Shown in pieces: positions 1 through 64,000 of a stretch of DNA of 64,000 bases. Below the pieces are notes generated by a model that saw only the letters and a list, made by a program, of their open reading frames with translations, had not been told where the DNA came from and did not search any database. Numbering within the stretch: the first letter of the stretch is position 1; each line of letters starts with the position of its first letter. The translations under genes were made by a program, and so were the position numbers. The stretch is from positions 15,815 to 79,814 of the forward strand of contig JANQFW010000089.1 of NCBI GenBank assembly GCA_028277625.1, given 5' to 3'. Source of the stretch: Candidatus Gastranaerophilales bacterium. GTDB taxonomy: Bacteria; Cyanobacteriota; Vampirovibrionia; Gastranaerophilales; JANQFW01.

Positions 1-189
1 GTAATACAGATGTTTATAATCAAAGCCTTAAAAAAAGTACTCTTTCTTGATAACAATGATAACACTGTTATTGGCTTAAATGAACTTAAGAGTAAAAATC
101 CAAAGAACAATAAAGTAAAAGCTACTATTCAGAAATCTAAAAAGCTTGATGATGTAAAGCTTTGCGACTTAATTAGAGGAATTGACTAA
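1..189 (+). CDS. 3' end of a CDS entering from the left edge; EF-hand-like protein (partial)
   Basis: Frame 1 is open from position 1 to TAA at 187-189. The tail contains DNNDNTVIGLNE, which fits the 12-residue EF-hand loop pattern (D-x-N-x-N-x-x-I-x-x-x-E). Confidence 0.4.
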   Translation, partial: VIQMFIIKALKKVLFLDNNDNTVIGLNELKSKNPKNNKVKATIQKSKKLDDVKLCDLIRGID

Positions 190-229
190 TAGCTATCTTA
201 AATTCAATAGATTTATTAGAATCGCAGCC

Positions 230-1270
230 TTAAATTTTATAGAGCCTCATAACATCTTTAACCTCTTCAAGAACTTCAGATGCTCTTTGTTTTGCCTTTT
301 GACTTCCGTCCGCAATTATCTGCTTAATGTAATCTGTATCTTGCTCAAGTTCTTTACGTTTTTCTCTTATATCCTTAAAGTTATCATTTATCAGGTTAGC
401 AAGTTCTATCTTACAGTCTTTGCAACCTCTGGTTCCGGCGGTGCATTCTTGTCTTACTGCATCTTTAGTGTTTTCATCTGCAAATATTGAATAGTAGGTA
501 TAAACTACTTCGCATTCATCAGGATGCCCGGGGTCTGTTCTTTTAATTCTAGACCTATCTGTTATAGCCCTCATTATTTTCTTAGTTGTTATCTCATCAG
601 AATCTGACAGCTTAATATCATTATTAAAAGACTTACCCATTTTTTGCCCGTCTATACCCTTTAGTAAAGGTGCATGTGTTAATTTAGGCTGAGGCTCATT
701 AAAATAGTCTGTTTTATAGATATAATTAAATTTTCTTGCAATATCTCTGGATAATTCCAAATGAGCAACCTGATCACTACCTACAGGTACTAAAGAGGCA
801 TTGAACATCATTATATCCGCACTTTGTAATACAGGATATCCAAGTAATCCATAAGTGACAACTCCTGAATCAGCCGGAGCTTTAGATTCTTGCTCTTCAG
901 TTTTTTTACTGAGTATCTTAATCATATCCTTAAGGGCAGGGTCTCTTTCAACCCAGTTATGAGGGGTTATCATGCTTAAATAAACATGAAGCTCAGCAAT
1001 TTGAGGTATTAAAGATTGCACATATATTGTGGACACCTCTGGATCAATACCACTTGCTATCCAATCTATTGCAACATCTAAAATATGTTGATTTAATTCT
1101 TCTGTTTCTTCATACTTTGTAGTAAGAGCATGCCAGTCTGCTATTGCAAAATAGCAATCATAGTCATTTTGAAGTTCAACCCAATTTTTTAAAACTCCCA
1201 TATAGTGACCTATATGAAGTTTGCCCGTGGGTCTCATTCCTGACATTATTGTTCTTTTATTTTCCGGCAT
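230..1270 (-). CDS. trpS: tryptophan--tRNA ligase
   Basis: 346-aa ORF with a class I aaRS HIGH-type motif (GKLHIGHY) and KMSKS-type motif (KMGKS). TrpRS-like over its full length. GAGGAG RBS 6 nt upstream of the ATG. Confidence 0.95.
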   Translation of the reverse strand: MPENKRTIMSGMRPTGKLHIGHYMGVLKNWVELQNDYDCYFAIADWHALTTKYEETEELNQHILDVAIDWIASGIDPEVSTIYVQSLIPQIAELHVYLSMITPHNWVERDPALKDMIKILSKKTEEQESKAPADSGVVTYGLLGYPVLQSADIMMFNASLVPVGSDQVAHLELSRDIARKFNYIYKTDYFNEPQPKLTHAPLLKGIDGQKMGKSFNNDIKLSDSDEITTKKIMRAITDRSRIKRTDPGHPDECEVVYTYYSIFADENTKDAVRQECTAGTRGCKDCKIELANLINDNFKDIREKRKELEQDTDYIKQIIADGSQKAKQRASEVLEEVKDVMRLYKI

Positions 1271-1502
1271 GTTTGTCTCCTCTAAAGAAAGTTTTTATTC
1301 CCATTTAATAATATTGTATAAAAAAATAAAATAAACAAAAAAATAATTTCCCAGCTAAATACATAAAAGTATAGGGAACTCATGTTCTTTTTTTAAACAA
1401 TGTGTATAATATTATATATCTATCAAAAGATCAGGAAGTATCAACAATAGTTATATCCATTATATTTAAAATAAAGTTTTTAGCGCGGGAGAACATCTAC
1501 TA

Positions 1503-3224
1503 ATGAAAAGCTTAACGATTGTTCAAAAGTTAATACTGGCATTTACTGCTATATTTTTAATGGCCCTTTTATTGGGGGCTGCAGGCTTATTGGGTGCCTT
1601 AAAGATATCCAATACATCTAAAAATATTTTAAATAAAGAAGCTTTTATCGTTAATTATTCATCACAGGCAAGGGCTTTATCTTTACACTTAAGACGATGT
1701 GAAAAAGATTCATTTTTAAACATTAATAACGAAAAAAAGAGAAAAAAGTACATAGAAAAATGGCATAAAAAATATGAAGAATTAAATACTGTATTAAACA
1801 AGCTAAATAAAAGATTAGCTAAACATAGCCTGGATGAGGATACTAAACTTGTAAACAAATGTATTTCCGGAGTACATGAGTATAAAAAAGCTTTTTTAAA
1901 AATACAAGATGATATAAATGCCGGCTTAATAACAACTCCAGCCGGAGGAAACAAAGCATTAAAACCATTTAAGGAGTACATAAGAGATGTGGATGTATCC
2001 TCTGCTGCTTTAGCAGAAAAATATGATGGCATCATAAACTCTGTTCATAAAAAAATAGATAACTCTTTAGGGTTAGTAATATCTTCAATTGCAGTATTAT
2101 TGCTAATAATTATAATCTCTATTGCAGTTATAAGCTTTTTGTTAATGAGGGCTATTAACACCCCCATAAGCCAACTAGTTAAAAGCTTATCAGAAGTTGC
2201 AAAGGGAGACTTTAGAAAAAAAATTATTGTTGATAATAATGACGAATTTGGTCATATAGCTAAGGCATCTGAATCTATGAGAAATGAGATTAGTAAACTA
2301 ATTATTGACATGACCTCTCAAATAGATTTTTTAAATAAAAATGCAAGTACAATGAGTACTTCTGTAAATCAAACTGTCGAAGGTAGCAATCAAATATCAC
2401 AAAGTATAGTACATCTTTCTACCAGTGCTACCGAACAAAATGAATTTGTGAGTGAAGTTGTCTCTCAATCTCAAAGTATTTCAAATGAATTATCAACTAT
2501 TTCAGATAAAATATCAGAAATAGTTGATTACTCGGAAAACAGTAAAAACAATAGCCAACAGGCTGAAAATGAAGCAAAAGAAGCCATTTTAAAGTTTAAC
2601 AACCTTAACAATTTGTCACTGGAGGCAACGAATACAATCAAGGTGCTTGGTAAAAAAGTTGAAGAAATAAGTGTAATAATAGAATTAATAAAAAATATAT
2701 CTAGTCAAACTAATTTACTTGCATTAAATGCCAGCATAGAAGCAGCAAGAGCCGGTGAGCAAGGTAAAGGATTTGCGGTTGTTGCGGAAGAGGTAAAAAA
2801 ACTTGCCGAAGAATCAGCAAAGGCTTCTAATCAAATTACTGGTATGATTAATGAGATTCAAGAAAAAACAGATCTATCAATTAAATGCATTGATGAAAAT
2901 GATAAAGAAATATGCAAGAGTTCTGAACTTGTCAACCATATAAGCAGCAATTTAGACCAGGTTTTAATTGATTCTAATAACATTAATCACAACATAATAA
3001 ATGTGTCTGATGTTATTAAAAATATAACGATGTATTCTAAAAATATAGAGTCGTCTATAGGAAAAATATACTCAACTTTTGAAGAAAATACTGTAGGAAT
3101 GGAAGAAGTATCTGCTATATCAGAAGAACAGGTAGCCAATATGAATGAAGTTAATGAAAGTATTACAAAGTTATCTAACTTAGCTACAAAGGTTAAAGAA
3201 AGCGTAGTATTTTTTAAGGTTTAG
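1503..3224 (+). CDS. methyl-accepting chemotaxis protein (two TM segments, HAMP-like linker, MCP signalling domain)
   Basis: 573-aa ORF with N-terminal and mid-protein hydrophobic segments. Carries the highly conserved MCP hairpin [37 protein letters not shown]. Confidence 0.9.
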
Positions 3225-3291
3225 ACGTTAAGTAATATTAAATACCTATAAAAACAAGCACTTTTTGTCTAAAAAAATACTTTATAATAGT

Positions 3292-3361
3292 GGGTAAAGG
3301 AAACACTGTTAAAGGTTGGTAAAAACCAAAGATTTAAAGGTGATTAACGTCACCTGTTTTT
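3292..3361 (+). ncRNA. candidate small RNA, family 1 copy A (about 70 nt)
   Basis: GCACTT (3258-3263)-N19-TATAAT (3283-3288), then the conserved 5' end GGGTAAAGG (3292-3300). Hairpin AGGTGA/TCACCT (3338-3355) plus T-run 3357-3361. Lies between convergent CDSs. Paralogous to 27410-27476 and 45029-45116. Confidence 0.5.
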
Positions 3362-3395
3362 ATTTTGTTCACTAATTTATAAAGCATTTATATAA

Positions 3396-4022
3396 TTATT
3401 TATTTGAAAGCTCTACAATAGCATTAGAAGTTGATGTTTTTGAACTTGCTTTATATACTTTTTGCCAGCTCTTTAATATGGACGTCCGTAAGTCCTGCTT
3501 CTCATCTTTTGATAATATATTCCAGTAGTTTGGCTTGATTATTACGACTAACTTATTACCTTGTTCATGAGAAACAAAGGCATTTTGTATATAATTGCGG
3601 TATTGTTTGTTTTTTATGTTATTTATTACTTGTATATTCAACGGAGATAAGGACCTTGTGCTTATGGTGGGGTCTTTTAAATGGCTTATAACCATGTTCT
3701 TTAACCCGGCTAAATTTATTATTAATATTAAAGAAAGAAAGAATGACAATATCCATACCGGTATTAATATTGCAAACTTTTTGCTGTTCTGGTTTGCCTT
3801 TAGGTAAAAACCACAGTCGCAAAAAGACTTTGAGTCTGTTATTAATACCTTGCAGTTTGGGCATGTTTTATCTTGCACTATATTGTTTTTTACATATATT
3901 TTTTTGTCATTAAATGTTTCTACTTTTATGCTGTCTTTATTCATTTTTACCTTTTTATTCGTTATTTTCTTATGAAATATAGTAATATTTTCATAAAGTT
4001 TACAAGTTTTATCGTAGCGCAT
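3396..4022 (-). CDS. hypothetical membrane protein with N-terminal zinc-ribbon-like CPNC...CDC motif
   Basis: 208-aa ORF with CxxC...CxC, then one hydrophobic helix (FAILIPVWILSFFLSLILIINLAGL). The true start may be the internal ATG at 3944 (MNKDSIKV...). Confidence 0.55.
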   Translation of the reverse strand: MRYDKTCKLYENITIFHKKITNKKVKMNKDSIKVETFNDKKIYVKNNIVQDKTCPNCKVLITDSKSFCDCGFYLKANQNSKKFAILIPVWILSFFLSLILIINLAGLKNMVISHLKDPTISTRSLSPLNIQVINNIKNKQYRNYIQNAFVSHEQGNKLVVIIKPNYWNILSKDEKQDLRTSILKSWQKVYKASSKTSTSNAIVELSNK

Positions 4023-4197
4023 CTCCAGAATAAATAAATAGGTTGGAAGGGTAGTTTTGTAATATATTTCAGGGGAATTTACTTTTTTTATTTAGCATTT
4101 TAGAAGTTTAATTTTTTAAACTTTTTTCTAATGAAAAAAGATGATTCTAAATGTATATTTAAAACTATAATTAAAGTTAGTAAGGAGAGGCTTGGTT

Positions 4198-4398
4198 ATG
4201 GGTGTCAATGCAGAAAAAGACTTTAAAGACAGTTCCTATCAAAAAGCTCAAAAGGCCAAAAAATCTCTCAATAGTTATATAGATCAGCTGGAATTGCATT
4301 TTGACTTAGACGAAAAAGCTGTTTATAATATATTAAAATCCACTTTGCAAACCAGAAAAAATAAAAATTTGAAAAAAAGATGGTGGCAGATGTGGTAA
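4198..4398 (+). CDS. hypothetical small basic protein
   Basis: ORF track 4192-4398. The ATG at 4198 follows an AGGAGAGG RBS. No recognisable family. Confidence 0.4.
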   Translation: MGVNAEKDFKDSSYQKAQKAKKSLNSYIDQLELHFDLDEKAVYNILKSTLQTRKNKNLKKRWWQMW

Positions 4399-4457
4399 TA
4401 GTTGAGAAAAAAAGTTAAAATAGATTCTGTAGTGAAAAAGTATTAAATGTATTAAGG

Positions 4458-5048
4458 GTGAATATGCCTACAGATAAGATGAAAATTGAAATAGACAGTG
4501 TTTTTGTGCAAAAGATATTTAGCTTGGCTGATTTGATACCGCCTAATGAGGTTACTTCTATAGACTTGAATAATGCTTTGAGCAAAATAGAGTCAAAATT
4601 TAACAGCATGCTTGCAAGTCAAAATTCCACTAGTGTTAATATAAACAACAGCACAGAGAGTGGCCTATCTGACAAGGGTAAAAAAGTTCTTGTTGTTGAT
4701 GATATGGGAATAATTGCTTATCAGTTGGATGTTATTTTCAAAAAGATGGGATTTGACGTTATTATTTCGCAAGAAATTTATGATGCAATCGATAAGTTTA
4801 GGGCTGACAGCTTTGACTTTGCGGTTATTGACTTGTTTATTCCAACAGAAAAAGAGGGCTTTATTTTGTTGGATGAGCTTAAGAAAATGTCTATTATCAA
4901 CCAACAGGACACTAAAATTATTGTCATGACTGCATCGTCTAAAACTGAAAACAAAGAAAAATGCCTGAAAAAGGGTGCGAGTTTTTATATAGAAAAGGCT
5001 CCGGGATGGCAAAAGAAGATAATGGAGTCTTGTTTAGCTACTAAGTGA
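4458..5048 (+). CDS. response regulator receiver protein with about 75-aa N-terminal extension
   Basis: C-terminal about 120 aa is CheY-like: VVDD acidic pair, phospho-acceptor D in AVIDLFIP, T in IVMTASS, K in YIEKAP. Start ambiguous (GTG 4458 or ATG 4464). Confidence 0.85.
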   Translation: MNMPTDKMKIEIDSVFVQKIFSLADLIPPNEVTSIDLNNALSKIESKFNSMLASQNSTSVNINNSTESGLSDKGKKVLVVDDMGIIAYQLDVIFKKMGFDVIISQEIYDAIDKFRADSFDFAVIDLFIPTEKEGFILLDELKKMSIINQQDTKIIVMTASSKTENKEKCLKKGASFYIEKAPGWQKKIMESCLATK

Positions 5049-5067
5049 TTAGGATAAGGATGTATTT

Positions 5068-5481
5068 ATGTCTGGAGAAAATGGTATTAATGAAGGTGAT
5101 TCTGTATTAGTAGTTGATGATCTAGGTGTTATTACTTATCAGCTGGATAGGTTATTATCACAGCGTGGATTTGATGTGACTATATCTAAAGAAATATATG
5201 ATTCTATTGATAAATATAAAAAACAGGATTTTAAGCTTGTTGTTATGGATTTATTTATCCCTACGGAGCGCGAGGGATTTATTCTTCTTGATGAGATTAA
5301 AAAGCTTTCGCTTTTGTGTAAGTTAAATACTAAGATTGTTGTTATGACGGCATTTTCTAAGAATGAATACAAGGCAAGATGTTTGAACCGCGGGGCTGAT
5401 TATTATATAGAAAAAGCTGCCGGCTGGCAGGACAAGATATTAAAAGCTTGCATGGGCGAAAATGTTAGGGATGAAGACTGA
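5068..5481 (+). CDS. single-domain response regulator (CheY-like), paralog of the upstream gene
   Basis: 137-aa ORF with the same receiver signature (VVDD, VVMDLFIPTEREGFILLDE, VVMTAFS, YIEKAAGW), clearly similar to 4458-5048. Confidence 0.9.
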   Translation: MSGENGINEGDSVLVVDDLGVITYQLDRLLSQRGFDVTISKEIYDSIDKYKKQDFKLVVMDLFIPTEREGFILLDEIKKLSLLCKLNTKIVVMTAFSKNEYKARCLNRGADYYIEKAAGWQDKILKACMGENVRDED

Positions 5482-5487
5482 TAAATT

Positions 5488-5570
5488 TTAAATTAATAAT
5501 TCTTTGCAGAAATCTATTTATAAAATAGTTATAAAGTAGTAAAATATTTAAAATAATAAAGGCAAATAAA
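5488..5570. repeat. 83-bp direct repeat, copy 1
   Basis: Identical to 7366-7448 except one base (A vs G in ...gcagaaAtct...), checked base by base. Confidence 0.9.
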
Positions 5571-5578
5571 AATATGTT

Positions 5579-5956
5579 TTATTTTTTGCTTGGTTTCCTG
5601 CAAGTATCTGTAATTGAGATAATTGCTGTAGTAATTGCACCTACGAGACCAGTGCCCGCTAGTAAATAACCAAGCTTTTCCTTGTTTTTAAATATAGCTA
5701 AAGCACCTACACAGCACAGAGCAGTCATTACTGCATAAGTGGTCATATAAACTATTCCTTTATCCTTTTCTCCTTTTCTAAAGTGCCTAAGGCCTGGCAA
5801 AAAAGCTGCTGTAAACGCTACTGGTGCAGTATTCCTGCTGAGTGTTGTTTTATTAGGAGAGCCTTCTTGTTTTTTGGCTACAACTTTAATATTGTTATTA
5901 TTAAAAGTCTTAGTAGATTGTAACTGTATTGATCTATTGTGTAGACCTGCTTGCAT
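5579..5956 (-). CDS. hypothetical small membrane protein
   Basis: 125-aa ORF with a polar N-terminus and two or three hydrophobic segments in the C-terminal half. No family recognised. Confidence 0.5.
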   Translation of the reverse strand: MQAGLHNRSIQLQSTKTFNNNNIKVVAKKQEGSPNKTTLSRNTAPVAFTAAFLPGLRHFRKGEKDKGIVYMTTYAVMTALCCVGALAIFKNKEKLGYLLAGTGLVGAITTAIISITDTCRKPSKK

Positions 5957-6046
5957 ATTTATTTTCCCAATTTATTAGTTTTTATTATTTATAATAAATA
6001 AAAACATATTAAATATAAATAAAATAAATTTAAATATTTACATTAT

Positions 6047-6352
6047 TCAATCTTCTGAGTATACTTCCTTCAGGTCATCAGCCAATGCCACAGGAGTTGC
6101 AAAGGAAGATCCACATATACATGTTAATGCTTCATTTTTAGAGTTATCAGGGCTGTAAGAAATTTTATTACCCTTTTTAAGATTAATCACGAAACCGTTG
6201 TATATACTCCCTGTTCTGGAGTGAAAAACTTCAGGAATCAACTTTAATGGGTTAAATGAAAATTTTTTTTTATTAAGGGTTGAGGGTTCATCTTCTGTCT
6301 CACCTGACTCTTTTAAGAGGAATTTTCCTTTATTCAATATAGCTTCTTTCAT
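6047..6352 (-). CDS. hypothetical protein
   Basis: 101-aa ORF co-directional with its neighbours. No family recognised. Confidence 0.45.
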   Translation of the reverse strand: MKEAILNKGKFLLKESGETEDEPSTLNKKKFSFNPLKLIPEVFHSRTGSIYNGFVINLKKGNKISYSPDNSKNEALTCICGSSFATPVALADDLKEVYSED

Positions 6353-6398
6353 GTCAAACCTTAAGTCAGGGAGTTCTTTATAGTAATCTTTATTATTT

Positions 6399-6680
6399 TT
6401 AATACTGATATTGATAGTATTCTTTTAGGGCAGAAAAAACTTCATCTAAAGCATAGAGGTCATACTCTAGACTTGCTTCACTATTTGATTCACTGTCATA
6501 AGTTTCACCGCTAATCTGCCTTGAGAAATCTTTATCAAAAGAACAAAGTGATGCTGGTATTTTAATTGGGTTTAAGCTATCAACGTGCATTTTTAACTCT
6601 CCACTTTTGGAGTACATTATACTAATGTTTATATTTATCGATAAGAGAACTCTTTGCAGAGTAAGGCTCAACATTCCCAT
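6399..6680 (-). CDS. hypothetical small acidic protein (start probably 6590)
   Basis: The ORF track gives 93 aa. An internal ATG at 6590 (MHVDSLNP...) is preceded by GGAGAG at good spacing, so the upstream part is more likely an untranslated structured leader. Confidence 0.4.
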   Translation of the reverse strand: MGMLSLTLQRVLLSININISIMYSKSGELKMHVDSLNPIKIPASLCSFDKDFSRQISGETYDSESNSEASLEYDLYALDEVFSALKEYYQYQY

Positions 6681-6803
6681 TTACATCTGTAGCTCCAGGC
6701 GACTGGAATGCAGTATTAGCCGAATACCCTCGAATTATACACGGAAGAGAGACCGATCCCAGAAGACTCCTCGAGTGATAAACTTAGGGTATAACAAATA
6801 TTT
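6681..6803 (-). promoter_or_regulatory. G+C-rich structured element (candidate cis-regulatory leader or small RNA)
   Basis: About 50% G+C by hand count over 6690-6780, against AT-rich flanks. On the minus strand: 7-bp helix AUACCCU/AGGGUAU, hairpins GGUAUU-CGGCU-AAUACU and UCCAG-UCGC-CUGGA, and downstream a CUCCA-AAAG-UGGAG hairpin overlapping the RBS of the ATG at 6590. Confidence 0.35.
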
Positions 6804-6822
6804 AAAAATATAAGGTTTTAAT

Positions 6823-6864
6823 AATCCCATCTTGTTGAACTAAAAATCAGATTAAGATGGGATT
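6823..6864 (-). terminator. hairpin downstream of CDS 6885-7313
   Basis: 11-bp perfect stem AATCCCATCTT / AAGATGGGATT with a 20-nt loop. Only a weak U-rich tail on the minus strand. Confidence 0.35.
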
Positions 6865-6884
6865 TATATATTCATGTGTATTTG

Positions 6885-7313
6885 CTACTTTTCTACATTT
6901 TTATGTACTTTTACAAATACAACGCTTCCTAAAAAATTTTTTCTAGCCATAAGGTCATCAGGCATATTCTTCATTCCTGGCTTAACGAAATAACCTACAG
7001 GTGCCAAGCAAAATCTTGTAAAAAATGGTGATCTTACTATCTTTGTATCTTCGGGTAAAATACGATATTTATTAATAGTTTCTATTTGCTCATCAGTTAG
7101 ATATCCGGTTAATCGCCTTAAAAGGCTAACTTTTAACTGTGGCTTTAGCTCAATAATATCGCCTTTGGTATCAAAATAAGCTTTACCTAATCTTGAAGGA
7201 TACAACTGATCTGGTTTATCCATATTGCTATTATTACTATGTAGAGGGTACTTACTACTAGCAAACCTACAAGCTATATTCATCATAGTATTCCTCTTTA
7301 ATGCATAATTCAA
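6885..7313 (-). CDS. hypothetical protein
   Basis: 142-aa ORF. No family recognised. Confidence 0.5.
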   Translation of the reverse strand: MNYALKRNTMMNIACRFASSKYPLHSNNSNMDKPDQLYPSRLGKAYFDTKGDIIELKPQLKVSLLRRLTGYLTDEQIETINKYRILPEDTKIVRSPFFTRFCLAPVGYFVKPGMKNMPDDLMARKNFLGSVVFVKVHKNVEK

Positions 7314-7365
7314 TACAACTATTATTATTAAATCAAAAAATATTTATATTTCATAATATTTAATG

Positions 7366-7448
7366 TTAAATTAATAATTCTTTGCAGAAGTCTATTTATA
7401 AAATAGTTATAAAGTAGTAAAATATTTAAAATAATAAAGGCAAATAAA
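7366..7448. repeat. 83-bp direct repeat, copy 2
   Basis: See 5488-5570. Its minus strand carries TACTTTATAAC, a -10-like motif 90-100 nt upstream of the CDS starting at 7313. Confidence 0.9.
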
Positions 7449-7510
7449 CAGGTTAAAACCTCTGAAATTTTTAACACAGAATTAACTACAATAAAAATTT
7501 AATCAGACTC

Positions 7511-8287
7511 TTACTTATCAAGTGCATTTAATTTATATTTCAGCATCAGAGGGCTGACCCGAGCAATAGTTCCATTCACTACCTGATTTTGGTTTATATC
7601 AGCAGTTGCACCATGTTCACCCTTAACAAGATAAACTTTACCAGGTTTATTCAAAAAGTTAATACACCCTGTAACTTTTGAATCAGCATCAATTACAACG
7701 ACTGCGTCTTCTTCATTTGAGTCTATTGTTATATTTCCATCAACTGTTGACCTATTACAAATTGAAACCATCGCCCCCTTATTGTCTGTTGATAGCGCAA
7801 TAGAACCATTAACTTTTGAGTTATCCAGTGTAACCAAATCTCCGGATTCTATATTTTTAGCAGTAGATTCATTTGTTAAACCAACAGTATCAGAATGAAT
7901 TTTAGTCGAATGACTGTTACTTAATATGGCAAAATTAGAATTAATCAAAGTCGCAGAGCTATTATCATCCAAAAGTACATCCTTATCAGCTATAATTGTA
8001 TTTGCATGACTGTTATGTAATTCAACATAGCCCCCTTTTAAATCACCAGCTTTTCTATTATTAATTACTTTAACGATACCACTAAATGTTTCTACTGTAG
8101 GTGGTATTGATGCGGCATAAAACTCACCTAAATTATGCAGATATTCCATAACTGCCGAAGTAGTATGAGCGTCAGAAGCTGCTTCATCTCGTCCTTTAAA
8201 CGCTACGCTTTGTTTTTGCACGTCACTGCTATTTTTAATACTTGATTTACCATACTGCCCATAGTTGGCAATTTCTGGAAGTCTCAT
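7511..8287 (-). CDS. hypothetical beta-helix-like repeat protein (bactofilin-like pattern, uncertain)
   Basis: The ORF track starts at 8305, but GGAGAG sits 8 nt before the ATG at 8287. The C-terminal two thirds shows short repetitive strand/turn periodicity (..NSKVNGSIALS..RSTVDGNITID..DSKVTGCINF..). Confidence 0.5.
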   Translation of the reverse strand: MRLPEIANYGQYGKSSIKNSSDVQKQSVAFKGRDEAASDAHTTSAVMEYLHNLGEFYAASIPPTVETFSGIVKVINNRKAGDLKGGYVELHNSHANTIIADKDVLLDDNSSATLINSNFAILSNSHSTKIHSDTVGLTNESTAKNIESGDLVTLDNSKVNGSIALSTDNKGAMVSICNRSTVDGNITIDSNEEDAVVVIDADSKVTGCINFLNKPGKVYLVKGEHGATADINQNQVVNGTIARVSPLMLKYKLNALDK

Positions 8288-8418
8288 TATACAATCACTC
8301 TCCATTTTTTAATTCAAATCGTATTGATAACGATTTAATAAGCAATAATTATACATAAAAGCATAAAATCTCTTGAATCTCAATAAATGAAGTCAATTGC
8401 AGCTTAATAAATATTAAG

Positions 8419-8469
8419 CATTGACCATCTGGCCAATACAAAACATTAAACCTGGTGGTCGATGTTTTT
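8419..8469 (+). terminator. intrinsic-terminator-like hairpin inside the divergent intergenic region (attenuator or sRNA 3' end)
   Basis: CATTGACCATCTGG (8419-8432) pairs with CCTGGTGGTCGATG (8451-8464): 14 positions, 2 G-U and 1 mismatch. Followed by TTTTT (8465-8469). About 130 nt upstream of the CDS starting at 8602. Confidence 0.45.
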
Positions 8470-8601
8470 GGTTACCTTAAAAGTTAATCTAAATGTAGTA
8501 TTCAAATATTTTTATTTTTTAAGTTTATTAAAAAACAACTAAATGGGAAGTAAAAATAAAAACAGACTGGGATTAAATATTGTTGAGGAGTGCCGGGTAA
8601 A

Positions 8602-10044
8602 ATGGTTAAGAAAAGAATTCTATCAATTACATTTTTGACAAGTGTATTGGCATTGAATTTTATAAATCCTTGTCTTGCAATGTTTGAGAGGGCTATATTA
8701 TCTAAAATAGCAATAACCCCTCAAAATAACGGGACATATAAAATTCTTGTCAAAACAGATAGAGATGTACCTATTAACAAAATAGTTAAATCAAAAAATA
8801 AAATTGTTTTAGACCTAAAAAATACAAAAGCATCTAAATTTGTTAATACTATATATAATAACTCTTTAGGTGTGGATCACGTAATAGTACAGCCTATTTC
8901 TGACAATAGGGTTAAGGTCTTCATAGAGGGTGAGAATATCTCATACAGCAATATCGTTCTCGACTCAAGAAGAGGCTTTTCGGTATTTGAGGGCTTAAGT
9001 AAAGAAGTTGATTACTCAAATCCTGTTTATTATAACGACCAGCCAACATTGGCTAATAACAAAGGTAAACCTAATTACAACTTAGGTTCCCCAGGGGATA
9101 TTGAACCGGTTCAATACATAGATGAACCACCCCCTATTAAACAAGATATTTTTAATCAAGCTAGTAAAAATGTTCAACCTAAAAAGGTTACAAAAAACAA
9201 GCCTGAACCTGTTAAAGCAAAAGAGTTTAAGAAGCAAGTAAATAAAAATACTCCTGAGGTTAATAACGTAGTTAACACTACCAGAGCTAAAAATAACAAC
9301 AACTATAAAAATACAGCTTATACAGACAAACAAACCAATAATTATAATCAAGAAGCGTATCAGGGGGGTAATTATTACAATAACAAAAATAATTATCAGT
9401 CCCAAAGAAGAAGTGCAGGTGCACTTTCAGGCTCAATGCATTCAAAGGTATCTGTGCTATCTGATGAAACGATATTAAGCAAGTTGTTTTCTTTAGATAT
9501 TTTTGATTGGGGTTTAAGATTTTTAGTATTGGCTTTTATTATCGTAGCGAGCTACAAGTTATTCTTTAGAAAACAACCTAAGTACACCATAGACTTAACT
9601 GATGACGATATGAGAGAAAGAGAATTAGCATTATTAAAGTCTATGAACGATAAATACGCGGCTACCAGCAATTCTAACTCTGGCTATGAAAGAAAACCAT
9701 CAAAAAAAGACGGGTACAGCTCCTTTACACAATATGGCTTAAATGAATACCAAAACAGCCAATTGCCACCAAGCAACAAGCCCAGAAAAGGACAAAAACC
9801 TATTGGTGTAAGAAAACAAAAACAAGTGCAAACACCAAGACCCGCAGCTAGAAAAAAAGTTCAACCACCACCGGAAAATACACCGAGTAAGCCTAAAATG
9901 ACTAGTAGGGAAAGTGAGTCTGAAAAAATAAGCATAGATAACAAAAGGTTCCTGGAGAAAATGGCGAAGATCTATGAAAAAAGCGGACGAAGTGATTTAG
10001 CTGAAGGAATACAAAATAATATAAAAAAAAGAACGATAATGTGA
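8602..10044 (+). CDS. AMIN-domain-like secreted/membrane protein with low-complexity Asn/Lys/Pro-rich regions
   Basis: GAGGAG RBS precedes the ATG at 8602 (the ORF track starts at GTG 8590). Signal-peptide-like N-terminus. The segment ITPQNNGTYKILVKTDRDV...KIVLDLKNTK...VDHVIVQPISDNRVKVFIEG matches the AMIN-domain pattern. One TM (FLVLAFIIVASYKLFF). Confidence 0.6.
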   Translation: MVKKRILSITFLTSVLALNFINPCLAMFERAILSKIAITPQNNGTYKILVKTDRDVPINKIVKSKNKIVLDLKNTKASKFVNTIYNNSLGVDHVIVQPISDNRVKVFIEGENISYSNIVLDSRRGFSVFEGLSKEVDYSNPVYYNDQPTLANNKGKPNYNLGSPGDIEPVQYIDEPPPIKQDIFNQASKNVQPKKVTKNKPEPVKAKEFKKQVNKNTPEVNNVVNTTRAKNNNNYKNTAYTDKQTNNYNQEAYQGGNYYNNKNNYQSQRRSAGALSGSMHSKVSVLSDETILSKLFSLDIFDWGLRFLVLAFIIVASYKLFFRKQPKYTIDLTDDDMRERELALLKSMNDKYAATSNSNSGYERKPSKKDGYSSFTQYGLNEYQNSQLPPSNKPRKGQKPIGVRKQKQVQTPRPAARKKVQPPPENTPSKPKMTSRESESEKISIDNKRFLEKMAKIYEKSGRSDLAEGIQNNIKKRTIM

Positions 10045-10058
10045 TGTCTTAAAAAGTA

Positions 10059-10088
10059 GGGGGAAGCGAAAGCTTCCTCTTTTTTTTA
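10059..10088 (+). terminator. rho-independent terminator
   Basis: GGGGAAGC-GAAA-GCTTCCTC stem-loop followed by T8, 15 nt after the stop at 10044. The reverse strand also has a U-rich tail, so it may serve the convergent toxin gene too. Confidence 0.7.
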
Positions 10089-10118
10089 TGGATTTTATTT
10101 AATTACCGTTATTTGATG

Positions 10119-10415
10119 CTAAGGATGAGGAGTAATAGCTATAATTGTAATTTCTCTCTTATCCGGTCCATAATACCAGAAGATCCTATATGCCGCAGGT
10201 GTGTTATTTTCTGCATAAGCTTCATATATTTTAAATCCATACGCCTTTGTTAACGAAGTGTATTCATGTGTATTTAACCCTGGATGTCGAGGATTAATCT
10301 CTAAGTAGCCAAGGGTTTTCCTTACTGCATTTAATCGCTTTTTTAGGCTTTTATCAGACTCAAGCTTATTTAGTTCAGCGTCAGCCCGATCTGTAAATAA
10401 TAATTCAAAAGTCAT
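10119..10415 (-). CDS. type II toxin, RelE/ParE-superfamily-like
   Basis: 98-aa ORF overlapping the upstream antitoxin-like gene by 4 nt (ATGA). Size and C-terminal ..REITIIAITPHP are typical of RelE/ParE-type toxins. Confidence 0.6.
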   Translation of the reverse strand: MTFELLFTDRADAELNKLESDKSLKKRLNAVRKTLGYLEINPRHPGLNTHEYTSLTKAYGFKIYEAYAENNTPAAYRIFWYYGPDKREITIIAITPHP

Positions 10416-10693
10416 TCTTCTATTTCATCTTTATCTTCTGTATATTCGGTAAAGCTTCCGCGTTTCTTAACTTTTCCTGATGCAGCATTCTGCAATCCTT
10501 CTTTGACTGCATTAAGTGCTTCTTTATTTTGGAAGAGCCAAGCTTCTTTCGCGGGTATTTCCACTTGTGGCTCAAGAAGAATAGAACCATCATTATTAAA
10601 GTGGACTTCATAGCTGCTTATGTTTTTTGCGATACTGCCTAGGGTTATTCTCCCTTTAGAATCAGGCTTTAAGTATTTTTTAGGAGTAGCCAT
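10412..10693 (-). CDS. AbrB/MazE/SpoVT-type antitoxin
   Basis: 93-aa ORF. The N-terminal KPDSKGRITLGS matches the swapped-hairpin AbrB/SpoVT motif. Acidic C-terminal tail. GGAGG RBS. Confidence 0.7.
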   Translation of the reverse strand: MATPKKYLKPDSKGRITLGSIAKNISSYEVHFNNDGSILLEPQVEIPAKEAWLFQNKEALNAVKEGLQNAASGKVKKRGSFTEYTEDKDEIEE

Positions 10694-10733
10694 TGTTTAT
10701 CCTCCAATTTATAATAATACCATTATAACAAAT

Positions 10734-10758
10734 TGTGGGAATCTTTCAATGTGGGAAT
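10734..10758 (-). promoter_or_regulatory. two direct ATTCCCACA repeats at the -35 position of the toxin-antitoxin promoter (candidate operator)
   Basis: TGTGGGAAT at 10734-10742 and 10750-10758 (16-bp period), just upstream (minus strand) of a TATAAT and the GGAGG-ATG of the antitoxin. Confidence 0.4.
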
Positions 10759-10759
10759 G

Positions 10760-10933
10760 TTAATTTATTAACACTACACCCAATACTTTCTTTAGCTTAC
10801 TGCCTGCGCTTTGACCACTAGTATTAGAAATACTACCAGCAAAAGAAATATTCGATTTAGCATTTTCTCTATCATCCTTAGAGTTGATTCTATTCACTCG
10901 ACCAGCTGAAATTCTGTTAATGTTAATCACCAT
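10760..10933 (-). CDS. possible unannotated 57-aa ORF
   Basis: ATG at 10933 to TAA at 10760-10762 (below the 60-aa ORF-track cut-off): MVININRISAGRVNRINSKDDRENAKSNISFAGSISNTSGQSAGSKLKKVLGVVLIN. The region is more G+C-rich than neighbouring spacers. GGAGGGA lies about 20 nt upstream. Confidence 0.25.
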   Translation of the reverse strand: MVININRISAGRVNRINSKDDRENAKSNISFAGSISNTSGQSAGSKLKKVLGVVLIN

Positions 10934-11051
10934 AAAGCTTCATAAAAGTCCCTCCATAAAAATAAAAGACAAAAATGAAATAAATTGCTATCCAATACTA
11001 AAAGGATGATACCATTGTATCACCCTTTTAAAATATTATTTCCTAAGCCTG

Positions 11052-11453
11052 TTATACTGATATATCAAGCTTGCTTGACTTTTTTTGATAAGCTTTCAGG
11101 TATTCTTCGGCTTTCTCAATTTTCTTATTGAGGCCTATATTTATACCATCGCAAAAAAATGCATCTTTCACTCGACGTAGGACTCCTATTTTATCAAAAG
11201 GAACCCACTGAGTCTCGTAGTTAGGATCATACTGTTTTATTTGGACCTCAAGCTCTTTAAGCTTTTTTCCATTCTTAAAATATTCTTTTTCTGTATCTAC
11301 TTGATTTTTTAAAACAAAAAGACCTACCACTGTTGCACCCACAGTTACTCCAAGTGCAGATTTGAAGCCAAAATCTTGTTTAGATTTATACGTAGATCTT
11401 GTTTGCTTACAGGAACCTATTTTATAATTTGTCAACATAATAACCACAATCAC
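11052..11453 (-). CDS. hypothetical protein with one TM segment
   Basis: 133-aa ORF with hydrophobic ALGVTVGATVVGLFVL. No family recognised. Confidence 0.45.
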   Translation of the reverse strand: MIVVIMLTNYKIGSCKQTRSTYKSKQDFGFKSALGVTVGATVVGLFVLKNQVDTEKEYFKNGKKLKELEVQIKQYDPNYETQWVPFDKIGVLRRVKDAFFCDGINIGLNKKIEKAEEYLKAYQKKSSKLDISV

Positions 11454-11745
11454 AGTAGTAAACTCAAATATTTAAAGATATAAGATAAATAAAAAATATA
11501 CTATCTATGAAACTAGTATATTATAAAAAGAATTATTAAGGATTAAATTGTAACAAAATATTATCAATAAATTTACAGTAATTACAGGTATAAATTATTT
11601 AAAAAACTACAGTAAACAAAAATATAACAATAAAAAAATGTTACTATCATTTGAATAAACGAACTATTACTAAGCTATTTCTTTATCGGCCTTAACTTCT
11701 AATCTAAAGCCTAGGCTCTTCAGCATTTTACCTATTGTACAAAAG

Positions 11746-11770
11746 TATAAAAAAAGCGGCAAATGCCGCT
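11746..11770 (-). terminator. rho-independent terminator of the flagellar operon
   Basis: On the minus strand, AGCGGC-AUUU-GCCGCU followed by U7-8, about 40 nt after the flgL stop. Confidence 0.75.
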
Positions 11771-11808
11771 TAAATTAATTAAGTGAGATGATTAATATAT
11801 TTAATTCT

Positions 11809-12744
11809 TTAAATCTTTCCTAATAAACTTGGCTGTATAGCTCTTGCACTGGCAGATAAAGAAGCCTGCAAAGCTGTCTCCTGAAACTTAATCTCAGAAA
11901 TAACCTTAGCAAGGTCAATATCTTGATTGGCAGACAAAAACTTTGTATAAGTAAGCTCATCATCAGCAAGCTTATTCTTTGTCATATCAAGTCTAGTCAA
12001 CCTACCACCAAGCTCTGCCTGCACATTAAGCAAGTTATCCAAGTCATCATCCAATACATCCAGCTGCTCTCTAATATTATCTTTAGAGGGGGTATCGGAT
12101 TTTAACTCATTACTTATGGTCTTAAGGGTGTTCAATAACCCATGCTGCTGCGGAGGATCAGAGCTAGTATCATACTGACCAAATACTTCATCCGCAACCA
12201 TGTTTATAGGCATAGTAACATTTTGGCTAATTTCAACATTCCTTTCAAAGCTCTCATCAGATTTAGTACCCTTATACGAAATATTGTCACCATCAACATC
12301 ATAAGGCTCTCTATCTGTTATCTTTCCACCAAATAAAAATTTAGAATTATATCTAGTATTACCTAAATCCATAATACGATTAACTAACTGGTCCATTTCA
12401 TTAGCTATATCCTTCATCTGATCAGAACCAAGTGTAGTATTAGATGCCTGCACAGTAAGTTCTTTAGCCCTATGCACAACATCAACAGCGCTTAATACTG
12501 ATCGATCAGCAATATTCAATTCTGCTGTAGCATAATCAATATTAGTCTTAAATGTATCAATAGAACCCAAAACCTTTTTATTAAACATAATATTCATAGA
12601 TGCAACAGTATTATCAGATGGCTTGTTAACCGCCTTACCAGATGCCAGCTGCTCATTTAAATCATTAAATTTTGATCTATTTACAAGAAGATTGTCTATA
12701 ATATTATCATTTAGCAATCTATCTGTTATTCTTGTGTAAACCAT
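11809..12744 (-). CDS. flgL: flagellar hook-associated protein 3 (flagellin-family)
   Basis: 311 aa. Flagellin-type N-terminus (RITDRLL..N....L...S.....LASGK....PSDN) and C-terminus. Sits directly after flgK. Confidence 0.85.
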   Translation of the reverse strand: MVYTRITDRLLNDNIIDNLLVNRSKFNDLNEQLASGKAVNKPSDNTVASMNIMFNKKVLGSIDTFKTNIDYATAELNIADRSVLSAVDVVHRAKELTVQASNTTLGSDQMKDIANEMDQLVNRIMDLGNTRYNSKFLFGGKITDREPYDVDGDNISYKGTKSDESFERNVEISQNVTMPINMVADEVFGQYDTSSDPPQQHGLLNTLKTISNELKSDTPSKDNIREQLDVLDDDLDNLLNVQAELGGRLTRLDMTKNKLADDELTYTKFLSANQDIDLAKVISEIKFQETALQASLSASARAIQPSLLGKI

Positions 12745-12765
12745 ATCTCACTTATCCCTATACAC

Positions 12766-14331
12766 TTAAACTATATTAATTATTGTTTCTAAGGCTTTAT
12801 TAACAGAGTTTAACACTTTAGCAGAAGCCTCATACGCTCTTTGATACTTAAGCAAATCGGTTAGCTCTTCATCCAGGTTAACACCCATGATAGACTCACG
12901 CTTTGTCTTGATATTTTTCATAATAGAATCCTGAGCCTCATAACTCTGTTTAATACTGCTGGATTCAATACCAATCTTACCCACTACTGAACTCAAAAAG
13001 TCCTCAAATGTAGCATTTTCAAGATCAGAATTATACTCATTCCTCAACTGAGCTATAGCAAGAGCGTTACTACCATCACCTTTTTCTAAAACATTATCAG
13101 AGGTAGCAGTTGCGATCTTAAAGACATCTTTTACAATATTGCCATTAACACTAAGGTTAGAAGCAGTTATATCAGCAATATCACCATTCTCATCAACAAA
13201 AATATTTTCAGGTACTTCATCAGGGTTATTAACAGGATCACTAAGCCTATTTTCCTCAATAACAATATATTTTCCTGCAGTCTGAATATTATTAACAGCT
13301 TCAGCGAATTCTTGAGCTAGCTTGTTTAATTTAGCCATAATATTATTAGTTGTTAACTTGTCAGGGTCATCAAAGTCATAACTAACTGAGTCAAGAACCC
13401 CTGCAATCTGGCCGGTATCAAACAAGTCATTAGCATTATCATTAACAACAACGTCATCTTCGATTCTTGTCAGGGTAATAACAGTAGGATCATAGCTACC
13501 TTCAGCTCCAGCTCCCATAGACTCAGTATTAAACTCAACACCGAATTCAATATGCTTAGTATCACCATCTAATATCTCATAATTGCCTATAGCTATAGAG
13601 AGATTATTATTTGCTTTTTCTGTAACCTCAATAGGTACATATTCAGCGATTTTATCTAATAAACGATCTCTTTCATCCATCAAGCCGTTAGGGGCAGTAC
13701 CCATAGCCGAGGAAAGACCAATAACCCTGTTTAATTCAATCAATGCATCAAACTTAGTATTTAATTCTGATGTGATAAGACCCAGTTTTGACTTATCAAG
13801 TGACCCGGGGTTGGCTGAATTGCCTACAAGATTTTCTTGAATGCTTGTTAATTGATTAGCTGTATTATTAAAATTCTGTGTCAGATCCATTGCCTTTTGT
13901 ACAAAATTAGTCCTGGTAACAGAATCCACAGGATCCATACTTAACTTGTGAGAAGCATCATAAAACTGTACAAAAGCATCGCTAATGCCGCCTTCGTCCA
14001 ATTCATTAGCTGCATCTTCTATCAATGAGATATTAGAATCAAGCTCTTTATAATAATTAAAAGTAGTTGATTCGCTTCTATAATAATTGTCAAAGTAGGT
14101 TTCGCGATTTCTGGTAACAGTATCAACCATAGAGCCGACACCCATTTGAGCTGCAACACTACCAATATTAGAACCCGTACTCATTACAACTTTTTGTGAA
14201 AGCTCCAAGCGTTGTTTACTATATCCAGGCGTGTTTATATTGGCTATATTATTATTAATAAGGTTAATAGCTGCTTGATTTAATTGCAAAGATCTCTGTG
14301 CTGTATATATCCCAAACATACTGGATGGCAT
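12766..14331 (-). CDS. flgK: flagellar hook-associated protein 1
   Basis: 521 aa. N-terminal FGIYTAQRSLQLNQAAINLINNNIANINTPGYSKQ and C-terminal LLKYQRAYEASAKV motifs typical of FlgK. Confidence 0.9.
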   Translation of the reverse strand: MPSSMFGIYTAQRSLQLNQAAINLINNNIANINTPGYSKQRLELSQKVVMSTGSNIGSVAAQMGVGSMVDTVTRNRETYFDNYYRSESTTFNYYKELDSNISLIEDAANELDEGGISDAFVQFYDASHKLSMDPVDSVTRTNFVQKAMDLTQNFNNTANQLTSIQENLVGNSANPGSLDKSKLGLITSELNTKFDALIELNRVIGLSSAMGTAPNGLMDERDRLLDKIAEYVPIEVTEKANNNLSIAIGNYEILDGDTKHIEFGVEFNTESMGAGAEGSYDPTVITLTRIEDDVVVNDNANDLFDTGQIAGVLDSVSYDFDDPDKLTTNNIMAKLNKLAQEFAEAVNNIQTAGKYIVIEENRLSDPVNNPDEVPENIFVDENGDIADITASNLSVNGNIVKDVFKIATATSDNVLEKGDGSNALAIAQLRNEYNSDLENATFEDFLSSVVGKIGIESSSIKQSYEAQDSIMKNIKTKRESIMGVNLDEELTDLLKYQRAYEASAKVLNSVNKALETIINIV

Positions 14332-14438
14332 TTTCTTTTCTCCCCAAGGTTTTAAAGTAAAATTTCTTTTTAGGCTTGCCTGCCATAGGCTTCACCTATA
14401 TAATAGCCATTTGGAATCTCTTCTTAATTAATATATAT

Positions 14439-14918
14439 TTAAGCTTCTTCAACTATAGAGCTTAAACTTATAGAGCTTTTAAGATCATTCTTTCTTCCCA
14501 AGCTATCATAAGAAGAATTTTGAGGTTTAAATGCACTGACTATAATATCAACAGTACCTTCCACCATCCTCATAGAATGCTTTAGCAGCTCTGTATTTAT
14601 AAAATTCATTTTTTTTATGCTTTCAGCCTTATTTTTTAATCTATTTGACTTACTTAGTATTCTTTTTTTGTTTATATCATTTTTTAAATTGAATAAAAAA
14701 TCAGCAATCTTTTTATCACCGGTCAAGGTTAATCTTTGTTCTGCTAAATCCTTAATATTGCCGGATACTTCTTGAATCAAAATATCTATGTTATTTAATT
14801 GCTCTAAGTCGCTGTTTATTAGAGCATCTCTCTTCTGAATCATATAATTTTCTAATGCCGAATATGATTCAATTTCCTTATTTATAAAATTTTCTAATTC
14901 TAATAAATTATTCACCAA
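14439..14918 (-). CDS. flgN: FlgN-like flagellar export chaperone
   Basis: 159-aa helical protein immediately upstream of flgK. The N-terminal Y..LE.....K..ALI..DLE.L pattern resembles the FlgN family. TTG start with a G6 RBS. Confidence 0.5.
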   Translation of the reverse strand: MVNNLLELENFINKEIESYSALENYMIQKRDALINSDLEQLNNIDILIQEVSGNIKDLAEQRLTLTGDKKIADFLFNLKNDINKKRILSKSNRLKNKAESIKKMNFINTELLKHSMRMVEGTVDIIVSAFKPQNSSYDSLGRKNDLKSSISLSSIVEEA

Positions 14919-15034
14919 AACAAATCCCCCCGGCCTTACAACCCAAAACAGTGATTATAAAAAACCAGAACTAAAACCAATACTACAATCTCAAACGTAC
15001 AAAACAGTTATCAGATTTTATTTTCCACCTTCCC

Positions 15035-15247
15035 TCAATTACCAATAAGCCTGCAAATTACATCATGGGCAACATGGTTATAAACAGAGGTTTCATGCTT
15101 CAATCCCGACATACCTGCACGGACCAGTTTTTTGACATGAATAAAATCATGCAACATGCCATCATTATCATGATTCAACCTACAACACTCAGGAGCTTCA
15201 TTAAGCCTATTTAAATATTCTTTTTGACTCATAATACATAAAAACAT
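15035..15247 (-). CDS. hypothetical 70-aa His/Cys-rich protein in the position usually held by flgM
   Basis: GAGGTG RBS 5 nt before the ATG. Sequence is not FlgM-like (4 Cys, 6 His). Confidence 0.5.
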   Translation of the reverse strand: MFLCIMSQKEYLNRLNEAPECCRLNHDNDGMLHDFIHVKKLVRAGMSGLKHETSVYNHVAHDVICRLIGN

Positions 15248-15277
15248 GAAATCACCTCTAAATGATCATTATATAAC

Positions 15278-15613
15278 TCATGACTGTCGCTTCATTTGTT
15301 CATAAACCTGTTTAGCCATCCCCATACTGGTTGAAGGATTAGAAGAAATCTTCAAAGCAATCTCTTGATTTAGCATCGATTTAAAAGTTTCTTCTCCTCT
15401 ACCACCACTAATAAATCCGGATTTTTCAACAGTAGAGTCCATAACATCTATTAATTTTTTAACGAAAATAGCCTCGAACTCGCCAGCTGTTTTCATTAAC
15501 TTTTCATCATCCTTATCAGCTTTTTGCAAAGACTTGATATTATTCTCTAACGCATCAAGGTTAGAACCGTTCATATTATATATAGTTGAATTAATATCCA
15601 CAGGATTCATCAT
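15278..15613 (-). CDS. flagellar rod-binding protein (FlgJ N-terminal domain only)
   Basis: 111 aa. AGEFEAIFVKKLIDVM...TFKSMLNQEIA matches the Rod_binding (FlgJ N-terminal) pattern. No glucosaminidase domain. Confidence 0.75.
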   Translation of the reverse strand: MMNPVDINSTIYNMNGSNLDALENNIKSLQKADKDDEKLMKTAGEFEAIFVKKLIDVMDSTVEKSGFISGGRGEETFKSMLNQEIALKISSNPSTSMGMAKQVYEQMKRQS

Positions 15614-15643
15614 TCTTCATACCTCCAGCAAGGTTTACCTAAC

Positions 15644-16753
15644 CTAAATAATTTCCAATGCCGCTTGCAAGCTGCCGGCAGCTTTTAACGCCTGCAGAAT
15701 AGAAATTAAATCATAAGGACTAACCCCTATTGAGTTTAAAGCAGTAACCAACTCGCTTAAGTTAGCATTAGAGGCAAGTTCTACTACATTACCAGGTTGC
15801 TTATCAACACTGATTTCCGTATCTTTAACTACTTCTGTACTGCCTTCTCCCAGTGGATTAGGCTGAGAGACCTCACTTGTGGACTTGACCGTCACTGTCA
15901 AGTTGCCGTGAGCAACAGCGGCAGGCAATAATTTAACTTCACTACCTATAACAATAGTTCCGGTTCTCTCATTTATAACTACTCGTGCAGCATTTTCAGT
16001 AGTATCAACTCTTAAATTTTCAAGAATAGAAATAAAACCAATCTTGTTTGACCTAAATTTTTCAGGAATCAAGATCTTTATTGTATTACCATCTATGGCT
16101 TTAGCTTTAGCCAGATTATCGCTTACGGTCTGAGTAATTCTTGCAGCCATAGTAAAATCTGATCTGTTTAGTACCAGCTTTAAGCTTTTCTCGCCACCAA
16201 TTGGTGTATTTATATCTCTTTCGATAATAGCACCATTAGGTATTCTACCTGATGTTGAAATTGTTGTTTTTACCCTACTTCCACCAGCAGAAATATCAGT
16301 CCCACCAGTACTAACAGGACCTTGTGCCATAGCAATGACTTCACCATTTGGAGCCAAAAGCTGAGCTTGAACTAAAACTCCACCCTCTAAACTCTTTGCA
16401 TCAGCAAGAGAAGAAACAATAATGTCAATTTTATCTCCACTTTTTGCAAATGGTGGCACTTTTGCAGTTATAATAACTGCAGCTGTATTACCTTTTTTAA
16501 TATCATTACTATTTGTTATTACAGTACCCAGATTAGAAAGCATTGCTTGATTGGTTATTTGCGTTGATCTACTGTTATCTCCGGTGCCCGGTAAACCAAC
16601 GACTATACCATAACCAACAAGTTGATTCTCTCTAATACCATCAATATGTGTTACATCTTTAATTCTGACACTTGTTGCAAAAGACGCTGGTGTCATTATA
16701 TTCAGTAATATCAATAAAAATAATAATAAAATAATTTTAATTTTCTTAATCAT
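15644..16753 (-). CDS. flgI: flagellar P-ring protein
   Basis: FlgI-like over its full length (RIKDV...RENQLVGYGIVVGL.GTGD...). Signal peptide. The ATG at 16753 follows AGGTGGGA (the ORF track starts at GTG 16765). Confidence 0.95.
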   Translation of the reverse strand: MIKKIKIILLLFLLILLNIMTPASFATSVRIKDVTHIDGIRENQLVGYGIVVGLPGTGDNSRSTQITNQAMLSNLGTVITNSNDIKKGNTAAVIITAKVPPFAKSGDKIDIIVSSLADAKSLEGGVLVQAQLLAPNGEVIAMAQGPVSTGGTDISAGGSRVKTTISTSGRIPNGAIIERDINTPIGGEKSLKLVLNRSDFTMAARITQTVSDNLAKAKAIDGNTIKILIPEKFRSNKIGFISILENLRVDTTENAARVVINERTGTIVIGSEVKLLPAAVAHGNLTVTVKSTSEVSQPNPLGEGSTEVVKDTEISVDKQPGNVVELASNANLSELVTALNSIGVSPYDLISILQALKAAGSLQAALEII

Positions 16754-16798
16754 ATCAATTCCCACCTAATTAATTTAATTCACAAACAATCAAATTAA

Positions 16799-17428
16799 CT
16801 AAAATAAATGCCTCAACACTCTATTAACCGGTGATACTATCTCTGAGCGAGATATAGTACCTTTGCTAATAACAGCCATCTGTAAATTTGCAATATATTT
16901 TGAGCTCACGGAACCAGAACTTGTAATCATTCGGGGATCCACAACACCACTCAAAATTAAATTCACTTTATCAGGTCCGTTTATAGCTGTTTTTTTGCCT
17001 TGAATTACAAGATTGCCATTAGGCATGATCTGAACAACTTGTGCTGCAACAGTATTACTTATCTTTGTTGTCCTTGATATGCTTGATTTATTATCATTTT
17101 CAAGGGCACCACCAAATCCACTAACTTCTTTGGGGATAAGCCTCCCAGGTAAAATCTTGTTTAACAAGGATGAAAAATTATCTGTTGTTGATGAATCCCT
17201 GGCAACACTAAGGGTTACTTTATCTGAAGATGTGTATTGTTCATCTATTTGAACAATAACCAAATCTCCTATAGTTCTTGCTTTTGTACTGCCAAATAAA
17301 GATCTTGGTTGAGAGCTATAAACATTTTGAGAAACACCTGTTCTAAACAAAGACTCTGCCAGTACTTCACTTTGAACTGTTATAGCAGCCAAAGTCAAAA
17401 TTATAAATTTTATTATCCCTGTTTTCAT
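16799..17428 (-). CDS. flgH: flagellar L-ring protein
   Basis: 209 aa. Signal peptide and a FlgH-type core (SLF....A..IGD.V.V.I.E...). Confidence 0.9.
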   Translation of the reverse strand: MKTGIIKFIILTLAAITVQSEVLAESLFRTGVSQNVYSSQPRSLFGSTKARTIGDLVIVQIDEQYTSSDKVTLSVARDSSTTDNFSSLLNKILPGRLIPKEVSGFGGALENDNKSSISRTTKISNTVAAQVVQIMPNGNLVIQGKKTAINGPDKVNLILSGVVDPRMITSSGSVSSKYIANLQMAVISKGTISRSEIVSPVNRVLRHLF

Positions 17429-17445
17429 AGCAATTATCCCTATAT

Positions 17446-18165
17446 TTACAAGCTTATTAAAACTCTGTTTTTGCCTATCACTTTACCAATATATCTTTTT
17501 CTAAGTCTATTATTCTTAACTTTAATGTAATCTCCCATCCCTCCATCCTGCAATGCCTCTCCAGGTAGGGTAATTTTAACTTTACTACCTTCAAATACAA
17601 GATAAATAAAGCTATTTTTTAACACCGTAGGTGTTTTCTTTATGAATCGCTTATCAATAATAGCCCCAGGCCTTAAATTCCTCCTGGATATATTGCCTAT
17701 CACAGAAAAACCTTTAGTAGCAATATTTTTATAATTTCTGGTTATATCTTTTTCTTCAAGGCAAACACTTGAGTATCCAAAAGTTTGGCCTCTATCTATG
17801 CTATTTTTAGCAACCCAAACTTTGTCTTTTATAGTTAGCTTGATTGGCAACCTAAAAGTTTTTACATATTTATTATCACAAAAAACCTTTACGGTAATGA
17901 TTGAAGAGGGGCTGATATAATTAGAGTTAACTGATGTTCTAACTTCTATATCACCATCGCAAATTTTAAATGATTTAAAATTAAACTTTTTGAACTCAAT
18001 ACTAATTTGTTTTGAGTCATTATCTGAGTTCAATAGTTTTTGAGTAATATCTTGTTCAATCTCTTTCTTTAAAAATTCAGAATCAAGAAGCTTTGCATCT
18101 GAATTTACATCAAATACAAAGAAACAAATTATTAAAATTATTATATTTTTTAAAATATTACCCAT
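17446..18165 (-). CDS. flgA: flagellar basal-body P-ring formation chaperone
   Basis: 239 aa. Signal peptide. C-terminal SAF-type pattern (RNLRPGAIID...V..G..V.......I...GEALQDG..GD.I.V.N). Confidence 0.8.
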   Translation of the reverse strand: MGNILKNIIILIICFFVFDVNSDAKLLDSEFLKKEIEQDITQKLLNSDNDSKQISIEFKKFNFKSFKICDGDIEVRTSVNSNYISPSSIITVKVFCDNKYVKTFRLPIKLTIKDKVWVAKNSIDRGQTFGYSSVCLEEKDITRNYKNIATKGFSVIGNISRRNLRPGAIIDKRFIKKTPTVLKNSFIYLVFEGSKVKITLPGEALQDGGMGDYIKVKNNRLRKRYIGKVIGKNRVLISL

Positions 18166-18174
18166 TATAAATCC

Positions 18175-18960
18175 TTATACTATCTGATTTGCAGTTCTTA
18201 GCATATTATCAGATGACTTAATTAATTTAGAGTTAGCTTCAAATGCTCTTTCAGCTTGAATCAACCTAATCAATTCTTCGACAACTTGAACATTTGAACC
18301 TTCTAAAAAACCTTGTTCAATTGTGCCAAAACCTTCCTGACCAGGCTCACCTTCAATTGCATTACCGGAGGCGCCGGTCTCTATAAATAAATTTTTACCC
18401 ATACTTAACAATCCAGCAGGATTAGCAAACCTAACAAGTTGCAATTGACCAATTTCAGTCTGCTCGGTTTCACTACCTTGCCTGACTGATACTCTTCCGT
18501 CAGGTGTTATTGTTATTTCTGCAACATTTGTGCCTATTGTAATTTGCGGCTGAATAATATAACCATCAGTTGTTGTAACCTGACCATTAGCATCAACCTT
18601 TAAACTTCCGTCTCTTGTGTAGCCAATTGAGCCATCGTCAAGCTGTACCTGTAGAAAACCCTTACCTTCAATAGCTATATCAAGAGGATTACCTGTTGTT
18701 TTCAAGATACCTTCGCTAAAAACCTTCTGAGTTGCAGAAGTTTTGGTACCCAATCCAACCTGAATACCTACGGGCTGATTAGTACCTTGAGATATCTGAG
18801 CCCCGGGAGACCTTATTGTTTGAGACAATAAGTCCTGAAACTCTGCCCTAACTTTTTTATAGCCACTCGTATCAACGTTAGCAATATTGTTGGAGATGAT
18901 ATCCATATTCATTTGCTGAGCGATCATCCCAGTTGCCGCTGTAGTAAGAGCTTTTAACAT
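18175..18960 (-). CDS. flgG: flagellar distal rod protein
   Basis: 261 aa with strongly conserved FlgG termini (MLKALTTAATGM.AQQ...D.ISNNIANV.T.GYK ... ER.FEANSK.I...D.ML..). Confidence 0.95.
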   Translation of the reverse strand: MLKALTTAATGMIAQQMNMDIISNNIANVDTSGYKKVRAEFQDLLSQTIRSPGAQISQGTNQPVGIQVGLGTKTSATQKVFSEGILKTTGNPLDIAIEGKGFLQVQLDDGSIGYTRDGSLKVDANGQVTTTDGYIIQPQITIGTNVAEITITPDGRVSVRQGSETEQTEIGQLQLVRFANPAGLLSMGKNLFIETGASGNAIEGEPGQEGFGTIEQGFLEGSNVQVVEELIRLIQAERAFEANSKLIKSSDNMLRTANQIV

Positions 18961-18985
18961 ATAACCCCCAAATCCTTTTTCTTAA

Positions 18986-19816
18986 CTATCGCTTCATCTG
19001 CCCTACATCATTTATAGCTTTTGACACTCCTCTATCAGTCTGCTCTACAACTTTAGCGAGTGTTTCATATGTTCTTGATGCCTTAATTGAATTTATCATT
19101 GTTTCTACTACATTAGTGTTCGACAATTCCAACGCACCACGATGCAATTTAAAATCTTCAGATGGTTTAACCGCATCAGGATAATTATCTTTAGCACCAA
19201 ATAAATAATTTCCAATAGGTTTAATATTCTCTGTATCCTTAAAATCTGCTATTTTAAAGCGACCTATCAGCTTTCCGTTTAATTGAATATTGCCTTTTTC
19301 ATCAATATCAAGCTTACTAATGTCACCTTTTATAAAAAAATGCTCCTCATTGGTAATTAAAAAATCTTTTGTATCTTCACTCAACTCGACTTGATTCTTG
19401 TTCGCCCTTTCAACAAGAATAGGAAAGCCGTCTTTATTGACCAATTTACCTTCCACACTTTTTACAAATGCACCATTTCTTGTATAAGCAGTTCCATTAG
19501 ATGTATCAACCGTAAAAAAGCCTTTTCCATGAATAGCAAACTCCAAAGGATTGCCGGTTTCTTTTAAGCTACCTTGAGATGTATCTACAATTGTAGAATC
19601 TAATATATTTTTAACACTAAGCGCTCCAGGAACCCTGTTGCTATAATTGTTAGACCCTCCAGGATTATTAATCAATTCTTCTTGGACATTTCTAAAAGTT
19701 GCAAAAGAACCTTTAAAACCGGGAGTACTAACATTCGCAAGATTGTTAGCCAATATATCGTTATAATTTAAGACGCTCAACATGCCTGAAGCAGCTACAT
19801 CAAGACCTGTATTCAT
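18986..19816 (-). CDS. flgF: flagellar proximal rod protein (FlgF/FlgG family)
   Basis: 276 aa. Rod-protein N-terminus (..ILANNLANVSTPGFK) and C-terminus. Sits upstream of flgG. Confidence 0.8.
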   Translation of the reverse strand: MNTGLDVAASGMLSVLNYNDILANNLANVSTPGFKGSFATFRNVQEELINNPGGSNNYSNRVPGALSVKNILDSTIVDTSQGSLKETGNPLEFAIHGKGFFTVDTSNGTAYTRNGAFVKSVEGKLVNKDGFPILVERANKNQVELSEDTKDFLITNEEHFFIKGDISKLDIDEKGNIQLNGKLIGRFKIADFKDTENIKPIGNYLFGAKDNYPDAVKPSEDFKLHRGALELSNTNVVETMINSIKASRTYETLAKVVEQTDRGVSKAINDVGQMKR

Positions 19817-19845
19817 TTACTAAACCTCAATTATCTCAATCTCCC

Positions 19846-20415
19846 TTAATACTGTTCCTGATATTTTAATACTTTACTTACGTACTCTTGAGTTTCCTTG
19901 TATGGAGGTATACCCCCATATCTATCAACTGCCCCAGGTCCTGCATTATAAGCTGCTAAAGCTTTTTGAACATTACCATTAAACTTATCCATCATATTTT
20001 TTAAATATTTGGTGCCGCCAATTATATTTTGTTCAGGATTCAAAGAGTCTTTTACACCCAAAGATTTTGCCGTATCCGGCATTAATTGCATAAGCCCCTG
20101 GGCGCCCGCTTTGGATACAGCCTTTGGATCAAAACCTGATTCTGCTTTTATAACAGCTTTTACCAGGCTATCTTGCAAATTATTTTTACTTGCATATTCA
20201 GTTATTAATTCATTGATATTAGCCTGTGGTATATGACTATTTAAAGAACCATTAACAGCTTTGTTAGTTACTTGCTGCAATTGTTCTCTAAAAATATTAC
20301 TAAAATCAGATTTTTCAATCTTATCAGGTACAATAGAGTCAATTTTATGCTCTATTTGTCGGATTCTATCCAAAGCCATACCCATTGCTTCAGTATACAT
20401 ACCAACCAATCTCAC
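19846..20415 (-). CDS. SLT-domain lytic transglycosylase at the head of the flagellar block
   Basis: AVIKAESGFDPKAVSKAGAQGLMQLMP...AYNAGPGAV is the goose-lysozyme/SLT signature with catalytic ES. Start uncertain (GTG 20415 or ATG 20400). Confidence 0.85.
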   Translation of the reverse strand: MRLVGMYTEAMGMALDRIRQIEHKIDSIVPDKIEKSDFSNIFREQLQQVTNKAVNGSLNSHIPQANINELITEYASKNNLQDSLVKAVIKAESGFDPKAVSKAGAQGLMQLMPDTAKSLGVKDSLNPEQNIIGGTKYLKNMMDKFNGNVQKALAAYNAGPGAVDRYGGIPPYKETQEYVSKVLKYQEQY

Positions 20416-20653
20416 TCTTTGTTTTTTTTAGTAACTCACTTATTTTCAGTATTTCATTAAATAAATGTATAAAGTCCAAGTCTATACATAAATTACTATA
20501 TTTATTTGTTGATATCATCCATTAAAAAGAGGATATGACTTTATTTTTTATTATTTATTTTTTTGAATTTTAATTAGATTAATAAAAAAATAAAATAAAA
20601 AACACATCGTATAAGAGCTAAAAACACATAAAAAACTAGCAAAATATATAAAA

Positions 20654-21325
20654 TTAGTTAGTCAGGTATATAAACTCGCAGGAAGAACACAATATTTTGT
20701 CCTTAGTTGTATTGTAACGCTTCAAAGGTATCCCACACTCTTCACAACAAGGAAACCCATTATTTTTCATCCATATCTGAGCTTTAATATCCTTTATTAT
20801 GGTCATAAACATTTTTTCTCTTTGCTCAGCGGAAACAAATTTATGACCATCTAAAGACTGTTCAACTTCTTGAATTATATTCTCAGGTAAAACGATCTCG
20901 TCTAAGTCTTTAGAAAGCGGTATTTTGTCAAAAGTCTTTATTGCACTCTCAGGCTTTTTATCTGTTTTATGATCTGTAAAATAATCATTTTCCCATAATT
21001 TAGTATTAAAATGGATATCTTTTATATTAAATTTAAATGGTTTGCCCAGCTTATAAACTTTATCTAAAAGATTCTGCTTATATAGATATAATTCTTGAGC
21101 TACAACAGAAGAGGAAACAGCAACCATTAGAATATCATATCCCTCTTTTCTTCTTACCATAACAGCTTTAGAATATTTATCAAACTTACTACCAACAACC
21201 TCAGGCCAATAATTGAAAAAAGCAACCTCATTTAGCCGACGCTCAAGGCCCATATCAACAAAAATCTTGCTTAATACAGAATTTAACTTACTAAAATTTT
21301 TATTTTTTTTATAAATATTTGCCAA
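20654..21325 (-). CDS. DUF721 (DciA-like) protein with C-terminal Cys4 zinc-ribbon extension
   Basis: 223 aa. The N-terminal about 100 aa matches the DUF721 pattern (L..IL..........L...W.E.VG......S.........L.V.V.SS..A.EL). Sits directly after recF. C-terminal CCEECG...CSSCEF. Confidence 0.6.
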   Translation of the reverse strand: MANIYKKNKNFSKLNSVLSKIFVDMGLERRLNEVAFFNYWPEVVGSKFDKYSKAVMVRRKEGYDILMVAVSSSVVAQELYLYKQNLLDKVYKLGKPFKFNIKDIHFNTKLWENDYFTDHKTDKKPESAIKTFDKIPLSKDLDEIVLPENIIQEVEQSLDGHKFVSAEQREKMFMTIIKDIKAQIWMKNNGFPCCEECGIPLKRYNTTKDKILCSSCEFIYLTN

Positions 21326-21332
21326 TTATCCG

Positions 21333-22475
21333 CTACCTCCTGACAGTTCCGGCTTCTACCGAATAAATATCAACATCTTGTAAATAATCAGAGTCAAATT
21401 TATCAACATCTACAGTGGTAATTATAGTTTGGGTATTCTCTTTTATTGAATCTAAAAGGTATTGCTGCCGAAACCTATCCAGTTCAGCAAGTACATCATC
21501 CAGCAACAACAAAGGATTATCATGTATTATATTTTCCACAAAGTCAAGCTCTGCCAATTTTAAAGCTAAAACAATTGTGCGCTGTTGGCCTTGAGAAGCA
21601 TACTGCCTAGCATCCAAGTCGTTTATAAAAAATAAAATATCATCACGATGAGGTCCTATAAGAGTTTGCCCCCTTATCAATTCTTCTTTTTGCTTCTTCT
21701 CAATATTTTGTTCAAATAGTTCCGCAATAAGCTTTGAGGGCTGTACATCATCTTCAATACAATTGAAATCACCTGCTACAGATGAATTATATTTTATACA
21801 CAACAGCTCATCCCCGTACGAAATATGCTTATGCTTCTCCATTGCCCTTATTTGAATTTCTTTTAAAAATTTCTGTCTTAAATGCACCAAATTACTACCA
21901 GATATTATAAATTGGTCATTCCAGACAGAGAGAAAGTCTTGTTGATAATCAGTTAATGATATTTTGCCTTTATATTCTTTAATTAAATTGCTTCTTTGAA
22001 CTCTTATTTTATTGTATTTTAATAATCTATCCTTATAAGCAGGATATAATTGCCCAATAGCGTCATCAATCCATTTTCTTCTATCTGCAGGATTTCCTCT
22101 TAATAAGAGTAAATCATTGATACAAAAGTTAACAATAGCCAAATTACCTATAAATTGTGAATATTTTGTTTTTTTAAGAGCATTAACTTTAATAATTTTC
22201 TTTTTAGAAGGATTTAAAATAACATCTAGTTTAATATCTGTATAATTTTTATTAATAATACCTGTAATTTTTGCTACATCATGTCCTTTTAATACCAATT
22301 CATTATCATTAGATGCTCTAATAGAAGACAATGTAGCTAAATAATAAATGGATTCAAGTAAATTTGTTTTACCTTGCGCATTTTTTCCTACAAAAATTGT
22401 TTTATTTTTGGAAAAATTCAGCTTACATTCTCTATAATTTCTAAAATTAGTTAAGTGTAGCTCTTTCAAAAACAT
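21333..22475 (-). CDS. recF: DNA replication and repair protein RecF
   Basis: Walker A GKNAQGKTNLLESIYYL and ABC-signature/Walker B-like C-terminus (SQGQQRT..LALKLAE...LLLDDV.AELD). The ATG at 22475 lies 7 nt after the dnaN stop; the ORF-track start at 22529 would overlap dnaN. Confidence 0.9.
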   Translation of the reverse strand: MFLKELHLTNFRNYRECKLNFSKNKTIFVGKNAQGKTNLLESIYYLATLSSIRASNDNELVLKGHDVAKITGIINKNYTDIKLDVILNPSKKKIIKVNALKKTKYSQFIGNLAIVNFCINDLLLLRGNPADRRKWIDDAIGQLYPAYKDRLLKYNKIRVQRSNLIKEYKGKISLTDYQQDFLSVWNDQFIISGSNLVHLRQKFLKEIQIRAMEKHKHISYGDELLCIKYNSSVAGDFNCIEDDVQPSKLIAELFEQNIEKKQKEELIRGQTLIGPHRDDILFFINDLDARQYASQGQQRTIVLALKLAELDFVENIIHDNPLLLLDDVLAELDRFRQQYLLDSIKENTQTIITTVDVDKFDSDYLQDVDIYSVEAGTVRR

Positions 22476-22482
22476 GATGAAA

Positions 22483-23595
22483 TTATTTAATCTGAACAGG
22501 CATAACCAAACATAAATAATCTTCATCACTGTCTGGTTTTATCAGAGCAGCAGCAAGAGGTTCACCCATTTCCAGCTTTATTTTTTCTGTATCTACAGCT
22601 TTTAAAGTATCAAGCATATATTTATAATTGAAAGCTATTAATATATCTTCACTATCGTATTCTATTTCCATTTGATCAGCAGAATCACCAAGGTCAGGTG
22701 TATCAGCAGAAAGATTTAAGATATTATTGTTAAAGTTTAACCTGATGATGTTAGTACGCTCATTGACCATTGTAGAGGTGCGCTCAAGAGCTAAGATAAA
22801 GTCTTCTCTGTTGATGAATGCACACTTTGCATAATCAGCAGGTATTAATTGTTGATATTTAGGGTATTGGCCGTCAAGAAGTCTGGAAGTTATAATTATA
22901 TCTTTAAAATTGAATAAAATCATTCCACTGTTTATTATAATATCAACATATTCAGCACTGCATGCAGCAACTAAACGGATAAACTCATTTAAGATTCGAG
23001 AAGGAATTATAACAGAATATTCTTGCTCAAGCTTGGTTTCTATGTTTTGAATGATTCTGGCAAGCCTATTTCCATCGGTGGCAGCCATTTCCAGGTATTC
23101 ATTTTTTATCAGGCAGAAGACCCCGCTTAAAACATTGTTTGAATCATAATCAGCTGTAGCAAAAGAAGTCTGCTTTATGGCTTTTAATAGAGGTTCAACA
23201 TTGAGGTTTATGGATTCTTCATACTCAGGATAAAGTAAGTCCGGAAATTCTGATGCAGGAATGCCAACTAAGTCAAACTTTGAGCGTGAACATTTTATCT
23301 GAGTATGATTAGTTTCAGAATCTAGTGTAAAGTTTACAGGTTTGTTTGGTAGTTTAGAAATAATTTCTGTAAGTTTTTTGGCAGGTAATGTAATACTTCC
23401 TGCATTCTCTACAGTTGCTTCTATTTTGGTTTCTATAGAGATGTCTAAGTCTGTTGCACAAAATTTTATTAAATTATTGTCTACAGTTTCTATTAAAATA
23501 TTAGCCAAAACTGGTTGAACACCTCTTATTGAGGTTGCTTTAGCTACATAGTTAATTCCAGCTTGTAATGTTTCTTTTTCAATAACAAATTTCAT
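22483..23595 (-). CDS. dnaN: DNA polymerase III beta sliding clamp
   Basis: 370 aa, DnaN-like over its full length (three-domain length, ...LANILIE.....L...ATDL...). Confidence 0.95.
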   Translation of the reverse strand: MKFVIEKETLQAGINYVAKATSIRGVQPVLANILIETVDNNLIKFCATDLDISIETKIEATVENAGSITLPAKKLTEIISKLPNKPVNFTLDSETNHTQIKCSRSKFDLVGIPASEFPDLLYPEYEESINLNVEPLLKAIKQTSFATADYDSNNVLSGVFCLIKNEYLEMAATDGNRLARIIQNIETKLEQEYSVIIPSRILNEFIRLVAACSAEYVDIIINSGMILFNFKDIIITSRLLDGQYPKYQQLIPADYAKCAFINREDFILALERTSTMVNERTNIIRLNFNNNILNLSADTPDLGDSADQMEIEYDSEDILIAFNYKYMLDTLKAVDTEKIKLEMGEPLAAALIKPDSDEDYLCLVMPVQIK

Positions 23596-23701
23596 ATCCC
23601 ATTTTTCCCCATTAAAAGTTAAATTTTCTTCTTTATTATTTATTACTTTCTATATAATTAATAAAAATATATAAAATTAGTAGTAGTAGGTAATACCTTT
23701 T

Positions 23702-23870
23702 ACTTGTAGAAAACTGATTGGAATTTAATAATATCTTATTTTTTACTTGTAGAAAAGTTGTTTAATACATGTTCAAAACTCGTATTCTTTTCTACAATCT
23801 AAAATTTGTCTACAAAGTCTTTCTACAAGCTTCTTATGTTTTTCTACAAGTTTTCTACAAGTTTTCTACA
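23702..23870. promoter_or_regulatory. DnaA-box cluster; core of candidate oriC (whole spacer 23596-24367)
   Basis: Eight 9-mers of the type TTTTCTACA. Reverse orientation: 23705-13 and 23748-56. Forward: 23788-96, 23806-14 (TTGTCTACA), 23819-27 (CTTTCTACA), 23840-48, 23851-59 and 23862-70. The last three are spaced exactly 11 bp apart. A 770-bp AT-rich non-coding spacer lies next to dnaN. Confidence 0.7.
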
Positions 23871-24367
23871 GAAAGATAAATCATTGTTTAATAAGCTTTT
23901 TTCTAATCAACCCTATTCATGATGGTTTTATTTATTCAAACATGTATTTATTCAGTATGATTAACATTCGAGGATACTCATACATGTAAATATTTATAAT
24001 TCCTTTATCTTGACTTGCTTAAACTTTGAGAATTATTGTCCTACATGTTTTTTTATTTTATTAGATACACAATTTTTTGTTCTTTCCATGTTTTTTATTT
24101 GTTGAAATCATGGAATTTAAATGATAATATTCTTCTCCTTTATTTAATTTGCTCAATATCCCTAATCTTTTAAGATACACATTTAAAGTTTTTACAAAGA
24201 TAACAGTCCCTAGTGTTCTTTGTACTTAGTCTGTTTTACATATCGGATTATACCATAGTTCACTGGCCTAAAAAGACTTATCTTAAGAAAACTTATCAAA
24301 TTGTTATATGAGAAATTATAAGGATTTATTATCCTCTATAAAGTTATTGTTATTTAAATTAGTCTTT

Positions 24368-24667
24368 TTATTGTTTAAAATCACTAGCTTTTACTGAGTG
24401 AACCCAGCGAGCAAAGTTTTGTTGTTCATAACTTAAGGCAAATTGATACAATGATTCTATCAGGCTTGCGCCTGATTTTGATTTACCTAAAAGCATGTAT
24501 GCACCAAATTTATTTTTTATAAGGGCTATTTCTTTATGAATGACCTTTTCTATATTGTTTTCAGGCTTTTTAGATAAAATATCTTTTATCCATCTTATCA
24601 ATATGATCACAGGAGGAATATCTGCTTGATAACTCCTTATATGTTTAGAAAATGCACTTATTATCAT
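24368..24667 (-). CDS. hypothetical protein
   Basis: 99-aa ORF. No family recognised. Confidence 0.4.
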   Translation of the reverse strand: MIISAFSKHIRSYQADIPPVIILIRWIKDILSKKPENNIEKVIHKEIALIKNKFGAYMLLGKSKSGASLIESLYQFALSYEQQNFARWVHSVKASDFKQ

Positions 24668-24744
24668 TGTTTTGATTTATTTTTTATTGAGTATATTACT
24701 CCTATAATACAATATTTTTTGCTTTTTTTTATTTTATACCTTAC

Positions 24745-26067
24745 TTAACTTATTATGCGATGTGTATATTTTTTTGCGTTTTCACCTGAAAAATCATCTG
24801 AAGTTTGACCATTGCCGTATAGTTTATATTTGTATATTACTAAGCCTTCTAAGCCAACAGGCCCTCTTGCATGTGTCTTGTTTGTGCTTATCCCTACTTC
24901 TGCACCTAGTCCATATCTAAATCCATCAGCAAATCGAGTTGAAGCGTTGTGATAAGTACCGGCTGAGTCTACTAGACTTAGAAATAGATCAGCGTTTTTT
25001 TTGTTTTCTGTAACTATACAGTCTGTATGGCCTGAACCGTAGTTATTAACATGGTCAATCGCTTCATTAATGTCATTAACTGTTTTTATTGATATTATTT
25101 TGTCTGTATACTCAGTTTTCCAGTCTTCTTCGGTGACTTTTTCTATGTCTTCAACTATGCTTAATATGTGTTCATCACCCTTCACTATTACATCAGCTTT
25201 TTTGAATTCATCTATAAGTTTTTTTATGTAATTTGCAGGTATATCTTTGTGAATCAGCAATGTTTCTACGGCATTACATGCCGAGGGGTATTGTATTTTT
25301 GAGTCTATAGTAATTTTTGTTGCTTTATCAAAGTCAGCGTCTTTGTCTATATAGACATGGCAAATACCATCTGCGTGGCCTAATACAGGAATTTTTGTAT
25401 TTGATTGAATATACTTAACCAGGTCATTACTCCCCCTTGGTATAATTAAGTCAATGTATTTGTCCAGTTCCAACATTTTTTGCACTTCATGACGCGTTTT
25501 TATTAAGGTTATTGAATTTTTAGGGAATTCTTCAATTTTGCCCAATGCTTTATTTATTATATTTATTAGTATTTCATTAGATTTGTCTGCTTCACTTCCG
25601 CCTTTTAGAATTACCGCATTTGATGATTTAACCGCTAGTGCTGCGATCTGTGGTACAACATCAGGTCTTGATTCAAAAATTACACCGATAACACCTAGTG
25701 GACAGCTCACTCTGTATAGTTCAAGATCTTTATCAAGTTCAATAGCCCATTCAACTTTGTTTACTGGATCTTCTAGGTTTGCTACATCTTTAATGCCTTG
25801 AACCATTACTTTAATTTTTTCATCATCAAGTTTTAGCCTGTTATACAGAGCTCTTGTCAGCTTGCCGTCTTCTATCATTTTTTCTGCATTAGCAAGATCT
25901 TTTTGGTTTTCTTTTAATATTAATTCTTTATTTTTTTCTATATTATCAGCGATTGCAAATAATGCTTTATTTTTGACCTCTTTGTTCAAAGATGCAAGCT
26001 TATAAGATGCTTGTTTTGAATTTTTTGCAATCTGACTTAAATCTTGTGTTTCACTTATCCCAGTCAT
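24745..26067 (-). CDS. proA: gamma-glutamyl phosphate reductase
   Basis: 440 aa, ProA/aldehyde-dehydrogenase-like over its full length. Sits directly downstream of proB. Confidence 0.95.
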   Translation of the reverse strand: MTGISETQDLSQIAKNSKQASYKLASLNKEVKNKALFAIADNIEKNKELILKENQKDLANAEKMIEDGKLTRALYNRLKLDDEKIKVMVQGIKDVANLEDPVNKVEWAIELDKDLELYRVSCPLGVIGVIFESRPDVVPQIAALAVKSSNAVILKGGSEADKSNEILINIINKALGKIEEFPKNSITLIKTRHEVQKMLELDKYIDLIIPRGSNDLVKYIQSNTKIPVLGHADGICHVYIDKDADFDKATKITIDSKIQYPSACNAVETLLIHKDIPANYIKKLIDEFKKADVIVKGDEHILSIVEDIEKVTEEDWKTEYTDKIISIKTVNDINEAIDHVNNYGSGHTDCIVTENKKNADLFLSLVDSAGTYHNASTRFADGFRYGLGAEVGISTNKTHARGPVGLEGLVIYKYKLYGNGQTSDDFSGENAKKYTHRIIS

Positions 26068-26094
26068 AATGTACTCCCAAAAACTTATTTATTA

Positions 26095-27243
26095 CTATAA
26101 AACGACTAAATTATCCCTTAAAATGATTTCATCATAGTTTTTGTATCCCAAAATATCTTCAATTTCATTAGAGTGCTTTCCAATGATTTTTCTGCATTCC
26201 CAACTTGAATAATTGACAATGCCTTTAGCTATTTCTTTATTATTATTGTCTATGATTGTTATGACATCACCTTTTTCAAAGTTATTTTTAATTTCTGTCA
26301 TACCTGCAGATAGTAGGCTTGCATTTTTTTCCAGGAGTGCTTTTTGGGCCCCTTTATTAATTTTTATGTAGCCTGTTATATTGGTAGCATAGGCAATCCA
26401 TCTTTTTTTGCCAGATAAATTGTTTGCAGGTAAAAATATTGTACCTTTGGCTTTGCCGTTAAAGATGTCTTTTATTATATTGTTAGTTTTACCGTTTGCA
26501 ATAATTGCAACCCCGCCTGAATTTGTTACGACTCTTGCAGCTTCAAGTTTTGTTTTCATACCCCCTCTGCCTTTTTTTGAAGCTTCAAATCCTAAAGCTT
26601 CAATTTCTGGAGTTATCTGAGGAACTGTTGATATTACTTTTGCACTGGAATTTTTTCTTGGGTCATCGTTATAAAGCCCATCAACATCTGATAATATAAC
26701 TAGCATATCCGCGTCAATTTTATTCATAACCAGTGCTGAAAGCTTATCATTATCTCCAAAACAGACTTTTATCCCATCTGCTTGGTAGCATTCAAGTTCG
26801 TTTGTTGAAATGGTATCATTTTCATTAATTATCGGTATTACACCCATTTCTAAGAGGGTACCAACTGTATTTCTTAAGCTTAAGTATTTATGTCTGTTTG
26901 ATAGGTCATCACCGGTTATTAATATTTGAGCGGTTTGTATTGAGAATTTTTCAAATCCTTCTTGGTATAAATACATTAATTGGCTTTGACCTACGGCTGC
27001 GCAGGCTTGCTTTAGGGTTATAAGTTCAGGTTTTTCCTTTATTCCTAACTTTTTTGCACCCATACCTACGGCACCGGAGGTTACTATTATTATTTCTTTG
27101 TTTTGCTTTTTTAGCTCGGCTATTTCTTCTATAAAGGAGTAGACCCTTGATAGTGCTATATTTCCATCTTGGCGGGTTAGTACATTTGTTCCGAACTTAA
27201 ATATAATACGATTGCTGTTTTCAATATAATTTTGATAATCCAT
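26095..27243 (-). CDS. proB: glutamate 5-kinase with C-terminal PUA domain
   Basis: 382 aa. Amino-acid-kinase fold motifs (VTSGAVGMG, GDNDKLSA, SDVDGLY) plus a PUA-like tail. Confidence 0.95.
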   Translation of the reverse strand: MDYQNYIENSNRIIFKFGTNVLTRQDGNIALSRVYSFIEEIAELKKQNKEIIIVTSGAVGMGAKKLGIKEKPELITLKQACAAVGQSQLMYLYQEGFEKFSIQTAQILITGDDLSNRHKYLSLRNTVGTLLEMGVIPIINENDTISTNELECYQADGIKVCFGDNDKLSALVMNKIDADMLVILSDVDGLYNDDPRKNSSAKVISTVPQITPEIEALGFEASKKGRGGMKTKLEAARVVTNSGGVAIIANGKTNNIIKDIFNGKAKGTIFLPANNLSGKKRWIAYATNITGYIKINKGAQKALLEKNASLLSAGMTEIKNNFEKGDVITIIDNNNKEIAKGIVNYSSWECRKIIGKHSNEIEDILGYKNYDEIILRDNLVVL

Positions 27244-27409
27244 GTTTTTTCTTTTTATTTTTAGTAATTACTGTTTAATTTTACTAAAACCACGTCATCT
27301 ATTCTATTGAGTTTTATTAATTTTTTGTTTTTTAAAAATAAAGTTTAATATCTTGTAATGTTTTTATAAAAACAAGCAATTTATTGAAAAAAATATACTT
27401 TATAATATT

Positions 27410-27476
27410 GGGTAAAGGATACACTATAAAAGGTAGGTTAAAATCAAGTTTTAGATGCGAAAGCATCTTTTTTTTT
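27410..27476 (+). ncRNA. candidate small RNA, family 1 copy B (about 67 nt)
   Basis: GCAATT (27376-81)-N19-TATAAT (27401-06), 5' end GGGTAAAGG (27410-18), hairpin AGATGC-GAAA-GCATCT (27453-68) plus T9. Opposite strand to both flanking genes. Confidence 0.5.
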
Positions 27477-27506
27477 GTTTTTGTGATTTATTTATTGTGT
27501 TGATGC

Positions 27507-27743
27507 TCACTTGGGTATAGGATCATTACCTCCAGGATGTAAAGGGTGACATTTAATGATTCTTTTGAAACCCAAAAAAGAACCTTTAATTGCGCCATGT
27601 TGAATAATGGCTTGCTTTGTATACTCTGAACATGTTGGATAAAATCGGCATGTTTGGGGAGTAAATTTAGAGAAAAACTGATAAAATTTTATTAATTTTA
27701 TGAAAATAGTCTTTAAAATGTTTTTATTATTGGGTTTTGACAT
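27507..27743 (-). CDS. yidD: membrane protein insertion efficiency factor
   Basis: 78 aa with [10 protein letters not shown]...HGAIKG..LG.KRI.KCHP.HPGG.DP, the YidD signature. Confidence 0.9.
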
Positions 27744-28110
27744 GTTCTGAGTATCTTTTTAAGGCTTTGTTAATACAATTTTCAACAGCATTATAAACCT
27801 GATTAAAATCAGTATCAAGTGAATCGTTTCTGGCTAAGAATATAATACTATACCAGTAATTATTGTATTCTGGATGTTTTATTTTGTACTTTTTAAAAGC
27901 TTCTCTTATATGTCTTTTAATTCTATTGCGCTTTGTGGCTTTTTTATGAATTTTTTTACCTACAACAAATCCTACTTTTGTTGGGTATTGTGGATTTTTA
28001 TTTTTTTGTCCCACATATAGTATTAGTAAAGAGTTTGATACTGATCTCTTTATATTATATGTTTTTACAAATTCTATATTCTTTGTTAGTCTTTCGTCTT
28101 TTGGTAGCAT
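27727..28110 (-). CDS. rnpA: ribonuclease P protein component
   Basis: 127-aa basic protein with [17 protein letters not shown] (RNR motif). Lies between rpmH and yidD and overlaps yidD by 17 nt. Confidence 0.85.
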
Positions 28111-28137
28111 TTTATTTATTCTTACTTATAATTTATT

Positions 28138-28174
28138 AAAAAAAGATTTAAGGTCAGAACCTTAAATCTTTTTT
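28138..28174. terminator. symmetric hairpin between rpmH and rnpA (attenuator/terminator)
   Basis: 12-bp stem AAGATTTAAGGT / ACCTTAAATCTT (28142-53 / 28158-69), loop CAGA, flanked by an A-run and a T-run, so it is followed by U-runs on both strands. Confidence 0.5.
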
Positions 28175-28183
28175 TGTCAATAT

Positions 28184-28342
28184 TTTAAATTAGGCTCTTT
28201 TTTTGTACTGAATGCCTAGCTTGTGGCGTCCTTTTGCTCTTCTTCTTGCAATAACATTTTTACCGCCTGGTGTTGACATTCTTACTAAGAAGCCACTTTT
28301 GCGTTGTCTTTTTCTTTTAGTTCCTTCTAGGGTACGTTTCAT
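28184..28342 (-). CDS. rpmH: 50S ribosomal protein L34 (not in the ORF track, under 60 aa)
   Basis: Hand translation: [52 protein letters not shown]. The MKRT...KR....GF..RM.T..G..V...RR.KGR..L signature is present, and GAGGAG lies upstream. Confidence 0.9.
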
Positions 28343-28716
28343 TTTCTTTTCTCCTCTTATATTAAATTAAAGATTTTATAAGTTTTATATTACATTTCTT
28401 TAGGTTTTTTCTCATGATATCACTAAAATATAATATCAAAAAATAAATTACTGTAAATATTTTATAATCGGCTAGCATAAAAAGTTTTAAACACTATCTG
28501 GCATTTATTTTGGGCTATGTTTTTATTACTGATAGGCTGTACATTGGTTTAGTTATAACAGTATTAATCGTAATATCCTTAATATTTATATATTAAAGAT
28601 GTAAAGTGTGCGAGCATTGTAAAAGTTTTTTAAGTTTTTATTTGTTTTATATCAATAAAAACCATGTTTTTACTTCTATAACATGGGGAAAGTAAGATAA
28701 ATGGATTTAGGCGACT

Positions 28717-31533
28717 ATGCAATTGAATATTCAAACTAATCAAGTAACTAATTTAAAAAATCGTTTAGCTTTTGGGAGTGTACAACAGAATCCAACCATC
28801 GCAGCGCAGAGTTTTAATGTACCAGCTCCGGCAGCTTATCAGGCTCCACCGGTTGATTATCAGAAAGCGTTGGCATTACCAGGTGGACCGATTAAGAATG
28901 CAGTTAATCAATATAATGTGCAACTTCAAAGTGGAGTACCACAAGGCACTCAATATAAAGAGGTAAGGTTAAATAAGCTAGTGAGTTCTCAAGATCTTGA
29001 TGCCGGTCAGAAGGCATTTTATGAGAAGTATAAGCTGAATCCTGATTTTAAAACTTTAATAGTTAAAGAAGATTATAACTATGCTGATGATAAGCTTGAT
29101 GCATTTAGGCTTGTAGAAGTTAAATTTAGCAATGATTATGATGAATCTTTAAAAAATATATTTGCTAATAAGATGAATGGGCAAGTAAAACCTAGAGAAA
29201 GACAATTAGTTGATAAGTTATTAACTATTGCAAATCAAAATCCTGCATCTTTTGCTGATGATCAAGCTAAACTTAGTAAGCTTAGTTCATTAACTCCTAA
29301 TACTAAAACTTTATTAAAGTATAAAGTTAAAGAATTTATGGAAAAAGAAATAGTTCCCCAATCCATGAATAATCATTTTAGGGCAGAAGTTCTAAAGCAG
29401 CAATCATATAATCAAAATGCTGCCCTAATACAGAGTTGTTTTGATAAGCCTAATGCCTGGACTGCAAAGTTAGCGCCACAAGGACAAGAACCCGTAACTA
29501 CTAAAGCAAAAATCAAGAACGTGAAAAATCTTTGTGATAGGATTGCCAAAAACCCTGATGATGCAAATACAATGTTTGTAATGTTCTTTGATAATGTGCT
29601 AAAGACTAAAAAAGCAATGAAGGCTAACAAAATTGATGCTAATACAACCATAGAAGATTATTACAACAGTTTACCTGATAATTGGCACAGAAATAGAAGC
29701 TGGTATTATACATACGTTAATAATTTTGGAACTGATAAAAACGGAAAAGGTGATTTTAAGACATTCACCAAGCAATTGAACTATCTTGATAAATTGGGTA
29801 TTAAGAACATGTTAATACTCCCTCATTATGCATCTCCACAAGGTGATGCAGGATATGACATTTCTGATTATCATGCATCAAAAGAGTTGGGTGGAGAAAA
29901 GGAGTTTGGTAATTTCTTGAAGGAAGCAACAAAGCGTAAGTTCGGTTTGACAACAGATTTAGTATTTAATCATACTTCAACTGAGCATGAGTGGTTTAAG
30001 AAGGCACAAGCTGGTGATCCTAAGTACTTCCAGTACTTTTTGAAGTGTTCACCTGATTGGGCGAAGAAAGATTTAGATAAATCATTACATATGCGAAATG
30101 GCAACTTAATGCTAGAGCTTCCAGAGAAAGATAAAAATGGAAATACAGTTGTATCTAGTAAGAACTTAAGTCCATTATTCCCAGATGTTGATAAGTCTAT
30201 ATGGTTGGATAAGCCGGTTAAGGGGTTAAATAAAAACGTACTATTCTATAAGACTTTCTATCCATTCCAAGTTGATTTAGATTTACAGAATCCTGACGTT
30301 ATAAATGAACTATATGACATTATTGGTTCGGAAGTTGCAAAAGGTGTGGCCGGTAAGAGACTTGATGCGGCAGCATACTTTATTAAGCAACCGGGAACTG
30401 AAAGTTATAGTTTGCCGCAGACAGATGCATTACAGCAGCTTTCTGCATCATACATGAAACATTTACATCCTAAGACAATCATTATACCTGAAGTTCTAAA
30501 GGGTAATGGTAAAGGCGATATATTCTTTGACTTTAGGGATCAGGCTAAGTTAAGAGAAATGAGTTACTTACATACATCTGCTCCTTTCTGGGAGACTTGG
30601 GATAAAAATAAGGATGCCTTATTAAACCCTAATAATAAGCAAGTTCCATTGGTTATCTTTGACCACCATGATGAAATATACATGAACCAGTTTGGTAAAA
30701 ATCAAGATGCAATGGAGAAGTTCTTAACCTCATCATTCAAGACAACTAATAAGCATGGTCAGCCAAAAGAGGTTGTACATGCTGATATGTATAAAGGTGG
30801 TGCTGCTGCCGGTGGTAGGATGGCAACCTGCGTTAATGAAGATTTAAGGCGTATTACTCAGGCATTCTTTAACCAGTTCATGATCCCTGGTGCACCTGCT
30901 ATTTATTATGGTTCTGAAATTGGAGCTACTAATAATAGAGAAAATATGGAAGTTAGAAAAGTTGAGCAGTATCAAATACTTAAGAGACTTTTAGGCCCTG
31001 AAAAAGTAGGTGAGGATGAAAGTATTACTCTGGATAAGTGTGCTGACCCTCGTGAGCTACAGAGAGGACCAATTGATGCCGCTAAATTTGATAAGGCAGA
31101 TAAAAGTCATTATCCTGCTATAGATACTATTAAAGAATTAAATAAACTTAGAGAAGAAAGATCCGCTTTAAGGTCTTATAATATAGAAAAACTTCAAGGT
31201 AATGACGATACATTATTTGCTATGATTAAGTATCCTGAGCAGGAGGCTAAATTGAACGATGGCTCTATTGAAAAACCTTTGGTTACTGTATCTAACCTTA
31301 ATGATTCTGAAAAAGTTGTTAAGATTCCTGTGAAACAAATTCAAAAAGCAATGAATGCTAATGGTAACGTTTCGTTTAAAACTTTATTCAAACTGGATAA
31401 TGAAACTAAAGGCGATCAGGTCGCTGTTAGTGTGTCTGATAAGCAGGAGCAAACACTTATCAGTAAGTCTAATGACTTTATCTCAGTGAAGCTTCACCCT
31501 TATAGCTCATTAATTTTAGAGCCAACTGTATAA
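28717..31533 (+). CDS. GH13 alpha-amylase-family enzyme (TreS/amylosucrase-like) with about 340-aa N-terminal extension
   Basis: All four GH13 regions are seen: DLVFNHTS, GKRLDAAAY (nucleophile D), IIPEV (acid/base E), FDHHDE. The first about 340 aa have no recognisable family. Confidence 0.8.
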   Translation: MQLNIQTNQVTNLKNRLAFGSVQQNPTIAAQSFNVPAPAAYQAPPVDYQKALALPGGPIKNAVNQYNVQLQSGVPQGTQYKEVRLNKLVSSQDLDAGQKAFYEKYKLNPDFKTLIVKEDYNYADDKLDAFRLVEVKFSNDYDESLKNIFANKMNGQVKPRERQLVDKLLTIANQNPASFADDQAKLSKLSSLTPNTKTLLKYKVKEFMEKEIVPQSMNNHFRAEVLKQQSYNQNAALIQSCFDKPNAWTAKLAPQGQEPVTTKAKIKNVKNLCDRIAKNPDDANTMFVMFFDNVLKTKKAMKANKIDANTTIEDYYNSLPDNWHRNRSWYYTYVNNFGTDKNGKGDFKTFTKQLNYLDKLGIKNMLILPHYASPQGDAGYDISDYHASKELGGEKEFGNFLKEATKRKFGLTTDLVFNHTSTEHEWFKKAQAGDPKYFQYFLKCSPDWAKKDLDKSLHMRNGNLMLELPEKDKNGNTVVSSKNLSPLFPDVDKSIWLDKPVKGLNKNVLFYKTFYPFQVDLDLQNPDVINELYDIIGSEVAKGVAGKRLDAAAYFIKQPGTESYSLPQTDALQQLSASYMKHLHPKTIIIPEVLKGNGKGDIFFDFRDQAKLREMSYLHTSAPFWETWDKNKDALLNPNNKQVPLVIFDHHDEIYMNQFGKNQDAMEKFLTSSFKTTNKHGQPKEVVHADMYKGGAAAGGRMATCVNEDLRRITQAFFNQFMIPGAPAIYYGSEIGATNNRENMEVRKVEQYQILKRLLGPEKVGEDESITLDKCADPRELQRGPIDAAKFDKADKSHYPAIDTIKELNKLREERSALRSYNIEKLQGNDDTLFAMIKYPEQEAKLNDGSIEKPLVTVSNLNDSEKVVKIPVKQIQKAMNANGNVSFKTLFKLDNETKGDQVAVSVSDKQEQTLISKSNDFISVKLHPYSSLILEPTV

Positions 31534-31702
31534 ACTGAGTAATAAAAACTTTTTATTATGTATTAAACTCATGCGAGAATTTAAGTAGTAAAAGATGTAG
31601 AACCTTTTATTCCTTACTTCCTTTGGTGTGTATTAATAAAAAAATAAAAAACATTTAAAAAGAATGGCAATTTTTCTTATGTATATAACTTTATATATAT
31701 AA

Positions 31703-31842
31703 GATAGGTAAAACGTTAAGATAGAGTATAAGTAGTATAACAAAAGACTTTCAACCAATATGTAAACCTATATATTAACCTACACACTTGCTAAAATCTT
31801 TAAACCATTCTTCTTGTTTTTATTTAACAAGAAGTTTTTTTT
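31703..31842 (+). ncRNA. candidate small RNA, family 2 copy A (about 140 nt)
   Basis: GCAATT (31667-72)-N19-TATATA (31692-97). 21-nt core ACCTACACACTTGCTAAAATC (31778-98) is identical to the minus strand of 54734-54. Terminator CTTCTTGTT/AACAAGAAG (31810-34) plus T8. Confidence 0.5.
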
Positions 31843-32338
31843 GTAAAGAAAAAGTCCCTTTTTTTTATTATTTTAAAGTTTTTTGGACTTTAAAAACTTG
31901 ATATGCTATATCTGTAATTATTATATATTTTAACATGTTTTCTAATGTTTTATAGAATTTATAGAGGTTTGCTGCATGATTTTACTGTATTTATTAATTA
32001 AAATATTTAAAATTTAAATAATCCAGGATTTATTCTTTATGTATTTGATCCTTTGCGTTATAATAATTATTGGTTTTTCTACATGTTATATTTAAAGAAA
32101 AATAATAATAAAACATATATTATAAATATTAGTGTTTATAATATATAACATTATCGATAGCTAACTTAAAACTTGTAAAGTATTGCTGGTTAATATTTAA
32201 AGGTTTTGCTTAGCTTTTAAGGTTACGAGTCAAGCCTGTTTATGCACTTTTTTAGTAGTTTTTGTTTTTTAATATATAATGAAGGTTAGTGTGTGATTAT
32301 TAGGTAAATTTATAAAAAGATAATTAAGGGTAGTTTCA

Positions 32339-33034
32339 ATGGAATTAAATGAGATTATAGAAAAGTTTCAGGGGTATAAATTGTCCCGAGATAAATTAAC
32401 TCCTTATGAAAGCTGGGCTTTAAATTTCTTCCATGATAAGTCTCACGTATCAAATCCATTTTTGAATGTAACAATGCAGCTTGATATTTCTGAGGCTAGG
32501 AAAAATTATTTAGAAAATTATAAGCCTTTGACAGGTGCATCTTTTACTGCTTTTCTTACTTGGAATTTGATAAAATCATTGAAGAAGCAAGATTGCTTTA
32601 GTTATAGAAGGTTTAATGATGAGTGGTACAGGTTTGATAACTTGCCCGTTTATATTCCTGTCCTTGTAGGTAATGCATTTAGATTTCAGGAGTTTTTCCT
32701 GGAAGATGTAATGGAATCTAACTGGAAAGCATTTTCTTCTGCTTATACTGATAACATTGAAAGAGTAAGAAATAATTTGGATCAATTTAAGGTGATAAGT
32801 CCGATTATATTTAATTTGGCAACTCATATTGGTAACTTATCATATTTGAATTTTACTGGATTTACCCTGCATGGTGTGGATGCAACTGGTAGAAACTTGT
32901 TTTATTTTGGCAAGCGTACAGAACTTAACGATAAATGGAATCAACCGTTAAATGTAACTATAGATCATACCACTGCTGATCCTTATATTTTGAACTTGTT
33001 AATTGAGGATTTTACGCAAGAGTTGGTTAAATAA
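32339..33034 (+). CDS. CAT-like (chloramphenicol-acetyltransferase-fold) acyltransferase
   Basis: 231 aa. Length and C-terminal NVTIDHTTADPYILNLLIEDF (HxxxD catalytic motif in the CAT position) fit CatA-like O-acetyltransferases. Substrate unknown. Confidence 0.6.
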   Translation: MELNEIIEKFQGYKLSRDKLTPYESWALNFFHDKSHVSNPFLNVTMQLDISEARKNYLENYKPLTGASFTAFLTWNLIKSLKKQDCFSYRRFNDEWYRFDNLPVYIPVLVGNAFRFQEFFLEDVMESNWKAFSSAYTDNIERVRNNLDQFKVISPIIFNLATHIGNLSYLNFTGFTLHGVDATGRNLFYFGKRTELNDKWNQPLNVTIDHTTADPYILNLLIEDFTQELVK

Positions 33035-33062
33035 TCATTGCATTTTATAGATATATAAGAAT

Positions 33063-34178
33063 TTATTTTCTTTTTTTTCTTTTCTTCTTATTTTTTTTAA
33101 TTATTTTTTTTGCATTGTCTATGGATATTCTGGCAAGAGGCTTTCTGGTTTGGTTGTCATAAAATACTAGCCAGTGTTTTCTTCTTGGGTTGTCTACAGA
33201 GAATGACAGTTTGCCTTTAAGCCTGGAGTTTGGTGATATTTTTCTGAACCATAGATCTGTATTTTGAAAAGGCGAAGCATAGTAGACAGATTTATAGTCG
33301 TTTACCAGTGCCATATCAAAACTGCTAAAACTTTTTTCTGTGCTGTTATCTATATCTAGTTGTAAAGTTATTGTGTTTAATTCTCCAAAAGGATCTTTTT
33401 CTAGTTGGTAGTCTTTTATAAATACCTTTAAGCCTTCTAAAATATTTTCTTCTTCTTGCAAGGCCTCTTTTGCCATAACCGGTAGCTTTAATTCTTCAAC
33501 AATTTTAACTTTAATTTGATCTCCCGGAGCAAGTAAAACTTGTTTACCCTTTCTTGCTACTGACGCGGTTGCCCCAACTAGAGCTCCAACACCAGCTCCA
33601 CCTGCAAGTGTGTATCCGTTACTTGCAACTGCTGCACCTAGTCCAAGATGTTTTAATGCAAGAATTCCCCCAATAACTCCGCCTGCAACTGTAATTGCTG
33701 CATCTTCCAATACAACTTTTGCTGCTGACGAGACTGCATTGCGTTTGGTTGTCATTGAAGCTTCTATTGGTATTTGTCTACCATTTGGTGTAACTATATA
33801 ATCAAAATCAAGTCTTATTGATGCATCTCTTCCCAGCCTTTTAGAATTAGTAACTTTATTAACTGTGCCATGTGCTACTGAGCCTGAGGGGATAACTATG
33901 CCTTTTTTTAAGTTTAAGTCGTCAGTTATTTCTGCGTAGAACTCGTCTCCCTTTTCTGTGTAAGTTGTGCTTAGTACAGAGGAGACAGTCATTTTTAGGA
34001 CGGTTCCTTTTTTAACTTTTTCAACTTCACCAGTGAAGAGTTTATCCGGGGCTTTTTGATTTTCATTATATTGTATTCCACTACGAATTACAGGAGATTC
34101 AACTTCCTGTGCTATACATAGTAGACTTTGAGATATAAATATATTTAGAGCTAGCATAAATGTTAATATTTTTTTCAT
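33063..34178 (-). CDS. secreted protein: TrbI/VirB10-like beta-barrel pattern + glycine-zipper segment + C-terminal domain with poly-Lys tail
   Basis: Signal peptide. GTVLKMTVSSVLSTTYTEKGDEFYAEITDDL...IPSGSVAHGTV...RLGRDASIRLDFDYIVTPNGRQIPI follows the G-T-x-I...S...G-D...A-x-V...IP-x-GS...G...R...F..l..P.G pattern. Gly-zipper AGGVIGGILALKHLGLGAAVASNGYTLAGGAGVGALVGA. Confidence 0.5.
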   Translation of the reverse strand: MKKILTFMLALNIFISQSLLCIAQEVESPVIRSGIQYNENQKAPDKLFTGEVEKVKKGTVLKMTVSSVLSTTYTEKGDEFYAEITDDLNLKKGIVIPSGSVAHGTVNKVTNSKRLGRDASIRLDFDYIVTPNGRQIPIEASMTTKRNAVSSAAKVVLEDAAITVAGGVIGGILALKHLGLGAAVASNGYTLAGGAGVGALVGATASVARKGKQVLLAPGDQIKVKIVEELKLPVMAKEALQEEENILEGLKVFIKDYQLEKDPFGELNTITLQLDIDNSTEKSFSSFDMALVNDYKSVYYASPFQNTDLWFRKISPNSRLKGKLSFSVDNPRRKHWLVFYDNQTRKPLARISIDNAKKIIKKNKKKRKKRK

Positions 34179-34355
34179 AAGTCCCTGTAGTCCAGTTGTG
34201 TTATGTTTAAAATTATTTTTTTAATTATCTTGGCTATTATATTAAAGTAAGAACAATCTTTTCTTACTTTAATATAATAATTTAATAATGGAAATTAGTC
34301 ATCACTGATTCGGTTTAAAAAAAATAAAAAAACTGGCACGATAGATATTTTATTG

Positions 34356-34520
34356 TTAAACAGTGATTAATGATTTCAACATTCCTTCGCCTTTGAGAGT
34401 TATTGTGTTATTTTGTTGGTGGTCTTTGCTCTCAAAGATAATTTCTACTTGGTTTTCGATTTTATCCACAGAAACTTTTATCTTTTCTTCTTTTATATCT
34501 TTAATGATTTTCTTATTCAA
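34356..34520 (-). CDS. possible unannotated 54-aa ORF (TTG start)
   Basis: GGAGA lies 8 nt before the TTG at 34520. Translation: (M)NKKIIKDIKEEKIKVSVDKIENQVEIIFESKDHQQNNTITLKGEGMLKSLITV. Confidence 0.3.
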   Translation of the reverse strand: MNKKIIKDIKEEKIKVSVDKIENQVEIIFESKDHQQNNTITLKGEGMLKSLITV

Positions 34521-34772
34521 TATTGTGGTCTCCAATTATTAAAAGGAAATAAACTTTTAAAATTCTAACAATACTAATATAACCTATTTTAAAATTTTTT
34601 CAAGTCTAAACTTGAGAATATACAATTGAAATTGGAATAAAAAATTTTAAAAATGACCTTAATATAATAAAACCATTTGGTCGTAATAAATTTCATGATT
34701 TTATTATTTTTTTTACTTATTAACTGTGCATAGTCAACTTTATAACTGTGTGAAAGCTTTTGCTTTCAGTTG

Positions 34773-36899
34773 TTATGGATTTCGGCCTATAAGGAAATCA
34801 CATCCGTTAATTTTTACTCTTATGCTGTTTTCTTCATGTTTGCGTCCTGTCATTTGTTTAAGCCAGCCGACGTTTTCATATTCTAGGTTTACTTTACTTA
34901 TGTCTTTAAATAATTCAGATTCTCTGCCTAGCCCTCCAAGCATACAAGGTTCGATGCATTTAGGAATACTTCCATCTGTTTCCCTTATTAGGTTTTTTAA
35001 TATTTCTTCATTATTGTGGTTATCGAGTACAATTTTTATTGTTGGAATTCTTTCCGGATCATGTTTTGAGCGTTTTACTATTGCAATTGTATCATTAACG
35101 CATGTTTTAATATCATGTATTCGATCCTTGCATTTTCTTGCTTCTGCTTTTGCATCACTTCCAAGTTCAGAAAATCTTAAGTTGGATGTTGATAGTTTTG
35201 CTCTTAATTTGCCAATATTTTCAATTATAGAATCTTTGTTAGGGTTTCCTTCTATCAGTTGCTCCAGCATGTCAGTTGTAAACCCTAAAGAGCCTTCAAT
35301 AACTTCGGATTCTTGTGATTTACTTATTGCTTTTTCTAGGTGGGAGAGCTTTATGCTGCTTAAGCTTATGTCGGCTATTTGACCTCTGAAATTATTTAAT
35401 ATGTTATCAATAAGTCCTTGAACTTCAGCTTTTTCGCTTGGAGAGAAGTTAAAATGTTTGCCAACATTAGCCCCTACATAGTTAAGGTTATTACTTAAGA
35501 AGTTATTTAACACACCTGAAGCATAGTTTTCTTCAGCGAATTGAAGGCTTATGTTTTTTCCTGCATTACAGCTACCTCTGCTGATATAGTCTAAATATAG
35601 CCCAACTTCTTTAGGATCTGTTAGCTCTGTTTTTCTCCTTATTTTTAAATATTCAGCTGATCCTCTTTTAGGAAGCTTTAGCATGTTTTTTATGAAATTA
35701 AATACCTTGCCTCCTGTGAGTCTGTCAAAAGAATTTTTTAGGTAGTCTGCAGCGATACTAAATGTCGCAGTTGTGGATTCTAAGTACTCTCCTGCGATAG
35801 ATCTACATGTTTCCATATTTTCTCTAGAGCCTAGTTGCTTTGACTTGCCCATAAGAAATCCTGCTGCCACAGTTGTTGCTGCCCCTGCAGTTATTAGTGC
35901 TGCAGCTATAGTTTTTTTTGCGCTTACTACTGAAGCTTGAACAAATTGTGAGGTATTATTAAAATATGCCGGGTTTAATCCCAGAGCGGCCGGGTCGCTT
36001 GGTTGAGGTTGCGTTGGCATGGTTTGATTGTTAGGTATATTACCCTGGTTTATCATGGGGTTATTAATAGGCTCCTGGGGGTATAGAGATTGGGATGGAG
36101 GTGGTGGTAGATCAGCTGGTTTTCCAGGAGGGGTAGGGTTTTCGTTAGAGCCACTTTTTTCGAATGAATTTAAGTAATCAGATTCTGGATAATTACCTGG
36201 TACAGGAGCAAATAGGGGGGCTTTAAATAATGAATCTGTTTGTCTGTGGCGTCTATTTTGTTTTTTCTCTGGAGGGGGAAGAAAGTCTTCATCATCAAGG
36301 TTCATATCGTTATTTGGAGGATATCCGCCAGGTATATTAGGCGGTGGTTGCATGTTTGGAGGTAATCCCATTGGAGGGGCTGGCTGCATGCCTGGTGGCA
36401 TATCTTGTGGATTGTTAAAATCGAATGGTGATGTTGCGCCTATAGGTGGTATCGGTTGGGTAAATGTGGGTTGTGAATTGTTAAATTGTTGAGGTTGTTG
36501 AGGGGCATTTTTTTTCTCATTTTCTTTTTCTTTTCTTGCAAGAATTGCCGAGGCTATATCCATATTTTTGCCAATTTCTTCTGGGGGAGATTTTACTTCT
36601 TTGTCTTTATCTCTTGTGTTTATTTGAGGTGGTAATTGATTTTGAAGGTGGCTCATAACATCAGTTCGTTTCACCCCTTGCTTTGGTTCAGGGAGGGGTG
36701 TTTTGGGATTGTATGGTGTTATTTGTTGTACTTGCATATCCTGAGGCAAGGGGATTGGTAGTTGAGGTGGGGCAAGAGGTTGTTGTATATCGCTATTCCC
36801 AAACTTACTGTGTTTTTTTTCAGTTAGTTTGGGTTTATTATTGCCTGTTTGTTGATTGTTGCCTTTTGTTTTTTTAGTAGGCTTGTAATTTATCAGCAT
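34773..36899 (-). CDS. large proline/glutamine-rich membrane protein, function unknown
   Basis: 708 aa: about 330-aa low-complexity P/Q/N-rich N-terminal half, one hydrophobic segment (AAALITAGAATTVAAGFLMG), and a about 350-aa C-terminal globular region with no recognised family. The plus-strand ORF 34726-35382 is its shadow. Confidence 0.6.
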   Translation of the reverse strand: MLINYKPTKKTKGNNQQTGNNKPKLTEKKHSKFGNSDIQQPLAPPQLPIPLPQDMQVQQITPYNPKTPLPEPKQGVKRTDVMSHLQNQLPPQINTRDKDKEVKSPPEEIGKNMDIASAILARKEKENEKKNAPQQPQQFNNSQPTFTQPIPPIGATSPFDFNNPQDMPPGMQPAPPMGLPPNMQPPPNIPGGYPPNNDMNLDDEDFLPPPEKKQNRRHRQTDSLFKAPLFAPVPGNYPESDYLNSFEKSGSNENPTPPGKPADLPPPPSQSLYPQEPINNPMINQGNIPNNQTMPTQPQPSDPAALGLNPAYFNNTSQFVQASVVSAKKTIAAALITAGAATTVAAGFLMGKSKQLGSRENMETCRSIAGEYLESTTATFSIAADYLKNSFDRLTGGKVFNFIKNMLKLPKRGSAEYLKIRRKTELTDPKEVGLYLDYISRGSCNAGKNISLQFAEENYASGVLNNFLSNNLNYVGANVGKHFNFSPSEKAEVQGLIDNILNNFRGQIADISLSSIKLSHLEKAISKSQESEVIEGSLGFTTDMLEQLIEGNPNKDSIIENIGKLRAKLSTSNLRFSELGSDAKAEARKCKDRIHDIKTCVNDTIAIVKRSKHDPERIPTIKIVLDNHNNEEILKNLIRETDGSIPKCIEPCMLGGLGRESELFKDISKVNLEYENVGWLKQMTGRKHEENSIRVKINGCDFLIGRNP

Positions 36900-37164
36900 G
36901 TTAATTTACTTCTTTTTTATTCTAAGTTAAAAAATGCTTTCATAAAATATAAATACAAACATAGATATATTTGCTAGCTAACTGGCAAAACAGGGTTAAT
37001 ATTTAAATATGTTTACAATGAGTGGAACTTAATTTGGCTGTGACTAGTCAATTTAAATTATAAGTAAAAAAGATGTATCGTTTTTTAATTTTTTTTGAAT
37101 AATAGATATGTTTTGGATAAAATATTAAACAATAAGATGAATAAATAGAAGAGGTTTAATAATA

Positions 37165-38271
37165 GTGGATTTTGTTGCAATAACAGTTGAATTTTTAAAA
37201 TTTCTGGCTAACTTAACCGGAAGTTACGGACTGGGAATAGTACTGTTTACTTTAGTTATTAGGGCTGCGATGTGGCCACTAAGTTTTTCTCAGCAGAAAA
37301 GTATGAAAAAAATGCAGGAGCTAGCTCCTAAGTTGAAACAGCTACAAGCAAGATATAAAAGTGATCCTCAGGCTATGCAAATGAAAATGATGGAGTTTTA
37401 TAAAGAACATAAGTTTAATCCGCTTGGTGGTTGCGTTCCATTAATGGTACAAATGCCTATATTTATTTTGCTTTATGCGGCTTTGATAAGTCCTCAGTTT
37501 ATGGATTTATCTGGTAATTCATCTTTTATGTTTATAAATAAACTAAGTTCAACTTTAAGAGATAGAGCTGGTGTTGTTGGTGATGCTACGTTTGCTGTAG
37601 AAAGACAAGATCGGTTTGTTCTTGATAAGCATGTTAAGGTTTATTTGAAAGACGGGAAAACTCTTGATAATGCAATAATACTTAATGAAAAGAAAGCTAT
37701 AGATAAGCCTGAGCAGATTATTCCAGGACAAACTGTTAAGTTTGGTATTAGCTTAAGCAATTTGGATTTACCTTATGAAGAGTTAGGTAAAGTCGAAAAA
37801 GCTGATATTACTGTAATAAACGAAAATACCAAGGAAATTGAGCATATAACTTTTAAAGTTAAAGATTCTAAATTGTCTGCTGATATAAAAACTGAAAAAG
37901 TTGAAACAAAGTTTAATTATGATGTTTTAACTTTAATTATATTGTTCGCGGTAACTATGATGATTACTCAAAAGATAATGAGTAAAATGTCTAATACTGC
38001 AGCTATGGATCCTATGCAAAAGAACATGCAAGAAAAAATGGCTAAAATTATGCCTGTGGCAATAGTTGTTCCTTTGGTATTTATCCCAATACCTGCGGGT
38101 GTGTTCTTATACTTTGTGGTTAGCAATGTCTTCCAGATAGCGCAAACAGTTATAATAAATAAACAGTTGGATGCTGCCAGTAAGGCAAGTGGTCCTGACG
38201 TTATACAAGCAGAAACTGTTGAAAAAAAAACTCTAAATAATGATAATCATCAAAAAATTAGTCATAAATAG
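37165..38271 (+). CDS. yidC: membrane protein insertase YidC/Oxa1 family, with about 130-aa insertion
   Basis: GLGIVLFTLVIRAAMWPLS..Q.KSM.KMQ.L.P....L..RYK.D.......M.EFYKEHK.NP..GC.P...Q.PIF..LY is the YidC core. GTG start. Confidence 0.9.
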   Translation: MDFVAITVEFLKFLANLTGSYGLGIVLFTLVIRAAMWPLSFSQQKSMKKMQELAPKLKQLQARYKSDPQAMQMKMMEFYKEHKFNPLGGCVPLMVQMPIFILLYAALISPQFMDLSGNSSFMFINKLSSTLRDRAGVVGDATFAVERQDRFVLDKHVKVYLKDGKTLDNAIILNEKKAIDKPEQIIPGQTVKFGISLSNLDLPYEELGKVEKADITVINENTKEIEHITFKVKDSKLSADIKTEKVETKFNYDVLTLIILFAVTMMITQKIMSKMSNTAAMDPMQKNMQEKMAKIMPVAIVVPLVFIPIPAGVFLYFVVSNVFQIAQTVIINKQLDAASKASGPDVIQAETVEKKTLNNDNHQKISHK

Positions 38272-38273
38272 TT

Positions 38274-39659
38274 ATGAATTACATTATTAATGATACAATA
38301 GCAGCAATTGCAACGCCTCTTGGTACAGGAGGTGTTGCTGTTATTAGGATAAGTGGTGAAAAAGTTTTTGATATTATTTCAGAAATTTTTTCTTTGAGCT
38401 TAAAGAATAAAAAATTACCTGACTTTGAGGCTAATAAAATATATTATGGTTGGATAAAAGATAATGATAATCTGATTGATCAAGTATTATTATTATTATT
38501 TAGAGGGCCTAAGAGTTTTACTGGCGAAGATGTTATAGAAATTCATTGCCATGGTGGGATTAATGTAACTAAGAATATTCTGCAACTTTGTTTGAATGCT
38601 GGTGCAAGATCGGCAACGCGTGGAGAATTTAGTAAACGAGCTTTTTTGAATGGGAAGATGGGCTTGACTGAGGCTGAGGCTATACTAGATATTATTCATT
38701 CGCGCACAGATAAGTTTTCTCAGATTTCTGCTTATAATTTATCAGGGAAGTTATCTTTTTATATAAAAGAGATAAAAAGTGAGGTTATAAACCTTTTGTC
38801 AGAGGTTATAGCTGCTCTTGATTTTTCTGAGGAGGTTGATGAGCCTGAATATAGCTATATAGTAGAGCGTATAAATGATATTGTTGTTAAGATTAACAAT
38901 GTTTTAAGGTCTTCTAATAATTCTAACTTAATGAGGCAGGGTTTGAAAGTGGCCATAGCTGGCAAGCCTAATGTTGGTAAATCTTCGTTATTTAACACTT
39001 TATTGGATATACAGAGGGCCATTGTTACTGATATTGCTGGGACTACTCGTGACATTATTCAAGAATCTTTAGATGTGGATGGTATTCCTGTTACATTGAT
39101 AGATACTGCTGGTATTCGAGAATTGGAAAATGAAACACATAGTGATCAAATTGAATCTATTGGTATAAATATTGCTAAAGATCATATACAAAGCGCGGAT
39201 ATAGTTTTATTTTTGTATGACTTGACTAAAGGTATGCAGGAGCAAGATATTGATATTTTTTCTGAAATAAAAGATAAGCCAGTAATAAAAGTGGGGTCTA
39301 AGGTTGATCTGATTGATAACCTTGATAAATTGGTGCAGCAAGATGGGCATGATTGTATGATATCAACAAAAACCCGTGAGGGAATTGAGACTGTGAAACA
39401 AAAAATAAAAGAACTAGTATTATCTGCAAATGATATTGATAATAGTGAGTATGCTACAAATATTAGGCATCAGGAGTGTTTATTTAATGCTAAAAAATCA
39501 TTATTACTGGCTGTTGATTCTTGCCAAAACTATGCACCTCAGGATTTTGTATCTATAGATTTGAAGGCTGCACTGTTGTCTCTTGATGAGATAACAGGAG
39601 AGGTTGTTACTGAAGAAATTTTAGACAATATTTTTTCTAATTTCTGTATTGGTAAGTAG
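38274..39659 (+). CDS. mnmE: tRNA modification GTPase MnmE
   Basis: 461 aa. G-domain motifs GKPNVGKSSLFN and DTAGIR, and the characteristic C-terminal CIGK. Confidence 0.95.
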   Translation: MNYIINDTIAAIATPLGTGGVAVIRISGEKVFDIISEIFSLSLKNKKLPDFEANKIYYGWIKDNDNLIDQVLLLLFRGPKSFTGEDVIEIHCHGGINVTKNILQLCLNAGARSATRGEFSKRAFLNGKMGLTEAEAILDIIHSRTDKFSQISAYNLSGKLSFYIKEIKSEVINLLSEVIAALDFSEEVDEPEYSYIVERINDIVVKINNVLRSSNNSNLMRQGLKVAIAGKPNVGKSSLFNTLLDIQRAIVTDIAGTTRDIIQESLDVDGIPVTLIDTAGIRELENETHSDQIESIGINIAKDHIQSADIVLFLYDLTKGMQEQDIDIFSEIKDKPVIKVGSKVDLIDNLDKLVQQDGHDCMISTKTREGIETVKQKIKELVLSANDIDNSEYATNIRHQECLFNAKKSLLLAVDSCQNYAPQDFVSIDLKAALLSLDEITGEVVTEEILDNIFSNFCIGK

Positions 39660-39669
39660 TGTAAACACA

Positions 39670-39697
39670 AACGAACCTCCTGATCAGGAGGTTCGTT
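39670..39697. terminator. perfect 28-bp palindrome between convergent genes
   Basis: AACGAACCTCCTGA|TCAGGAGGTTCGTT, 14-bp G+C-containing stem. No clean U-tract on either strand. Confidence 0.5.
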
Positions 39698-39714
39698 AAA
39701 ATAATTTTATTTAA

Positions 39715-40368
39715 TTAAAAAACCCTTCTGTTCCACCAGGCTTTATCAGACTCTTTTTTTACTGTTTCATTTTCCTTTTTGAGCCTATTATTTTTAGTTT
39801 CCATTTCAATGTTGCGTTTTCTTAGTAATTTAAGCTCATTTTCTAGGTTATGAATATTTTCTTTAGCTTCGTTAACCTGTTCATTAAGTATTTTATTGTT
39901 TGACACTAAACTTAAGTATTCAGCATCTTTACGGCGTTCAGAATCTTCTAAGAGTCTTATTTGAGATTCTGCGTTGATAATTCTGTCAATATATTCTTTT
40001 ATGTGGTTATTCATGTCTTTTGAGTAATTCATAACACTTTCGATGATATTGCGAGTATCTAATTGTTGAGACATAGGATTTGTATGTTGATTAGTATTAA
40101 TATGTTCATACTCTGCGTCTTCAAAGTATTCATTCATGTCATTATTTGTTTCATTTGCGCTCGTGTTAGCTTCTCCAGGTAGCTTGCCAAATTTTTTGGA
40201 ATAAAGATTTTTGTATTCTTCATCACTAAGTATGACTACGTTAACATCTCTGTTGTTAATATTTTTTAATTCTGTATTTAATCCTTGTTTTTTAATCCAC
40301 TTCCAAGCTGTATTAACGGATACTTCAAACTCAGCTGCAAATTCTGATATTAGATATTCTTTACTCAT
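39715..40368 (-). CDS. HTH DNA-binding protein with long C-terminal coiled coil
   Basis: The N-terminal YLISEFAAEFEVSVNTAWKWIKKQGL resembles a MerR/excisionase-type HTH. The C-terminal about 90 aa is heptad-like and charged. Confidence 0.5.
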   Translation of the reverse strand: MSKEYLISEFAAEFEVSVNTAWKWIKKQGLNTELKNINNRDVNVVILSDEEYKNLYSKKFGKLPGEANTSANETNNDMNEYFEDAEYEHINTNQHTNPMSQQLDTRNIIESVMNYSKDMNNHIKEYIDRIINAESQIRLLEDSERRKDAEYLSLVSNNKILNEQVNEAKENIHNLENELKLLRKRNIEMETKNNRLKKENETVKKESDKAWWNRRVF

Positions 40369-40567
40369 ACACTCTTCCCTTTTTAAATTTTAGCTATATT
40401 AGATTATTAACTTGTTAATAACTATTTATGAATAATTTTATAACACGCTCGTTTAAAATTTGCAAACCAGAAAGTCGAAATATTAAGAACCTGGCTTTCT
40501 TACTAAAAGAAGCCAGGCTCATGTTATGAAGTTACTTGCTGTTAATAACATTATTATTTTTAGAAAA

Positions 40568-40603
40568 CCGAAGAGTCTTTGTTTAGGGGTATAGTCTCTT
40601 TGG
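40568..40603 (-). terminator. imperfect hairpin + U-run after the MCP gene
   Basis: Minus strand CCAAAGAGACU...AGACUCUUCGG (9 of 11 positions paired) followed by UUUUCU. About 30 nt after the stop at 40636. Confidence 0.35.
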
Positions 40604-40635
40604 AGGTAGGACGCTTGCTTTGTTTTTGTTAGAAT

Positions 40636-42537
40636 TTATTTTTTTATAACTTGGTGATTTTTTTGGCTTATGTGGGTATTAACGTTCACTGAGAACGACT
40701 TATTGTGCGTTCTATTTTTTGATTCTGATCCACTTATAATAGCAACGAGGTTATTTACCACCAACTTCATATTTTCAGATTGAGAGGAAAGTTCCTCTGA
40801 GGCTGAAGCACTTTCTTCTGCGTTAGAAGCATTATTTTGTATAACCTGATCTATAGAGGATATAGATTTATTAACTTCTAATAAGCCTTGTGCTTGTTCT
40901 TGACTGGCTTCGGCTATTTCCCCCAGTAGTGCATTAACCTTTTCAGATTGTGTGTTAATTTCGTTAAGCGAGTCCTTTACTTGTCTTGAAATCATAACAC
41001 CTTGTTCTGATATGTTAACGTTATCTTCTATAATGCCAGCTGTATTTTTAGCTGCCTGTGCGCTTTTTTGAGCAAGATTCCTAACTTCTTCTGCTACAAC
41101 TGCAAACCCTTGTCCTGCATCTCCAGCTCTTGCTGCTTCTACAGCTGCATTTAGAGCTAAGATATTTGTTTGAAATGCAATTTCGTCAATTACTTTTATA
41201 ATTTTAGCAATTTCATTACTGGATTGTTTTAGATCCCCCATTGACTTCATCATGTCATCCATTTCTCTATTTGCCTTGTTGGATGAGTGACTTACGCAGC
41301 TAGCGATATTAACTGATTCTTGTGAGTTTCTACTATTTTGAGTAACCATAGAAGATGTTTCTTCAAGGGTAGATGAAATTTCCTGAATAGATGAAGCTTG
41401 CTCGGTGCTGCCTTCTGCCAGCTGTTGAGATGAATTTTTTAGTTGATTAGAGGCTGATGCTACAAATAATGAATTTTGATTTATATCTTTTACCAACCTA
41501 TTAATTGGTTTTGTTATGCTTTTTGTTATCAAAATAGCTGCTATGACAATTGTTATAATGGATAAGAGAAAAATAACTAAAGAATTTATCTTTAAGTTGT
41601 ATACTGCTGCAAGTGCTTCAGATTTATCGATCTCCGCGACGATAGCCCACTTTTTATCATGTATTTTAACGGGTTCATAAGAGCTTAATACTTCAACTCC
41701 TCTATAGTCTTTAATAAATTTTGTTTCATTTTTGCCGCTAAGTGCGTTTTTTATTGCTTCTGTCTTAATTGCTATATGATTTTCAAAAGAGTTATTAACC
41801 GTTAAATTACTATCAAGTCTTGAGTTTGATCTCAATAGTCCATCAGACCCAACTAGATAAGTTTCACCGCTTTCGCCGAGTCCTTCACTATCATTCATTA
41901 TTTTGTTTATTTTATCTAGTGATATTTGGACAGCAAAAGCCCCGACTATGGCATTGTTATTATGTACATCTGTTAGAGGAGTTATTATAAAAGATGCTGG
42001 TTCTGAAGATGGTTGATAGTATTTAAAGTCCATAAATGTAACTTCACCTGTTGTAAGGGTTTTCAAGAATCCTTCAGCCAGGTTTGAGTCACTATATTTT
42101 CCGTTTACCAGATTAGTTCCATAGTCAGCCTCATGGGTATCTGTGTATATTATATTTCCTGTTTTATCTATTATAAAAACATCGTAGAATCCCATTTTCA
42201 TAATATCATTGTGTTCTTTTAATAAGTGTTTGAGCTTGCTATCATAAATACTTAATTTTTCTTTGAAACTACTTTTATCCTTGTAGTATTCATTTAATCT
42301 GACAATAATCATGTGAGTTCTTGCAAATGTATCTACTAGCTTTATTGTGTCAGAGAAGTAGCTTTCTATTCGCTCTGCTTTCAAGTGTTTTATGCCTTTA
42401 AGTTTTAATATTGCTGCATCTTTTAATGCGTCAGAGGCAGAATTGCAAGCAATATAAGCAAAAATAAGCAGAGGTAGAATACCTGCAAGTAAAAAACTGC
42501 TTAGCAATTTTGTGCTAAGATTTAAATTTTTAAACAT
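40636..42537 (-). CDS. methyl-accepting chemotaxis protein with periplasmic Cache-like sensor
   Basis: 633 aa: TM, about 280-aa extracytoplasmic region, TM, HAMP, then [38 protein letters not shown]. Confidence 0.9.
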
Positions 42538-42794
42538 TTAAACAATCCTTCCAAAATGATTCCTAATATCCGACTAAACAATAACTTCAGATTTTACTCT
42601 GTAATGATTAATTGATATTTTTTTTACTTTAATTATTTGTATCTTTGTATGTAAATGCAATGCATGATAATTCTATCTACATGTGTATATTCCATGAATC
42701 ATCTATTTTTATGAAATATTTTGAAAAAATAATTTAAATATATAAAAATCACAGGGTTATTTTTTTTATATTTGTTTTATAGCTAATTTAAGGG

Positions 42795-43058
42795 TTAAAA
42801 TTCTTCTTCCAAAATTATATTTTCTAACTCATACCTATCCAAGTGACCCTTCAATAAATATCCCATAATCATTGCGCAAGCTATTATGTCTTTCTCTTCA
42901 ATGTTAGTACGAGATTTAACTTTGTTTATCAGGTCAGCATAATTATGCATAACTTGCAGCATTTGAGAGTCAATCCTATCTACCATAACATTCATTGTTA
43001 TGGATGGATTTTCTAGACTTTTTAAGAAGTCTTCAGCTGCTTTTATTTTGTTTTGCAT
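42795..43058 (-). CDS. hypothetical protein
   Basis: The ATG at 43058 is preceded by GGGGTGGGA (the ORF track starts at 43088). No family recognised. Confidence 0.4.
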   Translation of the reverse strand: MQNKIKAAEDFLKSLENPSITMNVMVDRIDSQMLQVMHNYADLINKVKSRTNIEEKDIIACAMIMGYLLKGHLDRYELENIILEEEF

Positions 43059-43140
43059 TTTTCCCACCCCGTATGGTGTGTTTAACATACTATTAATATA
43101 ACAATACGGGACTTCAACTTCAACATACAGTTGGGTAGAA

Positions 43141-43578
43141 CTAAACAGGTATTTTAAAATATCTTTGTTTTAATGTGTAACTAATATCTTCTAGCCATAA
43201 AAACCCTATTAATTTCTTTTTCCAAGGAACTTCAACTACTGGTAGGCACTTGTTTTTAAAGCATTTCATTGTTTCATATGCTTCATCTAAACTCATTCCT
43301 GGATAAAGAACAATTGGATAGTCGTACTGATAAGCCAAATCTTTTATTTGTGTATTTCTGATAATGCTTAAGTTTTGCTTTAATCTATCTTTTAGGATTC
43401 TTTTTAGTTTTGTTTTATTTATGTAGCCTAAAAGATAAGATTCTTTGTTTGTAATAGGAATATCCTCGACGTTAAAAAGCTTCATTTTCTCAAAAATATC
43501 GTAAATAGTGTCATTTTCGCAAACAAATACAGAGTCTTCTCTTGTATACTCTTTTACAATCCTTTTAGTCAAACCCAT
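43141..43578 (-). CDS. CBS-pair domain protein
   Basis: 145 aa with two CBS-like repeats (...V.ENDTIYDIFEKMKLFNVEDIPI.... and ...MSLDEAYETMKCFKNKCLPVV...). Confidence 0.65.
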   Translation of the reverse strand: MGLTKRIVKEYTREDSVFVCENDTIYDIFEKMKLFNVEDIPITNKESYLLGYINKTKLKRILKDRLKQNLSIIRNTQIKDLAYQYDYPIVLYPGMSLDEAYETMKCFKNKCLPVVEVPWKKKLIGFLWLEDISYTLKQRYFKIPV

Positions 43579-43888
43579 ATTAAATCCTCTCTATAATGAA
43601 GAAATTTTTGGTAAAAAAAGGTTAAATCCTTTTAAATTAGATTACAGTAGTAAATTAAACTAATCTTTTTTGAAAAACTATAAATGAAAGAATAAGAAAA
43701 AAGTCTTTATAAAGTATAACTCTTTTTTTGCTGAACCCATATTAAATCCTCTCTAAATGTGAAGAAATTTTTAGTAAAAAAAATATTAAATACTTTTAGG
43801 TAGATTATATTAATAAATTTAACTAATTTTTTTTTGAAAAACTATAAGTAAATAGGGTAAAAATATTTATAAAAAAAATATAACTTAC
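43572..43888. repeat. tandem duplication (period 162 bp) of the CBS-gene 5' leader, including the start codon
   Basis: Unit 1 is 43572-43733, unit 2 is 43734-about 43888. Both begin AACCCATATTAAATCCTCTCT (minus strand: AGAGAGGATTTAATATGGGTT = RBS + ATG GGT). Similarity stays recognisable across the units. Confidence 0.8.
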
Positions 43889-44032
43889 CTAGTTAAGTGT
43901 AGCCATCATGTAAATGACCTAGAATTAGATAATGTTTCTATATAGTTTAATTAAAAAGTTTTTTATATGTATACAAGGGTTTTGTATTGTACTTATTTCA
44001 AGTGTTTTAATAGGGTAATAATTTATTCTCCG

Positions 44033-44965
44033 CTATAGTTCTTTTGTTATTTTAAAATGTAATTTTGCAATATTTCCAAGGTTATTTTTGTTGACATGTT
44101 GAATAAAATACCTGGCTTGATCTTTAACTTTTTGAGAGGAACCTTTGGGTAGCTCTACATTATATAGTTCGGAGAGCTTTTTTATTCTTTTAACAAATTC
44201 ATTTCTTGCTAAAATAGAAGCTGCTGCAACTGCAAGATCATCTTCTGCGCGGACTCTTTGCTCTAGATTTATATTTACACCTTTAGCTTTTAAGGCATTT
44301 TTTATTAAGGATTCATCTCCAAATTTATCAGAAAGGGCATTTTCGCATTCTTTTTTTTCTAATATATTTTCTATTACTCTGGCATGACCCCATGCAAGTA
44401 ATTTATTTAAGTTTTTAAAGCTTTCATATAGTTGATTGTATTTATCAGGATTTATCACAACAACTGAATTAATTGTGTTTTCTTTTATCTTAATTGCAAG
44501 TTTCTCTATATTTGAATCTGTTAGTTTTTTACTGTCTTGTACACCAAGGCTGTTTATGATTTCTTTATTTGTTTCATCAATGAGCACGCCTGCAACAACT
44601 AGTGGTCCAAAATAATCTCCCTTACCGGATTCATCTGTTCCTATCCAGCTGGAGTATTTATAGTGTTGATGTTCAATTAAGCTAGCTTGTGTAACTTGTT
44701 CTTGGAGAGTTATGTTAAGGTAATTAGCAAGAAAATATTTTGTATTTTTTCCTTGAACCAGAATTTTGCCACTATTATATAAAGTAATAGTTATTCCAGA
44801 GCCTTGAGCTCGCCAGAATGCGTGATTCATTGGCTTTAGTTCAAATCCGTTACTTTTAAGTTTTTCTTTTAATTCTTTTTCTTTTTTTAAGTCATATTTT
44901 GAACTATAACAATTATTTCCGTTTGTTCCCACAGTGAAAGAACCTTTTTTAAAATCTACTCCCAA
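44033..44965 (-). CDS. rnhC: ribonuclease HIII
   Basis: 310 aa. About 85-aa N-terminal domain followed by WIGTDESGKGDYFGPLVVAGV, the RNase HIII variant of the HII-family active site. Confidence 0.85.
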   Translation of the reverse strand: MGVDFKKGSFTVGTNGNNCYSSKYDLKKEKELKEKLKSNGFELKPMNHAFWRAQGSGITITLYNSGKILVQGKNTKYFLANYLNITLQEQVTQASLIEHQHYKYSSWIGTDESGKGDYFGPLVVAGVLIDETNKEIINSLGVQDSKKLTDSNIEKLAIKIKENTINSVVVINPDKYNQLYESFKNLNKLLAWGHARVIENILEKKECENALSDKFGDESLIKNALKAKGVNINLEQRVRAEDDLAVAAASILARNEFVKRIKKLSELYNVELPKGSSQKVKDQARYFIQHVNKNNLGNIAKLHFKITKEL

Positions 44966-45028
44966 TCAAGAATGTTAAACTAAAAATTATCTAAAGTAAA
45001 ACAAAATAAAACTGTTTTAGAACAAAAT

Positions 45029-45116
45029 AAAAAAGGTTCTTTCAGAACCCCATCGTTAGCACATTACCAAATTTTCATTAAATTTTTTTACTTTACCTTA
45101 CCTTTTTTTTTTACCC
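45029..45116 (-). ncRNA. candidate small RNA / leader, family 1 copy C (about 88 nt)
   Basis: Minus strand: GCATTT (45145-50)-N19-TATAAT (45120-25), 5' end GGGTAAAAAAAAAAGG, hairpin GGTTC-TGAAA-GAACC (45035-49) plus T6. Ends about 65 nt upstream of, and co-directional with, rnhC. Confidence 0.45.
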
Positions 45117-45193
45117 AATATTATAAAGTATTTATTTTATTAAAAAATGCGTATTTTTATAAAAATATTAATAAAAATAAATAAAAAATTTTT

Positions 45194-46060
45194 TTATTTT
45201 TCAGCATATACATAGGCAGATAACGATTCTAGTGTAATAGTTTTGCCGTCCAGTTCAGTTTCTAGGTCTTTGATGTATTGATTTACAATTTGCTCTTCAA
45301 GGTAGTTCATGAACCTTTGTTTTAAAGATTGAGCTCCACCTCCTGATGAGGTATTAAACCAAGGCTCTATCATTGATGCTGATACAGGATAAGTTGATTT
45401 CTCAATGTTTACGTCAATACTAATATTTTTAAACCCAGCTTGAATAAGGTTTTCTTTTAATGTTTTACTATCAAAGTTAGTTAATGGATCACTAGGGTTG
45501 CTCATTATTTTATATTCAACTTCTTTAAGTTTTTCATAGTTAGGAAAGTTAAGGGGGTTTATTAATTCATAATATTTTGTGTTTGATTTAATAATGGGTT
45601 CGAAAAATGAAATTCTTCCTCCAGGTTTAAGGATTCTGTGGAGTTCTCTTATAGAGGTTAATTTATCAAGAACATGAACCAGCACAGAGCGCATAACAAT
45701 TACATCTACAGAGTCATTTTCTAAACCTAAGTTGGTTACGTCTGTGTTGATAAATTCAACATTATTATTAATTCCACAATCTTGTGCTATTTTTTTGCAT
45801 TCGTTCAGGCAGTCTTGAGCTGAATCTGAAAAAATAACTTTTCCGGATTCTTTTAGTTTATTATAGGCTTCGAAGGCTAATAAACCTGTACCAGTACCTA
45901 TATCTATTAAGACATCATCTTCTTGTAGTTTTGCATTCTCTAGTATTTTGTCTCTAACCAACATTAACCAATTTATAGTTTGATTTTTCTGTTCTTCTGT
46001 CATATAAGAAAATCTGGAATTCTTGAGCCACTGTGTCCATGTTTCTATAACTTTAGACAT
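45194..46060 (-). CDS. class I SAM-dependent methyltransferase
   Basis: Motif I VLIDIGTGTGLLA, post-I FSDS, then LKPGGRISFFEP. Confidence 0.8.
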   Translation of the reverse strand: MSKVIETWTQWLKNSRFSYMTEEQKNQTINWLMLVRDKILENAKLQEDDVLIDIGTGTGLLAFEAYNKLKESGKVIFSDSAQDCLNECKKIAQDCGINNNVEFINTDVTNLGLENDSVDVIVMRSVLVHVLDKLTSIRELHRILKPGGRISFFEPIIKSNTKYYELINPLNFPNYEKLKEVEYKIMSNPSDPLTNFDSKTLKENLIQAGFKNISIDVNIEKSTYPVSASMIEPWFNTSSGGGAQSLKQRFMNYLEEQIVNQYIKDLETELDGKTITLESLSAYVYAEK

Positions 46061-46086
46061 GACTAACCTCTTTCTAATTACCTGAT

Positions 46087-46353
46087 TTATACTGCCTCAA
46101 AAGCTTTTTTGCAGTTTGAGCAGTGGGTTTCTTCTTTATTAACCTTTGTACTACAATACGAGCATTGTTTATATACTTCTCCAGGTTTATTTTTATAGTC
46201 CTTGGATGTTTTATTTAATGCGTCAAATAAATCATTTGATTTAATGTTTTTCTTTTTTAATAAATAAGTTGTTGTTATGAAAATAATAAAAAATTTCACT
46301 GTAACAGCAATGATAATAAATAAAAAAGCTAATTTTAAAATGCTTATTAACAC
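46087..46353 (-). CDS. small membrane protein with C-terminal zinc-ribbon (CSYC...CSNC)
   Basis: 88 aa with an N-terminal TM helix and a CxxC-x11-CxxC tail. Confidence 0.45.
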   Translation of the reverse strand: MLISILKLAFLFIIIAVTVKFFIIFITTTYLLKKKNIKSNDLFDALNKTSKDYKNKPGEVYKQCSYCSTKVNKEETHCSNCKKAFEAV

Positions 46354-46599
46354 TATTTTGTAATACCTCTTATCTTTGTTTTTTCTACTTTATATTATAC
46401 TCCCAATAATTATAATTTATAAATTTATTCTGGTACTTCTTGCCATATTGTTGTATGCTATCATTAATTATGATTATAAGTGTTTAGTTAACTGGATTTT
46501 GGTTTATATAAAATGAAGTTTTGTATAAATAGTGTTATGTTTGAGAGTTTGTTTAGAAATTATATTTACATACAAGTTTAGATATCTGGGTGGAGGAAT

Positions 46600-49029
46600 A
46601 TGAAAAAGATTTTTGGGCTGTTGATAATTGCAGCATTAATGTGTTCAATGGTTTTAATACCACCTGTGGATGCTCTGCAGGACGTGGGGAATTATGAGGT
46701 TGATGCCTCTGAATCAGCAATAGAGTCAGCTGAAATAGGAGATAATTATGCTTCTGTAAGTTCAACTGAAACGAATGAAAAAAAAATCGAAAAAAGTCTC
46801 GAACAAAAGTTATCAAAACAAAATAATTCTGTAAGCGTAATAGAAGATTTATTTGAAGGTAAGTTGAAGCAATTTGGCTATGAAGTCTTTGGGAATTCTG
46901 CAAATCAAACATATAATAGTAAAGTTCCTAATAACTATACTTTAAAAATTGGCGATAAGGTTAACTTATACTTTTGGGGAAGCTCTATAGATGTTTTAAC
47001 TGCCTCTGGTAGTAGTTCTTTAAGTCCTTTTGTAAAAACAATGGTAGATACACAAGGTAATATATTTGTCCCAAGTATTGGAGTTATAAACGCTAAAGGT
47101 AAAACTTTAAAACAGGTGGAAAGTCAAATATACTCAACACTTTCCAAAAGAATATCAAATTTTAGAGTGAGACTAAGTGTTCATGAACCGGGTAATCAAG
47201 GGGTGATGGTTCTTGGAAATGTAAAAAAGCCGGGTGTTATTTATATTGATTCTTCTGCTAGTATACTTGATGCACTTAATCTTGCAGGTGGTGCTTTGAA
47301 GGAAGGTTCTTTAAGAAATATTAATTATATAAGTAATAAAAAGTCCAGACAAATTGATCTTTATGATATTTTGATAAAAGGTAGTGTTACAGACCTTTCA
47401 CTTAAAGACGGAGATGTTATTTTTGTTAACCCTATAGGAAATATAATAGCTTTGTCTGAGGGGGTAAAAAAACCTGGTATATATGAATTTGCTGACAATG
47501 AGAATTTGGAAGAGTTAATCGGATTTGCCGGGGGGGTATTACCTTCATCAAGTATAGAAAAAATAGAAATAGAAAGATTTGACAATTCAATAAAGCAAAA
47601 AGTATTTAAGAACGTTAATATCAATCAATTAGCTCAAATGCAACCTCGTGACGGTGACTTGGTTAAGTTTAAAGAATTGTATAAGATACCTGAAAATATT
47701 GTCGTATTAAAAGGAAATGTTAAAAATCCAGGTGGCTATGAATTTAAACCAGGCATGAAATTATCTGATATACTTAGTTCTAGTGATGAAATATTGGTTA
47801 ATACATTTGTAGCTCAAGCCATAATTACAAGAATTATAAATGCTCAAAAAGATGTTGTTAATATTCCAATTTCTTTAGTTGAATTTTTTAATGGTACGAT
47901 TGACCCTGATTTAAAGAGAAGAGATGTTATTAGAATATATCCAGGGATTGAGTCAGAAATGGTATTTGTTAAAGGGTGTATTAATAACCCTGGTTCAATA
48001 CCTTACAGGGAGAATTTAACTTTAGGTAAGATATTTGGAAGTTTGCAATTCAATAGAGATGTAAATAATATAGCTGTAGAAATTAAATCTTTAAGGACGG
48101 ATAATCCTACTATATCTTTAAAGAGAAAAGTTAAACCTTTGAATCTTGATGAAAATGATAAAAATGTAGAATCATTGAGTGAGTTAAAAGTTAGAGTGGT
48201 CTATTTATACGAGTATTTAACCCAGAACTCACAAGAAGAAGTTGTTTTAAAACCCGGGGATTCTATTTTATTTAGACCTTTACTGCCAAAAGAAGCACTA
48301 AGAACTGTGGACATAACCGGTTATGTTAAAAATCCAGGTGTTTATAGAGTGCGACCAGGATTAAAGCTTTTAGATGTTATTTCTCAAGCTGGAGGACTTA
48401 AGCAAGGGGCTTTTTTAAATGGTTTAGTTTTTACTCGTCCATCCCTTGTGGCTATTCAAAATAGGTTAAATAAAGAAAATTTATTAAGATATCAGGAAGA
48501 ATTGACTTTAGAGTCAACAAAGTTTAACTCAAAAGATAGCAGAACAGGTATTGCTCAAGAAATGGCTATGCAGGATAGATTTTTAAGGCTATTCTCTCAA
48601 GATAAAGAAAAGCTTAAAGGCAGAATTGCTATAAATATTGAAAATAATAAATTGTCTGCTGCTGATAATATTGAAATTAAAGATGGTGACAAGATTCATA
48701 TTCCAGCTGAACCTGGTTATGTATTATTAGTAGGTGAAGTAAATAATCAATCAGCAATTGCTTATATGTCCAATAAGCCTTTAAAGCATTACTTGAACAA
48801 AGCTGGTGGATTGAAAAAAGAAGCTAGAAAAAAACAAATATATATTGTTAAGGCAAATGGTATAACTGTAAAGCCCAGAAAGCTTATGTCTTATAAACTA
48901 GGTCAAGGTGATTCTGTTGTTATTCCTAAAAAATATGTTCAAAGGATTAATAAAACAGAATTGGTTAAAGGTCTTGCTGATGGGGCATTTAAGTTGATGA
49001 GTATAATCTTTATGATGGATAGATTATAA
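46600..49029 (+). CDS. polysaccharide export protein (Wza/KpsD-like; Poly_export + multiple SLBB repeats)
   Basis: Signal peptide. Poly_export-type segment (YTLKIGDKVNLYFWG......VDTQGNIFVPSIGVINAKGKTLKQVESQI) and repeated G.VK.PG.Y....G..L.D.I..AGG motifs. Confidence 0.8.
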   Translation: MKKIFGLLIIAALMCSMVLIPPVDALQDVGNYEVDASESAIESAEIGDNYASVSSTETNEKKIEKSLEQKLSKQNNSVSVIEDLFEGKLKQFGYEVFGNSANQTYNSKVPNNYTLKIGDKVNLYFWGSSIDVLTASGSSSLSPFVKTMVDTQGNIFVPSIGVINAKGKTLKQVESQIYSTLSKRISNFRVRLSVHEPGNQGVMVLGNVKKPGVIYIDSSASILDALNLAGGALKEGSLRNINYISNKKSRQIDLYDILIKGSVTDLSLKDGDVIFVNPIGNIIALSEGVKKPGIYEFADNENLEELIGFAGGVLPSSSIEKIEIERFDNSIKQKVFKNVNINQLAQMQPRDGDLVKFKELYKIPENIVVLKGNVKNPGGYEFKPGMKLSDILSSSDEILVNTFVAQAIITRIINAQKDVVNIPISLVEFFNGTIDPDLKRRDVIRIYPGIESEMVFVKGCINNPGSIPYRENLTLGKIFGSLQFNRDVNNIAVEIKSLRTDNPTISLKRKVKPLNLDENDKNVESLSELKVRVVYLYEYLTQNSQEEVVLKPGDSILFRPLLPKEALRTVDITGYVKNPGVYRVRPGLKLLDVISQAGGLKQGAFLNGLVFTRPSLVAIQNRLNKENLLRYQEELTLESTKFNSKDSRTGIAQEMAMQDRFLRLFSQDKEKLKGRIAINIENNKLSAADNIEIKDGDKIHIPAEPGYVLLVGEVNNQSAIAYMSNKPLKHYLNKAGGLKKEARKKQIYIVKANGITVKPRKLMSYKLGQGDSVVIPKKYVQRINKTELVKGLADGAFKLMSIIFMMDRL

Positions 49030-49054
49030 AAGATAAAGTCAAAGTTTTTTAAGT

Positions 49055-49074
49055 AAAATAGCCTGTCGGCTATT
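49055..49074. terminator. short hairpin between convergent genes
   Basis: AAATAGCC-TGTC-GGCTATTT, an 8-bp stem abutting the stop codon of the minus-strand gene. Confidence 0.35.
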
Positions 49075-50084
49075 TAGACAGGTTCTTTTACTTTATACCC
49101 TTCCTCAAAACTTTCTTGAATTGCTGAGCAGATATCTTTGGTTATTGATTCAATGTCTTCTAGGTGGCTATGACCATTGATAACAATATCTGCATAATCT
49201 TTTGTTGGTTGTATATATTGTGCTCTACGTGCTTCAATTTTATCGAAGATAGCACTTTTATCTTCTTGATTTTGTATTCTATCTTTATTCCTATTATTCC
49301 ACCTTTTTTGTATTTCTTCTTGTGGTGTATCAATAAAAATTTTAACATCAAAAATATCTTTTATTTTGGGATTTAGTGCAAATATGCTTTCAGCAATGAC
49401 GCAGTGTGCAGGTTTTTTATTTATTGCATTTGGAGAAGAAGTACATGAATTATAGTCATATTGGGGTATATTAACTTCATTGCCATCTTTTAATGAAATT
49501 AAGTCTTTATTCATATCTTCAATGTTAACATTTTCTGGGGAGTTAAGGTCATTTATGTCTTTTAAATATTTAATAATATCATTATCAACTGTTTTGAATT
49601 CTTCTGAAGTATCTTTATAATACATATCTCCATTTATAATTGTAATTGGCTTTAGAGTGTTGGCATCAGAGGACTTAAAATTTTCGTTAATTTTTCCAGC
49701 TATTATGTTTGTAATCGTAGACTTTCCTGAAGTAGAACCTCCTGTTATACCTATCAATATAGGTTTATTGGGCTGATCAGTTATTTTTGTAGCTACTTCT
49801 TTTATAAAATTAGGCTTCACTTCTTTAATTACAGAAATCTTTCTGGATTGATCTTTTTCGATAATTTTATTGAGTTTGTCTTGTAGTGATTCCGCTTTGG
49901 AATTGCCAGTAAAATTGATATTAGTTAAGGCAATAGCCTTTAATGCTAATGCCTCTTTAAAAGATAAGACTTTGTTATTTGCTATAGGTGTGATTGTGTT
50001 TTTTATAGTTATAGTATTTTTATCTTTTTGTAATCCAGCAAGTTTGATATTTTGATTCTGTTGATGATAATTAATTTTCAACAT
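49074..50084 (-). CDS. uridine kinase / phosphoribulokinase-family P-loop kinase with about 100-aa N-terminal extension
   Basis: P-loop LIGITGGSTSGKST and Udk-like core ending ..ADIVINGHS. The first about 100 aa are not part of the kinase fold. Confidence 0.7.
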   Translation of the reverse strand: MLKINYHQQNQNIKLAGLQKDKNTITIKNTITPIANNKVLSFKEALALKAIALTNINFTGNSKAESLQDKLNKIIEKDQSRKISVIKEVKPNFIKEVATKITDQPNKPILIGITGGSTSGKSTITNIIAGKINENFKSSDANTLKPITIINGDMYYKDTSEEFKTVDNDIIKYLKDINDLNSPENVNIEDMNKDLISLKDGNEVNIPQYDYNSCTSSPNAINKKPAHCVIAESIFALNPKIKDIFDVKIFIDTPQEEIQKRWNNRNKDRIQNQEDKSAIFDKIEARRAQYIQPTKDYADIVINGHSHLEDIESITKDICSAIQESFEEGYKVKEPV

Positions 50085-50204
50085 ATATGATTCTCCCTTT
50101 TTTTACAAATATTTGCTTACTAATATTAAAAAAGTTTATAAAGGATGTAAATCAGATTTGCCTATTGATTAAGTTAAAATTTACAATTAGCGATTCCTTG
50201 TTTT

Positions 50205-50375
50205 TATAAAGTATTACTCATTGATTCTTGAATTGCGTAATATACTTCACTTACCAGTGACTTGATATCATCGATTTTGCTATGGCCATTAATGATAAGG
50301 TCTGCATTATTTTTTGTGGGTTTTACATGATCTTTGTAGCTATCATTTACTTTTTTACTAAAATATTTTATTTTT
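50205..50375 (-). pseudogene. decayed duplicate of the 3' end of the adjacent kinase gene
   Basis: Minus-strand frame reads ..FSKKVNDSYKDHVKPTKNNADLIINGHSKIDDIKSLVSEVYYAIQESMSNTL*. This aligns with ..QYIQPTKDYADIVINGHSHLEDIESITKDICSAIQESFEE of 49074-50084. No start codon; an in-frame TGA lies at 50376-78. Confidence 0.65.
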
Positions 50376-50555
50376 CATCGTCTTTGCTGTTAGGATTTAT
50401 TTCTTTTTATCTTTTATAAAAAATAAAAAAAGTAGCTTCTTAATAACTTTATTGTTTTGGTATATGATATAAGAGAATTAGTATTATTAGAGTGGAACAT
50501 TTTAAATAATTTAAACTTACATTAATTTAACTGGAGCATTATAAAAAGGCATTTT

Positions 50556-52883
50556 ATGAGTGAAGATAATAAAAAACAAAATGATTTTTCTTTTGGCTTT
50601 GAGCTTGATGATTTTCAGCAAGAAGCAGTAAATTTTATTGATGAAGGTAAAAGTGTAGTTGTTTGTGCTCCAACAGGTGCAGGAAAAACTGTTATTGCAG
50701 AACATGCAATTATTAAGGCTATTCAAGATAATAAAAGAATTTTTTATACAACTCCGTTAAAGGCTCTGAGTAACCAGAAATTTAATGATTTTTCAAAAAA
50801 ATATAGAGAGGAACGAGTAGGGTTATTAACGGGTGATATAAGTATTAACAGAATGGCTCAAATAGTTGTTATGACTACAGAAGTTTATAGAAACATGTTA
50901 TATGGAACTTCTTTGGGTAAATTGGAAGAAAACTTAAATAATGTTCAATATGTAGTTTTAGATGAAGTTCATTATATGAACGAAGAACGACGAGGGACAG
51001 TTTGGGAAGAGAGTATTATTTATAGTCCTAATAATATACAGTTAATAGCTCTTTCTGCTACTATTGCAAACGCTGATGAGCTTACTAATTGGATAAATAC
51101 TGTGCATGGTCCTACTAGACTTGTTAATACAGACTTTAGGCCAGTTCCTTTAAGACATTATTATTTTTCTGTAACCCAGGGAAACAAAAAGATTTTACCC
51201 CTGTTTTCGCCTGGAGGAAAGTTAAACTCTAAAATTAAAGCATCAAATGCTCACGTAAAAAGAGGGAAAAGGGTCCACAGGACAGAAGTTGCTCAAAATT
51301 TAGTAAGTAGTCTTTCTGATAAAAATATGCTCCCTGCTATTTATTTTACATTTAGCAGAAAAGGCTGTGATGAGAATATGGAAGCGTGTTCTAAGTTGAG
51401 GCTATTAAATAAGTTTGAAGAAAAAAGATTAATGCAGATTATTGATGAGTATATTTTGGATAATCCATATATAGCCAAGAGTAAATATTTGGAATATTTA
51501 TACTCAGGGGTTGCAAGTCACCATGCGGGAATGCTTCCTGCTTGGAAAGTTTTGGTGGAAAAGCTTTTTCAGCAGGGCTTGATAAAAGTAGTTTTTGCAA
51601 CAGAAACCCTTGCAGCAGGAATTAATATGCCAGCTAGATCAACAATTATAAGTTCTATATCAAAACGATCTGATGATGGGCATAGATTACTTACTGCAAG
51701 TGAGTTTTTGCAGATGTCTGGTCGTGCAGGGCGAAGAGGAATGGATGAAGAAGGTTTTGTTACCGTAGTTGGCTCTGCTCATGAAACGGCTGAGGAGGTA
51801 GCAGAATTAGCATCCTCTACATCTAACCCGCTAGAAAGTCGATTTACTCCAGGGTATTCAATGGTATTAAATCTATTACAACGTTTTAATATGGATGAAA
51901 CAAGAGAGTTAATATTAAAAAGTTTTGGGTATTTTACCTCTTCAAAAAGGTTAAAACCATTTTATGAAGAGCAGGAACGATTAAAAGATTCTATTTTGGG
52001 CATTGAGAACTATAAATGCGTTTATGGACTAACTAATGAAGATGTTAAAACTTATAATAAGCTCAAAAATACTTTTGTTGAGTATAAAAAGATAACAAGC
52101 ACACTGCGAAAGCAAGCAGCAAAAGCCGGCAGAAAAGATGCGCCAGAGGTTATTGAGTATGACATGAAGACAAAAGACCTTTTGAATAAGTCTAGACAAT
52201 TTAGGTGTTATACATGTAGAGAGTACAAAAAGCACATAAAAAGCCTTGATGTTTTAACTAGGTTTCATCGTAGATATAGCAACATAACAAAGTTAATAGA
52301 TTATGAAAAGGATATTTATTGGCAACAGTTTTTAAACTTAATGGAAGTTTTAGAGGAAAAAGGCTTTTTGCATGATAGATATCCGACAGAAGCTGGAGTA
52401 ATGGCTTCTGCTATAAGGGCTGACAATGAAGTTTATTTATCTGATATTGTTATAAAAGGAGTCTTAGATGACTTATCTCCTTCTGAGTTAGCATCTGTAG
52501 TGTGTGCGATATCAACCGAAGATACTAAAAATACACCTTTTAATAAATACTATGTAAGTGGAAAAGTAAGAAAAGCACTAGCTAGATGTGATGGAATAGG
52601 TAGAAGTGTAAAGAAGTTGCAAAAGCAATATAATGTAGATGTCCCTATATTAATGAATCCTGTTTTTTCTTCTTTGATTGAAAATTGGGTAATGGGGTGT
52701 GAATGGAGTGACTTAACAGAGGGGCTTGATATTGGAGAAGGTGATATTGTAAGAGTATTTAAGCGAACCTCTGATGTTTTGAGGCAGTTAATGATTCTGC
52801 CTGGTGTATCAGAGCAAGTAATATCAAATGCGGAGTTGGCTTTTGAATCAATAAATAGAGACCCTATTATTGAGGTTTACTAA
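50556..52883 (+). CDS. Ski2-like DExH-box helicase (HelY-type)
   Basis: Motif I APTGAGKT, II DEVH, III SAT, VI QMSGRAGRRG. C-terminal DSHCT-like region (..GEGDIVRVFKRTSDVLRQL). Confidence 0.9.
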   Translation: MSEDNKKQNDFSFGFELDDFQQEAVNFIDEGKSVVVCAPTGAGKTVIAEHAIIKAIQDNKRIFYTTPLKALSNQKFNDFSKKYREERVGLLTGDISINRMAQIVVMTTEVYRNMLYGTSLGKLEENLNNVQYVVLDEVHYMNEERRGTVWEESIIYSPNNIQLIALSATIANADELTNWINTVHGPTRLVNTDFRPVPLRHYYFSVTQGNKKILPLFSPGGKLNSKIKASNAHVKRGKRVHRTEVAQNLVSSLSDKNMLPAIYFTFSRKGCDENMEACSKLRLLNKFEEKRLMQIIDEYILDNPYIAKSKYLEYLYSGVASHHAGMLPAWKVLVEKLFQQGLIKVVFATETLAAGINMPARSTIISSISKRSDDGHRLLTASEFLQMSGRAGRRGMDEEGFVTVVGSAHETAEEVAELASSTSNPLESRFTPGYSMVLNLLQRFNMDETRELILKSFGYFTSSKRLKPFYEEQERLKDSILGIENYKCVYGLTNEDVKTYNKLKNTFVEYKKITSTLRKQAAKAGRKDAPEVIEYDMKTKDLLNKSRQFRCYTCREYKKHIKSLDVLTRFHRRYSNITKLIDYEKDIYWQQFLNLMEVLEEKGFLHDRYPTEAGVMASAIRADNEVYLSDIVIKGVLDDLSPSELASVVCAISTEDTKNTPFNKYYVSGKVRKALARCDGIGRSVKKLQKQYNVDVPILMNPVFSSLIENWVMGCEWSDLTEGLDIGEGDIVRVFKRTSDVLRQLMILPGVSEQVISNAELAFESINRDPIIEVY

Positions 52884-53184
52884 TAACAGGGTCCAAAAAA
52901 ATTCAGTATAGTCAGGCCAAAGTGTATTGATTAGAGGTAGAATTTTATTATAGTAATTTTTAATTACTTGCATTTAAAATATTTTAACTTATTGATTTGT
53001 CATGATAGTAAAACTATCGAGTTTGTGCTTAAATTATCTATGCAACGCATCAATTATTTAATTGATTAAACTTTTCAGAATATGGTTTACGTTTATTATT
53101 ATAAACATGATTAAATACTCTGAATTTTATTTTAAAATTTCTGAATGCTAAGATGGGGTCTAGTTGGGCTTATATATATTAAAA

Positions 53185-53206
53185 CAATTTTTTCATGAAA
53201 AAATTG
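53185..53206. promoter_or_regulatory. perfect 22-bp palindrome immediately upstream of the nupC RBS
   Basis: CAATTTTTTCATGAAAAAATTG equals its own reverse complement. It ends 20 nt before the nupC ATG. Confidence 0.35.
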
Positions 53207-53226
53207 ACAAAAAAGAAAGGTTTTAG

Positions 53227-54522
53227 ATGGAAAAGTTTACAGGCTTTATTGGTATTTTTATAATTTTGGGCTTAGCCTTTTTGCTCTCTAATAACAGGAA
53301 AGCTATAAACTATAAACTTGTAGTAACAGGATTGTTACTGCAAAGTATACTAGCAATTTTTATTTTAAAAGTACCGTTGGGACAGCTAATTTTTAAGAAG
53401 TTAGCTGATTTTATTAATCTTATTTTGGATTTTTCTGATAAGGGGTCAGAATTTGTTTTTGGGCCGTTAATGCAAAAAGAATTATTAGTTAAAGCTTTTG
53501 GTGAAGGTAATGACTTTGTGTTTATATTTAAGGTATTGCCTACAATTGTTTTTATTACTTCATTGGTTAGTATTTTATATCATTATGGGGTTATTCAAAA
53601 ACTAATCAGTGTTGTTGCCAAGATCGTACACAGGCTGATGCATGTAAGCGGAAGTGAAGCTCTTTCTAATATATCAAGTGTTTTTGTTGGTCAGGTTGAA
53701 GCTCAAATACTTATAAAGCATTATGTCCCTACTATGACAAAGTCAGAGCTATTGGCTTCTATGTCTGGTAGCTTGGCATGTATTGCTGGTGGTGTAATGG
53801 CTGTATACATAGGATTGGGAATACCTGCTGAGTATTTGTTGACAGCAAGTGCTATGGCTATACCCGGGGCCTTGGTTATATCAAAAATAGTTTACCCTGA
53901 GACTGAAGAATCTAAAACAAAAGACTCTATTACCTTGGACGTTGAAAAAAACACTGTGAATTTTGTAGATGCGATTGCACATGGAGCAAGTGAAGGGTTG
54001 AAAATATCACTAAATGTAGTTGCAATGATAATTTCTTTTATTGCTATTGTGAAAATGGTTGATTATTTTATTGGGTTCACTGGTACTGTTTTTGCAAATA
54101 TGGGAATTTCATTAGGATTTATTGGACTTGATATAAATAGTTTAAGTTTGAAAGATATATTTGGTTCTATATTTTCTTTAGTTGCCTGGACAATGGGTGT
54201 ACCTTGGGCAGATGCTCATACTGTGGGCTCTTTAATGGGAACGAAGTTAGTTATAAATGAATTTGTAGCATACTTAGATTTAATGCCTATTATTAGTGGT
54301 TCAACTAATGTTTTACTTTCTGATAAGTCTATTTTGATTTCAACATTTGCTTTGTGCGGATTTGCAAACTTTGGATCTGTTGCGGTTCTTGTTGGTGGTA
54401 TTGGTCAGTTGGCTCCAAATAGAAGGCAAGATATTGCAAGGTTAGGCTTTAAAGCTCTTATTTGCGGGACTATGGCATCTTATTTGTCAGCAACAATCGC
54501 AGGAATATTAGGGTCTTTTTAA
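53227..54522 (+). CDS. nupC: NupC-family concentrative nucleoside transporter
   Basis: 431-aa polytopic protein with CNT motifs (..SEALSNISSVFVGQVEA.., ..CGFANFGSVAVLVGGIGQLAPNRR..). Confidence 0.9.
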   Translation: MEKFTGFIGIFIILGLAFLLSNNRKAINYKLVVTGLLLQSILAIFILKVPLGQLIFKKLADFINLILDFSDKGSEFVFGPLMQKELLVKAFGEGNDFVFIFKVLPTIVFITSLVSILYHYGVIQKLISVVAKIVHRLMHVSGSEALSNISSVFVGQVEAQILIKHYVPTMTKSELLASMSGSLACIAGGVMAVYIGLGIPAEYLLTASAMAIPGALVISKIVYPETEESKTKDSITLDVEKNTVNFVDAIAHGASEGLKISLNVVAMIISFIAIVKMVDYFIGFTGTVFANMGISLGFIGLDINSLSLKDIFGSIFSLVAWTMGVPWADAHTVGSLMGTKLVINEFVAYLDLMPIISGSTNVLLSDKSILISTFALCGFANFGSVAVLVGGIGQLAPNRRQDIARLGFKALICGTMASYLSATIAGILGSF

Positions 54523-54692
54523 CGGATTTAATGTAAACAACTATATTAAGAGAAAGTTAACTATATCCTGTCTTGCTAAAAAAAATACAAGAATAAAGGC
54601 TTATTTATGGACTGTACCGTTTCAGTTTTAACTAGATAGCTTCTAATATTTAAGCTCTTATTGTAAAAACATATATGACTATTGGTTAATAC

Positions 54693-54797
54693 AAAAAAAA
54701 CTTCTTGTTGGGTGAAACAAGAAGGGAATTAAGGATTTTAGCAAGTGTGTAGGTAGTATATATAATATGGTTTTATTGGAGTTTTGTTGTATCTTAT
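54693..54797 (-). ncRNA. candidate small RNA, family 2 copy B (about 100 nt)
   Basis: Minus strand: GCAATT (54826-31)-N19-TATATA (54801-06), 21-nt core (54734-54) identical to copy A, terminator CTTCTTGTT/AACAAGAAG (54701-24) plus T8 (54693-700). Confidence 0.5.
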
Positions 54798-54981
54798 GTA
54801 TATATAAAGTTATTTACTTTAAAAAAATTGCTTAATTTAAAAAAAAATTTTGATTAGTGCTTTCTAATTTTTAATAAAAAAATGGTGATGTATTTAACAA
54901 CATCACCTGTTTGGTATTTTCCGCCTTTGTGTTTGCCTTATGGTCTCTTCTTCCAATATTTAATTAAATATTTTTAGATAA

Positions 54982-55335
54982 TTATATCATTATGCTAAGT
55001 CTTGTTCCTGTTGTTGAACCAAATGTCGATCTATTATCTACGATTTTAACAATTGTTTCTAAATTCTCTCTTAATCTTTTAGCATCTTTATTTAAGTGTT
55101 CGACTTTATTTTTTTTGCCACTATCAACCAAGCTTGTAAGCTTATTGATTGCTTTTTCTAATATCTTATTCTCGTTATTATCATCCCTGTGGGCAAATGG
55201 TTTTAATGGGTAACCAACCGGTGTGTATCCAAAACCTATATTCTTTTTAGGTTGGCTTAAAGGGGAATTATTATTTGTTTTGTTTATATTATAATTGAAT
55301 TTATTATTATCTATATTGTTTATATTATTCATCAT
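54982..55335 (-). CDS. hypothetical Asn-rich protein
   Basis: 117-aa ORF with a low-complexity N-terminus. No family recognised. Confidence 0.4.
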   Translation of the reverse strand: MMNNINNIDNNKFNYNINKTNNNSPLSQPKKNIGFGYTPVGYPLKPFAHRDDNNENKILEKAINKLTSLVDSGKKNKVEHLNKDAKRLRENLETIVKIVDNRSTFGSTTGTRLSIMI

Positions 55336-55992
55336 TATTACTTTCCTCCAGTTACTGGAATTTTCATATTGGTATTATTAATTGCTTCGTTGTTTTTTGT
55401 AGTTTTCTCTGTTTTTTATTAGACATTAGTGACCTCTTTTTTAATAGTGTTTTATTTACACTTTATCTTGCTATTATTAAGTATTATGCAAAATGTGATT
55501 TTTGTCAACCCTTTTAAAAAAAAATTATTTTTATGTTTTTGTATACCTTGCTATAGCTGCTTATTAGAGGTTATAAAGTTTTTATAAAATTAGTTACGGT
55601 GTCAAAAAAAATATAAAGTGATAGTGATAAAATTAGGGAAATATATTTGTAAGATATATTTGTTTTTATTTTTAGTCTAACTGATTTAAATTAGTTTTTT
55701 ATTAGTTTATTCAAAAAAATTTTATTTATGTTTTTATTATATGTAAAATATATAATAAAGGCTCTTTTTCTACTTTTTTGGAAAATACATTTCTATATAA
55801 TGATATGTTAATAACCTATTAAATTATTTTAAAATGTTTTTTGTATTTTGCCGGGTTAGAAATAGATTAAGCGATAGTATAGATAGGTAATTCAATCCAA
55901 TATGCTTTTTATTTATTTTAAGAATAAGCCGCGCTGGTTAGCTTAAAGTCTATCTTTTGAAAGTTTATTTTGGATTGATAAGGATTTGCTAG

Positions 55993-57297
55993 ATGATAAT
56001 AAAAAAAATTATAATAATCTTTTTTATTTATAGTTTTTTTGTTTTTATACCTTCGACATTTGCGCAAATATCTAAATTGCTTTTTTTAAGCCAAGTTATT
56101 CAATCAGCAATCAGTAATAATTCTGAAATATTATCAGAAAGTTCTCGTTTGGATGTAAGTCGCGCTGAAATACTCTCAGCATCTGTGCTGGAAAATCCAT
56201 TTTTTACATTTGATAGCAACCTTGTAGAAAATAGTTTTGATTTTGGAGTACAGAGGATATTTGAAACAGGCGGATTGAAAGATAAAAGGGTAGATATAGC
56301 AACAACCAGGCATAAACTGGATTTAATAAATTTAGAATTGAAAAAGTTCGAATTAAAAAATAAGGTAAGAGCAGCTTACACAAAACATTATGTGAATCAG
56401 GAAAAATTAAAAAATTTTCGAGAATTATTGGGCTTTGTAAAAAATTTGCTTAAAAAAAAGGATATAAAAGATGTAATAAGATTCCAAGGGGAAGTTGTTT
56501 TATTAGAAATAGAACATAATATAGATAAAGCTGAACTGACAATCAGTCAATCTGATATGAATCTGGAAAAATTAATAGGGAAATCAATAGTAGAAAAGGA
56601 TTTAAGTCTTCATCCTCCAGATTCAGTGCCAGCGGCTTTAAAGCCTTTTGTCAACAAAAATTTTAGTAACCTTGAATATATACCAGTTCAATATATAAAA
56701 GCTTTTGCTTTAAGAAATAGACTTGAATTTAAGAAAATGCTAGAATTTATTAAGCTTTCAGAAAATCAAAAAAGATTAGCCCTTGCTAAAAGGTGGCCAT
56801 TGGTTTTATTAGAGGTAGGAGCAACGGTTAATTTTAATGAAAAAAAATCAAGACCTTTTTTTTCTGCAAACATTGAGCTCCCTTTGCTGGATAGGGATGA
56901 AGCTGAAATAGCAGCTGCAGATGCAAAAAAAGATCACTATAAAAAAACGTTAGAAATATTAAGAAGTAAAATTGATATAGAAGTTCAAGATGCATACCAA
57001 ACATTTAAGCTTAGTAAAAAGAGATTTGATCGATTTGAGCATTCTATTAAGCCAGAAGCAATAAGACACATAGAAAAATTAAGAGAAGAATATGACAATG
57101 AAGATATTTCCTTGATAGATAGGATAGGGGTAGAAAAATCAGTCTTGGAAATTTTGAATACATATTATGATGCATTGATTGATTATCAAACTTCCATAAT
57201 TGAACTTGATAAGGCAGTAGGAGTATTTAAGCTTTCTCCTTTATCAAAAAATGCTTTATATAATAGAGTCCCCGCTTTGAATAATCCAGGACAATAA
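55993..57297 (+). CDS. TolC-like outer membrane efflux protein
   Basis: 434 aa. Signal peptide. Two OEP-type repeats (..L.QVIQSAISNNSEIL......L.V.RAE...A...). Confidence 0.7.
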   Translation: MIIKKIIIIFFIYSFFVFIPSTFAQISKLLFLSQVIQSAISNNSEILSESSRLDVSRAEILSASVLENPFFTFDSNLVENSFDFGVQRIFETGGLKDKRVDIATTRHKLDLINLELKKFELKNKVRAAYTKHYVNQEKLKNFRELLGFVKNLLKKKDIKDVIRFQGEVVLLEIEHNIDKAELTISQSDMNLEKLIGKSIVEKDLSLHPPDSVPAALKPFVNKNFSNLEYIPVQYIKAFALRNRLEFKKMLEFIKLSENQKRLALAKRWPLVLLEVGATVNFNEKKSRPFFSANIELPLLDRDEAEIAAADAKKDHYKKTLEILRSKIDIEVQDAYQTFKLSKKRFDRFEHSIKPEAIRHIEKLREEYDNEDISLIDRIGVEKSVLEILNTYYDALIDYQTSIIELDKAVGVFKLSPLSKNALYNRVPALNNPGQ

Positions 57298-57413
57298 TAA
57301 ATAAAAAAGTAAAAAAGAAAGAAGATGTCTGTGATATATACTTATTATGTAAAGATATTGTAATAAATTATATTAAAAATGAAATCAAGGTTTTTTTTTT
57401 GTTTTTATATATG

Positions 57414-57466
57414 TGGGTGAAACAAAGGAAAATTAAGTAAAGTGTAATAAAGCTAAGTGTGTAGGT
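57414..57466. repeat. degenerate third copy of the family 2 element
   Basis: GGGTGAAACAA..GGAAAATTAAG...GCTAAGTGTGTAGGT aligns with 54710-54754 (GGGTGAAACAAGAAGGGAATTAAGGATTTTAGCAAGTGTGTAGGT). The minus-strand terminator half is lost. Confidence 0.45.
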
Positions 57467-57544
57467 AATAATAAAGAATTTTAATAATAATCTTCCTTAA
57501 ACTAAACTGACTCTTTTTTAAACTGGTAATGTACTAATAGTGCG

Positions 57545-57572
57545 GGTTCTTCGAAAAAGAACCTTTTTTTTT
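57545..57572 (+). terminator. rho-independent terminator
   Basis: GGTTCTT-CGAAA-AAGAACC followed by T9. Confidence 0.7.
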
Positions 57573-57597
57573 GCCAAAATTTCAATATTTAAATAAT

Positions 57598-57963
57598 TTA
57601 AAATGGAAAACCCGGGACAGCCAATTTAACCCCTTCAATTATATGTTCATAACCCTCTATATTCATAATATCTTTTGAACAGGTTATTTGGACTGGCATG
57701 TTTTTTTCAGCTTTTTTATAAGAAATTTTAACATTAAAAGCTTTTTCAAATACAGCCTGAGGGGCAGAAATAGAAAGAGTTAGGCCTTTAGCCTCAATTT
57801 TAAACCCTTGTTCTTGCAGTAGTTCAATTGCTTTGCTGATAGTTTCATCGCTAGCAAAATAGGGTTCTGGATTTGATATAGGATTAGTGCTATTTAAAAG
57901 CGAATGGCCAGACTTTGATTTTAAATAAACATTTGCCATTATAATATTATTCTTTTCATTCAT
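57598..57963 (-). CDS. stand-alone protease-prodomain-like protein (paralog of the N-terminus of the adjacent S8 peptidase)
   Basis: From ATG 57963 (AAGGA RBS): MNEKNNIIMANVYLKSKSGHSLL...ISKAIELLQEQGFKIEAKGLTLSISAPQAVFEKAFNVKI...IIEGVKLAVPGFPF. This aligns with MTNEKVMASVAFKTRSGMSLF...LIDILKQEGFEIESQTDVGVSFSGPRELFETSFRTKV...YAEAIKLAIPGIPF of 58054-60753. Confidence 0.6.
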   Translation of the reverse strand: MNEKNNIIMANVYLKSKSGHSLLNSTNPISNPEPYFASDETISKAIELLQEQGFKIEAKGLTLSISAPQAVFEKAFNVKISYKKAEKNMPVQITCSKDIMNIEGYEHIIEGVKLAVPGFPF

Positions 57964-58053
57964 TATTATTTTTCCTTTTATTTTAATTATAAAAAACAGG
58001 AGGAGAAGTATCACTCCCCTCCCGCTTTTTTTCTATATATAATTCTATGATCT

Positions 58054-60753
58054 TTATCTTTTAGAATCACCAATGCAAAAAGCACAGTTGTCAAAACCTT
58101 GCTTGTGTCCACGATCAATATCACCAAATGGTATTTTATTATAAGCACTCATTCTATCAATCCAAGAGCATCCTTTACGGTGAAGCTCGCGACTGTTTCT
58201 GTTTCCAATAAATGCAAAGTGAGAAACCCTAACAACAGTTGTGTACCTTCCAACATTTGCACCATCAATGTAAAGTGTTGAAACTATCGGATAATCTCCA
58301 TCAGGCGTTCCTTCTGGCACAGAGTAATAAACCGTTACTTTTGATTTTTCATTAGATTTAATATTCATATCATCAATTATAGCGGTTCCTCCTAAGTGAT
58401 TAAGAGTAGAATATAAAGAAGATTCATTTGTAATAGATAAGTTACTTAAGCTTGCACTATCTATTAATCTTTTTACTGTTTTTACCATTATACTAGAACC
58501 AGCTGGTAGACTTGAAACATCAATGTGTAAGTCTGCCTGATGTCCAGATCCGCTAGGTCCTTCTATATAGAAACTATGGTTTGATGAGCCACCAGGAATA
58601 ATATCGTTAATTCTAATGTTTTTCCAGGCTACGTTATTTTTGTTACGCACCATATTTACAAAATCTGTATCTGATGTAATTGTGGTAAGATCAGGTGCAG
58701 GGTCACTAGCGCTATCTAATATAGATATTAAGCAGAAATGACCAGTTGATGTAATATCAGCATCAGACCATACAATAGGCCCTACTACTTTAAATTCTCC
58801 AGGTTCAAGATCTTCTACTGTAACTTGACCAATATTTGTCCAGCTTGCAGGATTAGCAAACATTCCTGGATCAGTAAAGTAAACAGTTGCAGTACAATCT
58901 CCTGTTACGGTCCCTCTATTTTGTATACGTAAATATACATAGTTATCTTGACCATCTTCTGCTTCATCACTTAGATCATGACGATATTTAACAGTCATTC
59001 CAAGCTCATCTTGAGGGTTCAAAACTGGTTCATTTCTTACAATAATATCAGGACTAGTATATAAACGACTTGCAGTAACAGGCTCTGTTCCATTATCTAA
59101 AATACTATCTCTTATATAACAATTAAACTGAGTTGCATTTAAATAATTAACCGCTGCATCTGCGTCTACTAATCCAAATCCTGTTGCCGCGTCCCATCCA
59201 TCAGCTGCTGTATCAGGACCAGCACTGTTTGTACTTCCTGTTTGAATGTCAAAAGCAGAATTCTGGAGAATATTTTTAATAGCATTTGGTGTTAAGTTAG
59301 GATATTTTTCTAATAATAAGGCAGCAACACCTGCTGTTTGCGGAGCAGATGCAGAGGTTCCACTGCACGCACACCATCCGTCATTAGATCCGGTATTATC
59401 TCCGCTTGGGAATGCTGAACTTGATAGATCCACATCCATACTGTTACCTGGTTCAGTCGGAAGCATAATTAAAACTCCTCTTGGAGTTTCGCCAACTAAA
59501 CCTACAACATCAGGGCAATGTCTTTGTGGATTTGTAAACATAAAACTGTCAAAACTACTGGAGTAATTAGAAGCTCTAAATCCTCCCCCATCTATAGGGT
59601 ATGCTCCACCAACTGAAATCAAATCAGGAGTTGAAACAACCTTAGGATACCAAGAGCCTGGATTATCTGTATGGCCATTACCCGCTGAGAATATAACTGT
59701 AATTCCATTAGATACAGCGCTTACAATTTCAAGATGCAATAAGTTATCATAGCTACCGGTTCCCCAGCTGCAAGTAATGATATCAGGGGTTTGATGTTGC
59801 ACTGCAGCTTGGAACCCTGCTAGAGGGAAGTTAAGCCATGCTCCATTAGAATATTTTACAAAGGATAAAGTTGCACCTGGAGCAACGCCAAGAATGTTTG
59901 CTGCTTCAGCTGTACCATGTCCATATTCATCTCTATTTACATCTAGTCCGCCGACAGCTCTTATATCATCAAAAGTATAGCTGTTAGATAAATAATGAGG
60001 ATGAAGGCAACTGTAAACTATTTCAACACTTGTAGATCCGCTAGGTAGCTCAGATCCAAGAGTTATTATATTGTCACTAAAGCTTCCACCTGTAAAATAG
60101 TTAGTTCCCAAATGTGTTGGGTCTGAAGAAAGCCATACCCCATATACATGTCTAACAGTGTGGTCTGTGTCTACATGAGTTGAGTCCGTTGATGTATGGT
60201 TTTCTCTAACACGTGTAATAATACCAGTGTCAACCATAGATATACGCACACCATTGCCTGTATATCCAGCTGCATGAACTGTATCTGCGTTGAGTAGCCT
60301 TGGTACATCATTAATGGTTTCAATAAAATAATAAGGTGGAGTTGGGGTTGGATGGGTTGAATCATGAAAAGGAATTCCTGGTATTGCAAGCTTTATAGCT
60401 TCTGCATAAGGAGAGACCTTATCATTTAATAGGTTATGGTTTATAGCTTCGTTAAATAGAATTTTTTGTCTTGCCCTTCCTGGAGCCTGAAAGGTAGCTT
60501 CTCTTTTATCTACTTTTGTTCTAAAAGATGTTTCAAATAATTCTCTAGGGCCAGAAAAAGAAACTCCTACGTCTGTTTGTGATTCTATTTCAAAACCTTC
60601 TTGTTTTAAAATGTCAATCAGATTCTCTTGGCTATTTGATTTGGGTCTAAAATCATCAAGTTTGTTAAATGAAAATTTGTCAAAATCATCAAAAAGTGAC
60701 ATTCCACTTCTTGTTTTAAAGGCAACTGATGCCATTACTTTTTCATTAGTCAT
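58054..60753 (-). CDS. S8 subtilisin-family serine peptidase: N-terminal prodomain, large C-terminal region, terminal Ada-like Zn-ribbon motif, no signal peptide
   Basis: Catalytic D (RISMVDTGI), H (EYGHGTAEAANILGVAPGA) and S (GTSASAPQTAGVAALL) in D-H-S order. AGAGGAG RBS before the ATG at 60753. C-terminus is GNRNSRELHRKGCSWIDRMSAYNKIPFGDIDRGHKQGFDNCAFC. Confidence 0.9.
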   Translation of the reverse strand: MTNEKVMASVAFKTRSGMSLFDDFDKFSFNKLDDFRPKSNSQENLIDILKQEGFEIESQTDVGVSFSGPRELFETSFRTKVDKREATFQAPGRARQKILFNEAINHNLLNDKVSPYAEAIKLAIPGIPFHDSTHPTPTPPYYFIETINDVPRLLNADTVHAAGYTGNGVRISMVDTGIITRVRENHTSTDSTHVDTDHTVRHVYGVWLSSDPTHLGTNYFTGGSFSDNIITLGSELPSGSTSVEIVYSCLHPHYLSNSYTFDDIRAVGGLDVNRDEYGHGTAEAANILGVAPGATLSFVKYSNGAWLNFPLAGFQAAVQHQTPDIITCSWGTGSYDNLLHLEIVSAVSNGITVIFSAGNGHTDNPGSWYPKVVSTPDLISVGGAYPIDGGGFRASNYSSSFDSFMFTNPQRHCPDVVGLVGETPRGVLIMLPTEPGNSMDVDLSSSAFPSGDNTGSNDGWCACSGTSASAPQTAGVAALLLEKYPNLTPNAIKNILQNSAFDIQTGSTNSAGPDTAADGWDAATGFGLVDADAAVNYLNATQFNCYIRDSILDNGTEPVTASRLYTSPDIIVRNEPVLNPQDELGMTVKYRHDLSDEAEDGQDNYVYLRIQNRGTVTGDCTATVYFTDPGMFANPASWTNIGQVTVEDLEPGEFKVVGPIVWSDADITSTGHFCLISILDSASDPAPDLTTITSDTDFVNMVRNKNNVAWKNIRINDIIPGGSSNHSFYIEGPSGSGHQADLHIDVSSLPAGSSIMVKTVKRLIDSASLSNLSITNESSLYSTLNHLGGTAIIDDMNIKSNEKSKVTVYYSVPEGTPDGDYPIVSTLYIDGANVGRYTTVVRVSHFAFIGNRNSRELHRKGCSWIDRMSAYNKIPFGDIDRGHKQGFDNCAFCIGDSKR

Positions 60754-61112
60754 GGTGCTAACTCCTCTATCACTTAATATAATCAATCAAAATAAGTATT
60801 AGTTCAGAAATAATACTTATTTTTTTTAAGATATTTATTTGTTTTTTTTATGTTATAACCTGCTACTAGCACACTCATATATTTATATGATTTTTATAAG
60901 ATACATATAATCTTTTGTCAAATCTAATTAATAAGATATTTACTTAAATTTATTATTTTTATTTTGCTCTATTTAATGAGAGTTTTATTATAAAGTTATT
61001 TTTTTGAATTATTTTTATAAAAGAAAGCTAGTTTAAGCTGAATTTTTTATTCATTTGTACTGAAACTTATGATATGATTTTTGTAGATTAAATAGCTGTA
61101 GAGGAAAGAAAT

Positions 61113-61463
61113 ATGACAGATAATCGTCGTTGGTATGATAAAGACCCTTCATTAAAAGAAGCATTGGAGTTGCTGAGTTTATCTTCAAAAGATGATAAAG
61201 ATCAAGCGGCACAGTTTATTCAAAAGATGCAAGATCAAGTTGCAGCAGACGTCATCGAATCTGTCTATGAAACAATGAATACATATTGTGAAAAAGGAAA
61301 TAGATGGTACGATCAAGATCCTTTTATAATGAAAGCAATAGAATTATTAAGAGTTGCACCACCCCATGTACAAAGGGCTGCTGCTAAAAAATTAATAAAA
61401 GCTTTATCTAAAGATGATATAGAAAGCTTAGGCGTTGAAAGTCTAAATCTTGAAGAAGAATAA
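61113..61463 (+). CDS. hypothetical protein with internal duplication (RWYDxDP...A(L/I)ELL motif twice)
   Basis: RRWYDKDPSLKEALELLSL near the N-terminus and NRWYDQDPFIMKAIELLRV about 60 aa later. Stops 11 nt before folE2. Confidence 0.55.
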   Translation: MTDNRRWYDKDPSLKEALELLSLSSKDDKDQAAQFIQKMQDQVAADVIESVYETMNTYCEKGNRWYDQDPFIMKAIELLRVAPPHVQRAAAKKLIKALSKDDIESLGVESLNLEEE

Positions 61464-61474
61464 AAGAGTATAAT

Positions 61475-62278
61475 ATGGTTAATCAAAAACTAACAGATGT
61501 TCAAAGTTTAAAAGATAATAGAGGAATCGACATACAAAAAGTTGGAGTTAAGAATGTAGAGGTTCCTCTTAATATATTAAGAAAAAATGATAAAGCTCAG
61601 ATCGTAAGCGCAAAAGCTACAATGAGTGTATGTTTGCCTGCTAAATATAAAGGTACGCACATGTCTCGCTTTGTTGAAATACTTTGTGAGTGGAGTCAAA
61701 AAAAAATACTGGGTGATGATATAAAGGCTTTTCTCGAGGATACCAGAGAAAAACTTGGTGCTAAAAGTGCCGAGGTTGCTTTTGTTTTTACTTACTTTAT
61801 ATCTAAATCTTCACCGATAAGCAACCTTGTTAGCCAAATGGGTTATGAATGCTCATTTGAAGGCTATTTGGATGGAAATGATGATTATAAGTTTATTTTA
61901 GGAGTCAGTGTCCCGGTTACAACACTTTGTCCTTGCAGTAAAGAAATTTCTGATTATGGGGCGCATAACCAAAGAACAATAATTAAAGCAAAAATAAGCT
62001 ATCAGGAATATAATATAATTTGGCTGGAAGATTTGATAGACTTACTAGAAAGTTGTGGAAGCAGTAAAGTTTATCCTTTATTAAAAAGAGAAGATGAAAA
62101 ATTTGTAACTGAATATGCTTATAATAATCCTAAATTTGTAGAAGATGTGTTGAGGGAAACAATTTCAAAATTAAGGGATATTCCAGAAATTGAATGGTTT
62201 GAAATTGATTGTGAGTCTTTTGAAAGCATTCACAATCACTCAGCTTGGGCATACCAACAAGAGTTTGTGAGTAGTTAA
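61475..62278 (+). CDS. folE2: GTP cyclohydrolase FolE2/MptA (type IB)
   Basis: LTDVQSLKDNRGIDIQKVGVKNVEVPL, GTHMSRF and TLCPCSKEIS..GAHNQR are FolE2 signatures. Confidence 0.9.
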   Translation: MVNQKLTDVQSLKDNRGIDIQKVGVKNVEVPLNILRKNDKAQIVSAKATMSVCLPAKYKGTHMSRFVEILCEWSQKKILGDDIKAFLEDTREKLGAKSAEVAFVFTYFISKSSPISNLVSQMGYECSFEGYLDGNDDYKFILGVSVPVTTLCPCSKEISDYGAHNQRTIIKAKISYQEYNIIWLEDLIDLLESCGSSKVYPLLKREDEKFVTEYAYNNPKFVEDVLRETISKLRDIPEIEWFEIDCESFESIHNHSAWAYQQEFVSS

Positions 62279-62316
62279 AAGTTTTTTTAAAATAAAATAA
62301 TTATTTTTATTTTTTG

Positions 62317-62400
62317 GGCAATTTAGAAATTGTTTTTGTTTTTATAATATTGTGAGATAAGTGAGAGCCAAAGTGGGTATAATTATTATTTAATTTGTGT
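62317..62400 (+). repeat. duplicated promoter/leader block, copy 1
   Basis: GGCAATTTAGAAATTGTTTTTGTTTTTATAATATTGTGAGATAAGTGAGAG...GGGTATAATT aligns with 63116-63200. Contains GCAATT (62318-23)-N19-TATAAT (62343-48). Confidence 0.6.
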
Positions 62401-62505
62401 TCAAAAAATGTAAAATTTAAATAATTATCCAACTGTAACATTTTTAAGCTTTTATTTATTTTTTGTAAAGATGAGGTAGTTTTAAAAGGTGTAGGAGGTA
62501 CACAA

Positions 62506-62916
62506 ATGGCAGTATCAGGTATGAATTCTGGACGTACTTACTCTGGAGAGGTTATGGATTTTTTAAAAGGAGGATTTAAGGATAAAAAAGCTTTGTTTGG
62601 TCAGGCGAAAGATTTTATAGCGTTAAAAGATACAGATAAAAATGGAACGATTTCAAAGGAGGAAGCCTTATTTAAAACTAAAGGCAAGATGCAACATGAT
62701 ATAGAAAAAATGTTTAAAAGAGTTGACCTGGATAAAGATGGTGAGCTTGATTATAAAGAGCTGGCATCCTTCAAGTTTTCGGCAGATGTAGATAGAAATA
62801 ATAATGTTACTAATAAAGAAGCGACAAATGCTTATGATGTTTCGATTGATGGTAAAGAAGGCTTTGTTAAAAATATATTAAGAAGTGCTTATACTCTTTT
62901 GGATTTAGGCTCTTAG
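62506..62916 (+). CDS. EF-hand calcium-binding protein
   Basis: Three canonical 12-residue loops: DTDKNGTISKEE, DLDKDGELDYKE, DVDRNNNVTNKE. GTAGGAGG RBS. Confidence 0.75.
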   Translation: MAVSGMNSGRTYSGEVMDFLKGGFKDKKALFGQAKDFIALKDTDKNGTISKEEALFKTKGKMQHDIEKMFKRVDLDKDGELDYKELASFKFSADVDRNNNVTNKEATNAYDVSIDGKEGFVKNILRSAYTLLDLGS

Positions 62917-63115
62917 TTTTTTATTAAATATCACAAGGTATTAAATAATTAGCATAAAGTAATTACTTTTATATATCTTAAGGTAAAAAGCTATAATATT
63001 AGTAAGTATTCAAGTTACCATTAATAAGATTTATTAGGAAATAAAACTATAGATATAAAAATTCATCCCCTTTGAGATACAAATCAAAGGGGATTAGTCA
63101 TATGGTATTCAGTTT

Positions 63116-63200
63116 GGCAATTTAGAAGTTTATTTTGTTTTTATAATATTGTAAGGTAGTGAGGATTAAATATGGTATAATTGGTATTCAGCTTGTGTAT
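63116..63200 (+). repeat. duplicated promoter/leader block, copy 2
   Basis: GGCAATTTAGAAGTTTATTTTGTTTTTATAATATTGTAAGGTAGTGAGG...TGGTATAATT. Contains GCAATT (63117-22)-N19-TATAAT (63142-47). A weak AAGCTT/AAGCTT hairpin plus T8 follows at 63231-63259. Confidence 0.6.
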
Positions 63201-63319
63201 TAAAGAAAATAAATAATAAGTAAAGTTAGTAAGCTTGAAATATTTTTAAGCTTTTTTTTATTAATTTTGCATATATTTGACTTTTAAAAAGTGAATCTTA
63301 ATAGATAGGAGTTTTTAGT

Positions 63320-64000
63320 ATGTTAACTGGTATTTCTTTGGATAAAGGTAGGATACAAAAAGCATTCAAGGTCGTTGAAAATAATTTTGATTATTTTGAC
63401 ACAGTAGGAGGAGGAGAAGAGGATAGTGTATTTAATCTTTCTAGTATAGCAGTTGCAGCAATAGATGAAAATGCAGATAAAAGTATTAAAGAAGCTGCAA
63501 TGATTCTCTTAAGTAATCAGTACTTTTTAAACTCTTTCCTGAATGAAAAAAAAGAAAAATATCCTATAAAAGAAGATGTAGAGGGGATGTTAGACTTATA
63601 TTTGACTGATTGGTATTTTAATATTTCAGATGAAGAGGACGGTAAGCGAGACGGTAAAATTCATAAGTCTGTTATGCCCAAGAATCCATTTAATAGTGCT
63701 ACTTCTAACGATGATGTCTACAAGGGGGGGGGCTTTTCTCAAGAAATGCTTGATGATATAAGCAAGGATGATGATTATATAACAAAAGATGAATTGTTAA
63801 TGTTTGAAAAATCATTGAGAGGGTTTAGTAAACATGACATCGAAAATTTTGATAAGTCGTTCTCTAAACATATTAGTGATGGAAAAGTGGAAAGTTTAAT
63901 AGGATATAACCATTTTGCAACGGCACTAGTTGCTCTTAATGATAAGTCTATAGGTAAAAAAATTATTAAGGAATCTATAAAAAGAGGTGAAGGAGGATTT
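63320..64000 (+). CDS. hypothetical acidic protein with degenerate EF-hand-like loops (partial, runs off the right edge)
   Basis: ATG at 63320 after a GGAG RBS. I read 227 codons to the window end with no stop. Absent from the ORF track because no stop is reached. Contains a G9 run at 63724-63732. Confidence 0.5.
   Translation, partial: MLTGISLDKGRIQKAFKVVENNFDYFDTVGGGEEDSVFNLSSIAVAAIDENADKSIKEAAMILLSNQYFLNSFLNEKKEKYPIKEDVEGMLDLYLTDWYFNISDEEDGKRDGKIHKSVMPKNPFNSATSNDDVYKGGGFSQEMLDDISKDDDYITKDELLMFEKSLRGFSKHDIENFDKSFSKHISDGKVESLIGYNHFATALVALNDKSIGKKIIKESIKRGEGGF

Follow-up and report, generated by a model that had tools for sequence, protein, structure and literature searches.

Three loci in a 64,000-nt stretch of DNA (the window) from an uncultured Gastranaerophilales bacterium are true copies of a small, lineage-restricted family of candidate short non-coding RNA genes. 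The window represents about 3% of a genome. The lineage to which it belongs, the Melainabacteria/Vampirovibrionia, is the non-photosynthetic sister group of the cyanobacteria and is common in animal guts. The family, termed family 1, is an ordinary kind of bacterial regulator without a match among described RNA families. On balance, its members appear to be paralogous sibling small RNA (sRNA) genes, each with its own promoter and terminator, that act in trans as AAAGGU-motif decoys for a common partner. The analysis demonstrates a repeat family, its pattern of conservation, its autonomy from neighboring genes, its terminators, the unstructured body of the RNA and an enrichment of motifs within it.

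A preliminary description of the same DNA had reported three features common to the loci, namely an upstream block, a box and a terminator hairpin, and all of these are present at the positions it gave. Its interpretation of the anatomy stands, as do its views that the unit is not a leader and belongs to no known RNA family; its idea of a CsrA-type role does not, and the role it suggested as a mimic of the Shine-Dalgarno sequence is speculative.

Anatomy of the shared unit

The box common to the three copies is an exact 21-mer, TACTTTATAATAKTGGGTAAA, which occurs three times in the window compared to 0.03 matches expected from dinucleotide shuffles (0/100 shuffles reach three). No further site with up to three mismatches was found in the window. 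The “GG” described as trailing the box is present in copies A and B but not in copy C. The upstream block, TATAAAAAYAMGCANTTT, aligns without gaps across all copies. All three copies have a GCAnTT-N19-TATAAT arrangement upstream and a one-directional terminator 57–79 nt beyond. The places of the units are as first described, and the conserved unit is slightly longer (Table 1).

Table 1. Positions of family 1 elements and of related elements in the window.
Feature	Position (strand)	Details
Shared 21-mer TACTTTATAATAKTGGGTAAA	3278-3298 (+), 27396-27416 (+), 45130-45110 (-)	Exact match
Whole conserved units	3234-3367 (A), 27352-27482 (B), 45174-45023 (C)	
Copy A promoter module	3234..3291 (+)	Upstream block, GCA box 3258-3263, A-tract, -10 TATAAT 3283-3288
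Copy A predicted sRNA	3292..3361 (+)	~70 nt; predicted 5' end, +/-3 nt
Copy A intrinsic terminator	3338..3366 (+)	AGGTGAT-TAAC-GTCACCT then GTTTTTATTTT; hairpin 3338-3355, 7 bp
Copy B promoter module	27352..27409 (+)	GCA box 27376-27381; -10 27401-27406
Copy B predicted sRNA	27410..27477 (+)	~67 nt; terminator AGATGC-GAAA-GCATCT 27453-27468 (6 bp) + T-run
Copy C promoter module	45117..45174 (-)	GCA box 45150-45145; -10 45125-45120
Copy C predicted sRNA	45023..45116 (-)	~93 nt, subtype ii; A/G-rich 5' part, invariant block, terminator
Copy C invariant block AAAAUUUGGUAAUGUGCUAACGAUGGGGUUC	~45078-45048 (-)	Unchanged across three genomes
Copy C terminator	45051-45033 (-)	8-bp hairpin + T-run
Second family (F2), copy 1	31667..31846 (+)	Promoter GCAATT-N19-TATATA; ~130-nt body with block ACCTACACACTTGCTAAAATC
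F2 copy 1 terminator	within 31667..31846 (+)	CTTCTTGTT...AACAAGAAG then T8
F2 copy 2	54655..54831 (-)	sRNA-like
Same-class promoter GGCAATT-N19-TATAAT-ATTG	62318..62348 (+)	Before leader of EF-hand protein gene (62506-62916); outside family
Same-class promoter	63117..63147 (+)	Before leader of gene starting at 63320

The −10 hexamer is a perfect TATAAT of the sigma-70 type in every window copy. More loosely defined versions of the arrangement are also overrepresented, with seven window matches to GCA[ACT]TT-N19-TAnAnT compared to 1.3 expected and eight to GCAnTT-N19-TATAWW compared to 2.1 expected. A scan with the sigma-70 consensus found no TTGACA-like −35 hexamer 16–18 nt upstream of the −10 in A, B or C. 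The GCAnTT box is not a canonical −35 element and bears no likeness to TTGACA, and none of the three promoters is recognized by a simple sigma-70 scan. The promoter would combine a perfect −10 with a GCAnTTT box that is conserved but non-canonical and lies about 37 nt ahead of the start. In L045, an orthologue of copy C, an AT→TA swap is found and a perfect TATAAT is regained 2 nt further downstream. An alternative −10 in copy A, TAATAG (3285–3290), overlaps the TATAAT. Elsewhere in the window, rpmH has a canonical-looking promoter, TTTACA-N16-TATTAT, upstream. In a comparison with the consensus sequences of other sigma factors, a sigma-54 promoter was rejected for lack of conserved GG/GC dinucleotides, and a SigB-type GGGTAA promoter and a cyanobacterial SigF promoter (TAGGC...GGTAA, here with a spacing of 33 nt) were rejected on spacing.

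The box can be regarded as a promoter type, since the same arrangement precedes the leader of an EF-hand protein gene outside the family. Promoters of this class are predicted to drive a second sRNA-like family (F2) and two mRNA leaders in the window. A promoter profile searched with nhmmer found no extra divergent copies in the window or in the relatives' loci. A single factor probably regulates all of the siblings, since they have this promoter in common. Base pairing of family 1 RNAs with F2 was rejected, as an 8-nt match found by eye (GUAGGUUA with UAACCUAC) is no better than shuffles (26/200 in the best case).

The promoter would produce a non-coding RNA of 55–95 nt that begins at or near GGGUAAA and ends in a Rho-independent terminator; this predicted 5′ end is placed solely from the position of the −10 hexamer. 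The RNA bodies have no structure beyond that of shuffled sequences (z = +0.19, −0.21 and −0.20), and the terminator is the only consistent hairpin. Their composition is 45.5% A, 26% G, 21% U and 8% C. When one representative is taken per paralogue, AAAGGU occurs seven times in the bodies compared to 0.28 expected, and AAGGU occurs eight times compared to 0.65 expected. One AAAGGU motif is simply the 5′ flank of a terminator. The number of motifs is kept while their spacing drifts, as is seen between copy C and its orthologue L009. GGA occurs once in body subtype i, two or three times in subtype iii, and not at all in subtype ii. The body of copy A (3292–3337) is unstructured and purine-rich and carries GUAAAGGAAAC and UUAAAGGUUGG; of the three AAAGG motifs originally listed for this copy, the third (UUUAAAGGUGA) is just the 5′ side of the terminator stem.

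Terminator-like hairpins followed by a T-run were called on the strand of the element only, with no T-run on the opposite strand, and shuffling gives an expectation of 0.1–0.2 terminators per 600 nt. The subtype i helix is 87.8% paired, shows both-sided changes in 5/7 pairs and has a covariation score of 0.68 compared to 0.27 in shuffles (0/500 reach 0.68), all of these pairing statistics being inflated by an alignment register that was set by hand from the hairpins. In copy A, a T.G pair of the stem becomes C-G in an orthologue. The stems stay paired through double-sided changes among orthologues, as the proposed selection on terminator structure would predict.

Conservation and autonomy in related genomes

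Ten further copies were found, confined to two Candidatus Gastranaerophilales MAGs (~80% DNA identity) that are the only close relatives found. Nine copies with the exact box occur in these two MAGs only among 185,579 species genomes, and two more with a single box variant were located by synteny. Four other matches in the genome scan lie inside unrelated sequence and are due to chance. PL25a_bin.58 has six copies and PL23b_bin.96 has four, compared to three in the window, and the 4–6 loci per relative genome belong to four or more syntenic groups, with three subtypes of the body. In more distant relatives, reached through neighboring proteins (60–64% protein identity for the methyltransferase and 71% for ProB), no element was found. 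This distribution, with three genomes carrying the family and none at 60–71% protein identity, means that the family could be young and weakly constrained.

Within the three genomes, the units are better conserved than their surroundings. Three-way invariant columns make up 75–82% of the RNA and 67–80% of the promoter, compared to 38–60% of the flanks. In copy A, aligned with its orthologues L003 and L008, the promoter is 80% invariant, and the body and terminator are 75% invariant compared to 42% downstream. The promoter of copy B has a single change in its orthologue L049 (TATAATCTTGGG), and a 31-nt block is invariant in the C-type orthologues. This higher conservation in two related genomes bears out the proposed anatomy, in which a short non-coding transcript has its own promoter and intrinsic terminator.

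The units also persist or disappear independently of their neighbors. In L003 and L008, the A-type unit is kept and the upstream chemoreceptor gene is wholly absent. Copy B, which runs antisense to the spacer between yidD and proB, occurs in L049 but is missing from L050, where the spacer is swapped for 28 unrelated nt with another hairpin. These absences indicate that the unit is autonomous. Furthermore, three of the five locus types have a convergent gene immediately downstream, which excludes the unit as a leader. The argument against copy A as a 5′ leader holds on both grounds, as its unit survives without the upstream gene in both relatives and its downstream gene is convergent. Its placement between convergent genes is true of this genome only, since the chemoreceptor gene is missing in both relatives.

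Possible modes of action

The working part of the RNA would be its 5′ two-thirds, which is predicted to be single-stranded, very purine-rich and C-poor. This region carries 2–5 motifs resembling the Shine-Dalgarno (SD) sequence, AAAGGU(A) or AAGGA, whose number, but not exact spacing, is maintained, and some subtypes, such as that of copy C, add a private conserved module. In the favored mechanism, the RNA would act in trans and offer its repeated motifs as a decoy to a common partner, either a protein that binds RNA or a CU-rich RNA with an ACCUUU sequence. In this sibling-sRNA reading, we infer that the units are transcribed, where the RNA starts, that it acts in trans and what kind of partner it has. 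Against a decoy, GGU is commoner than GGA in the motif, which does not lie in hairpin loops.

It is possible, if rather unlikely, that the RNAs are instead classical antisense sRNAs, in which one contiguous seed pairs with mRNAs and alters their translation or stability and AAAGGU is incidental. Candidate seeds are the common 5′ end (GGGUAAAGG...) and subtype-specific blocks such as UUUGGUAAUGUGCUAACGAUGGGG in copy C. Antisense pairing is the commonest mode of action among bacterial sRNAs that end in a terminator, as it is among sibling families, 5′ ends are conserved inside subtypes, and the invariant 31-nt block of the C-type orthologues is of mixed composition and resembles a constrained seed or structure. 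However, shuffled sRNAs form stronger duplexes with 57 translation-initiation regions of the window than the best of those formed by the real ones, none of 58 window 5′ regions contains TACCTTT, and no complement longer than 10 nt exists in the window outside the elements themselves; these target searches covered about 3% of a genome and are weak negative evidence. Purine-rich seeds are also unable to pair with SD sequences.

A broader version of the decoy mechanism, which we consider distinctly unlikely, is a lineage-specific regulon in which a dedicated transcription factor or sigma factor reads the GCAATTT box and drives unstructured, SD-mimicking decoys, including those of the second family, that titrate a partner recognizing AAAGGU, either a non-CsrA RNA-binding protein or the anti-SD/30S subunit of the ribosome.

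Very unlikely, by comparison, is a dispersed promoter/terminator repeat without RNA function, whether MITE-like, a cassette spread by recombination, or a set of insulators with a by-product transcript. Such a repeat would fit ends that are more conserved than the middle, a box and tail (TTTTTATTTTGTTC) common to subtypes with unrelated bodies, presence/absence polymorphism, a tandem duplication in L004, and a narrow distribution. However, scans of the units and flanks for terminal inverted repeats gave copy-specific, AT-rich chance pairs and none in common, and comparison of filled sites (window, L049) with the empty site (L050) revealed no target-site duplication. The failure to find either hallmark agrees with the preliminary view that the copies are not parts of a mobile repeat. 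There are also just 4–6 copies per genome, orthologous positions are stable across the three genomes along one syntenic 40–50-kb stretch, and the bodies are conserved at least as well as coding flanks across orthologues.

Still less probable is a strict CsrA/RsmA-type sponge, in which the GG motifs serve as A(N)GGA sites and sequester a CsrA homologue. Each RNA has several GG motifs 5–25 nt apart, AAGGA is found once in subtype i and CAGGAAACGGAAAC in subtype iii, and the organism is probably motile, as a chemoreceptor is encoded in the window; CsrA and FliW are often found together with flagella. However, the enriched motif is AAAGGU, no motif lies in a hairpin loop and the bodies are unstructured. 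The CsrA-type idea, as initially put forward, is unsupported because one subtype (subtype ii, comprising copy C, L009 and L045) is without any GGA. No csrA, fliW or hfq was found by regular expressions and tblastn in about 200 kb of DNA from this lineage, a small fraction of a genome.

Less credible again is a cis-acting role, in which the unit is a 3′-UTR/terminator module of the gene upstream (chemoreceptor gene before A, methyltransferase gene before C) or a leader/attenuator of the gene downstream (rnhC after C, a glycosyltransferase-like gene after L001 and L004). In A and C, no other terminator lies between the upstream stop codon and the unit, so that the unit's own terminator would stop any read-through transcript, and the 3′ arm and tail of the copy C terminator are perfectly complementary over 17 nt to the ribosome-binding region of rnhC, 76 nt further downstream. 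However, that complementarity is down to 12–13/17 in L009 and L045, copy B has no co-oriented neighbor at all, and the loss of the gene upstream of A and the convergent genes described above also speak against such a role.

Least probable of all are tiny protein genes, in which the TTG or GTG of the box starts a leaderless ORF (MGKGNTVKGW*, MGKKKKVR*, MGKNDRKRKR* and others): every copy does have an in-frame TTG/GTG-GGT-AAA that opens an ORF, contrary to the initial statement that there is none, and a few differences look synonymous (ACT/ACA between A and L003, CGG/AGG between two L004 copies), but the candidate was rejected because the frame is not conserved, with indels breaking it between close relatives (ATTAAAGG in L002 and L007 vs. 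ATTTAAAGG in L008), and because the start lies 1–2 nt past the −10 hexamer and is thus upstream of any plausible transcription start. These ORFs also lack AUG and an SD sequence and vary from 8 to 31 codons in length, and at 31% GC a stop is expected every 10 or so codons.

Comparison with known RNA families and significance

In agreement with the first reading of these sequences, Rfam gave no clean match for any copy. Rfam 15 (4227 models) gave 0 matches to the whole window at gathering thresholds, and searches with each copy at E ≤ 10 returned sub-threshold chance matches only, the best being sraA at 20.7 bits compared to a gathering score of 56. A metagenome scan gave 30 matches, all due to chance and none with a GCA box, and nothing matched among viral contigs, phage records or plasmid records.

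Known families of sibling sRNAs that have a regulated promoter in common include the streptococcal csRNAs, which are CiaR-dependent, LhrC1-5 of Listeria, Qrr1-5 of Vibrio, and Yfr2-5 of cyanobacteria. Family 1 resembles these in that each genome has several paralogous genes, which are short (~60–150 nt) and in part arranged in tandem (here L004), with an intrinsic terminator and a sibling-conserved promoter whose upstream box is distinct from the −35. Several paralogous loci per genome with a common promoter architecture and terminator are indeed what was found here. As in LhrC, where the motif is UCCC, short single-stranded motifs are reiterated. In contrast to all of these families, the motifs of family 1 are purine-rich and SD-like (AAAGGU) rather than CU-rich and anti-SD, which means that the usual mechanism of blocking the ribosome-binding site (RBS) cannot apply. 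No sequence or Rfam similarity to them was found, Yfr2 having been compared by architecture alone, and family 1 is seen in three genomes only. Yfr2 is a widely conserved family whose shared promoter element, CGRE1, is bound by a GntR regulator (PMC6191309). Its hosts are oxygenic cyanobacteria, the sister lineage, and the likeness is architectural only (PMC6191309, PMC6778093).

CsrB/CsrC and RsmX/Y/Z offer a second comparison, in that function would rest on multiple short GG motifs and not on one long seed, the paralogues share an upstream activating box, and motif number is kept as spacing drifts. However, the family 1 RNAs are much shorter, with 2–6 motifs compared to up to ~20, and their motif is AAAGGU and not A(N)GGA, with one subtype lacking GGA and no motif in a hairpin loop. 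The 3′-UTR sRNAs of the DapZ/MicL type are similar in that A and C begin about 10–30 nt past a co-oriented gene's stop codon and have in common with that gene its only terminator. In contrast to these, the family 1 promoter lies in the spacer and not inside the upstream coding sequence, the unit survives without the upstream gene in relatives, and no co-oriented gene precedes copy B or the L002/L007 type.

At present, family 1 is a well-supported candidate confined to three closely related MAGs and not the discovery of a principle. Literature searches found no paper on a riboregulator in Melainabacteria/Vampirovibrionia. With its sharply defined promoter class, 4–6 siblings per genome and a second family on the same promoter, it offers a concrete place to begin when mining metatranscriptomes or seeking the regulator that acts through the GCAATTT box. 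In polarity, the SD-like, purine-rich repeat is the opposite of the usual CU-rich sRNA seeds, so the mechanism of these RNAs, if they are functional, is unlikely to be standard RBS occlusion. If the lineage-specific regulon were true, these RNAs would form a titration system of a new kind, and this phylum-level lineage would have its first described riboregulators.

Composition and distribution of family 1

Three loci of the window, copies A, B and C, had been described as units of promoter, short non-coding RNA (sRNA) and terminator with a common box, upstream block and downstream hairpin plus T-run, and a 21-mer scan, an ungapped alignment and a hairpin scan against shuffles confirm these common sequence features. 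The box, TACTTTATAATAKTGGGTAAA, is exact in all three and has no extra site in the window (G+C 31.5%) at up to three mismatches, with 0.03 matches expected from shuffles. The upstream block TATAAAAAYAMGCANTTT lies at a constant distance in each copy, and the T-run beside the hairpins occurs on the element's strand only (0.1-0.2 sites per 600 nt expected from shuffles).

One genome per species (185,579 species) was scanned with the query ACTTTATAATANTGGGTAAA, giving 11 stretches. A complete unit is found in seven of these, with nine copies together, and all seven belong to two MAGs, PL23b_bin.96 (JANQHM01) and PL25a_bin.58 (JANQLL01), that bear the label Candidatus Gastranaerophilales; the remaining four were rejected as chance matches within unrelated sequence. 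Both MAGs align collinearly with the window, with a DNA identity of about 80-83%, and the window therefore comes from a close relative. Two further copies, reached via neighbouring genes, have boxes differing by one step: ACTTTATATAATTGGG at locus L045 and TATAATCTTGGG at L049. The family has 13 copies, three in the window and ten in the two MAGs (six in PL25a_bin.58, four in PL23b_bin.96). No relative was found in the JGI metagenome set (30 of 30 matches by chance), viral contigs, phage records or plasmid records, and no unit at loci of relatives with orthologous proteins 60-71% identical. As far as can be seen, family 1 is confined to one narrow clade.

These copies represent at least five locus types and three body subtypes (see table). 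Every copy has the promoter module, a terminator, AAAGGU-type motifs and the same seven bases at the predicted 5′ end of the RNA, and most carry the tail TTTTTATTTTG(TTC). In PL25a_bin.58, the subtype-iii unit is tandemly duplicated (L004, 1414-1751, minus strand) as two complete promoter-RNA-terminator units 180 nt apart with few base differences, while L001, the syntenic site in the other MAG, has one unit only. In a relative at 64% protein identity (L048, 1535-1731), the spacer that follows the orthologue of the methyltransferase gene opens with GAGCAATTTTTCATAAT; beyond this it is G+C-rich and hairpin-rich and resembles a different structured RNA, and the contig end falls inside.

Features of the window and body subtypes of family 1 (= marks orthologues at the same syntenic site; L numbers are loci from other genomes)
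Feature	Position	Strand	Description
Box, copy A	3278-3298	+	exact 21-mer
Box, copy B	27396-27416	+	exact 21-mer
Box, copy C	45130-45110	-	exact 21-mer
Terminator-like hairpin, copy A	3338-3355	+	7-bp stem, then T-run
Terminator-like hairpin, copy B	27453-27468	+	6-bp stem, then T-run
Terminator-like hairpin, copy C	45051-45033	-	8-bp stem, then T-run
Subtype i			A = L003 = L008; B = L049; L002 = L007; body GGGUAAAGGAAACAC-N-UUAAAGGUAGGUAAA...
Subtype ii			C = L009 = L045; body GGGUAAA(A/G)n GGUAA..GGU.AAG..., then private block UUUGGUAAUGUGCUAACGAUGGGG
Subtype iii			L001 = L004 (tandem duplicate in L004); body GGGUAAAAACGACAGGAAACGGAAA...
GCAnTT-N19-TATAWW	62318	+	protein-gene leader, ahead of EF-hand protein gene
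GCAnTT-N19-TATAWW	63117	+	protein-gene leader
GCAnTT-N19-TATAWW	31667	+	second sRNA-like unit, own conserved block and terminator
GCAnTT-N19-TATAWW	54831	-	second sRNA-like unit, own conserved block and terminator
Second sRNA-like family	31667-31846	+	promoter GCAATT-N19-TATATA; AACTTTATA in common with family 1
Second sRNA-like family	54831-54655	-	promoter GCAATT-N19-TATATA; AACTTTATA in common with family 1
Paralogous leader, ~160-200 nt	62314-62505	+	promoter GGCAATTTAGAA..TTTTTATAATATTGT, more common blocks (repeat families D16, D11)
Paralogous leader, ~160-200 nt	63113-63319	+	promoter GGCAATTTAGAA..TTTTTATAATATTGT, more common blocks (repeat families D16, D11)

The promoter class and other elements of the window

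The promoter arrangement first proposed, GCAnTT-N19-TATAAT, is present, but a sigma-70 scan makes no call, a TTGACA-like hexamer being missing at 16-18 nt; the GCAnTTT box is no -35 under the usual definition. The -10 matches TATAAT perfectly and overlaps TAATAT; in L045 an AT-to-TA swap breaks the first hexamer and the second register gains a perfect TATAAT, the outcome expected if a -10 is under selection. Upstream of rpmH there is a TTTACA-N16-TATTAT of canonical appearance, so the organism probably uses ordinary promoters as well.

In the window, GCA[ACT]TT-N19-TAnAnT occurs 7 times compared to 1.3 expected, and GCAnTT-N19-TATAWW 8 times compared to 2.1. Because the box also precedes two protein-gene leaders and a second sRNA-like unit, it marks a promoter class, and rather than belonging to a mobile repeat it is probably where an activator or alternative sigma factor binds. 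All siblings carry the box, which suggests that they are co-regulated.

Members of the second sRNA-like family would give an RNA about 110-140 nt long; they have in common a block of 26 nt that is nearly identical, ACCTACACACTTGCTAAAATC(T/C)TTAA, carry their own terminator (CTTCTTGTT..AACAAGAAG, then T8) and have no Rfam match. The paralogous leaders stand before the EF-hand protein gene (62506-62916) and an unannotated gene from 63320, and may form a cis-regulatory leader family.

Other repeats were also observed. An 87-nt direct repeat, 98% identical, occupies two intergenic regions 1.9 kb apart (5484-5570 and 7362-7448); it contains TTTGCAGAAATC...TTATAAAGT, and its similarity is far above that of any other non-coding sequence of the window. 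Upstream of a CBS-domain gene (43141-43578, minus strand), about 115 nt are duplicated in tandem (43563-43677 and 43725-43840); the duplication repeats that gene's first codons and ribosome-binding region, and is also found in L009. Near copy C, 44935-44951 and 45028-45044 form a 17-nt perfect inverted repeat, in which one half is made up of the loop, 3′ arm and U-tail of the terminator (UGAAAGAACCUUUUUUA) and the other is the SD-bearing stretch directly upstream of the likely rnhC start. This complementarity is 12-13 of 17 in L009 and L045, and the pairing is thus probably not conserved. The RNase HIII gene (44930-44965, minus strand) probably starts at GTG 44932-44930, not at TTG 44965; in L045 a stop closes the frame upstream, and the gene call begins at the corresponding GTG.

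Evidence for a family of putative sRNA genes

In three-genome alignments, invariant columns make up 67-80% of the promoter and 75-82% of the RNA, compared to 38-60% of adjacent outside sequence, and copy C has a 31-nt block identical across all three genomes. With the register set from the hairpins by the analyst, and among related sequences, the subtype-i terminator helix is 87.8% paired compared to 65.9% in shuffles (none of 500 as high), has two-sided changes in five of seven pairs and a covariation score of 0.68 compared to 0.27, and collapses in every slid register.

The chemoreceptor gene before copy A (1341-3227) is missing from both relatives, where the A-type unit (L003, L008) adjoins sequence upstream of a tRNA synthetase gene of class I (Trp/Tyr). 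In these collinear contigs the chemoreceptor gene, which encodes a methyl-accepting chemotaxis protein, is missing together with its own upstream region, and the indel stops about 6 nt short of copy A's conserved unit.

Copy B, between yidD and proB, is present in the window and L049 and missing from L050 of PL23b_bin.96, which has a 71-nt spacer with an unrelated hairpin. Comparison of the filled and empty sites gave no target-site duplication, and no terminal inverted repeats common to the copies were found, so that neither feature of the mobile repeat considered at the outset is present; a functionless dispersed cassette is very improbable. Hairpins of the form GGTGAT(A/G)(A/G)TCATCAC(C), with T-runs on either side, stand at the empty B site (L050, 2900-2930) and immediately downstream of the A-type unit of the same MAG (L008, ~6150-6166); they could be either a remnant or a further type of recurrent terminator.

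In three of five locus types a convergent gene follows, so that the unit is not a leader, which bears out the earlier view of copy A. A cis role for neighbouring genes is very improbable. The claim that the RNAs hold no ORF needs correction, as a short one does begin at the TTG/GTG of the box, but the non-coding verdict stands. These ORFs vary from 8 to 31 codons, start 1-2 nt past the -10, have no AUG and no SD, and change frame through indels among close copies; a coding reading was rejected on these grounds, and micro-ORFs are a most unlikely explanation.

Mode of action and significance

It is taken as established that family-1 units are autonomous and conserved promoter-plus-terminator units for unstructured, purine-rich RNAs with a repeated SD-like motif. 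Transcription would run from about GGGUAAA to the U-run, and the RNAs would act in trans. The bodies (A 45.5%, G 26%, U 21%, C 8%) have the folding energy of dinucleotide shuffles (z = +0.19, -0.21 and -0.20), and the terminator hairpin is the only recurrent structure. Counted in one representative per paralogue with the shared 5′ end excluded, AAAGGU occurs 7 times in the bodies (0.28 expected), AAGGU 8 times (0.65) and GGAAAC 4 times (0.09). In copy A, what was described as a third AAAGG motif forms the terminator stem's 5′ flank.

The RNAs may be decoys, each unstructured molecule presenting multiple sites to one partner. This tentative reading, given slightly more weight than antisense pairing, fits because one short motif recurs, its number is kept and not its spacing (as between copy C and L009), and structure is absent. 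The CsrA-type titration once suggested is not supported: GGU is commoner than GGA, GGA is lacking altogether in subtype ii, and no motif lies in a loop, so that the comparison with CsrB/RsmZ fails on its defining feature, GGA in a loop. The limited lineage DNA examined showed no csrA. Antisense pairing with mRNAs, the usual mode for such sRNAs, is favoured by copy C's invariant private block; however, SD occlusion is impossible for a purine-rich seed, and the 5′ regions of the window hold no complementary sites (a weak negative, from about 3% of a genome). Antisense pairing ranks only slightly behind the decoy reading.

The csRNAs, LhrC and Qrr are sibling sRNA families with a common regulated promoter. 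In the sister lineage, the promoters of Yfr2-5 have the CGRE1 element in common (PMC6191309). Family 1 is like all of these in architecture, as siblings on a common promoter, but it does not demonstrably belong to any, and the likeness to Yfr2 is at the level of architecture. The polarity of its motif is opposite, purine-rich instead of CU-rich. An Rfam scan gave no match, in agreement with the preliminary description, and no riboregulator paper was found in the literature on small RNA, non-coding RNA or CsrA in Melainabacteria/Gastranaerophilales.

Family 1 is real and well delimited. Its narrow distribution limits the claims that can be made for these predicted sRNAs. Judged from sequence, the family is new and its kind familiar, that of short, terminator-ended, sibling sRNA genes, and its unusual points are the purine-rich SD-like repeats and the common non-canonical promoter class.

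Follow-up and report, generated by a model that had tools for sequence, protein, structure and literature searches.

A spacer beside dnaN with lineage-specific DnaA-type boxes and DnaA-trios as the probable chromosomal origin of a Candidatus Gastranaerophilales bacterium

Where chromosome replication begins in an uncultured relative of cyanobacteria is a question raised here by a non-coding spacer upstream of dnaN, which holds a dense set of DnaA-type boxes and no dnaA gene beside it. The stretch of DNA analysed, 64 kb in its entirety and called the window in what follows, belongs to Candidatus Gastranaerophilales, its DnaN being 92% and 90% identical to those of two MAGs so labelled. This host group, the Melainabacteria/Vampirovibrionia, is the non-photosynthetic sister lineage of cyanobacteria, uncultured and associated with gut and groundwater. 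On the minus strand, the genes run rpmH-rnpA-yidD-proB-proA-orf99-(spacer)-dnaN-recF-dciA, and the stretch from proB to dciA has the same order in the loci L001, L002 and L005, the last on a 2.575-Mb contig with a DnaN only 59% identical. The spacer itself is alignable with L001 and L002; ORFs of at least 60 aa are absent from it (23596-24367), it gives zero matches to Rfam and no terminator-like sites were found inside it.

An oriC of the cyanobacterial type beside dnaN had been proposed in a preliminary description of this DNA, and the present analysis arrives at the same reading. The spacer is very likely the chromosomal oriC of this bacterium, of the DnaA-box/DnaA-trio type, because a switch in third-codon-position (GC3) skew, a conservation footprint over the boxes, an order-wide architecture and a candidate unwinding module of trios and A/T-only DNA come together in a host that is a sister of cyanobacteria (Table 1). 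The kind of origin is an ordinary one, in a lineage without earlier description in the literature searched, and its box is lineage-specific.

Table 1. Features of the putative origin region and its flanking genes (coordinates in the window)
Feature	Coordinates	Strand	Remarks
dnaN (DNA polymerase III beta clamp)	22483..23595	-	Pfam PF00712, PF02767, PF02768; transcribed away from the putative origin
orf99-dnaN spacer, putative oriC region, 772 bp	23596..24367	.	predicted functional core ~23620-23870
Probable DNA unwinding element	23620..23679	.	probable overlap with dnaN promoter and leader
Four perfect DnaA-trios, 5'-TAGTAGTAGTAG-3' (3'-GAT-5' units)	23678..23689	+	CTACTACTACTA in dnaN orientation; unique in the window
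Proximal box TTTTCTACA	23705..23713	-	15 nt from the trios; co-oriented with dnaN
Second box TTTTCTACA	23748..23756	-	co-oriented, 43 bp from the proximal box
Ninth, variant box TTTTGAACA	23770..23778	-	co-oriented; kept in L001 and L002; not on the earlier list
Box TTTTCTACA, exact	23788..23796	+	opposite orientation; invariant in the three-way alignment
Box TTGTCTACA, one mismatch	23806..23814	+	
Box CTTTCTACA, one mismatch	23819..23827	+	
Three exact boxes, starts 23840, 23851, 23862	23840..23870	+	11-bp phasing, unit TTTTCTACAAG
Distal half of the spacer, with AT-rich repeats	23871..24367	.	several short blocks kept only among close relatives
orf99, conserved 99-aa protein	24368..24667	-	always the far-side gene of the putative origin in the order

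The array comprises eight TTTTCTACA-type boxes within 166 bp (23705-23870). All of them, two inverted and six direct, were recovered where the preliminary description had placed them, together with the exact 11-bp phasing of the last three. The two exact boxes nearest to dnaN share an identical 16-nt context, TTTTACTTGTAGAAAA, and the co-oriented boxes (two or three) are separated by 43 and 65 bp instead of standing in tandem. Regarding their sequence, the boxes do not match the consensus TTWTNCACA, from which they deviate at position 6, a nearly constant position elsewhere, and the array uses TTTTCTACA, which is indeed one mismatch away from the cyanobacterial TTTTCCACA, as had been pointed out before; among the boxes with at most one mismatch, TTTTCCACA itself has a single copy, at 21532 within recF. 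From the density of such sites over the window (75 in 64 kb with at most one mismatch), about 0.2 would be expected per 170 bp, compared with 8 observed (Poisson P(>=8) of about 5e-11 per 170-bp stretch), and 5000 Markov simulations with the composition of the spacer gave a mean of 0.9 boxes. As for exact TTTTCTACA, six of the ten copies in the window fall in the array.

Conservation follows the boxes closely. In the three-way alignment, 79 of the 81 box columns are invariant (98%), compared with 53 of the 85 columns between boxes (62%; Fisher p = 3.6e-9). A scan of metagenomes with a DnaN profile yielded 80 further loci, with a DnaN identity of 59-44%, and some 30 loci share the layout upstream of dnaN, the most divergent of them with a DnaN about 45% identical. 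For most loci with a DnaN at least about 45% identical and enough upstream DNA, the densest TTTTNWACA cluster is found just upstream of dnaN, where 300 bp contain 6-11 boxes and the background is 0.2-0.4, L021 and L025 being exceptions with two boxes each; the 11-bp phased triplet is also present in L005 and many other loci. The geometry is likewise order-wide and varies little, namely a proximal box, 14 nt (range 11-20), three to six CTA/TTA trios and an A/T stretch, with a second co-oriented box 43 bp upstream in most relatives and 65 bp in some. A box-trio pair was scored in 21 of 31 loci; in all of these, the A/T content of the 40 nt past the trios is at least 85%, and in 20 of the 21 it reaches 93% or more.

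These observations bear on the idea that the repeats are a product of chance in A/T-rich intergenic DNA, or else iterons of an integrated plasmid or phage replicon. The genome has a G+C content of about 31%, so that T-rich 9-mers are common, as the 75 sites in the window illustrate, and direct repeats phased at 11 bp look superficially like iterons. The idea is nonetheless hardly credible, since the clustering is far above chance (the simulated maximum was 6 boxes against the real 8), the cluster occupies a syntenic position in some 30 loci, and the repeat unit is a 9-bp box present in both orientations rather than an iteron of 17-22 bp. Besides, the flanks are made of housekeeping and flagellar genes (proBA, dnaN, recF, dciA and flagellar genes), and no rep, integrase or mobile-element genes were found flanking the spacer.

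Strand composition was followed by GC3 skew, with a change-point model set against no change, over local stretches of 21-64 kb in four genomes (the window, L001, L002 and L005). GC3 skew was preferred because raw GC skew tracks the coding strand, and the raw GC skew minimum at 26-28 kb was discarded as confounded by it. The plus-strand G fraction at G/C third positions goes from 0.39 (6.9-22.5 kb) to 0.66 (to 64 kb), whatever the strand of the genes, and a single change point brings a log-likelihood gain of about 115-120 over no change. When dnaN is included, the change point of the window moves to 22.6 kb, some 1 kb away from the boxes, because the dnaN of the window is C3-rich (C3 = 57, G3 = 32). 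The GC3 skew of dnaN varies so much across relatives, from -0.44 to +0.43, that this gene was treated as uninformative, and an origin downstream of dnaN, considered in view of the lagging-like dnaN of the window, was dropped for the same reason. With dnaN left out, the support interval is 21885-24817 in the window, 8791-10174 in L001, 8716-10225 in L002 and 9029-11104 in L005, the spacer of each locus being inside. The polarity of the skew is origin-like, the strand that leaves the site being richer in G and T on either side.

The part of the spacer closest to dnaN, passed over in the preliminary description, has the organisation of a probable unwinding site. In dnaN orientation, the proximal box TTTTCTACA (23713-23705) is followed by 15 nt, then by CTACTACTACTA (23689-23678) and 29 nt of pure A/T, which form the longest A/T-only run of the spacer (23651-23679). 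Among the 40-mers of the spacer, the least stable begin at 23620-23660 and abut the trios, the segment 23620-23679 is identical in L001 and L002, and the trios are invariant in L001, L002 and L005, most related loci having three to six CTA or TTA units. [quoted passage not shown] Four GAT trios are found here 15 bp from the proximal box, which agrees with the published definition, the 15-nt spacer being at the upper end relative to the published peak of 10-13 bp. Since this module of trios and A/T-only DNA stands beside the proximal box, unwinding is placed, probably, in the dnaN-proximal region at about 23620-23690. It is not assigned to the AT-rich repeats at 23930-24101 because the distal half of the spacer is less conserved, with 65% of invariant positions, compared with 91% for the 109 alignment columns that separate the proximal box from the dnaN ATG. 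As regards these repeats, reported at first as two pairs of identical copies, ATTTATTCA does occur twice (23930-23938 and 23946-23954), whereas the members of the second pair, CATGTTTTTTTATTT (24044-24058) and CATGTTTTTTATTT (24087-24100), differ by one T.

Known origins offer several points of comparison for this module. In E. coli, the arrangement 5'-TTATCCACA-3', 13 nt and CTAATAAGA is present in 5425 of 5426 genomes, TTATCCACA being known as the R1 box of oriC and CTAATAAGA as the 13-mers. The left half of that origin resembles the present module in polarity and distance (13 nt to CTAATAAGA there, 15 nt to CTACTACTACTA here), and the polarity of the proximal box, which would direct a DnaA oligomer onto the trio strand, matches that of R1 and the 13-mers. 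Unlike the putative origin here, the E. coli oriC is remote from dnaN, with gidA and mioC as its neighbours, and has IHF and Fis sites as well as GATC methylation. Closer in location, the BUS of Bacillus subtilis incC and Clostridioides difficile oriC2 also combine a box, at least three trios within 16 bp of it and an A/T-rich unwinding region directly upstream of dnaN. In C. difficile oriC2, CACCTACTACTATTACTACTA stands ahead of the unwinding element, a trio string almost the same as the one found here and on a consistent strand (PMC7561715). Unlike in these two species, the far side of the spacer carries no dnaA gene here, the box sequence is a variant and the box-trio spacer (14-15 nt) is not clearly G+C-rich. 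The co-oriented boxes are also 43 bp apart rather than in tandem as in B. subtilis, where one box suffices in vitro (PMC8287927).

It could be argued that such an array is there for the transcriptional control of dnaN only, with DnaA or another repressor titrating the expression of the clamp and replication starting elsewhere. The array precedes the dnaN start by 110-280 bp, the conserved A/T-rich stretch could be a plain promoter and leader, and non-origin DnaA-box clusters exist in other bacteria. A role restricted to dnaN control is nevertheless improbable in view of the GC3 switch, which maps to the spacer in four genomes, and of the order-wide occurrence of trios at the right distance and polarity together with an A/T run, which would be superfluous for a promoter. 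In addition, no second TTTTNWACA or TTWTNCACA cluster is present in the 64-kb window.

If the spacer is oriC, the whereabouts of dnaA need to be considered. The preliminary description had noted no dnaA by the spacer or by rpmH, and this holds for the complete 64-kb window, in which tblastn with the E. coli DnaA and four Melainabacterial DnaAs found none; neither the window nor the dnaN loci showed any remnant of dnaA. Its absence from the surroundings of dnaN is a rule of the lineage, with dnaA lying within 10 kb of dnaN in 0 of 82 Melainabacteria-type loci, and the unrelated control loci L003 and L004 do carry dnaA-dnaN. Separation of dnaA from dnaN therefore characterises the lineage, as it does cyanobacteria (PMC4674748; PMC7198777). 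In the window, rpmH (28190-28342, minus strand) faces an alpha-amylase-family gene instead of dnaA; in L001 and L002 as well, and unlike in relatives, rpmH no longer faces dnaA.

DnaA itself was sought from the Synechocystis protein, then through 50% cluster representatives and finally by cluster names. Most A/T-rich DnaA candidates were set aside as belonging to Firmicutes, Dependentiae, PVC or unnamed clusters, as was the 459-aa P0547 group, which belongs to a Firmicute-type rpmH<>dnaA-dnaN-recF-gyrB locus. The DnaA clusters named by NCBI as Candidatus Melainabacteria bacterium are P0257 and the P0381 family (about 65 clusters). In this family, the dnaA genes examined are divergent from rpmH-rnpA with no dnaN nearby, and the genomes are distant from the host (RnpA 31% identical). 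Among the dnaA-bearing loci found, the best match to the window for TrmE, YidC, RnpA and RpmH (51%, 46%, 40% and 64% identical, respectively) is L094, which encodes the DnaA P0260 and has the order trmE-yidC-yidD-rnpA-rpmH<>dnaA, again with no dnaN nearby. In the window, this operon is split into rpmH-rnpA-yidD (28342-27507, minus strand) and yidC-trmE (37165-39656, plus strand). Related Melainabacteria thus encode DnaA, and no box cluster was found in the rpmH-dnaA spacers of these DnaA-bearing relatives. A search of the literature on Melainabacteria, Vampirovibrio and Gastranaerophilales in connection with dnaA, which extended to the eLife 2013 genome paper with its supplements, returned nothing relevant.

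The DnaA proteins of these relatives can be set beside the altered box. In the order, 223 TTTTNNACA sites from 31 loci have C (52%), A (26%) or G (21%) at position 5 and T (74%), A (24%) or C (1%) at position 6, and on sequence grounds the lineage box is better expressed as TTTTNWACA. In E. coli, the DnaA helix 434-451 reads the TnCACA half of the box (PMC5742627). The corresponding segment is FGGRDHTTVLH in E. coli and FGGKDHTTVMY in Synechocystis, and reads FGNRKHTSAIY in P0257, LSNRTHSSAIY in the P0381 family and F-GKKHSTIIY in P0260. The start of the recognition helix is hence altered in the Melainabacterial DnaAs, which have K or T in place of D433 and S in place of T435 or T436. These substitutions match the shift from C to T or A at box position 6, a co-variation that is only suggestive because D433 is substituted in other phyla too (14 of 121 sequences). 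A precedent for a re-specified box is given by Thermotoga maritima, with a lineage-specific box co-varying with substitutions in DnaA domain IV (cited in PMC6669920). That box is a 12-mer, AAACCTACCACC, unlike the 9-mer here, which differs only at position 6 (and at position 3, as in cyanobacteria); the pairing of protein and DNA proposed for Melainabacteria is drawn from sequence. The group would constitute a natural test case of how DnaA reads position 6 of its box.

These elements also weigh on a different view of the same site, where the spacer would be the origin and an initiator other than DnaA, e.g. the orf99 product, would bind the repeats, dnaA having been lost or sidelined. The dnaA gene is absent from the window, the rpmH<>dnaA linkage of the relatives is broken there, the box misses the canonical C6, and orf99 is invariably linked to the array. 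Its orthologues are 61-86% identical and stay linked to the box array and dnaN even with differing flanking genes; orf99 has no Pfam family match, and one orthologue shows a sub-threshold HARE-HTH match (E = 0.023). Moreover, DnaA dependence has been lost repeatedly in cyanobacteria, those that are DnaA-independent showing irregular skew (PMC7198777). The skew switch is sharp here, in contrast to that irregularity (PMC7198777), the GAT trios are a DnaA-specific single-strand motif under strong constraint in the sublineage, DnaA is encoded by relatives, and the helix changes of the Melainabacterial DnaAs concern the 3' half of the box and fit its altered sequence (PMC5742627). A single-sequence AlphaFold model of orf99 was uninformative, its pLDDT of 49.7 being too poor for a fold search. 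Altogether, replacement of DnaA by another initiator is unlikely. Its strictest form, a sublineage genome without dnaA in which the module of box, trios and A/T stretch is run by another initiator, perhaps involving the orf99 product, is a long shot; if true, a DnaA-type origin architecture would have outlived DnaA.

With the spacer taken as a DnaA-dependent oriC, the sequence elements suggest a course of events. DnaA, presumably encoded elsewhere in the genome as in cyanobacteria, would bind nine TTTT(C/G)(T/A)ACA-type boxes, six pointing away from dnaN, of which three are helically phased, and three towards it. At the proximal co-oriented box (23705-23713), it would seed an ATP-DnaA oligomer, which would spread along the plus strand over the four GAT trios (23678-23689) and melt the neighbouring A/T-only stretch (~23620-23679). 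The helicase would be loaded there, possibly aided by DciA, whose gene is two downstream, and forks would then depart in both directions.

The nearest parallel in layout is found in cyanobacteria, where a dnaN-adjacent oriC with TTTTCCACA boxes and dnaA elsewhere is the norm (PMC4674748; PMC7198777). The origins of Synechococcus elongatus PCC 7942, Anabaena PCC 7120 and Cyanothece ATCC 51142 are alike in lying directly upstream of dnaN, and cyanobacterial origins share with the present one the unlinked dnaA, the multiple T-rich boxes of TTTTC-ACA form and the skew shift (PMC4674748; PMC7198777). They differ from it by the C at box position 6 in TTTTCCACA, instead of the T or A found here in TTTTCTACA, TTTTATACA and TTTTGAACA; the far-side neighbour here is a lineage-specific 99-aa gene, and the host is non-photosynthetic. 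As the layout is shared by both lineages, the dnaN-adjacent, dnaA-unlinked arrangement appears to be older than the split from photosynthetic cyanobacteria. For a sister group of cyanobacteria that is uncultured and associated with gut and groundwater, the site would give the position of the chromosomal origin, and it could be used as an anchor for metagenomic peak-to-trough estimates of growth rate.

For the identification of such origins, finders based on TTWTNCACA or TTTTCCACA will miss them, and the combination of TTTTNWACA with CTA/TTA trios detects them. The dominant box also varies between lineages of the order, TTTTGAACA prevailing in L029 with nine copies and TTTTATACA in L035.

The predicted origin of replication, which occupies the spacer between dnaN and orf99, is flanked on the side away from dnaN by the latter gene in almost all loci of the Gastranaerophilales type, and this linkage is kept even in loci without proBA and recF. 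No match to a Pfam family was found for orf99, and one of its orthologues has a sub-threshold match to HARE-HTH (E = 0.023). Orf99 is an origin-linked gene specific to the lineage. In two further dnaN-bearing loci, L020 and L034, an inversion has flipped the block comprising the array of TTTTNWACA-type DnaA boxes, dnaN, recF and dciA (about 9000-16500) with respect to its neighbours, proBA-orf99 and the flagellar genes, and orf99 thereby now lies downstream of dciA. The origin and dnaN travel together as a single unit.

Coordinates of orf99, its orthologues and the separated parts of the rpmH operon
Feature	Location	Strand	Description
orf99	window 24368-24667	-	99-aa conserved protein
orf99 orthologue	L005 9176-9475
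orf99 orthologue	L029 about 9290-9580
rpmH-rnpA-yidD	window 27507-28342
yidC-trmE	window 37165-39656

Regarding the clade formed by L057-L086 (DnaN 44-45% identical; contigs mostly from human gut and up to 1.2 Mb), orf99 is absent, and neither a TTTTNWACA cluster nor a cluster of canonical TTWTNCACA boxes is present within 10 kb of dnaN; the origin must be sited elsewhere in these bacteria, or another box must be in use.

In the window, rpmH-rnpA-yidD and yidC-trmE have opposite orientations and are separated by ~9 kb, while the trmE-yidC-yidD-rnpA-rpmH operon is unbroken and faces dnaA in L094, the nearest relative found among the dnaA-bearing Melainabacterial loci. Through rearrangement, dnaA has been lost from its ancestral place in the window. 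The Melainabacterial DnaA set considered here comprised P0257, P0260, and P0381 with its family; the loci of this set are L087-L089, L093 and L094. Unusually, the DHTT that would begin the recognition helix is replaced in these proteins by (K/T)H(S/T)(S/T), and RH(I/V)A(I/M)Y replaces RQIAMY in P0257/P0313 and P0381-family sequences. For P0260 and the P0381 family, dnaA adjoins rpmH in the loci that were examined, and the spacer between the two holds no box cluster.

As for skew at third codon positions (GC3), dnaN of the window (22483-23595) is C-rich (C3 = 57, G3 = 32) and its counterparts in the close relatives L001 and L002 are G-rich (48/27 and 55/28, respectively), despite 85% DNA identity. 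Across the order, values between -0.44 and +0.43 occur for the GC3 skew of dnaN, a variation that probably reflects gene-specific codon choice, and this composition displaces the naive skew change point by ~1 kb. Besides, plus-strand GC3 skew of genes is zero to positive at 3396-6680 of the window and negative in the rest of the left arm; this segment may be inverted or recently acquired.

Follow-up and report, generated by a model that had tools for sequence, protein, structure and literature searches.

A 113-nt unit on the plus strand (27364-27476, hereafter copy B), located between the minus-strand genes proB and yidD in a 64,000-nt stretch (hereafter the window) of a metagenome-assembled Gastranaerophilales genome (MAG), is a real, non-random feature and very probably a small-RNA gene. 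With less assurance, we read it as an independently transcribed, non-coding gene whose product probably acts in trans. Its relatives would constitute a new, clade-restricted family of sibling sRNAs of an ordinary kind (hereafter Family 1), belonging to a narrow clade of Gastranaerophilales (non-photosynthetic Melainabacteria). According to the proposed mechanism, an RNA of ~65 nt would be made from a TATAAT box with a start near 27410, would act in trans and not on proBA or yidD, and would exert its function through single-stranded purine motifs (AAAGG(U/A)A). To our knowledge, Melainabacteria are uncultured gut and groundwater relatives of cyanobacteria that are known only from metagenomes, and our literature searches found no regulatory RNA described for this group (Vampirovibrionia). 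The closest proB proteins came from 'Candidatus Gastranaerophilales' and Melainabacteria MAGs, among them PL25a_bin.58 (GCA_028280605.1, proB 94% identical) and PL23b_bin.96 (GCA_028282645.1, proB 91% identical), which were used for comparison throughout (hereafter PL25a and PL23b).

Structure and predicted promoter of copy B

The sequence elements that an earlier note had described for copy B were all located at 27364-27476. A conserved promoter region (27340-27400) holds TATAAAAACAAGCA (27365-27378) together with a GCAATTT box at the -35 position (27376-27382), and is followed by TACTTTATAAT (27396-27406), an extended -10 region that includes the hexamer TATAAT (27401-27406), and by GGGTAAAGGATACACT (27410-27425). 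The predicted transcript (27410-27476, ~64-67 nt) reads GGGUAAAGGAUACACUAUAAAAGGUAGGUUAAAAUCAAGUUUUAGAUGCGAAAGCAUCU(U)8, with a +1 at 27410-27413 that was estimated from the distance to the -10 hexamer. It contains two purine motifs that resemble Shine-Dalgarno (SD) sequences, UAAAGGA (27413-27419) and AAAGGUAGGU (27429-27438), and runs into a predicted intrinsic terminator (27453-27476) composed of the hairpin AGATGC-GAAA-GCATCT (27453-27468; 6-bp stem, GAAA loop) and a T run (27469-27476). The hairpin is as described earlier, but the run of nine T attributed to it is one too long, as 8 T follow the stem and nine are reached only by counting the last stem base.

All neighbouring genes were confirmed with Pfam on the minus strand, i.e., proA (24745-26067), proB (glutamate 5-kinase, 26095-27243), yidD (27507-27743, convergent with copy B), rnpA (27727-28110), and rpmH (28190-28342), so that copy B does lie on the opposite strand to its surroundings, as had been stated. 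The terminator was called on the plus strand only, the minus-strand reading of the hairpin running into AAAACTTGATTTT, and the terminators of three further members in the window (A, C, and E, see below) were likewise called in the sense direction only. Upstream of copy B, the same strand is free of ORFs for 17 kb, hence its terminator serves no upstream ORF. Copy B has two of the marks of a trans-encoded sRNA gene, namely a Rho-independent terminator in the same orientation without an ORF before it and no conserved ORF. The claim that it forms an autonomous transcription unit is borne out as far as sequence analysis goes, by the predicted TATAAT promoter, the oriented terminator, the lack of a conserved ORF, and its retention in a relative.

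Coding potential was considered for both strands, as the unit could in principle be a tiny protein gene, read either from a leaderless sense frame ((T/G)TG-GGT-AAA...) or from a 44-aa antisense ORF (27332-27466). TGGG is invariably preceded by T or G, which yields TTG or GTG, the orthologues of copy A all give a 10-aa frame (MGKGNT(V/F)KG(W/R), then a stop), and the antisense ORF is kept in copy B and in its PL25a counterpart. However, the sense frame starts 1 nt past the -10 hexamer, too close for the putative start to fall inside the transcript, varies in length from 6 to 31 aa across members, and in copy B passes through the terminator. The antisense ORF is absent from most members and has no Shine-Dalgarno sequence before its ATG, while open antisense frames are to be expected because the antisense strand is pyrimidine-rich. 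No ORF ≥ 20 aa was conserved on either strand across the family, and several members are devoid of any ORF of this size on both strands. We therefore regard a tiny protein gene as extremely improbable.

The predicted promoter of copy B carries a perfect TATAAT with the conserved GCAATTT box 18 nt upstream; a scan with the generic sigma-70 consensus called no plus-strand promoter here because there is no TTGACA-like -35 element. The architecture GCAATTT-N16-TTTATAAT was found with 0 or 1 mismatch at five places in the window, i.e., at A, B, and C and at 62318 and 63117, the last two being perfect matches upstream of an EF-hand protein gene and of the ORF that follows it, both correctly oriented to their genes. 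As it recurs beyond Family 1 in front of protein genes, this architecture looks like a real promoter type of the organism and not like a peculiarity of a repeat. The exact TACTTTATAAT occurs three times in the window, always in Family 1. A variant with two mismatches that ends in CTTTATATA is present at 31667 (plus strand) and 54831 (minus strand), where it belongs to a second sRNA-like family of the same promoter class (FamX), characterized by the invariant pyrimidine-rich stretch ACCUACACACUUGCUAAAAUC(U/C)UUAA. The shared promoter implies that the members of Family 1 and those of FamX are co-regulated. Conservation extends further upstream (TTAATAT...TAATGTT...TATAAAAAC), and boxes resembling ACTTTATAAT lie upstream of the FamX RNA units as well as near 60990 on the minus strand, ~200 nt upstream of a minus-strand gene of 910 aa. 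Conservation within the family peaks in the promoter, which also served as the search pattern, and the Family 1 unit may have a function at the DNA level.

Family members, their loci and distribution

Copy B and copy A (3247-3329) are 83% identical over 83 nt, a match far beyond chance (BLAST E 2.9e-20 in the 64-kb window). The next match, copy C (45110-45170, minus strand; E 9e-14 in the same search), extends over 61 nt and covers mainly the promoter part, which leaves copy B as the best partner of copy A in the window, in agreement with the earlier note. The complete member A (3247-3366, plus strand) comprises promoter, RNA, and the terminator GGTGAT-TAAC-GTCACC with its T run, and has orthologues in both MAGs. 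Member C (45024-45161, minus strand; orthologue in PL25a at L001 330-483) has the same promoter and the start GGGUAAA; its body reads AAAAAAAAAAGGUAAGGUAAAG..., an additional domain (UGGUAAUGUGCUAACGAUG) lies on the 3' side, and GGGGUUCU-GAAA-GAACC forms the terminator. A scan for terminators without a same-strand ORF before them recovered A, B, and C and revealed, as an orphan terminator, a diverged member E (~57375-57573, plus strand, ~160 nt). It has a TATATA hexamer at -10, starts with GGGUGAAACAAAGGAAAA... (TATATA-TG-TGGGTGAAACAAAGGAAAA), and has the 3' domain UGGUAAUGU(G/A)CUAA and the terminator GGGUUCU/AGAACC in common with C; its orthologue in PL25a starts with GGGTAAAACAAAGGTAAGG. 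Both were assigned to the family by nhmmer (E 7e-6 to 3e-5, with 2.8e-5 for the window's own E). With E, the window holds no fewer than four members of the family (A, B, C, and E), and each of the two related MAGs has 3-6, a tandem pair in PL25a (D1/D2) among them.

Eleven members from the three genomes could be aligned, with an invariant promoter and 5' end. A GCAnTTT box always comes first, separated by 16 nt from (C/T)TTTATAAT, and TGGGTAAA appears after two variable bases; the start GGGTAAA is then followed by a body of 40-70 nt (40-130 nt over the family) and by a GC-rich hairpin with a T run. The terminator stems fall into three types, GGTGAY/GTCACC (A), RGATGC/GCATCT (B, with which the stem GGTGC/GCACC of a PL23b paralogue was grouped), and GGGTTCT/AGAACC (C, D, and E). 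When the A and B types were aligned, pairing in the stem reached 97%, compared with 28-56% for slid controls, and four of the six pairs changed on both sides, although the power of this covariation analysis is low because the family comes from only three closely related MAGs.

At the copy A locus, the unit is conserved in all three MAGs from about -75 to the T run, while the adjacent intergenic DNA could not be aligned. This pattern suggests that the copy A unit is under purifying selection; at the loci of B and C the general intergenic conservation is fairly high. PL25a has a copy B at the same site (L001 9784-9911, minus strand), where the T run reaches into the final codons of a longer YidD, the C-terminal tail of the protein being 12 residues shorter in the window than in the two relatives. 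The spacer between yidD and proB of PL23b measures 71 nt and lacks the element, with junctions in T runs, so that at least one relative does without copy B. PL23b carries an A/B-like paralogue of intermediate character elsewhere, between fmt and a cation-efflux gene.

These loci speak against the link to proBA and the rpmH operon that had been proposed from the position of copy B. All three genomes conserve the ~100 nt that lie immediately upstream of proB, and in the window this conserved region (27244 to ~27345) excludes copy B. As copy B is missing in PL23b although the region upstream of proB is intact there, a locus-specific role in proBA expression is unlikely. The neighbours of the members are unrelated (trpS and an MCP gene; proB and yidD; a methyltransferase gene and the RNase HIII gene; an OEP gene; a glycosyltransferase gene; fmt and a cation-efflux gene), and the members stand convergent, antisense, or co-directional to them. 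Together with the absence from PL23b, these arrangements favour a product that acts in trans over a locus-specific role in cis. The predicted transcript of copy B ends at 27476, ~30 nt short of the stop codon of yidD (27507), and would therefore not overlap yidD in antisense unless there is read-through, in which case an antisense effect may arise.

A more general cis-acting reading would take the unit as a promoter with a regulated terminator (attenuator), which at copy B would amount to an antisense RNA over yidD-rnpA-rpmH or to interference with the proBA promoter. It draws on the C and D types, which lie directly upstream of the same-strand genes for RNase HIII and a glycosyltransferase, and on A, B, and E, which face convergent genes so that any read-through would be antisense. 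Yet the terminators, with 8-9 U, are of a strong, canonical type, folding predicted no alternative (antiterminator) structure, and the downstream partners have nothing in common. The orthologues of copy A also retain the unit although the gene upstream differs (the MCP gene is found at this place only in the window), and the proB upstream region conserved in PL23b is left without its copy B. We hold this reading to be unlikely.

A small mobile or recombining repeat (MITE- or REP-like) without RNA function, in which the promoter- and terminator-like parts would be incidental, was considered as well. Such an element would account for a multi-copy unit whose locations vary between genomes and whose presence or absence between yidD and proB has both junctions in T runs. 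However, terminal inverted repeats were not found, the sole flanking repeat is the T run of the terminator itself, and the terminator stems show the compensatory changes described above. There are only about 4-6 copies per genome, within a genome they are at most 83% alike (the tandem pair excepted), and synteny between genomes is kept for A, C, D, and E. No Family 1 match turned up among viral contigs or phage records, nor did the family show any phage or mobile-element signature. A mobile repeat is, in our judgement, very unlikely, and a trans-acting sRNA remains the preferred reading.

As far as our searches reach, the family appears confined to one narrow clade. A scan of the genome collection with TACTTTATAATNNTGGGTAAA returned true members in only two MAGs, both Gastranaerophilales (5 sites in PL25a, 3 in PL23b); five other matches fell by chance inside unrelated sequence and were rejected. 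The looser pattern TAYTTTATAATNNTGGGTAAA matched 44 times in the metagenomes, none of these being a family member by nhmmer or by eye. Profiles of the family run with nhmmer over the searched DNA added no member to A, B, C, and E and detected none in the relative L003, whose proB is 71% identical. Rfam 15 had no match in the whole window at gathering thresholds, and relaxing the cutoff to E values of up to 10 around B, D1/D2, X1, X2, and P3 gave only chance-level hits (snoRNA, miRNA, and histone stem-loop models).

Purine motifs and possible modes of action

The RNA bodies of the family are poor in C (3-11%) and their first 45 nt are 67-82% purine; for copy B the values are 7% C in the 43-nt body and 67% purine. 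The k-mers AAAGG, AAGGT, AGGTA, and GGTAA are 15-23x enriched in the bodies and combine into the motif AAAGG(T/A)A, which is present in 2-6 copies per RNA, variable in both number and spacing. Folding predictions gave no structure beyond the terminator (z -1.3 for B, -1.1 for A, and -1.3 for C). Against an assumed anti-SD (ACCUCCUUU, not taken from this genome's own sequence), the two SD-like sites of copy B form duplexes of -5.5 and -6.6 kcal/mol, compared with a median of -5.5 for the genes of the window. With the same assumed anti-SD, the A and B types have two sites each that are as strong as those of real genes (-5.5 to -6.6 kcal/mol), whereas the strength is lower in the C, D, and E types (near background in C and E, weak in D and in the E of PL25a). 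Mimicry of SD sites thus holds for the A and B types but was rejected as a trait of the family as a whole.

Tentatively, and well short of a firm assignment, the Family 1 RNAs may act as decoys that would titrate a factor recognizing RBS-like sites, whether an RNA-binding protein, a pyrimidine-rich small RNA, or the anti-SD of the 30S subunit. This mode is favoured because each RNA repeats the motif, because paralogues differ in how many copies they carry and how these are spaced, and because the motifs are RBS-like instead of RBS-complementary. Occlusion of mRNA ribosome-binding sites through one conserved seed is weakly disfavoured relative to a decoy, also because no complementary pyrimidine sites occur near start codons in the window: a search with the reverse complement, which covered the window only (~2-3% of a genome), found no excess of sites and nothing near the start codons of its 57 genes. 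GGA is the CsrA core. It occurs 0-2 times per Family 1 RNA and not at all in C; tblastn detected no CsrA, Hfq, or FliW in the searched DNA, a small part of the genome, and a Pfam scan of the ORFs after flgN-flgK-flgL in the window yielded neither csrA nor fliW. A CsrA-type partner is not supported, given that GGA is not universal in the family and that csrA and fliW were not found in the searched DNA.

The strongest competitor to a decoy is a classical base-pairing sRNA, in which the 5' segment (GGGUAAAGGAAACAC...AAAGGUAGGU) would serve as a seed for pyrimidine-rich mRNA stretches or for ACCUACACACUUGCUAAAAUCUUUAA of FamX. In the second version it would resemble the interplay of the cyanobacterial Yfr2 and Yfr1, two conserved sRNAs with nearly complementary motifs that provide a precedent (PMC6778093). 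Across three genomes, the A and B types hardly differ in their first 35 nt at the 5' end, FamX shares the promoter class of Family 1, and GUAGGUUAA in copy B is exactly complementary, over 9 nt, to UUAACCUAC in the FamX copy X1. Nevertheless, duplexes between Family 1 and FamX were no better than those of shuffled sequences (most z between -1.7 and +0.9, with one pair at -3.1), and the complementarity between B and FamX drops to 6 nt in PL23b, without covariation. The GUAGGU core is absent from the C and D types, and the 57 window genes offered 0 complementary sites near their start codons. Base pairing is hence a possibility to which we give somewhat less weight than to a decoy, itself only tentative. 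A wider version of the decoy proposal would join Family 1, possibly with FamX and a unit at 54870-54990, into a promoter-defined sRNA regulon whose AAAGG(U/A)A decoys titrate an SD-recognizing regulator (a protein, the 30S anti-SD, or a pyrimidine-rich sRNA); we consider it rather doubtful.

Comparison with known small RNAs and significance

The closest analogue of Family 1 is the Yfr2-Yfr5 group of cyanobacteria (Axmann et al. 2005, PMC1242208; Lambrecht et al. 2018-2019, PMC6191309, PMC6778093), the sister group of the lineage that hosts Family 1. Both consist of short stand-alone sRNA genes (89-95 nt for Yfr2-Yfr5 and a predicted ~65-160 nt for Family 1) that differ in copy number and genomic site between related genomes, carry purine-rich conserved motifs, and have a conserved promoter element, which implies a dedicated regulator. 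Yfr2 acts partly via binding other sRNAs (PMC6778093), which fits the decoy reading. However, no sequence or structure homology was detectable between the two groups, nor any Rfam match at E values of up to 10. In Yfr2, a conserved 5' hairpin carries the repeat GGAAACA in its loop (PMC1242208), whereas no 5' hairpin presenting a motif was predicted for Family 1. GGAAAC(A) occurs once in A and in the B of PL25a and twice in D1, D2 has one GGAAAC and one GGAAAA, copy B has GGAUAC, and C is without the motif. The 5' motif of Yfr2 is nearly complementary to the motif ACUCCUCACAC of Yfr1/Yfr10 (PMC6778093), while a stretch resembling its complement GUGUGAGGAGU was found in no Family 1 member; FamX, the only candidate partner, has ACCUACACAC, and its pairing with Family 1 is not above chance. 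The CGRE1 palindrome of Yfr2, bound by the GntR regulator PMM1637, lies ~55 nt upstream of the start (PMC6191309), and the promoter element of Family 1 appears to differ from it. Membership in Yfr2 is not supported in view of the lack of a model match, of a motif hairpin, and of a Yfr1-complementary 5' motif, and of the missing GGAAAC in copy B.

Sponges built from motif arrays (CsrB/CsrC and RsmX/Y/Z with GGA, CrcZ with A-rich motifs) resemble Family 1 in having several short, RBS-like purine motifs, in the variation of motif number and spacing among paralogues, and in being siblings with a common promoter. Compared with CsrB and the Rsm RNAs, however, the Family 1 motif is AAAGG(U/A)A, and the GGA core is missing in some members; the motifs lie outside hairpin loops in bodies predicted to be unstructured, and the RNAs are far shorter with fewer motifs. 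As the multiple A(N)GGA motifs, mostly in loops, that define a CsrB/Rsm-type sponge are lacking, membership in this type is not supported. With sibling base-pairing sRNAs (Qrr1-5, OmrA/B, PrrF1/2, and the streptococcal csRNAs; PMC4211561) Family 1 shares the presence of paralogues within a genome, a common regulated promoter, a conserved 5' or central region with variable 3' parts, and Rho-independent terminators. The difference is that those RNAs rely on a single conserved seed, typically pyrimidine-rich and RBS-complementary, whereas the conserved parts of Family 1 are purine-rich and RBS-like and found no target in the window. By this comparison, the mode of Family 1 would be nearer to that of a motif-array sponge or of a generic sibling sRNA, though the family lacks the defining features of either. 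A further likeness is to the STAB-SD of the Bacillus cryIIIA mRNA, an SD-like sequence near the 5' end with no start codon after it. In Family 1 the SD-like element likewise lies within a few nt of the 5' end with no start codon behind it, but whereas the STAB-SD is part of a long mRNA, here only a terminator follows.

For annotation, these results mean that the spacer between yidD and proB holds an extra predicted gene and not a control sequence of proBA. Family 1 offers a probe for metatranscriptomes and its promoter motif a handle for finding its regulator, and the family could be used to test whether sibling-sRNA networks of the Yfr1/Yfr2 kind predate the split between photosynthetic and non-photosynthetic cyanobacteria. 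As the family comes from three MAGs only and is an element of a common kind, its value is modest for the present. If the regulon outlined above were real, it would represent a CsrB-like or Yfr2-like global switch that evolved independently in a non-photosynthetic relative of cyanobacteria, and the value of the family would rise if its RNAs proved to be abundant and to define a decoy-type circuit in Melainabacteria.

Surroundings of copy B

The putative origin of replication lies about 3.5 kb from copy B, the Family 1 unit (a candidate sibling sRNA) between proB and yidD. Six DnaA-box-like TTTTCTACA boxes are clustered within about 170 bp (window 23705-23870) between dnaN (22483-23595, minus strand) and an ORF at 24368-24667, with a surrounding GC content of 22-26%. 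Cumulative GC skew is lowest at about 26.6-27.2 kb, and the strand favoured by the genes changes near 28 kb; as judged from these sequence features, positions 23705-23870 probably represent the region of the replication origin.

A hairpin with a perfect 18-bp stem (28137-28176; AAAAAAAGATTTAAGGT-CAGA-ACCTTAAATCTTTTTTT) lies between rpmH and rnpA. With an A run on one side and a T run on the other, it resembles a bidirectional terminator or an attenuator within the rpmH-rnpA-yidD gene string. The yidD gene itself (27507-27758, minus strand) was compared with those of the two relatives (L001 9523-9795 and L002 9657-9929), and its product is 12 residues shorter at the C-terminus than both of them (2/2), owing to an early TGA stop. 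What is left of the YidD tail sits between this stop and copy B's terminator. In PL25a_bin.58, one of the related MAGs, the T run of the sRNA terminator is complementary to the final Lys codons of yidD together with its stop codon.

Other repeats and an orphan unit

In the spacer upstream of the RNase HIII gene, two tandem units of about 115 nt (43563-43677 and 43725-43840, plus strand), 72-77% alike, contain AAATCCTCTCTATAAT and GGTAAAAAAAGGTTAAATCC. An 87-nt repeat, found twice at a distance of 1.9 kb (5484-5570 and 7362-7448; 98% identity), has a TACTTTATAAC box on its minus strand, and its second copy lies upstream of an ORF at 6885-7313 (minus strand); the repeat is probably a duplicated promoter region. 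A third orphan unit (about 54990-54870, minus strand) consists of a GATATAAT box followed by a purine-rich body, GGAAGAAGAGACCATAAGGCAAACACAAAGGCGGAAAATACCAAACA, and a terminator (GGTGATG-loop-CATCACC plus T7), and shows only weak similarity to Family 1 (nhmmer, E 0.08).

A shared promoter class

The Family 1 promoter class (GCAATTT-N16-CTTTATATA) is also present in FamX, which from its sequence is a second, sRNA-like family, located at 31667-31842 (plus strand) and 54831-54690 (minus strand), with orthologues at L001 5616-5420 and L002 5638-5465. Its pyrimidine-rich stretch, ACCTACACACTTGCTAAAATC(T/C)TTAA, is invariant and is followed 3' by a terminator (CTTCTTGTT-loop-AACAAGAAG plus T8). FamX had no match in Rfam; its copy X1, downstream of an alpha-amylase gene, is kept in 3/3 MAGs.

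Within Family 1, the members D1 and D2 are arranged in tandem 180 nt apart in PL25a_bin.58 (L009 1415-1752, minus strand), upstream of a glycosyltransferase gene, whereas the syntenic site in PL23b_bin.96 holds one copy (L007 4064-4212), a sequence comparison that shows a recent duplication inside the family.

The same promoter class precedes protein genes: it occurs in a pair of 5' regions, paralogous to each other and about 150-190 nt long (62318-62505 and 63117-63320, plus strand), which have predicted purine-rich transcribed starts (GTGAGATAAGTGAGAG and GTAAGGTAGTGAGGA) and are located ahead of an EF-hand protein gene (62506-62916) and of the ORF that follows it. Since both these regions and Family 1 carry it, one common regulator may control the small RNAs together with these mRNAs.

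Follow-up and report, generated by a model that had tools for sequence, protein, structure and literature searches.

A candidate family of sibling small RNAs and a complementary element in Candidatus Gastranaerophilales

Genomic setting of units A and B

The window, which is the whole stretch of 64,000 nucleotides that was analysed, has a G+C content of ~31% and appears to span the replication-origin region of this Candidatus Gastranaerophilales genome. The genes dnaN (22483-23595, minus strand), rpmH-rnpA-yidD (28342-27507, minus strand) and yidC-mnmE (37165-39659, plus strand) were present. The cumulative GC-skew minimum was located at ~26-28 kb of the window, and a gene-free stretch of 1149 bp (23596-24744) contained TTTTCTACA, which is close to the cyanobacterial DnaA box. 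Between rpmH and yidC, a GH13 gene, unit A and three genes without Pfam matches were inserted. ORFs of at least 100 aa left ~22% of the window uncovered, a non-coding share that is unusually high for a small AT-rich genome. Many spacers were 300-1100 bp long, and several of them carried blocks conserved between species. No tRNA was called anywhere in the window.

The GH13 gene at 28717-31533 matched Pfam Alpha-amylase. An initial annotation had placed copy A in a gene-free spacer of ~800 bp after this gene, and the spacer was measured as 805 ORF-free bp (31534-32338). Copy A (31666-31842, plus strand) was a non-coding unit with a promoter-like block and a terminator. Copy B (54693-54831, minus strand) had four parts in common with it. 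Between the GH13 stop and the terminator of copy A, no other terminator was found. The terminator of copy A is thus the probable end of GH13 transcripts too.

Four parts common to the two units

The two units had been described as having a promoter block, a start, a 21-mer and a terminator stem in common. Reading and alignment recovered all four parts at both loci. The promoter-like block of copy A, GGCAATT-N19-TATATA, was located at 31666..31699 on the plus strand, with GCAATT-N19-TATATA itself at 31667-31697. The corresponding block of copy B was at 54798..54832 on the minus strand, with the motif at 54831-54801. The start motif ATAAGATA followed 1-3 nt after the promoter block in both copies, at 31699-31706 (+) in copy A and at 54797-54790 (-) in copy B. 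A transcript of copy A would begin near ATAAGATA and is predicted to cover 31699..31842 on the plus strand (~140 nt). The predicted transcript of copy B covers 54693..54797 on the minus strand (~105 nt), with the terminator as its only structure.

The 21-nt core ACCTACACACTTGCTAAAATC, which is the candidate seed, was located at 31778..31798 (+) in copy A and at 54734..54754 (-) in copy B. These were two exact copies in the window against 0.01 expected, and 0 of 100 shuffles gave two. A third copy was absent from the window even with up to 3 mismatches allowed. The intrinsic terminator of copy A (31810..31842 on the plus strand, called at 31810-31834) consisted of a 9-bp stem, the loop TTTATTT and T8. 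That of copy B (54693..54724 on the minus strand, called at 54724-54701) had the same stem and T8 with the loop TCACCC. Both loci were thus called as terminators with the stem CTTCTTGTT/AACAAGAAG and differing loops, as had been proposed. The 20-mer AACAAGAAGTTTTTTTTGTA, which comprises the 3' arm of the terminator and the tail, was exact in both copies. Overall, copies A and B were 66% identical, and they were identical across the core and the stem.

A recurrent promoter architecture

The reading of the upstream block as a promoter was examined by its recurrence. The window had 5 sites of GCAATT-N19-TATAWW where 0.33 were expected (15-fold), and none of 100 shuffles reached 5. All five sites were intergenic, namely A, B, 27376 (+), 62318 and 63117. 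The 62318 and 63117 sites preceded genes, and a terminator was found within 70-140 nt after three of the five (A, B and 27376). TTTATATAT occurred 10 times in the window, 9 of them intergenic, and several of these preceded genes, among them GH13 and dnaN, by 70-230 nt. The block of copy A was kept in the A orthologs at the loci of the relatives (L002 and L004), and the block of copy B was kept in the B copies of species 3 (L003) and species 2 (L013). A scan for sigma-70 consensus promoters left the blocks of A and B uncalled, because their -10, TATATA, does not end in the canonical T. The block is therefore not a canonical sigma-70 match. The recurrence of GCAATT-N19-TATAWW and TTTATATAT indicated a recurrent promoter architecture of this organism, which supported the promoter reading.

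Other readings of the block were rejected. By eye, sigma-54 and FliA readings of the GGCAAT block lacked the -12 GC and the GCCGATAA motif and were not conserved. An NtcA-like GTA-N8-TAT overlapping the -10 was not conserved in two of the copies.

The other sites of this architecture were inspected in their own right. At 27376-27476 (+), GCAATT-N19-TATAAT with a canonical TATAAT was followed by ~65 nt (GGGTAAAGGATACAC...GGTAGGTTAAAATC...) and by a strong terminator, GATGCGAAAGCATC + T9. This unit was located between a proB-like gene and yidD and was antisense to neither. It was conserved in species 2 (L009, 8591-8690) and deleted in species 3. From its sequence, it is another sRNA candidate. 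The units at 62318-62505 (+) and 63117-63321 (+) had near-identical promoters, GCAATTTAGAA..TTTTGTTTTTATAATATTGT.AG, with a counterpart in species 2 (L013, 5456-5777). Conserved leaders followed these promoters, upstream of the genes at 62506-62916 and from 63322 onward. The 63117 leader carried an AAGCTT...AAGCTT-T8 terminator before the start codon. These leaders are possibly attenuator-type leaders or sRNAs, and they are perhaps the 'Family 1' of the initial annotation.

Non-coding nature of the units

The absence of an ORF had been proposed for the units, and this was borne out. No ORF of at least 18 aa was conserved across the copies on either strand, and indels between the copies broke every reading frame. 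With Rfam release 15, the whole window gave 0 matches at the gathering threshold. Permissive E-values gave noise only, with E of at least 2 around A and one match at E=0.83 over 54500-57700 that was unrelated to B.

Several known classes were considered and rejected. For a cis-regulatory leader or riboswitch, there was no conserved downstream gene in the same orientation. Copy B was followed by a convergent transporter gene. For copy A, the next gene was 500-740 nt away in two species, and a convergent, unrelated gene was found in the third. A dispersed repeat of the MITE or REP type was rejected on copy number, with only 2-3 copies per genome, all syntenic, and none further in 183 kb. The units were flanked only by A/T-rich low-complexity inverted repeats, and they had no common terminal inverted repeats. 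The features of sibling sRNAs, namely at least two paralogs per genome with an identical accessible pairing region and a divergent remainder, were found in the family.

Species range and conservation

An exact scan was performed with 20 bases of the core against one genome per species, covering 185,579 species. It gave 3 loci in two MAGs, both labelled Candidatus Gastranaerophilales. All four copies at these loci carried the promoter block, the ATAAGATA start and the terminator. It had been raised at the outset that the 21-mer might belong to a widespread genomic repeat unrelated to promoters and terminators. The scan did not bear this out, with only 3 loci in all these species and the same promoter block and terminator at each. 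With the window included, the family comprised 7 copies in 3 species at syntenic sites. Each of the three species had an A copy and a B copy, and species 3 had B in tandem. The tandem copies were 94% identical to each other, and the promoter block was duplicated with them.

The core was identical in 6 of the 7 copies across the three species. The invariance that had been claimed for the 21-mer was thus exact for A and B of the window, but the orthologous B in one relative read ACCTACACACACTTGCTAAAATC, with an extra AC. This was the B copy of species 2 (L013, ACCTACACACACTTGC...), which was also cut off by the contig end. The exact scan missed it because of the extra AC, so that exact scans underestimate the range of the family.

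When 241 million metagenome records were scanned with an 18-mer, there were 4 matches, all of them chance matches without the flanking CC, the promoter block or the terminator. No copies were found in viral contigs, phages or plasmids. A covariance model of the core and terminator gave no further copies in 183 kb of the window and loci, including the distant Melainabacteria locus L012. The GH13 protein of the window was 84% and 78% identical to those of the two MAGs, and the next relatives reached at most 46%. Hence all known members of the family come from three species, which belong to a single genus-level clade.

The gene neighbourhoods were also conserved. A-type copies directly followed the GH13 stop in all three species. 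B-type copies followed a poorly conserved ORF of 117-119 aa (ORF117) and the terminator of that ORF, and they adjoined a divergent gene for a TolC-like outer-membrane efflux protein (OEP). ORF117 had no detectable homolog beyond itself, and a search with the OEP protein gave no relatives beyond the two already known. The A and B units were 76-90% identical between species with gaps counted, and the core and stem were ~100% identical. For comparison, the four-fold degenerate sites of GH13 were 50-63% identical between the three species. The spacer between the GH13 stop and copy A was unalignable between species. That the units were more alike than the GH13 four-fold sites was counted as support for purifying selection on A and B.

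A further conserved block, element D, was observed at 54876-54948 on the minus strand, between the ORF117 stop and copy B. Its 48 nt, AGAGACCATAAGGCAAACACAAAGGCGGAAAATACCAAACAGGTGATG, were identical in the three species and were followed by a strong terminator, GGTGATG...CATCACC with a T-run. Element D was far more conserved than the ORF upstream. It gave no Rfam match, and it showed no complementarity to A, B or C (described below) above that of shuffles. Possibly it is an sRNA derived from a 3'UTR, or else a structured element of another kind.

The positions of the units raised an alternative explanation. A and B could be cis-acting 3'-end modules, consisting of 3'UTR and terminator, of GH13 and ORF117, in which the core would be a site for stability, processing or protein binding. 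In all three species, A and B lie directly downstream of a gene and share its orientation, and no terminator separates the GH13 stop from A; both points would agree with this explanation. However, a strong conserved terminator at 54907-54884 stands between ORF117 and B, and in one species B was duplicated in tandem together with its promoter block. In addition, the upstream block is an enriched promoter architecture, which also stood before genes and before another small unit. We consider 3'-end modules improbable as the explanation, and independent transcription of the units as small RNAs is preferred.

Predicted RNA structure

The initial annotation had described the core as unpaired. This was supported by prediction for the B-type RNAs, in which the unpaired probability of the core was 0.88-0.96 (0.96 for B of the window), but the value was only 0.48-0.60 for the A-type RNAs. 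The B-type RNAs were predicted to fold into the terminator only. The A-type RNAs had a 5' extension (31699-31745, plus strand) with an internal TAAGATAG duplication (TAAGATAGGTAAA...TAAGATAGAGTATAAGTAG), which was absent from the B-type. Weak pairing between this extension and the core is possible, and the consensus fold, in which the two pair, had -8.7 kcal/mol and showed no compensatory changes. It is a speculative reading of the modelled fold that the 5' extension of the A-type could be a self-masking domain. The terminator stem was 100% paired and never varied among the copies. Since the stem is invariant, covariation says nothing for or against the structure.

Element C, a candidate partner of the core

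To look for possible partners of the core, duplexes of the 21-mer with both strands of the whole window were scanned. The best site, apart from two self-antisense sites, was 57431-57470 on the plus strand, with -23.1 kcal/mol (z ~-6.7). The mean over the window was -5.3 kcal/mol (sd 2.65), and the next-best site had -18.0. This site belonged to element C (57381..57573, plus strand), which was located 2.6 kb from B, on the downstream side of the TolC-like OEP gene, and was conserved in all three species. Element C began with a promoter-like GAAATC-N19-TATATA (57381-57411, +). The segment TGGGTGAAACAA followed at 57414-57425 (+) and was antisense to the 5' arm and loop of the terminator of B. 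The anti-core AGCTAAGTGTGTAGGT was at 57451-57466 (+), and a terminator at 57544-57573 (+) lay ~80 nt downstream of it. The colinear duplex of B with C(+) extended over 61 nt with -45.9 kcal/mol, against -22.8 (sd 4.5) for shuffles.

The complementarity was compared between the species. C(+) was also the top non-self site for the core in species 3 (L003), with -22.5, and the complementarity was weaker in species 2. Both flanks of C were strongly conserved, and the middle was otherwise divergent. When the variable middle was paired with the core in the three species, 0/1000, 1/1000 and 16/1000 shuffles reached the observed energy. On the minus strand, C and B had two exact 12-mers in common, ACCTACACACTT and TTGTTTCACCCA, whose order was the same in both and whose spacing was similar (41 nt against 34 nt). 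By these two 12-mers, C is a relic paralog of the sRNA gene. Because C is homologous to B, its complementarity to the core may be partly inherited and not selected, on a comparison of three species only.

The strands of C differed in their transcription signals. The minus strand lacked a promoter block as well as the 3' arm and the T-run. When the promoter form was relaxed to include GAAATC-N19-TATATA, 7 sites were found in the window against 1.12 expected, and the T-rich -10 context of the promoter-like motif of C closely resembled that of the 62318 and 63117 units. Downstream of the OEP gene, only one intrinsic terminator was found, on the plus strand beyond C, in all three species. Since the plus strand has both ends of a transcription unit, a plus-strand RNA with the anti-core is expected. 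Judged from these signals, C(+) RNA would be either the 3'UTR of OEP or a separate RNA of ~160 nt. A type I toxin-antitoxin system was rejected, with no conserved ORF of at least 18 aa in the units and, by eye, ORFs of at most 7 aa in C(+).

Candidate targets among the mRNAs of the window were also searched. None of the 5'UTR or RBS regions of ~50 window genes stood out as a target of the core. The best 5' region was that of the 62506 gene, and this was not conserved in species 2 (L013). Recurring pairing matches inside the GH13 coding sequence and antisense to a flagellar gene were judged to reflect chance or coding conservation. C(+), as the OEP 3' region or as an anti-sRNA, might be the physiological partner of A and B, and the complementarity makes this possible while we regard it as doubtful.

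The lack of an outstanding mRNA target bears on a second alternative, in which the RNAs are real and act by binding or sequestering a protein or as structural RNAs. The invariant stretch would then be a protein-recognition site. The invariance of both the sequence and the stem and the several copies per genome are consistent with such a role, as is the lack of an RBS target that stands out in the window. However, repeated short motifs of the CsrB/RsmZ type were absent, B had no structure beyond the terminator, and a strong conserved complementary partner was located 2.6 kb away. A protein-binding or structural role is accordingly viewed as quite improbable, and pairing with other RNAs is favoured over it. 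Least credible of all, at a very small probability, is a DNA-level element that was merely duplicated (a transcription-factor operator, a recombination site or a relic of a mobile element): the strongest conservation does take in the untranscribed upstream block and C is an example of a copy that decayed and was put to new use, but the unit is oriented with a unidirectional intrinsic terminator, lacks common terminal inverted repeats, stays at 2-3 copies per genome at fixed syntenic sites with none further in 183 kb, and was not found in phage, plasmid, viral or metagenome collections.

Proposed model

Taken together, we consider it probable that A and B are real, selected and independently transcribed small RNAs, going by their architecture and conservation. 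In our model, they would be paralogous ('sibling') genes for trans-acting sRNAs in a single genus-level clade of Candidatus Gastranaerophilales (Melainabacteria/Vampirovibrionia). Each unit would be transcribed from its own promoter of the GCAATT-N19-TATAWW type, and each RNA would end at its Rho-independent terminator, giving ~140 nt for A and ~105 nt for B. The C/A-rich stretch of 21-26 nt just 5' of the terminator is most likely a seed that would pair with other RNAs. On balance, we lean towards action by base pairing through the core, with less assurance than we have for the existence of the RNAs.

C(+) RNA, as the 3'UTR of the OEP mRNA or as a separate sRNA, may pair with the core and the 5' arm of the terminator of A and B. 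The module would then be a pair of sRNA and anti-sRNA (sponge), or it would place the OEP transcript under sRNA control. The most inclusive form of the model joins these parts. In it, A, B and C would form a conserved sRNA/anti-sRNA module, the antagonist or regulated OEP 3'UTR would have arisen from a relic sRNA gene that is read in the opposite direction, and all the units, together with those like 27376-27476, would form one GCAATT-N19-TATAWW regulon. As a whole, this combination is tentative and rather unlikely to be right in every part.

Melainabacteria and Gastranaerophilales are uncultured, non-photosynthetic gut relatives of cyanobacteria. A literature search found no paper that describes a regulatory RNA in either group. 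A and B represent a well-delimited sRNA family that is open to comparative testing, with paralogs, a recognisable promoter type and a candidate partner beside an efflux gene. The promoter type may define a small-RNA regulon. Element C and the common promoter architecture add value to the finding, which thereby becomes a testable small regulatory module. If the model is correct, it would give a first handle on post-transcriptional control in the Gastranaerophilales lineage, and it would exemplify an anti-sRNA that originated in a relic of an sRNA gene. The general impact is moderate, because a seed with a terminator and the sibling layout are textbook features and the family is confined so far to three MAG species.

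Comparison with known systems

A and B appear to be a new sRNA family, and their layout is of a familiar type. Qrr1-5 of Vibrio, OmrA/OmrB of E. coli, PrrF1/2 of Pseudomonas and the csRNAs of Streptococcus are sibling sRNAs with a common promoter and an identical seed. Like these families, A and B have several paralogs, some of them in tandem, a common promoter architecture, an identical pairing region with a variable remainder, and an intrinsic terminator. However, Qrr, OmrA/B, PrrF and the csRNAs showed no sequence or covariance-model similarity to A and B, and they belong to a different phylum.

The Gastranaerophilales lineage is the sister group of Cyanobacteria, and Yfr1 of photosynthetic cyanobacteria was the closest analogy, as A and B likewise carry a conserved C/A-rich stretch 5' of the terminator. 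Yfr1 is an RNA of 54-69 nt with two stem-loops flanking an unpaired region of 16-20 nt. This region holds the ultraconserved unpaired undecamer 5'-ACUCCUCACAC-3', which is C/A-rich, ends in CACAC and lies just 5' of the Rho-independent terminator (PMC2190773). Between the motifs of Yfr1 and Yfr2 there is near-complementarity, and Yfr2 binds Yfr1 and blocks its target binding (PMC6778093). This crosstalk is the relationship that we propose for A/B and C(+). In contrast, the undecamer ACUCCUCACAC was not found anywhere in the window at up to 1 mismatch, and the core of A and B reads ACCUACACACUUGC. Unlike Yfr1, A and B are ~140 and ~105 nt long, B has no 5' hairpin, and there are 2-3 paralogs per genome. 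Yfr1 was not matched in the Rfam searches of the window either. By sequence, size and fold, A and B do not belong to this family.

For C(+), the comparison class consists of sRNA sponges or anti-sRNAs and of 3'UTR-derived sRNAs. Like these, the candidate C(+) RNA, for which the OEP 3'UTR is a possible origin, would be complementary to a trans-encoded sRNA over an extended segment. In contrast to this class, the complement in C appears to go back to a relic of the sRNA gene itself, of which the opposite strand is read.
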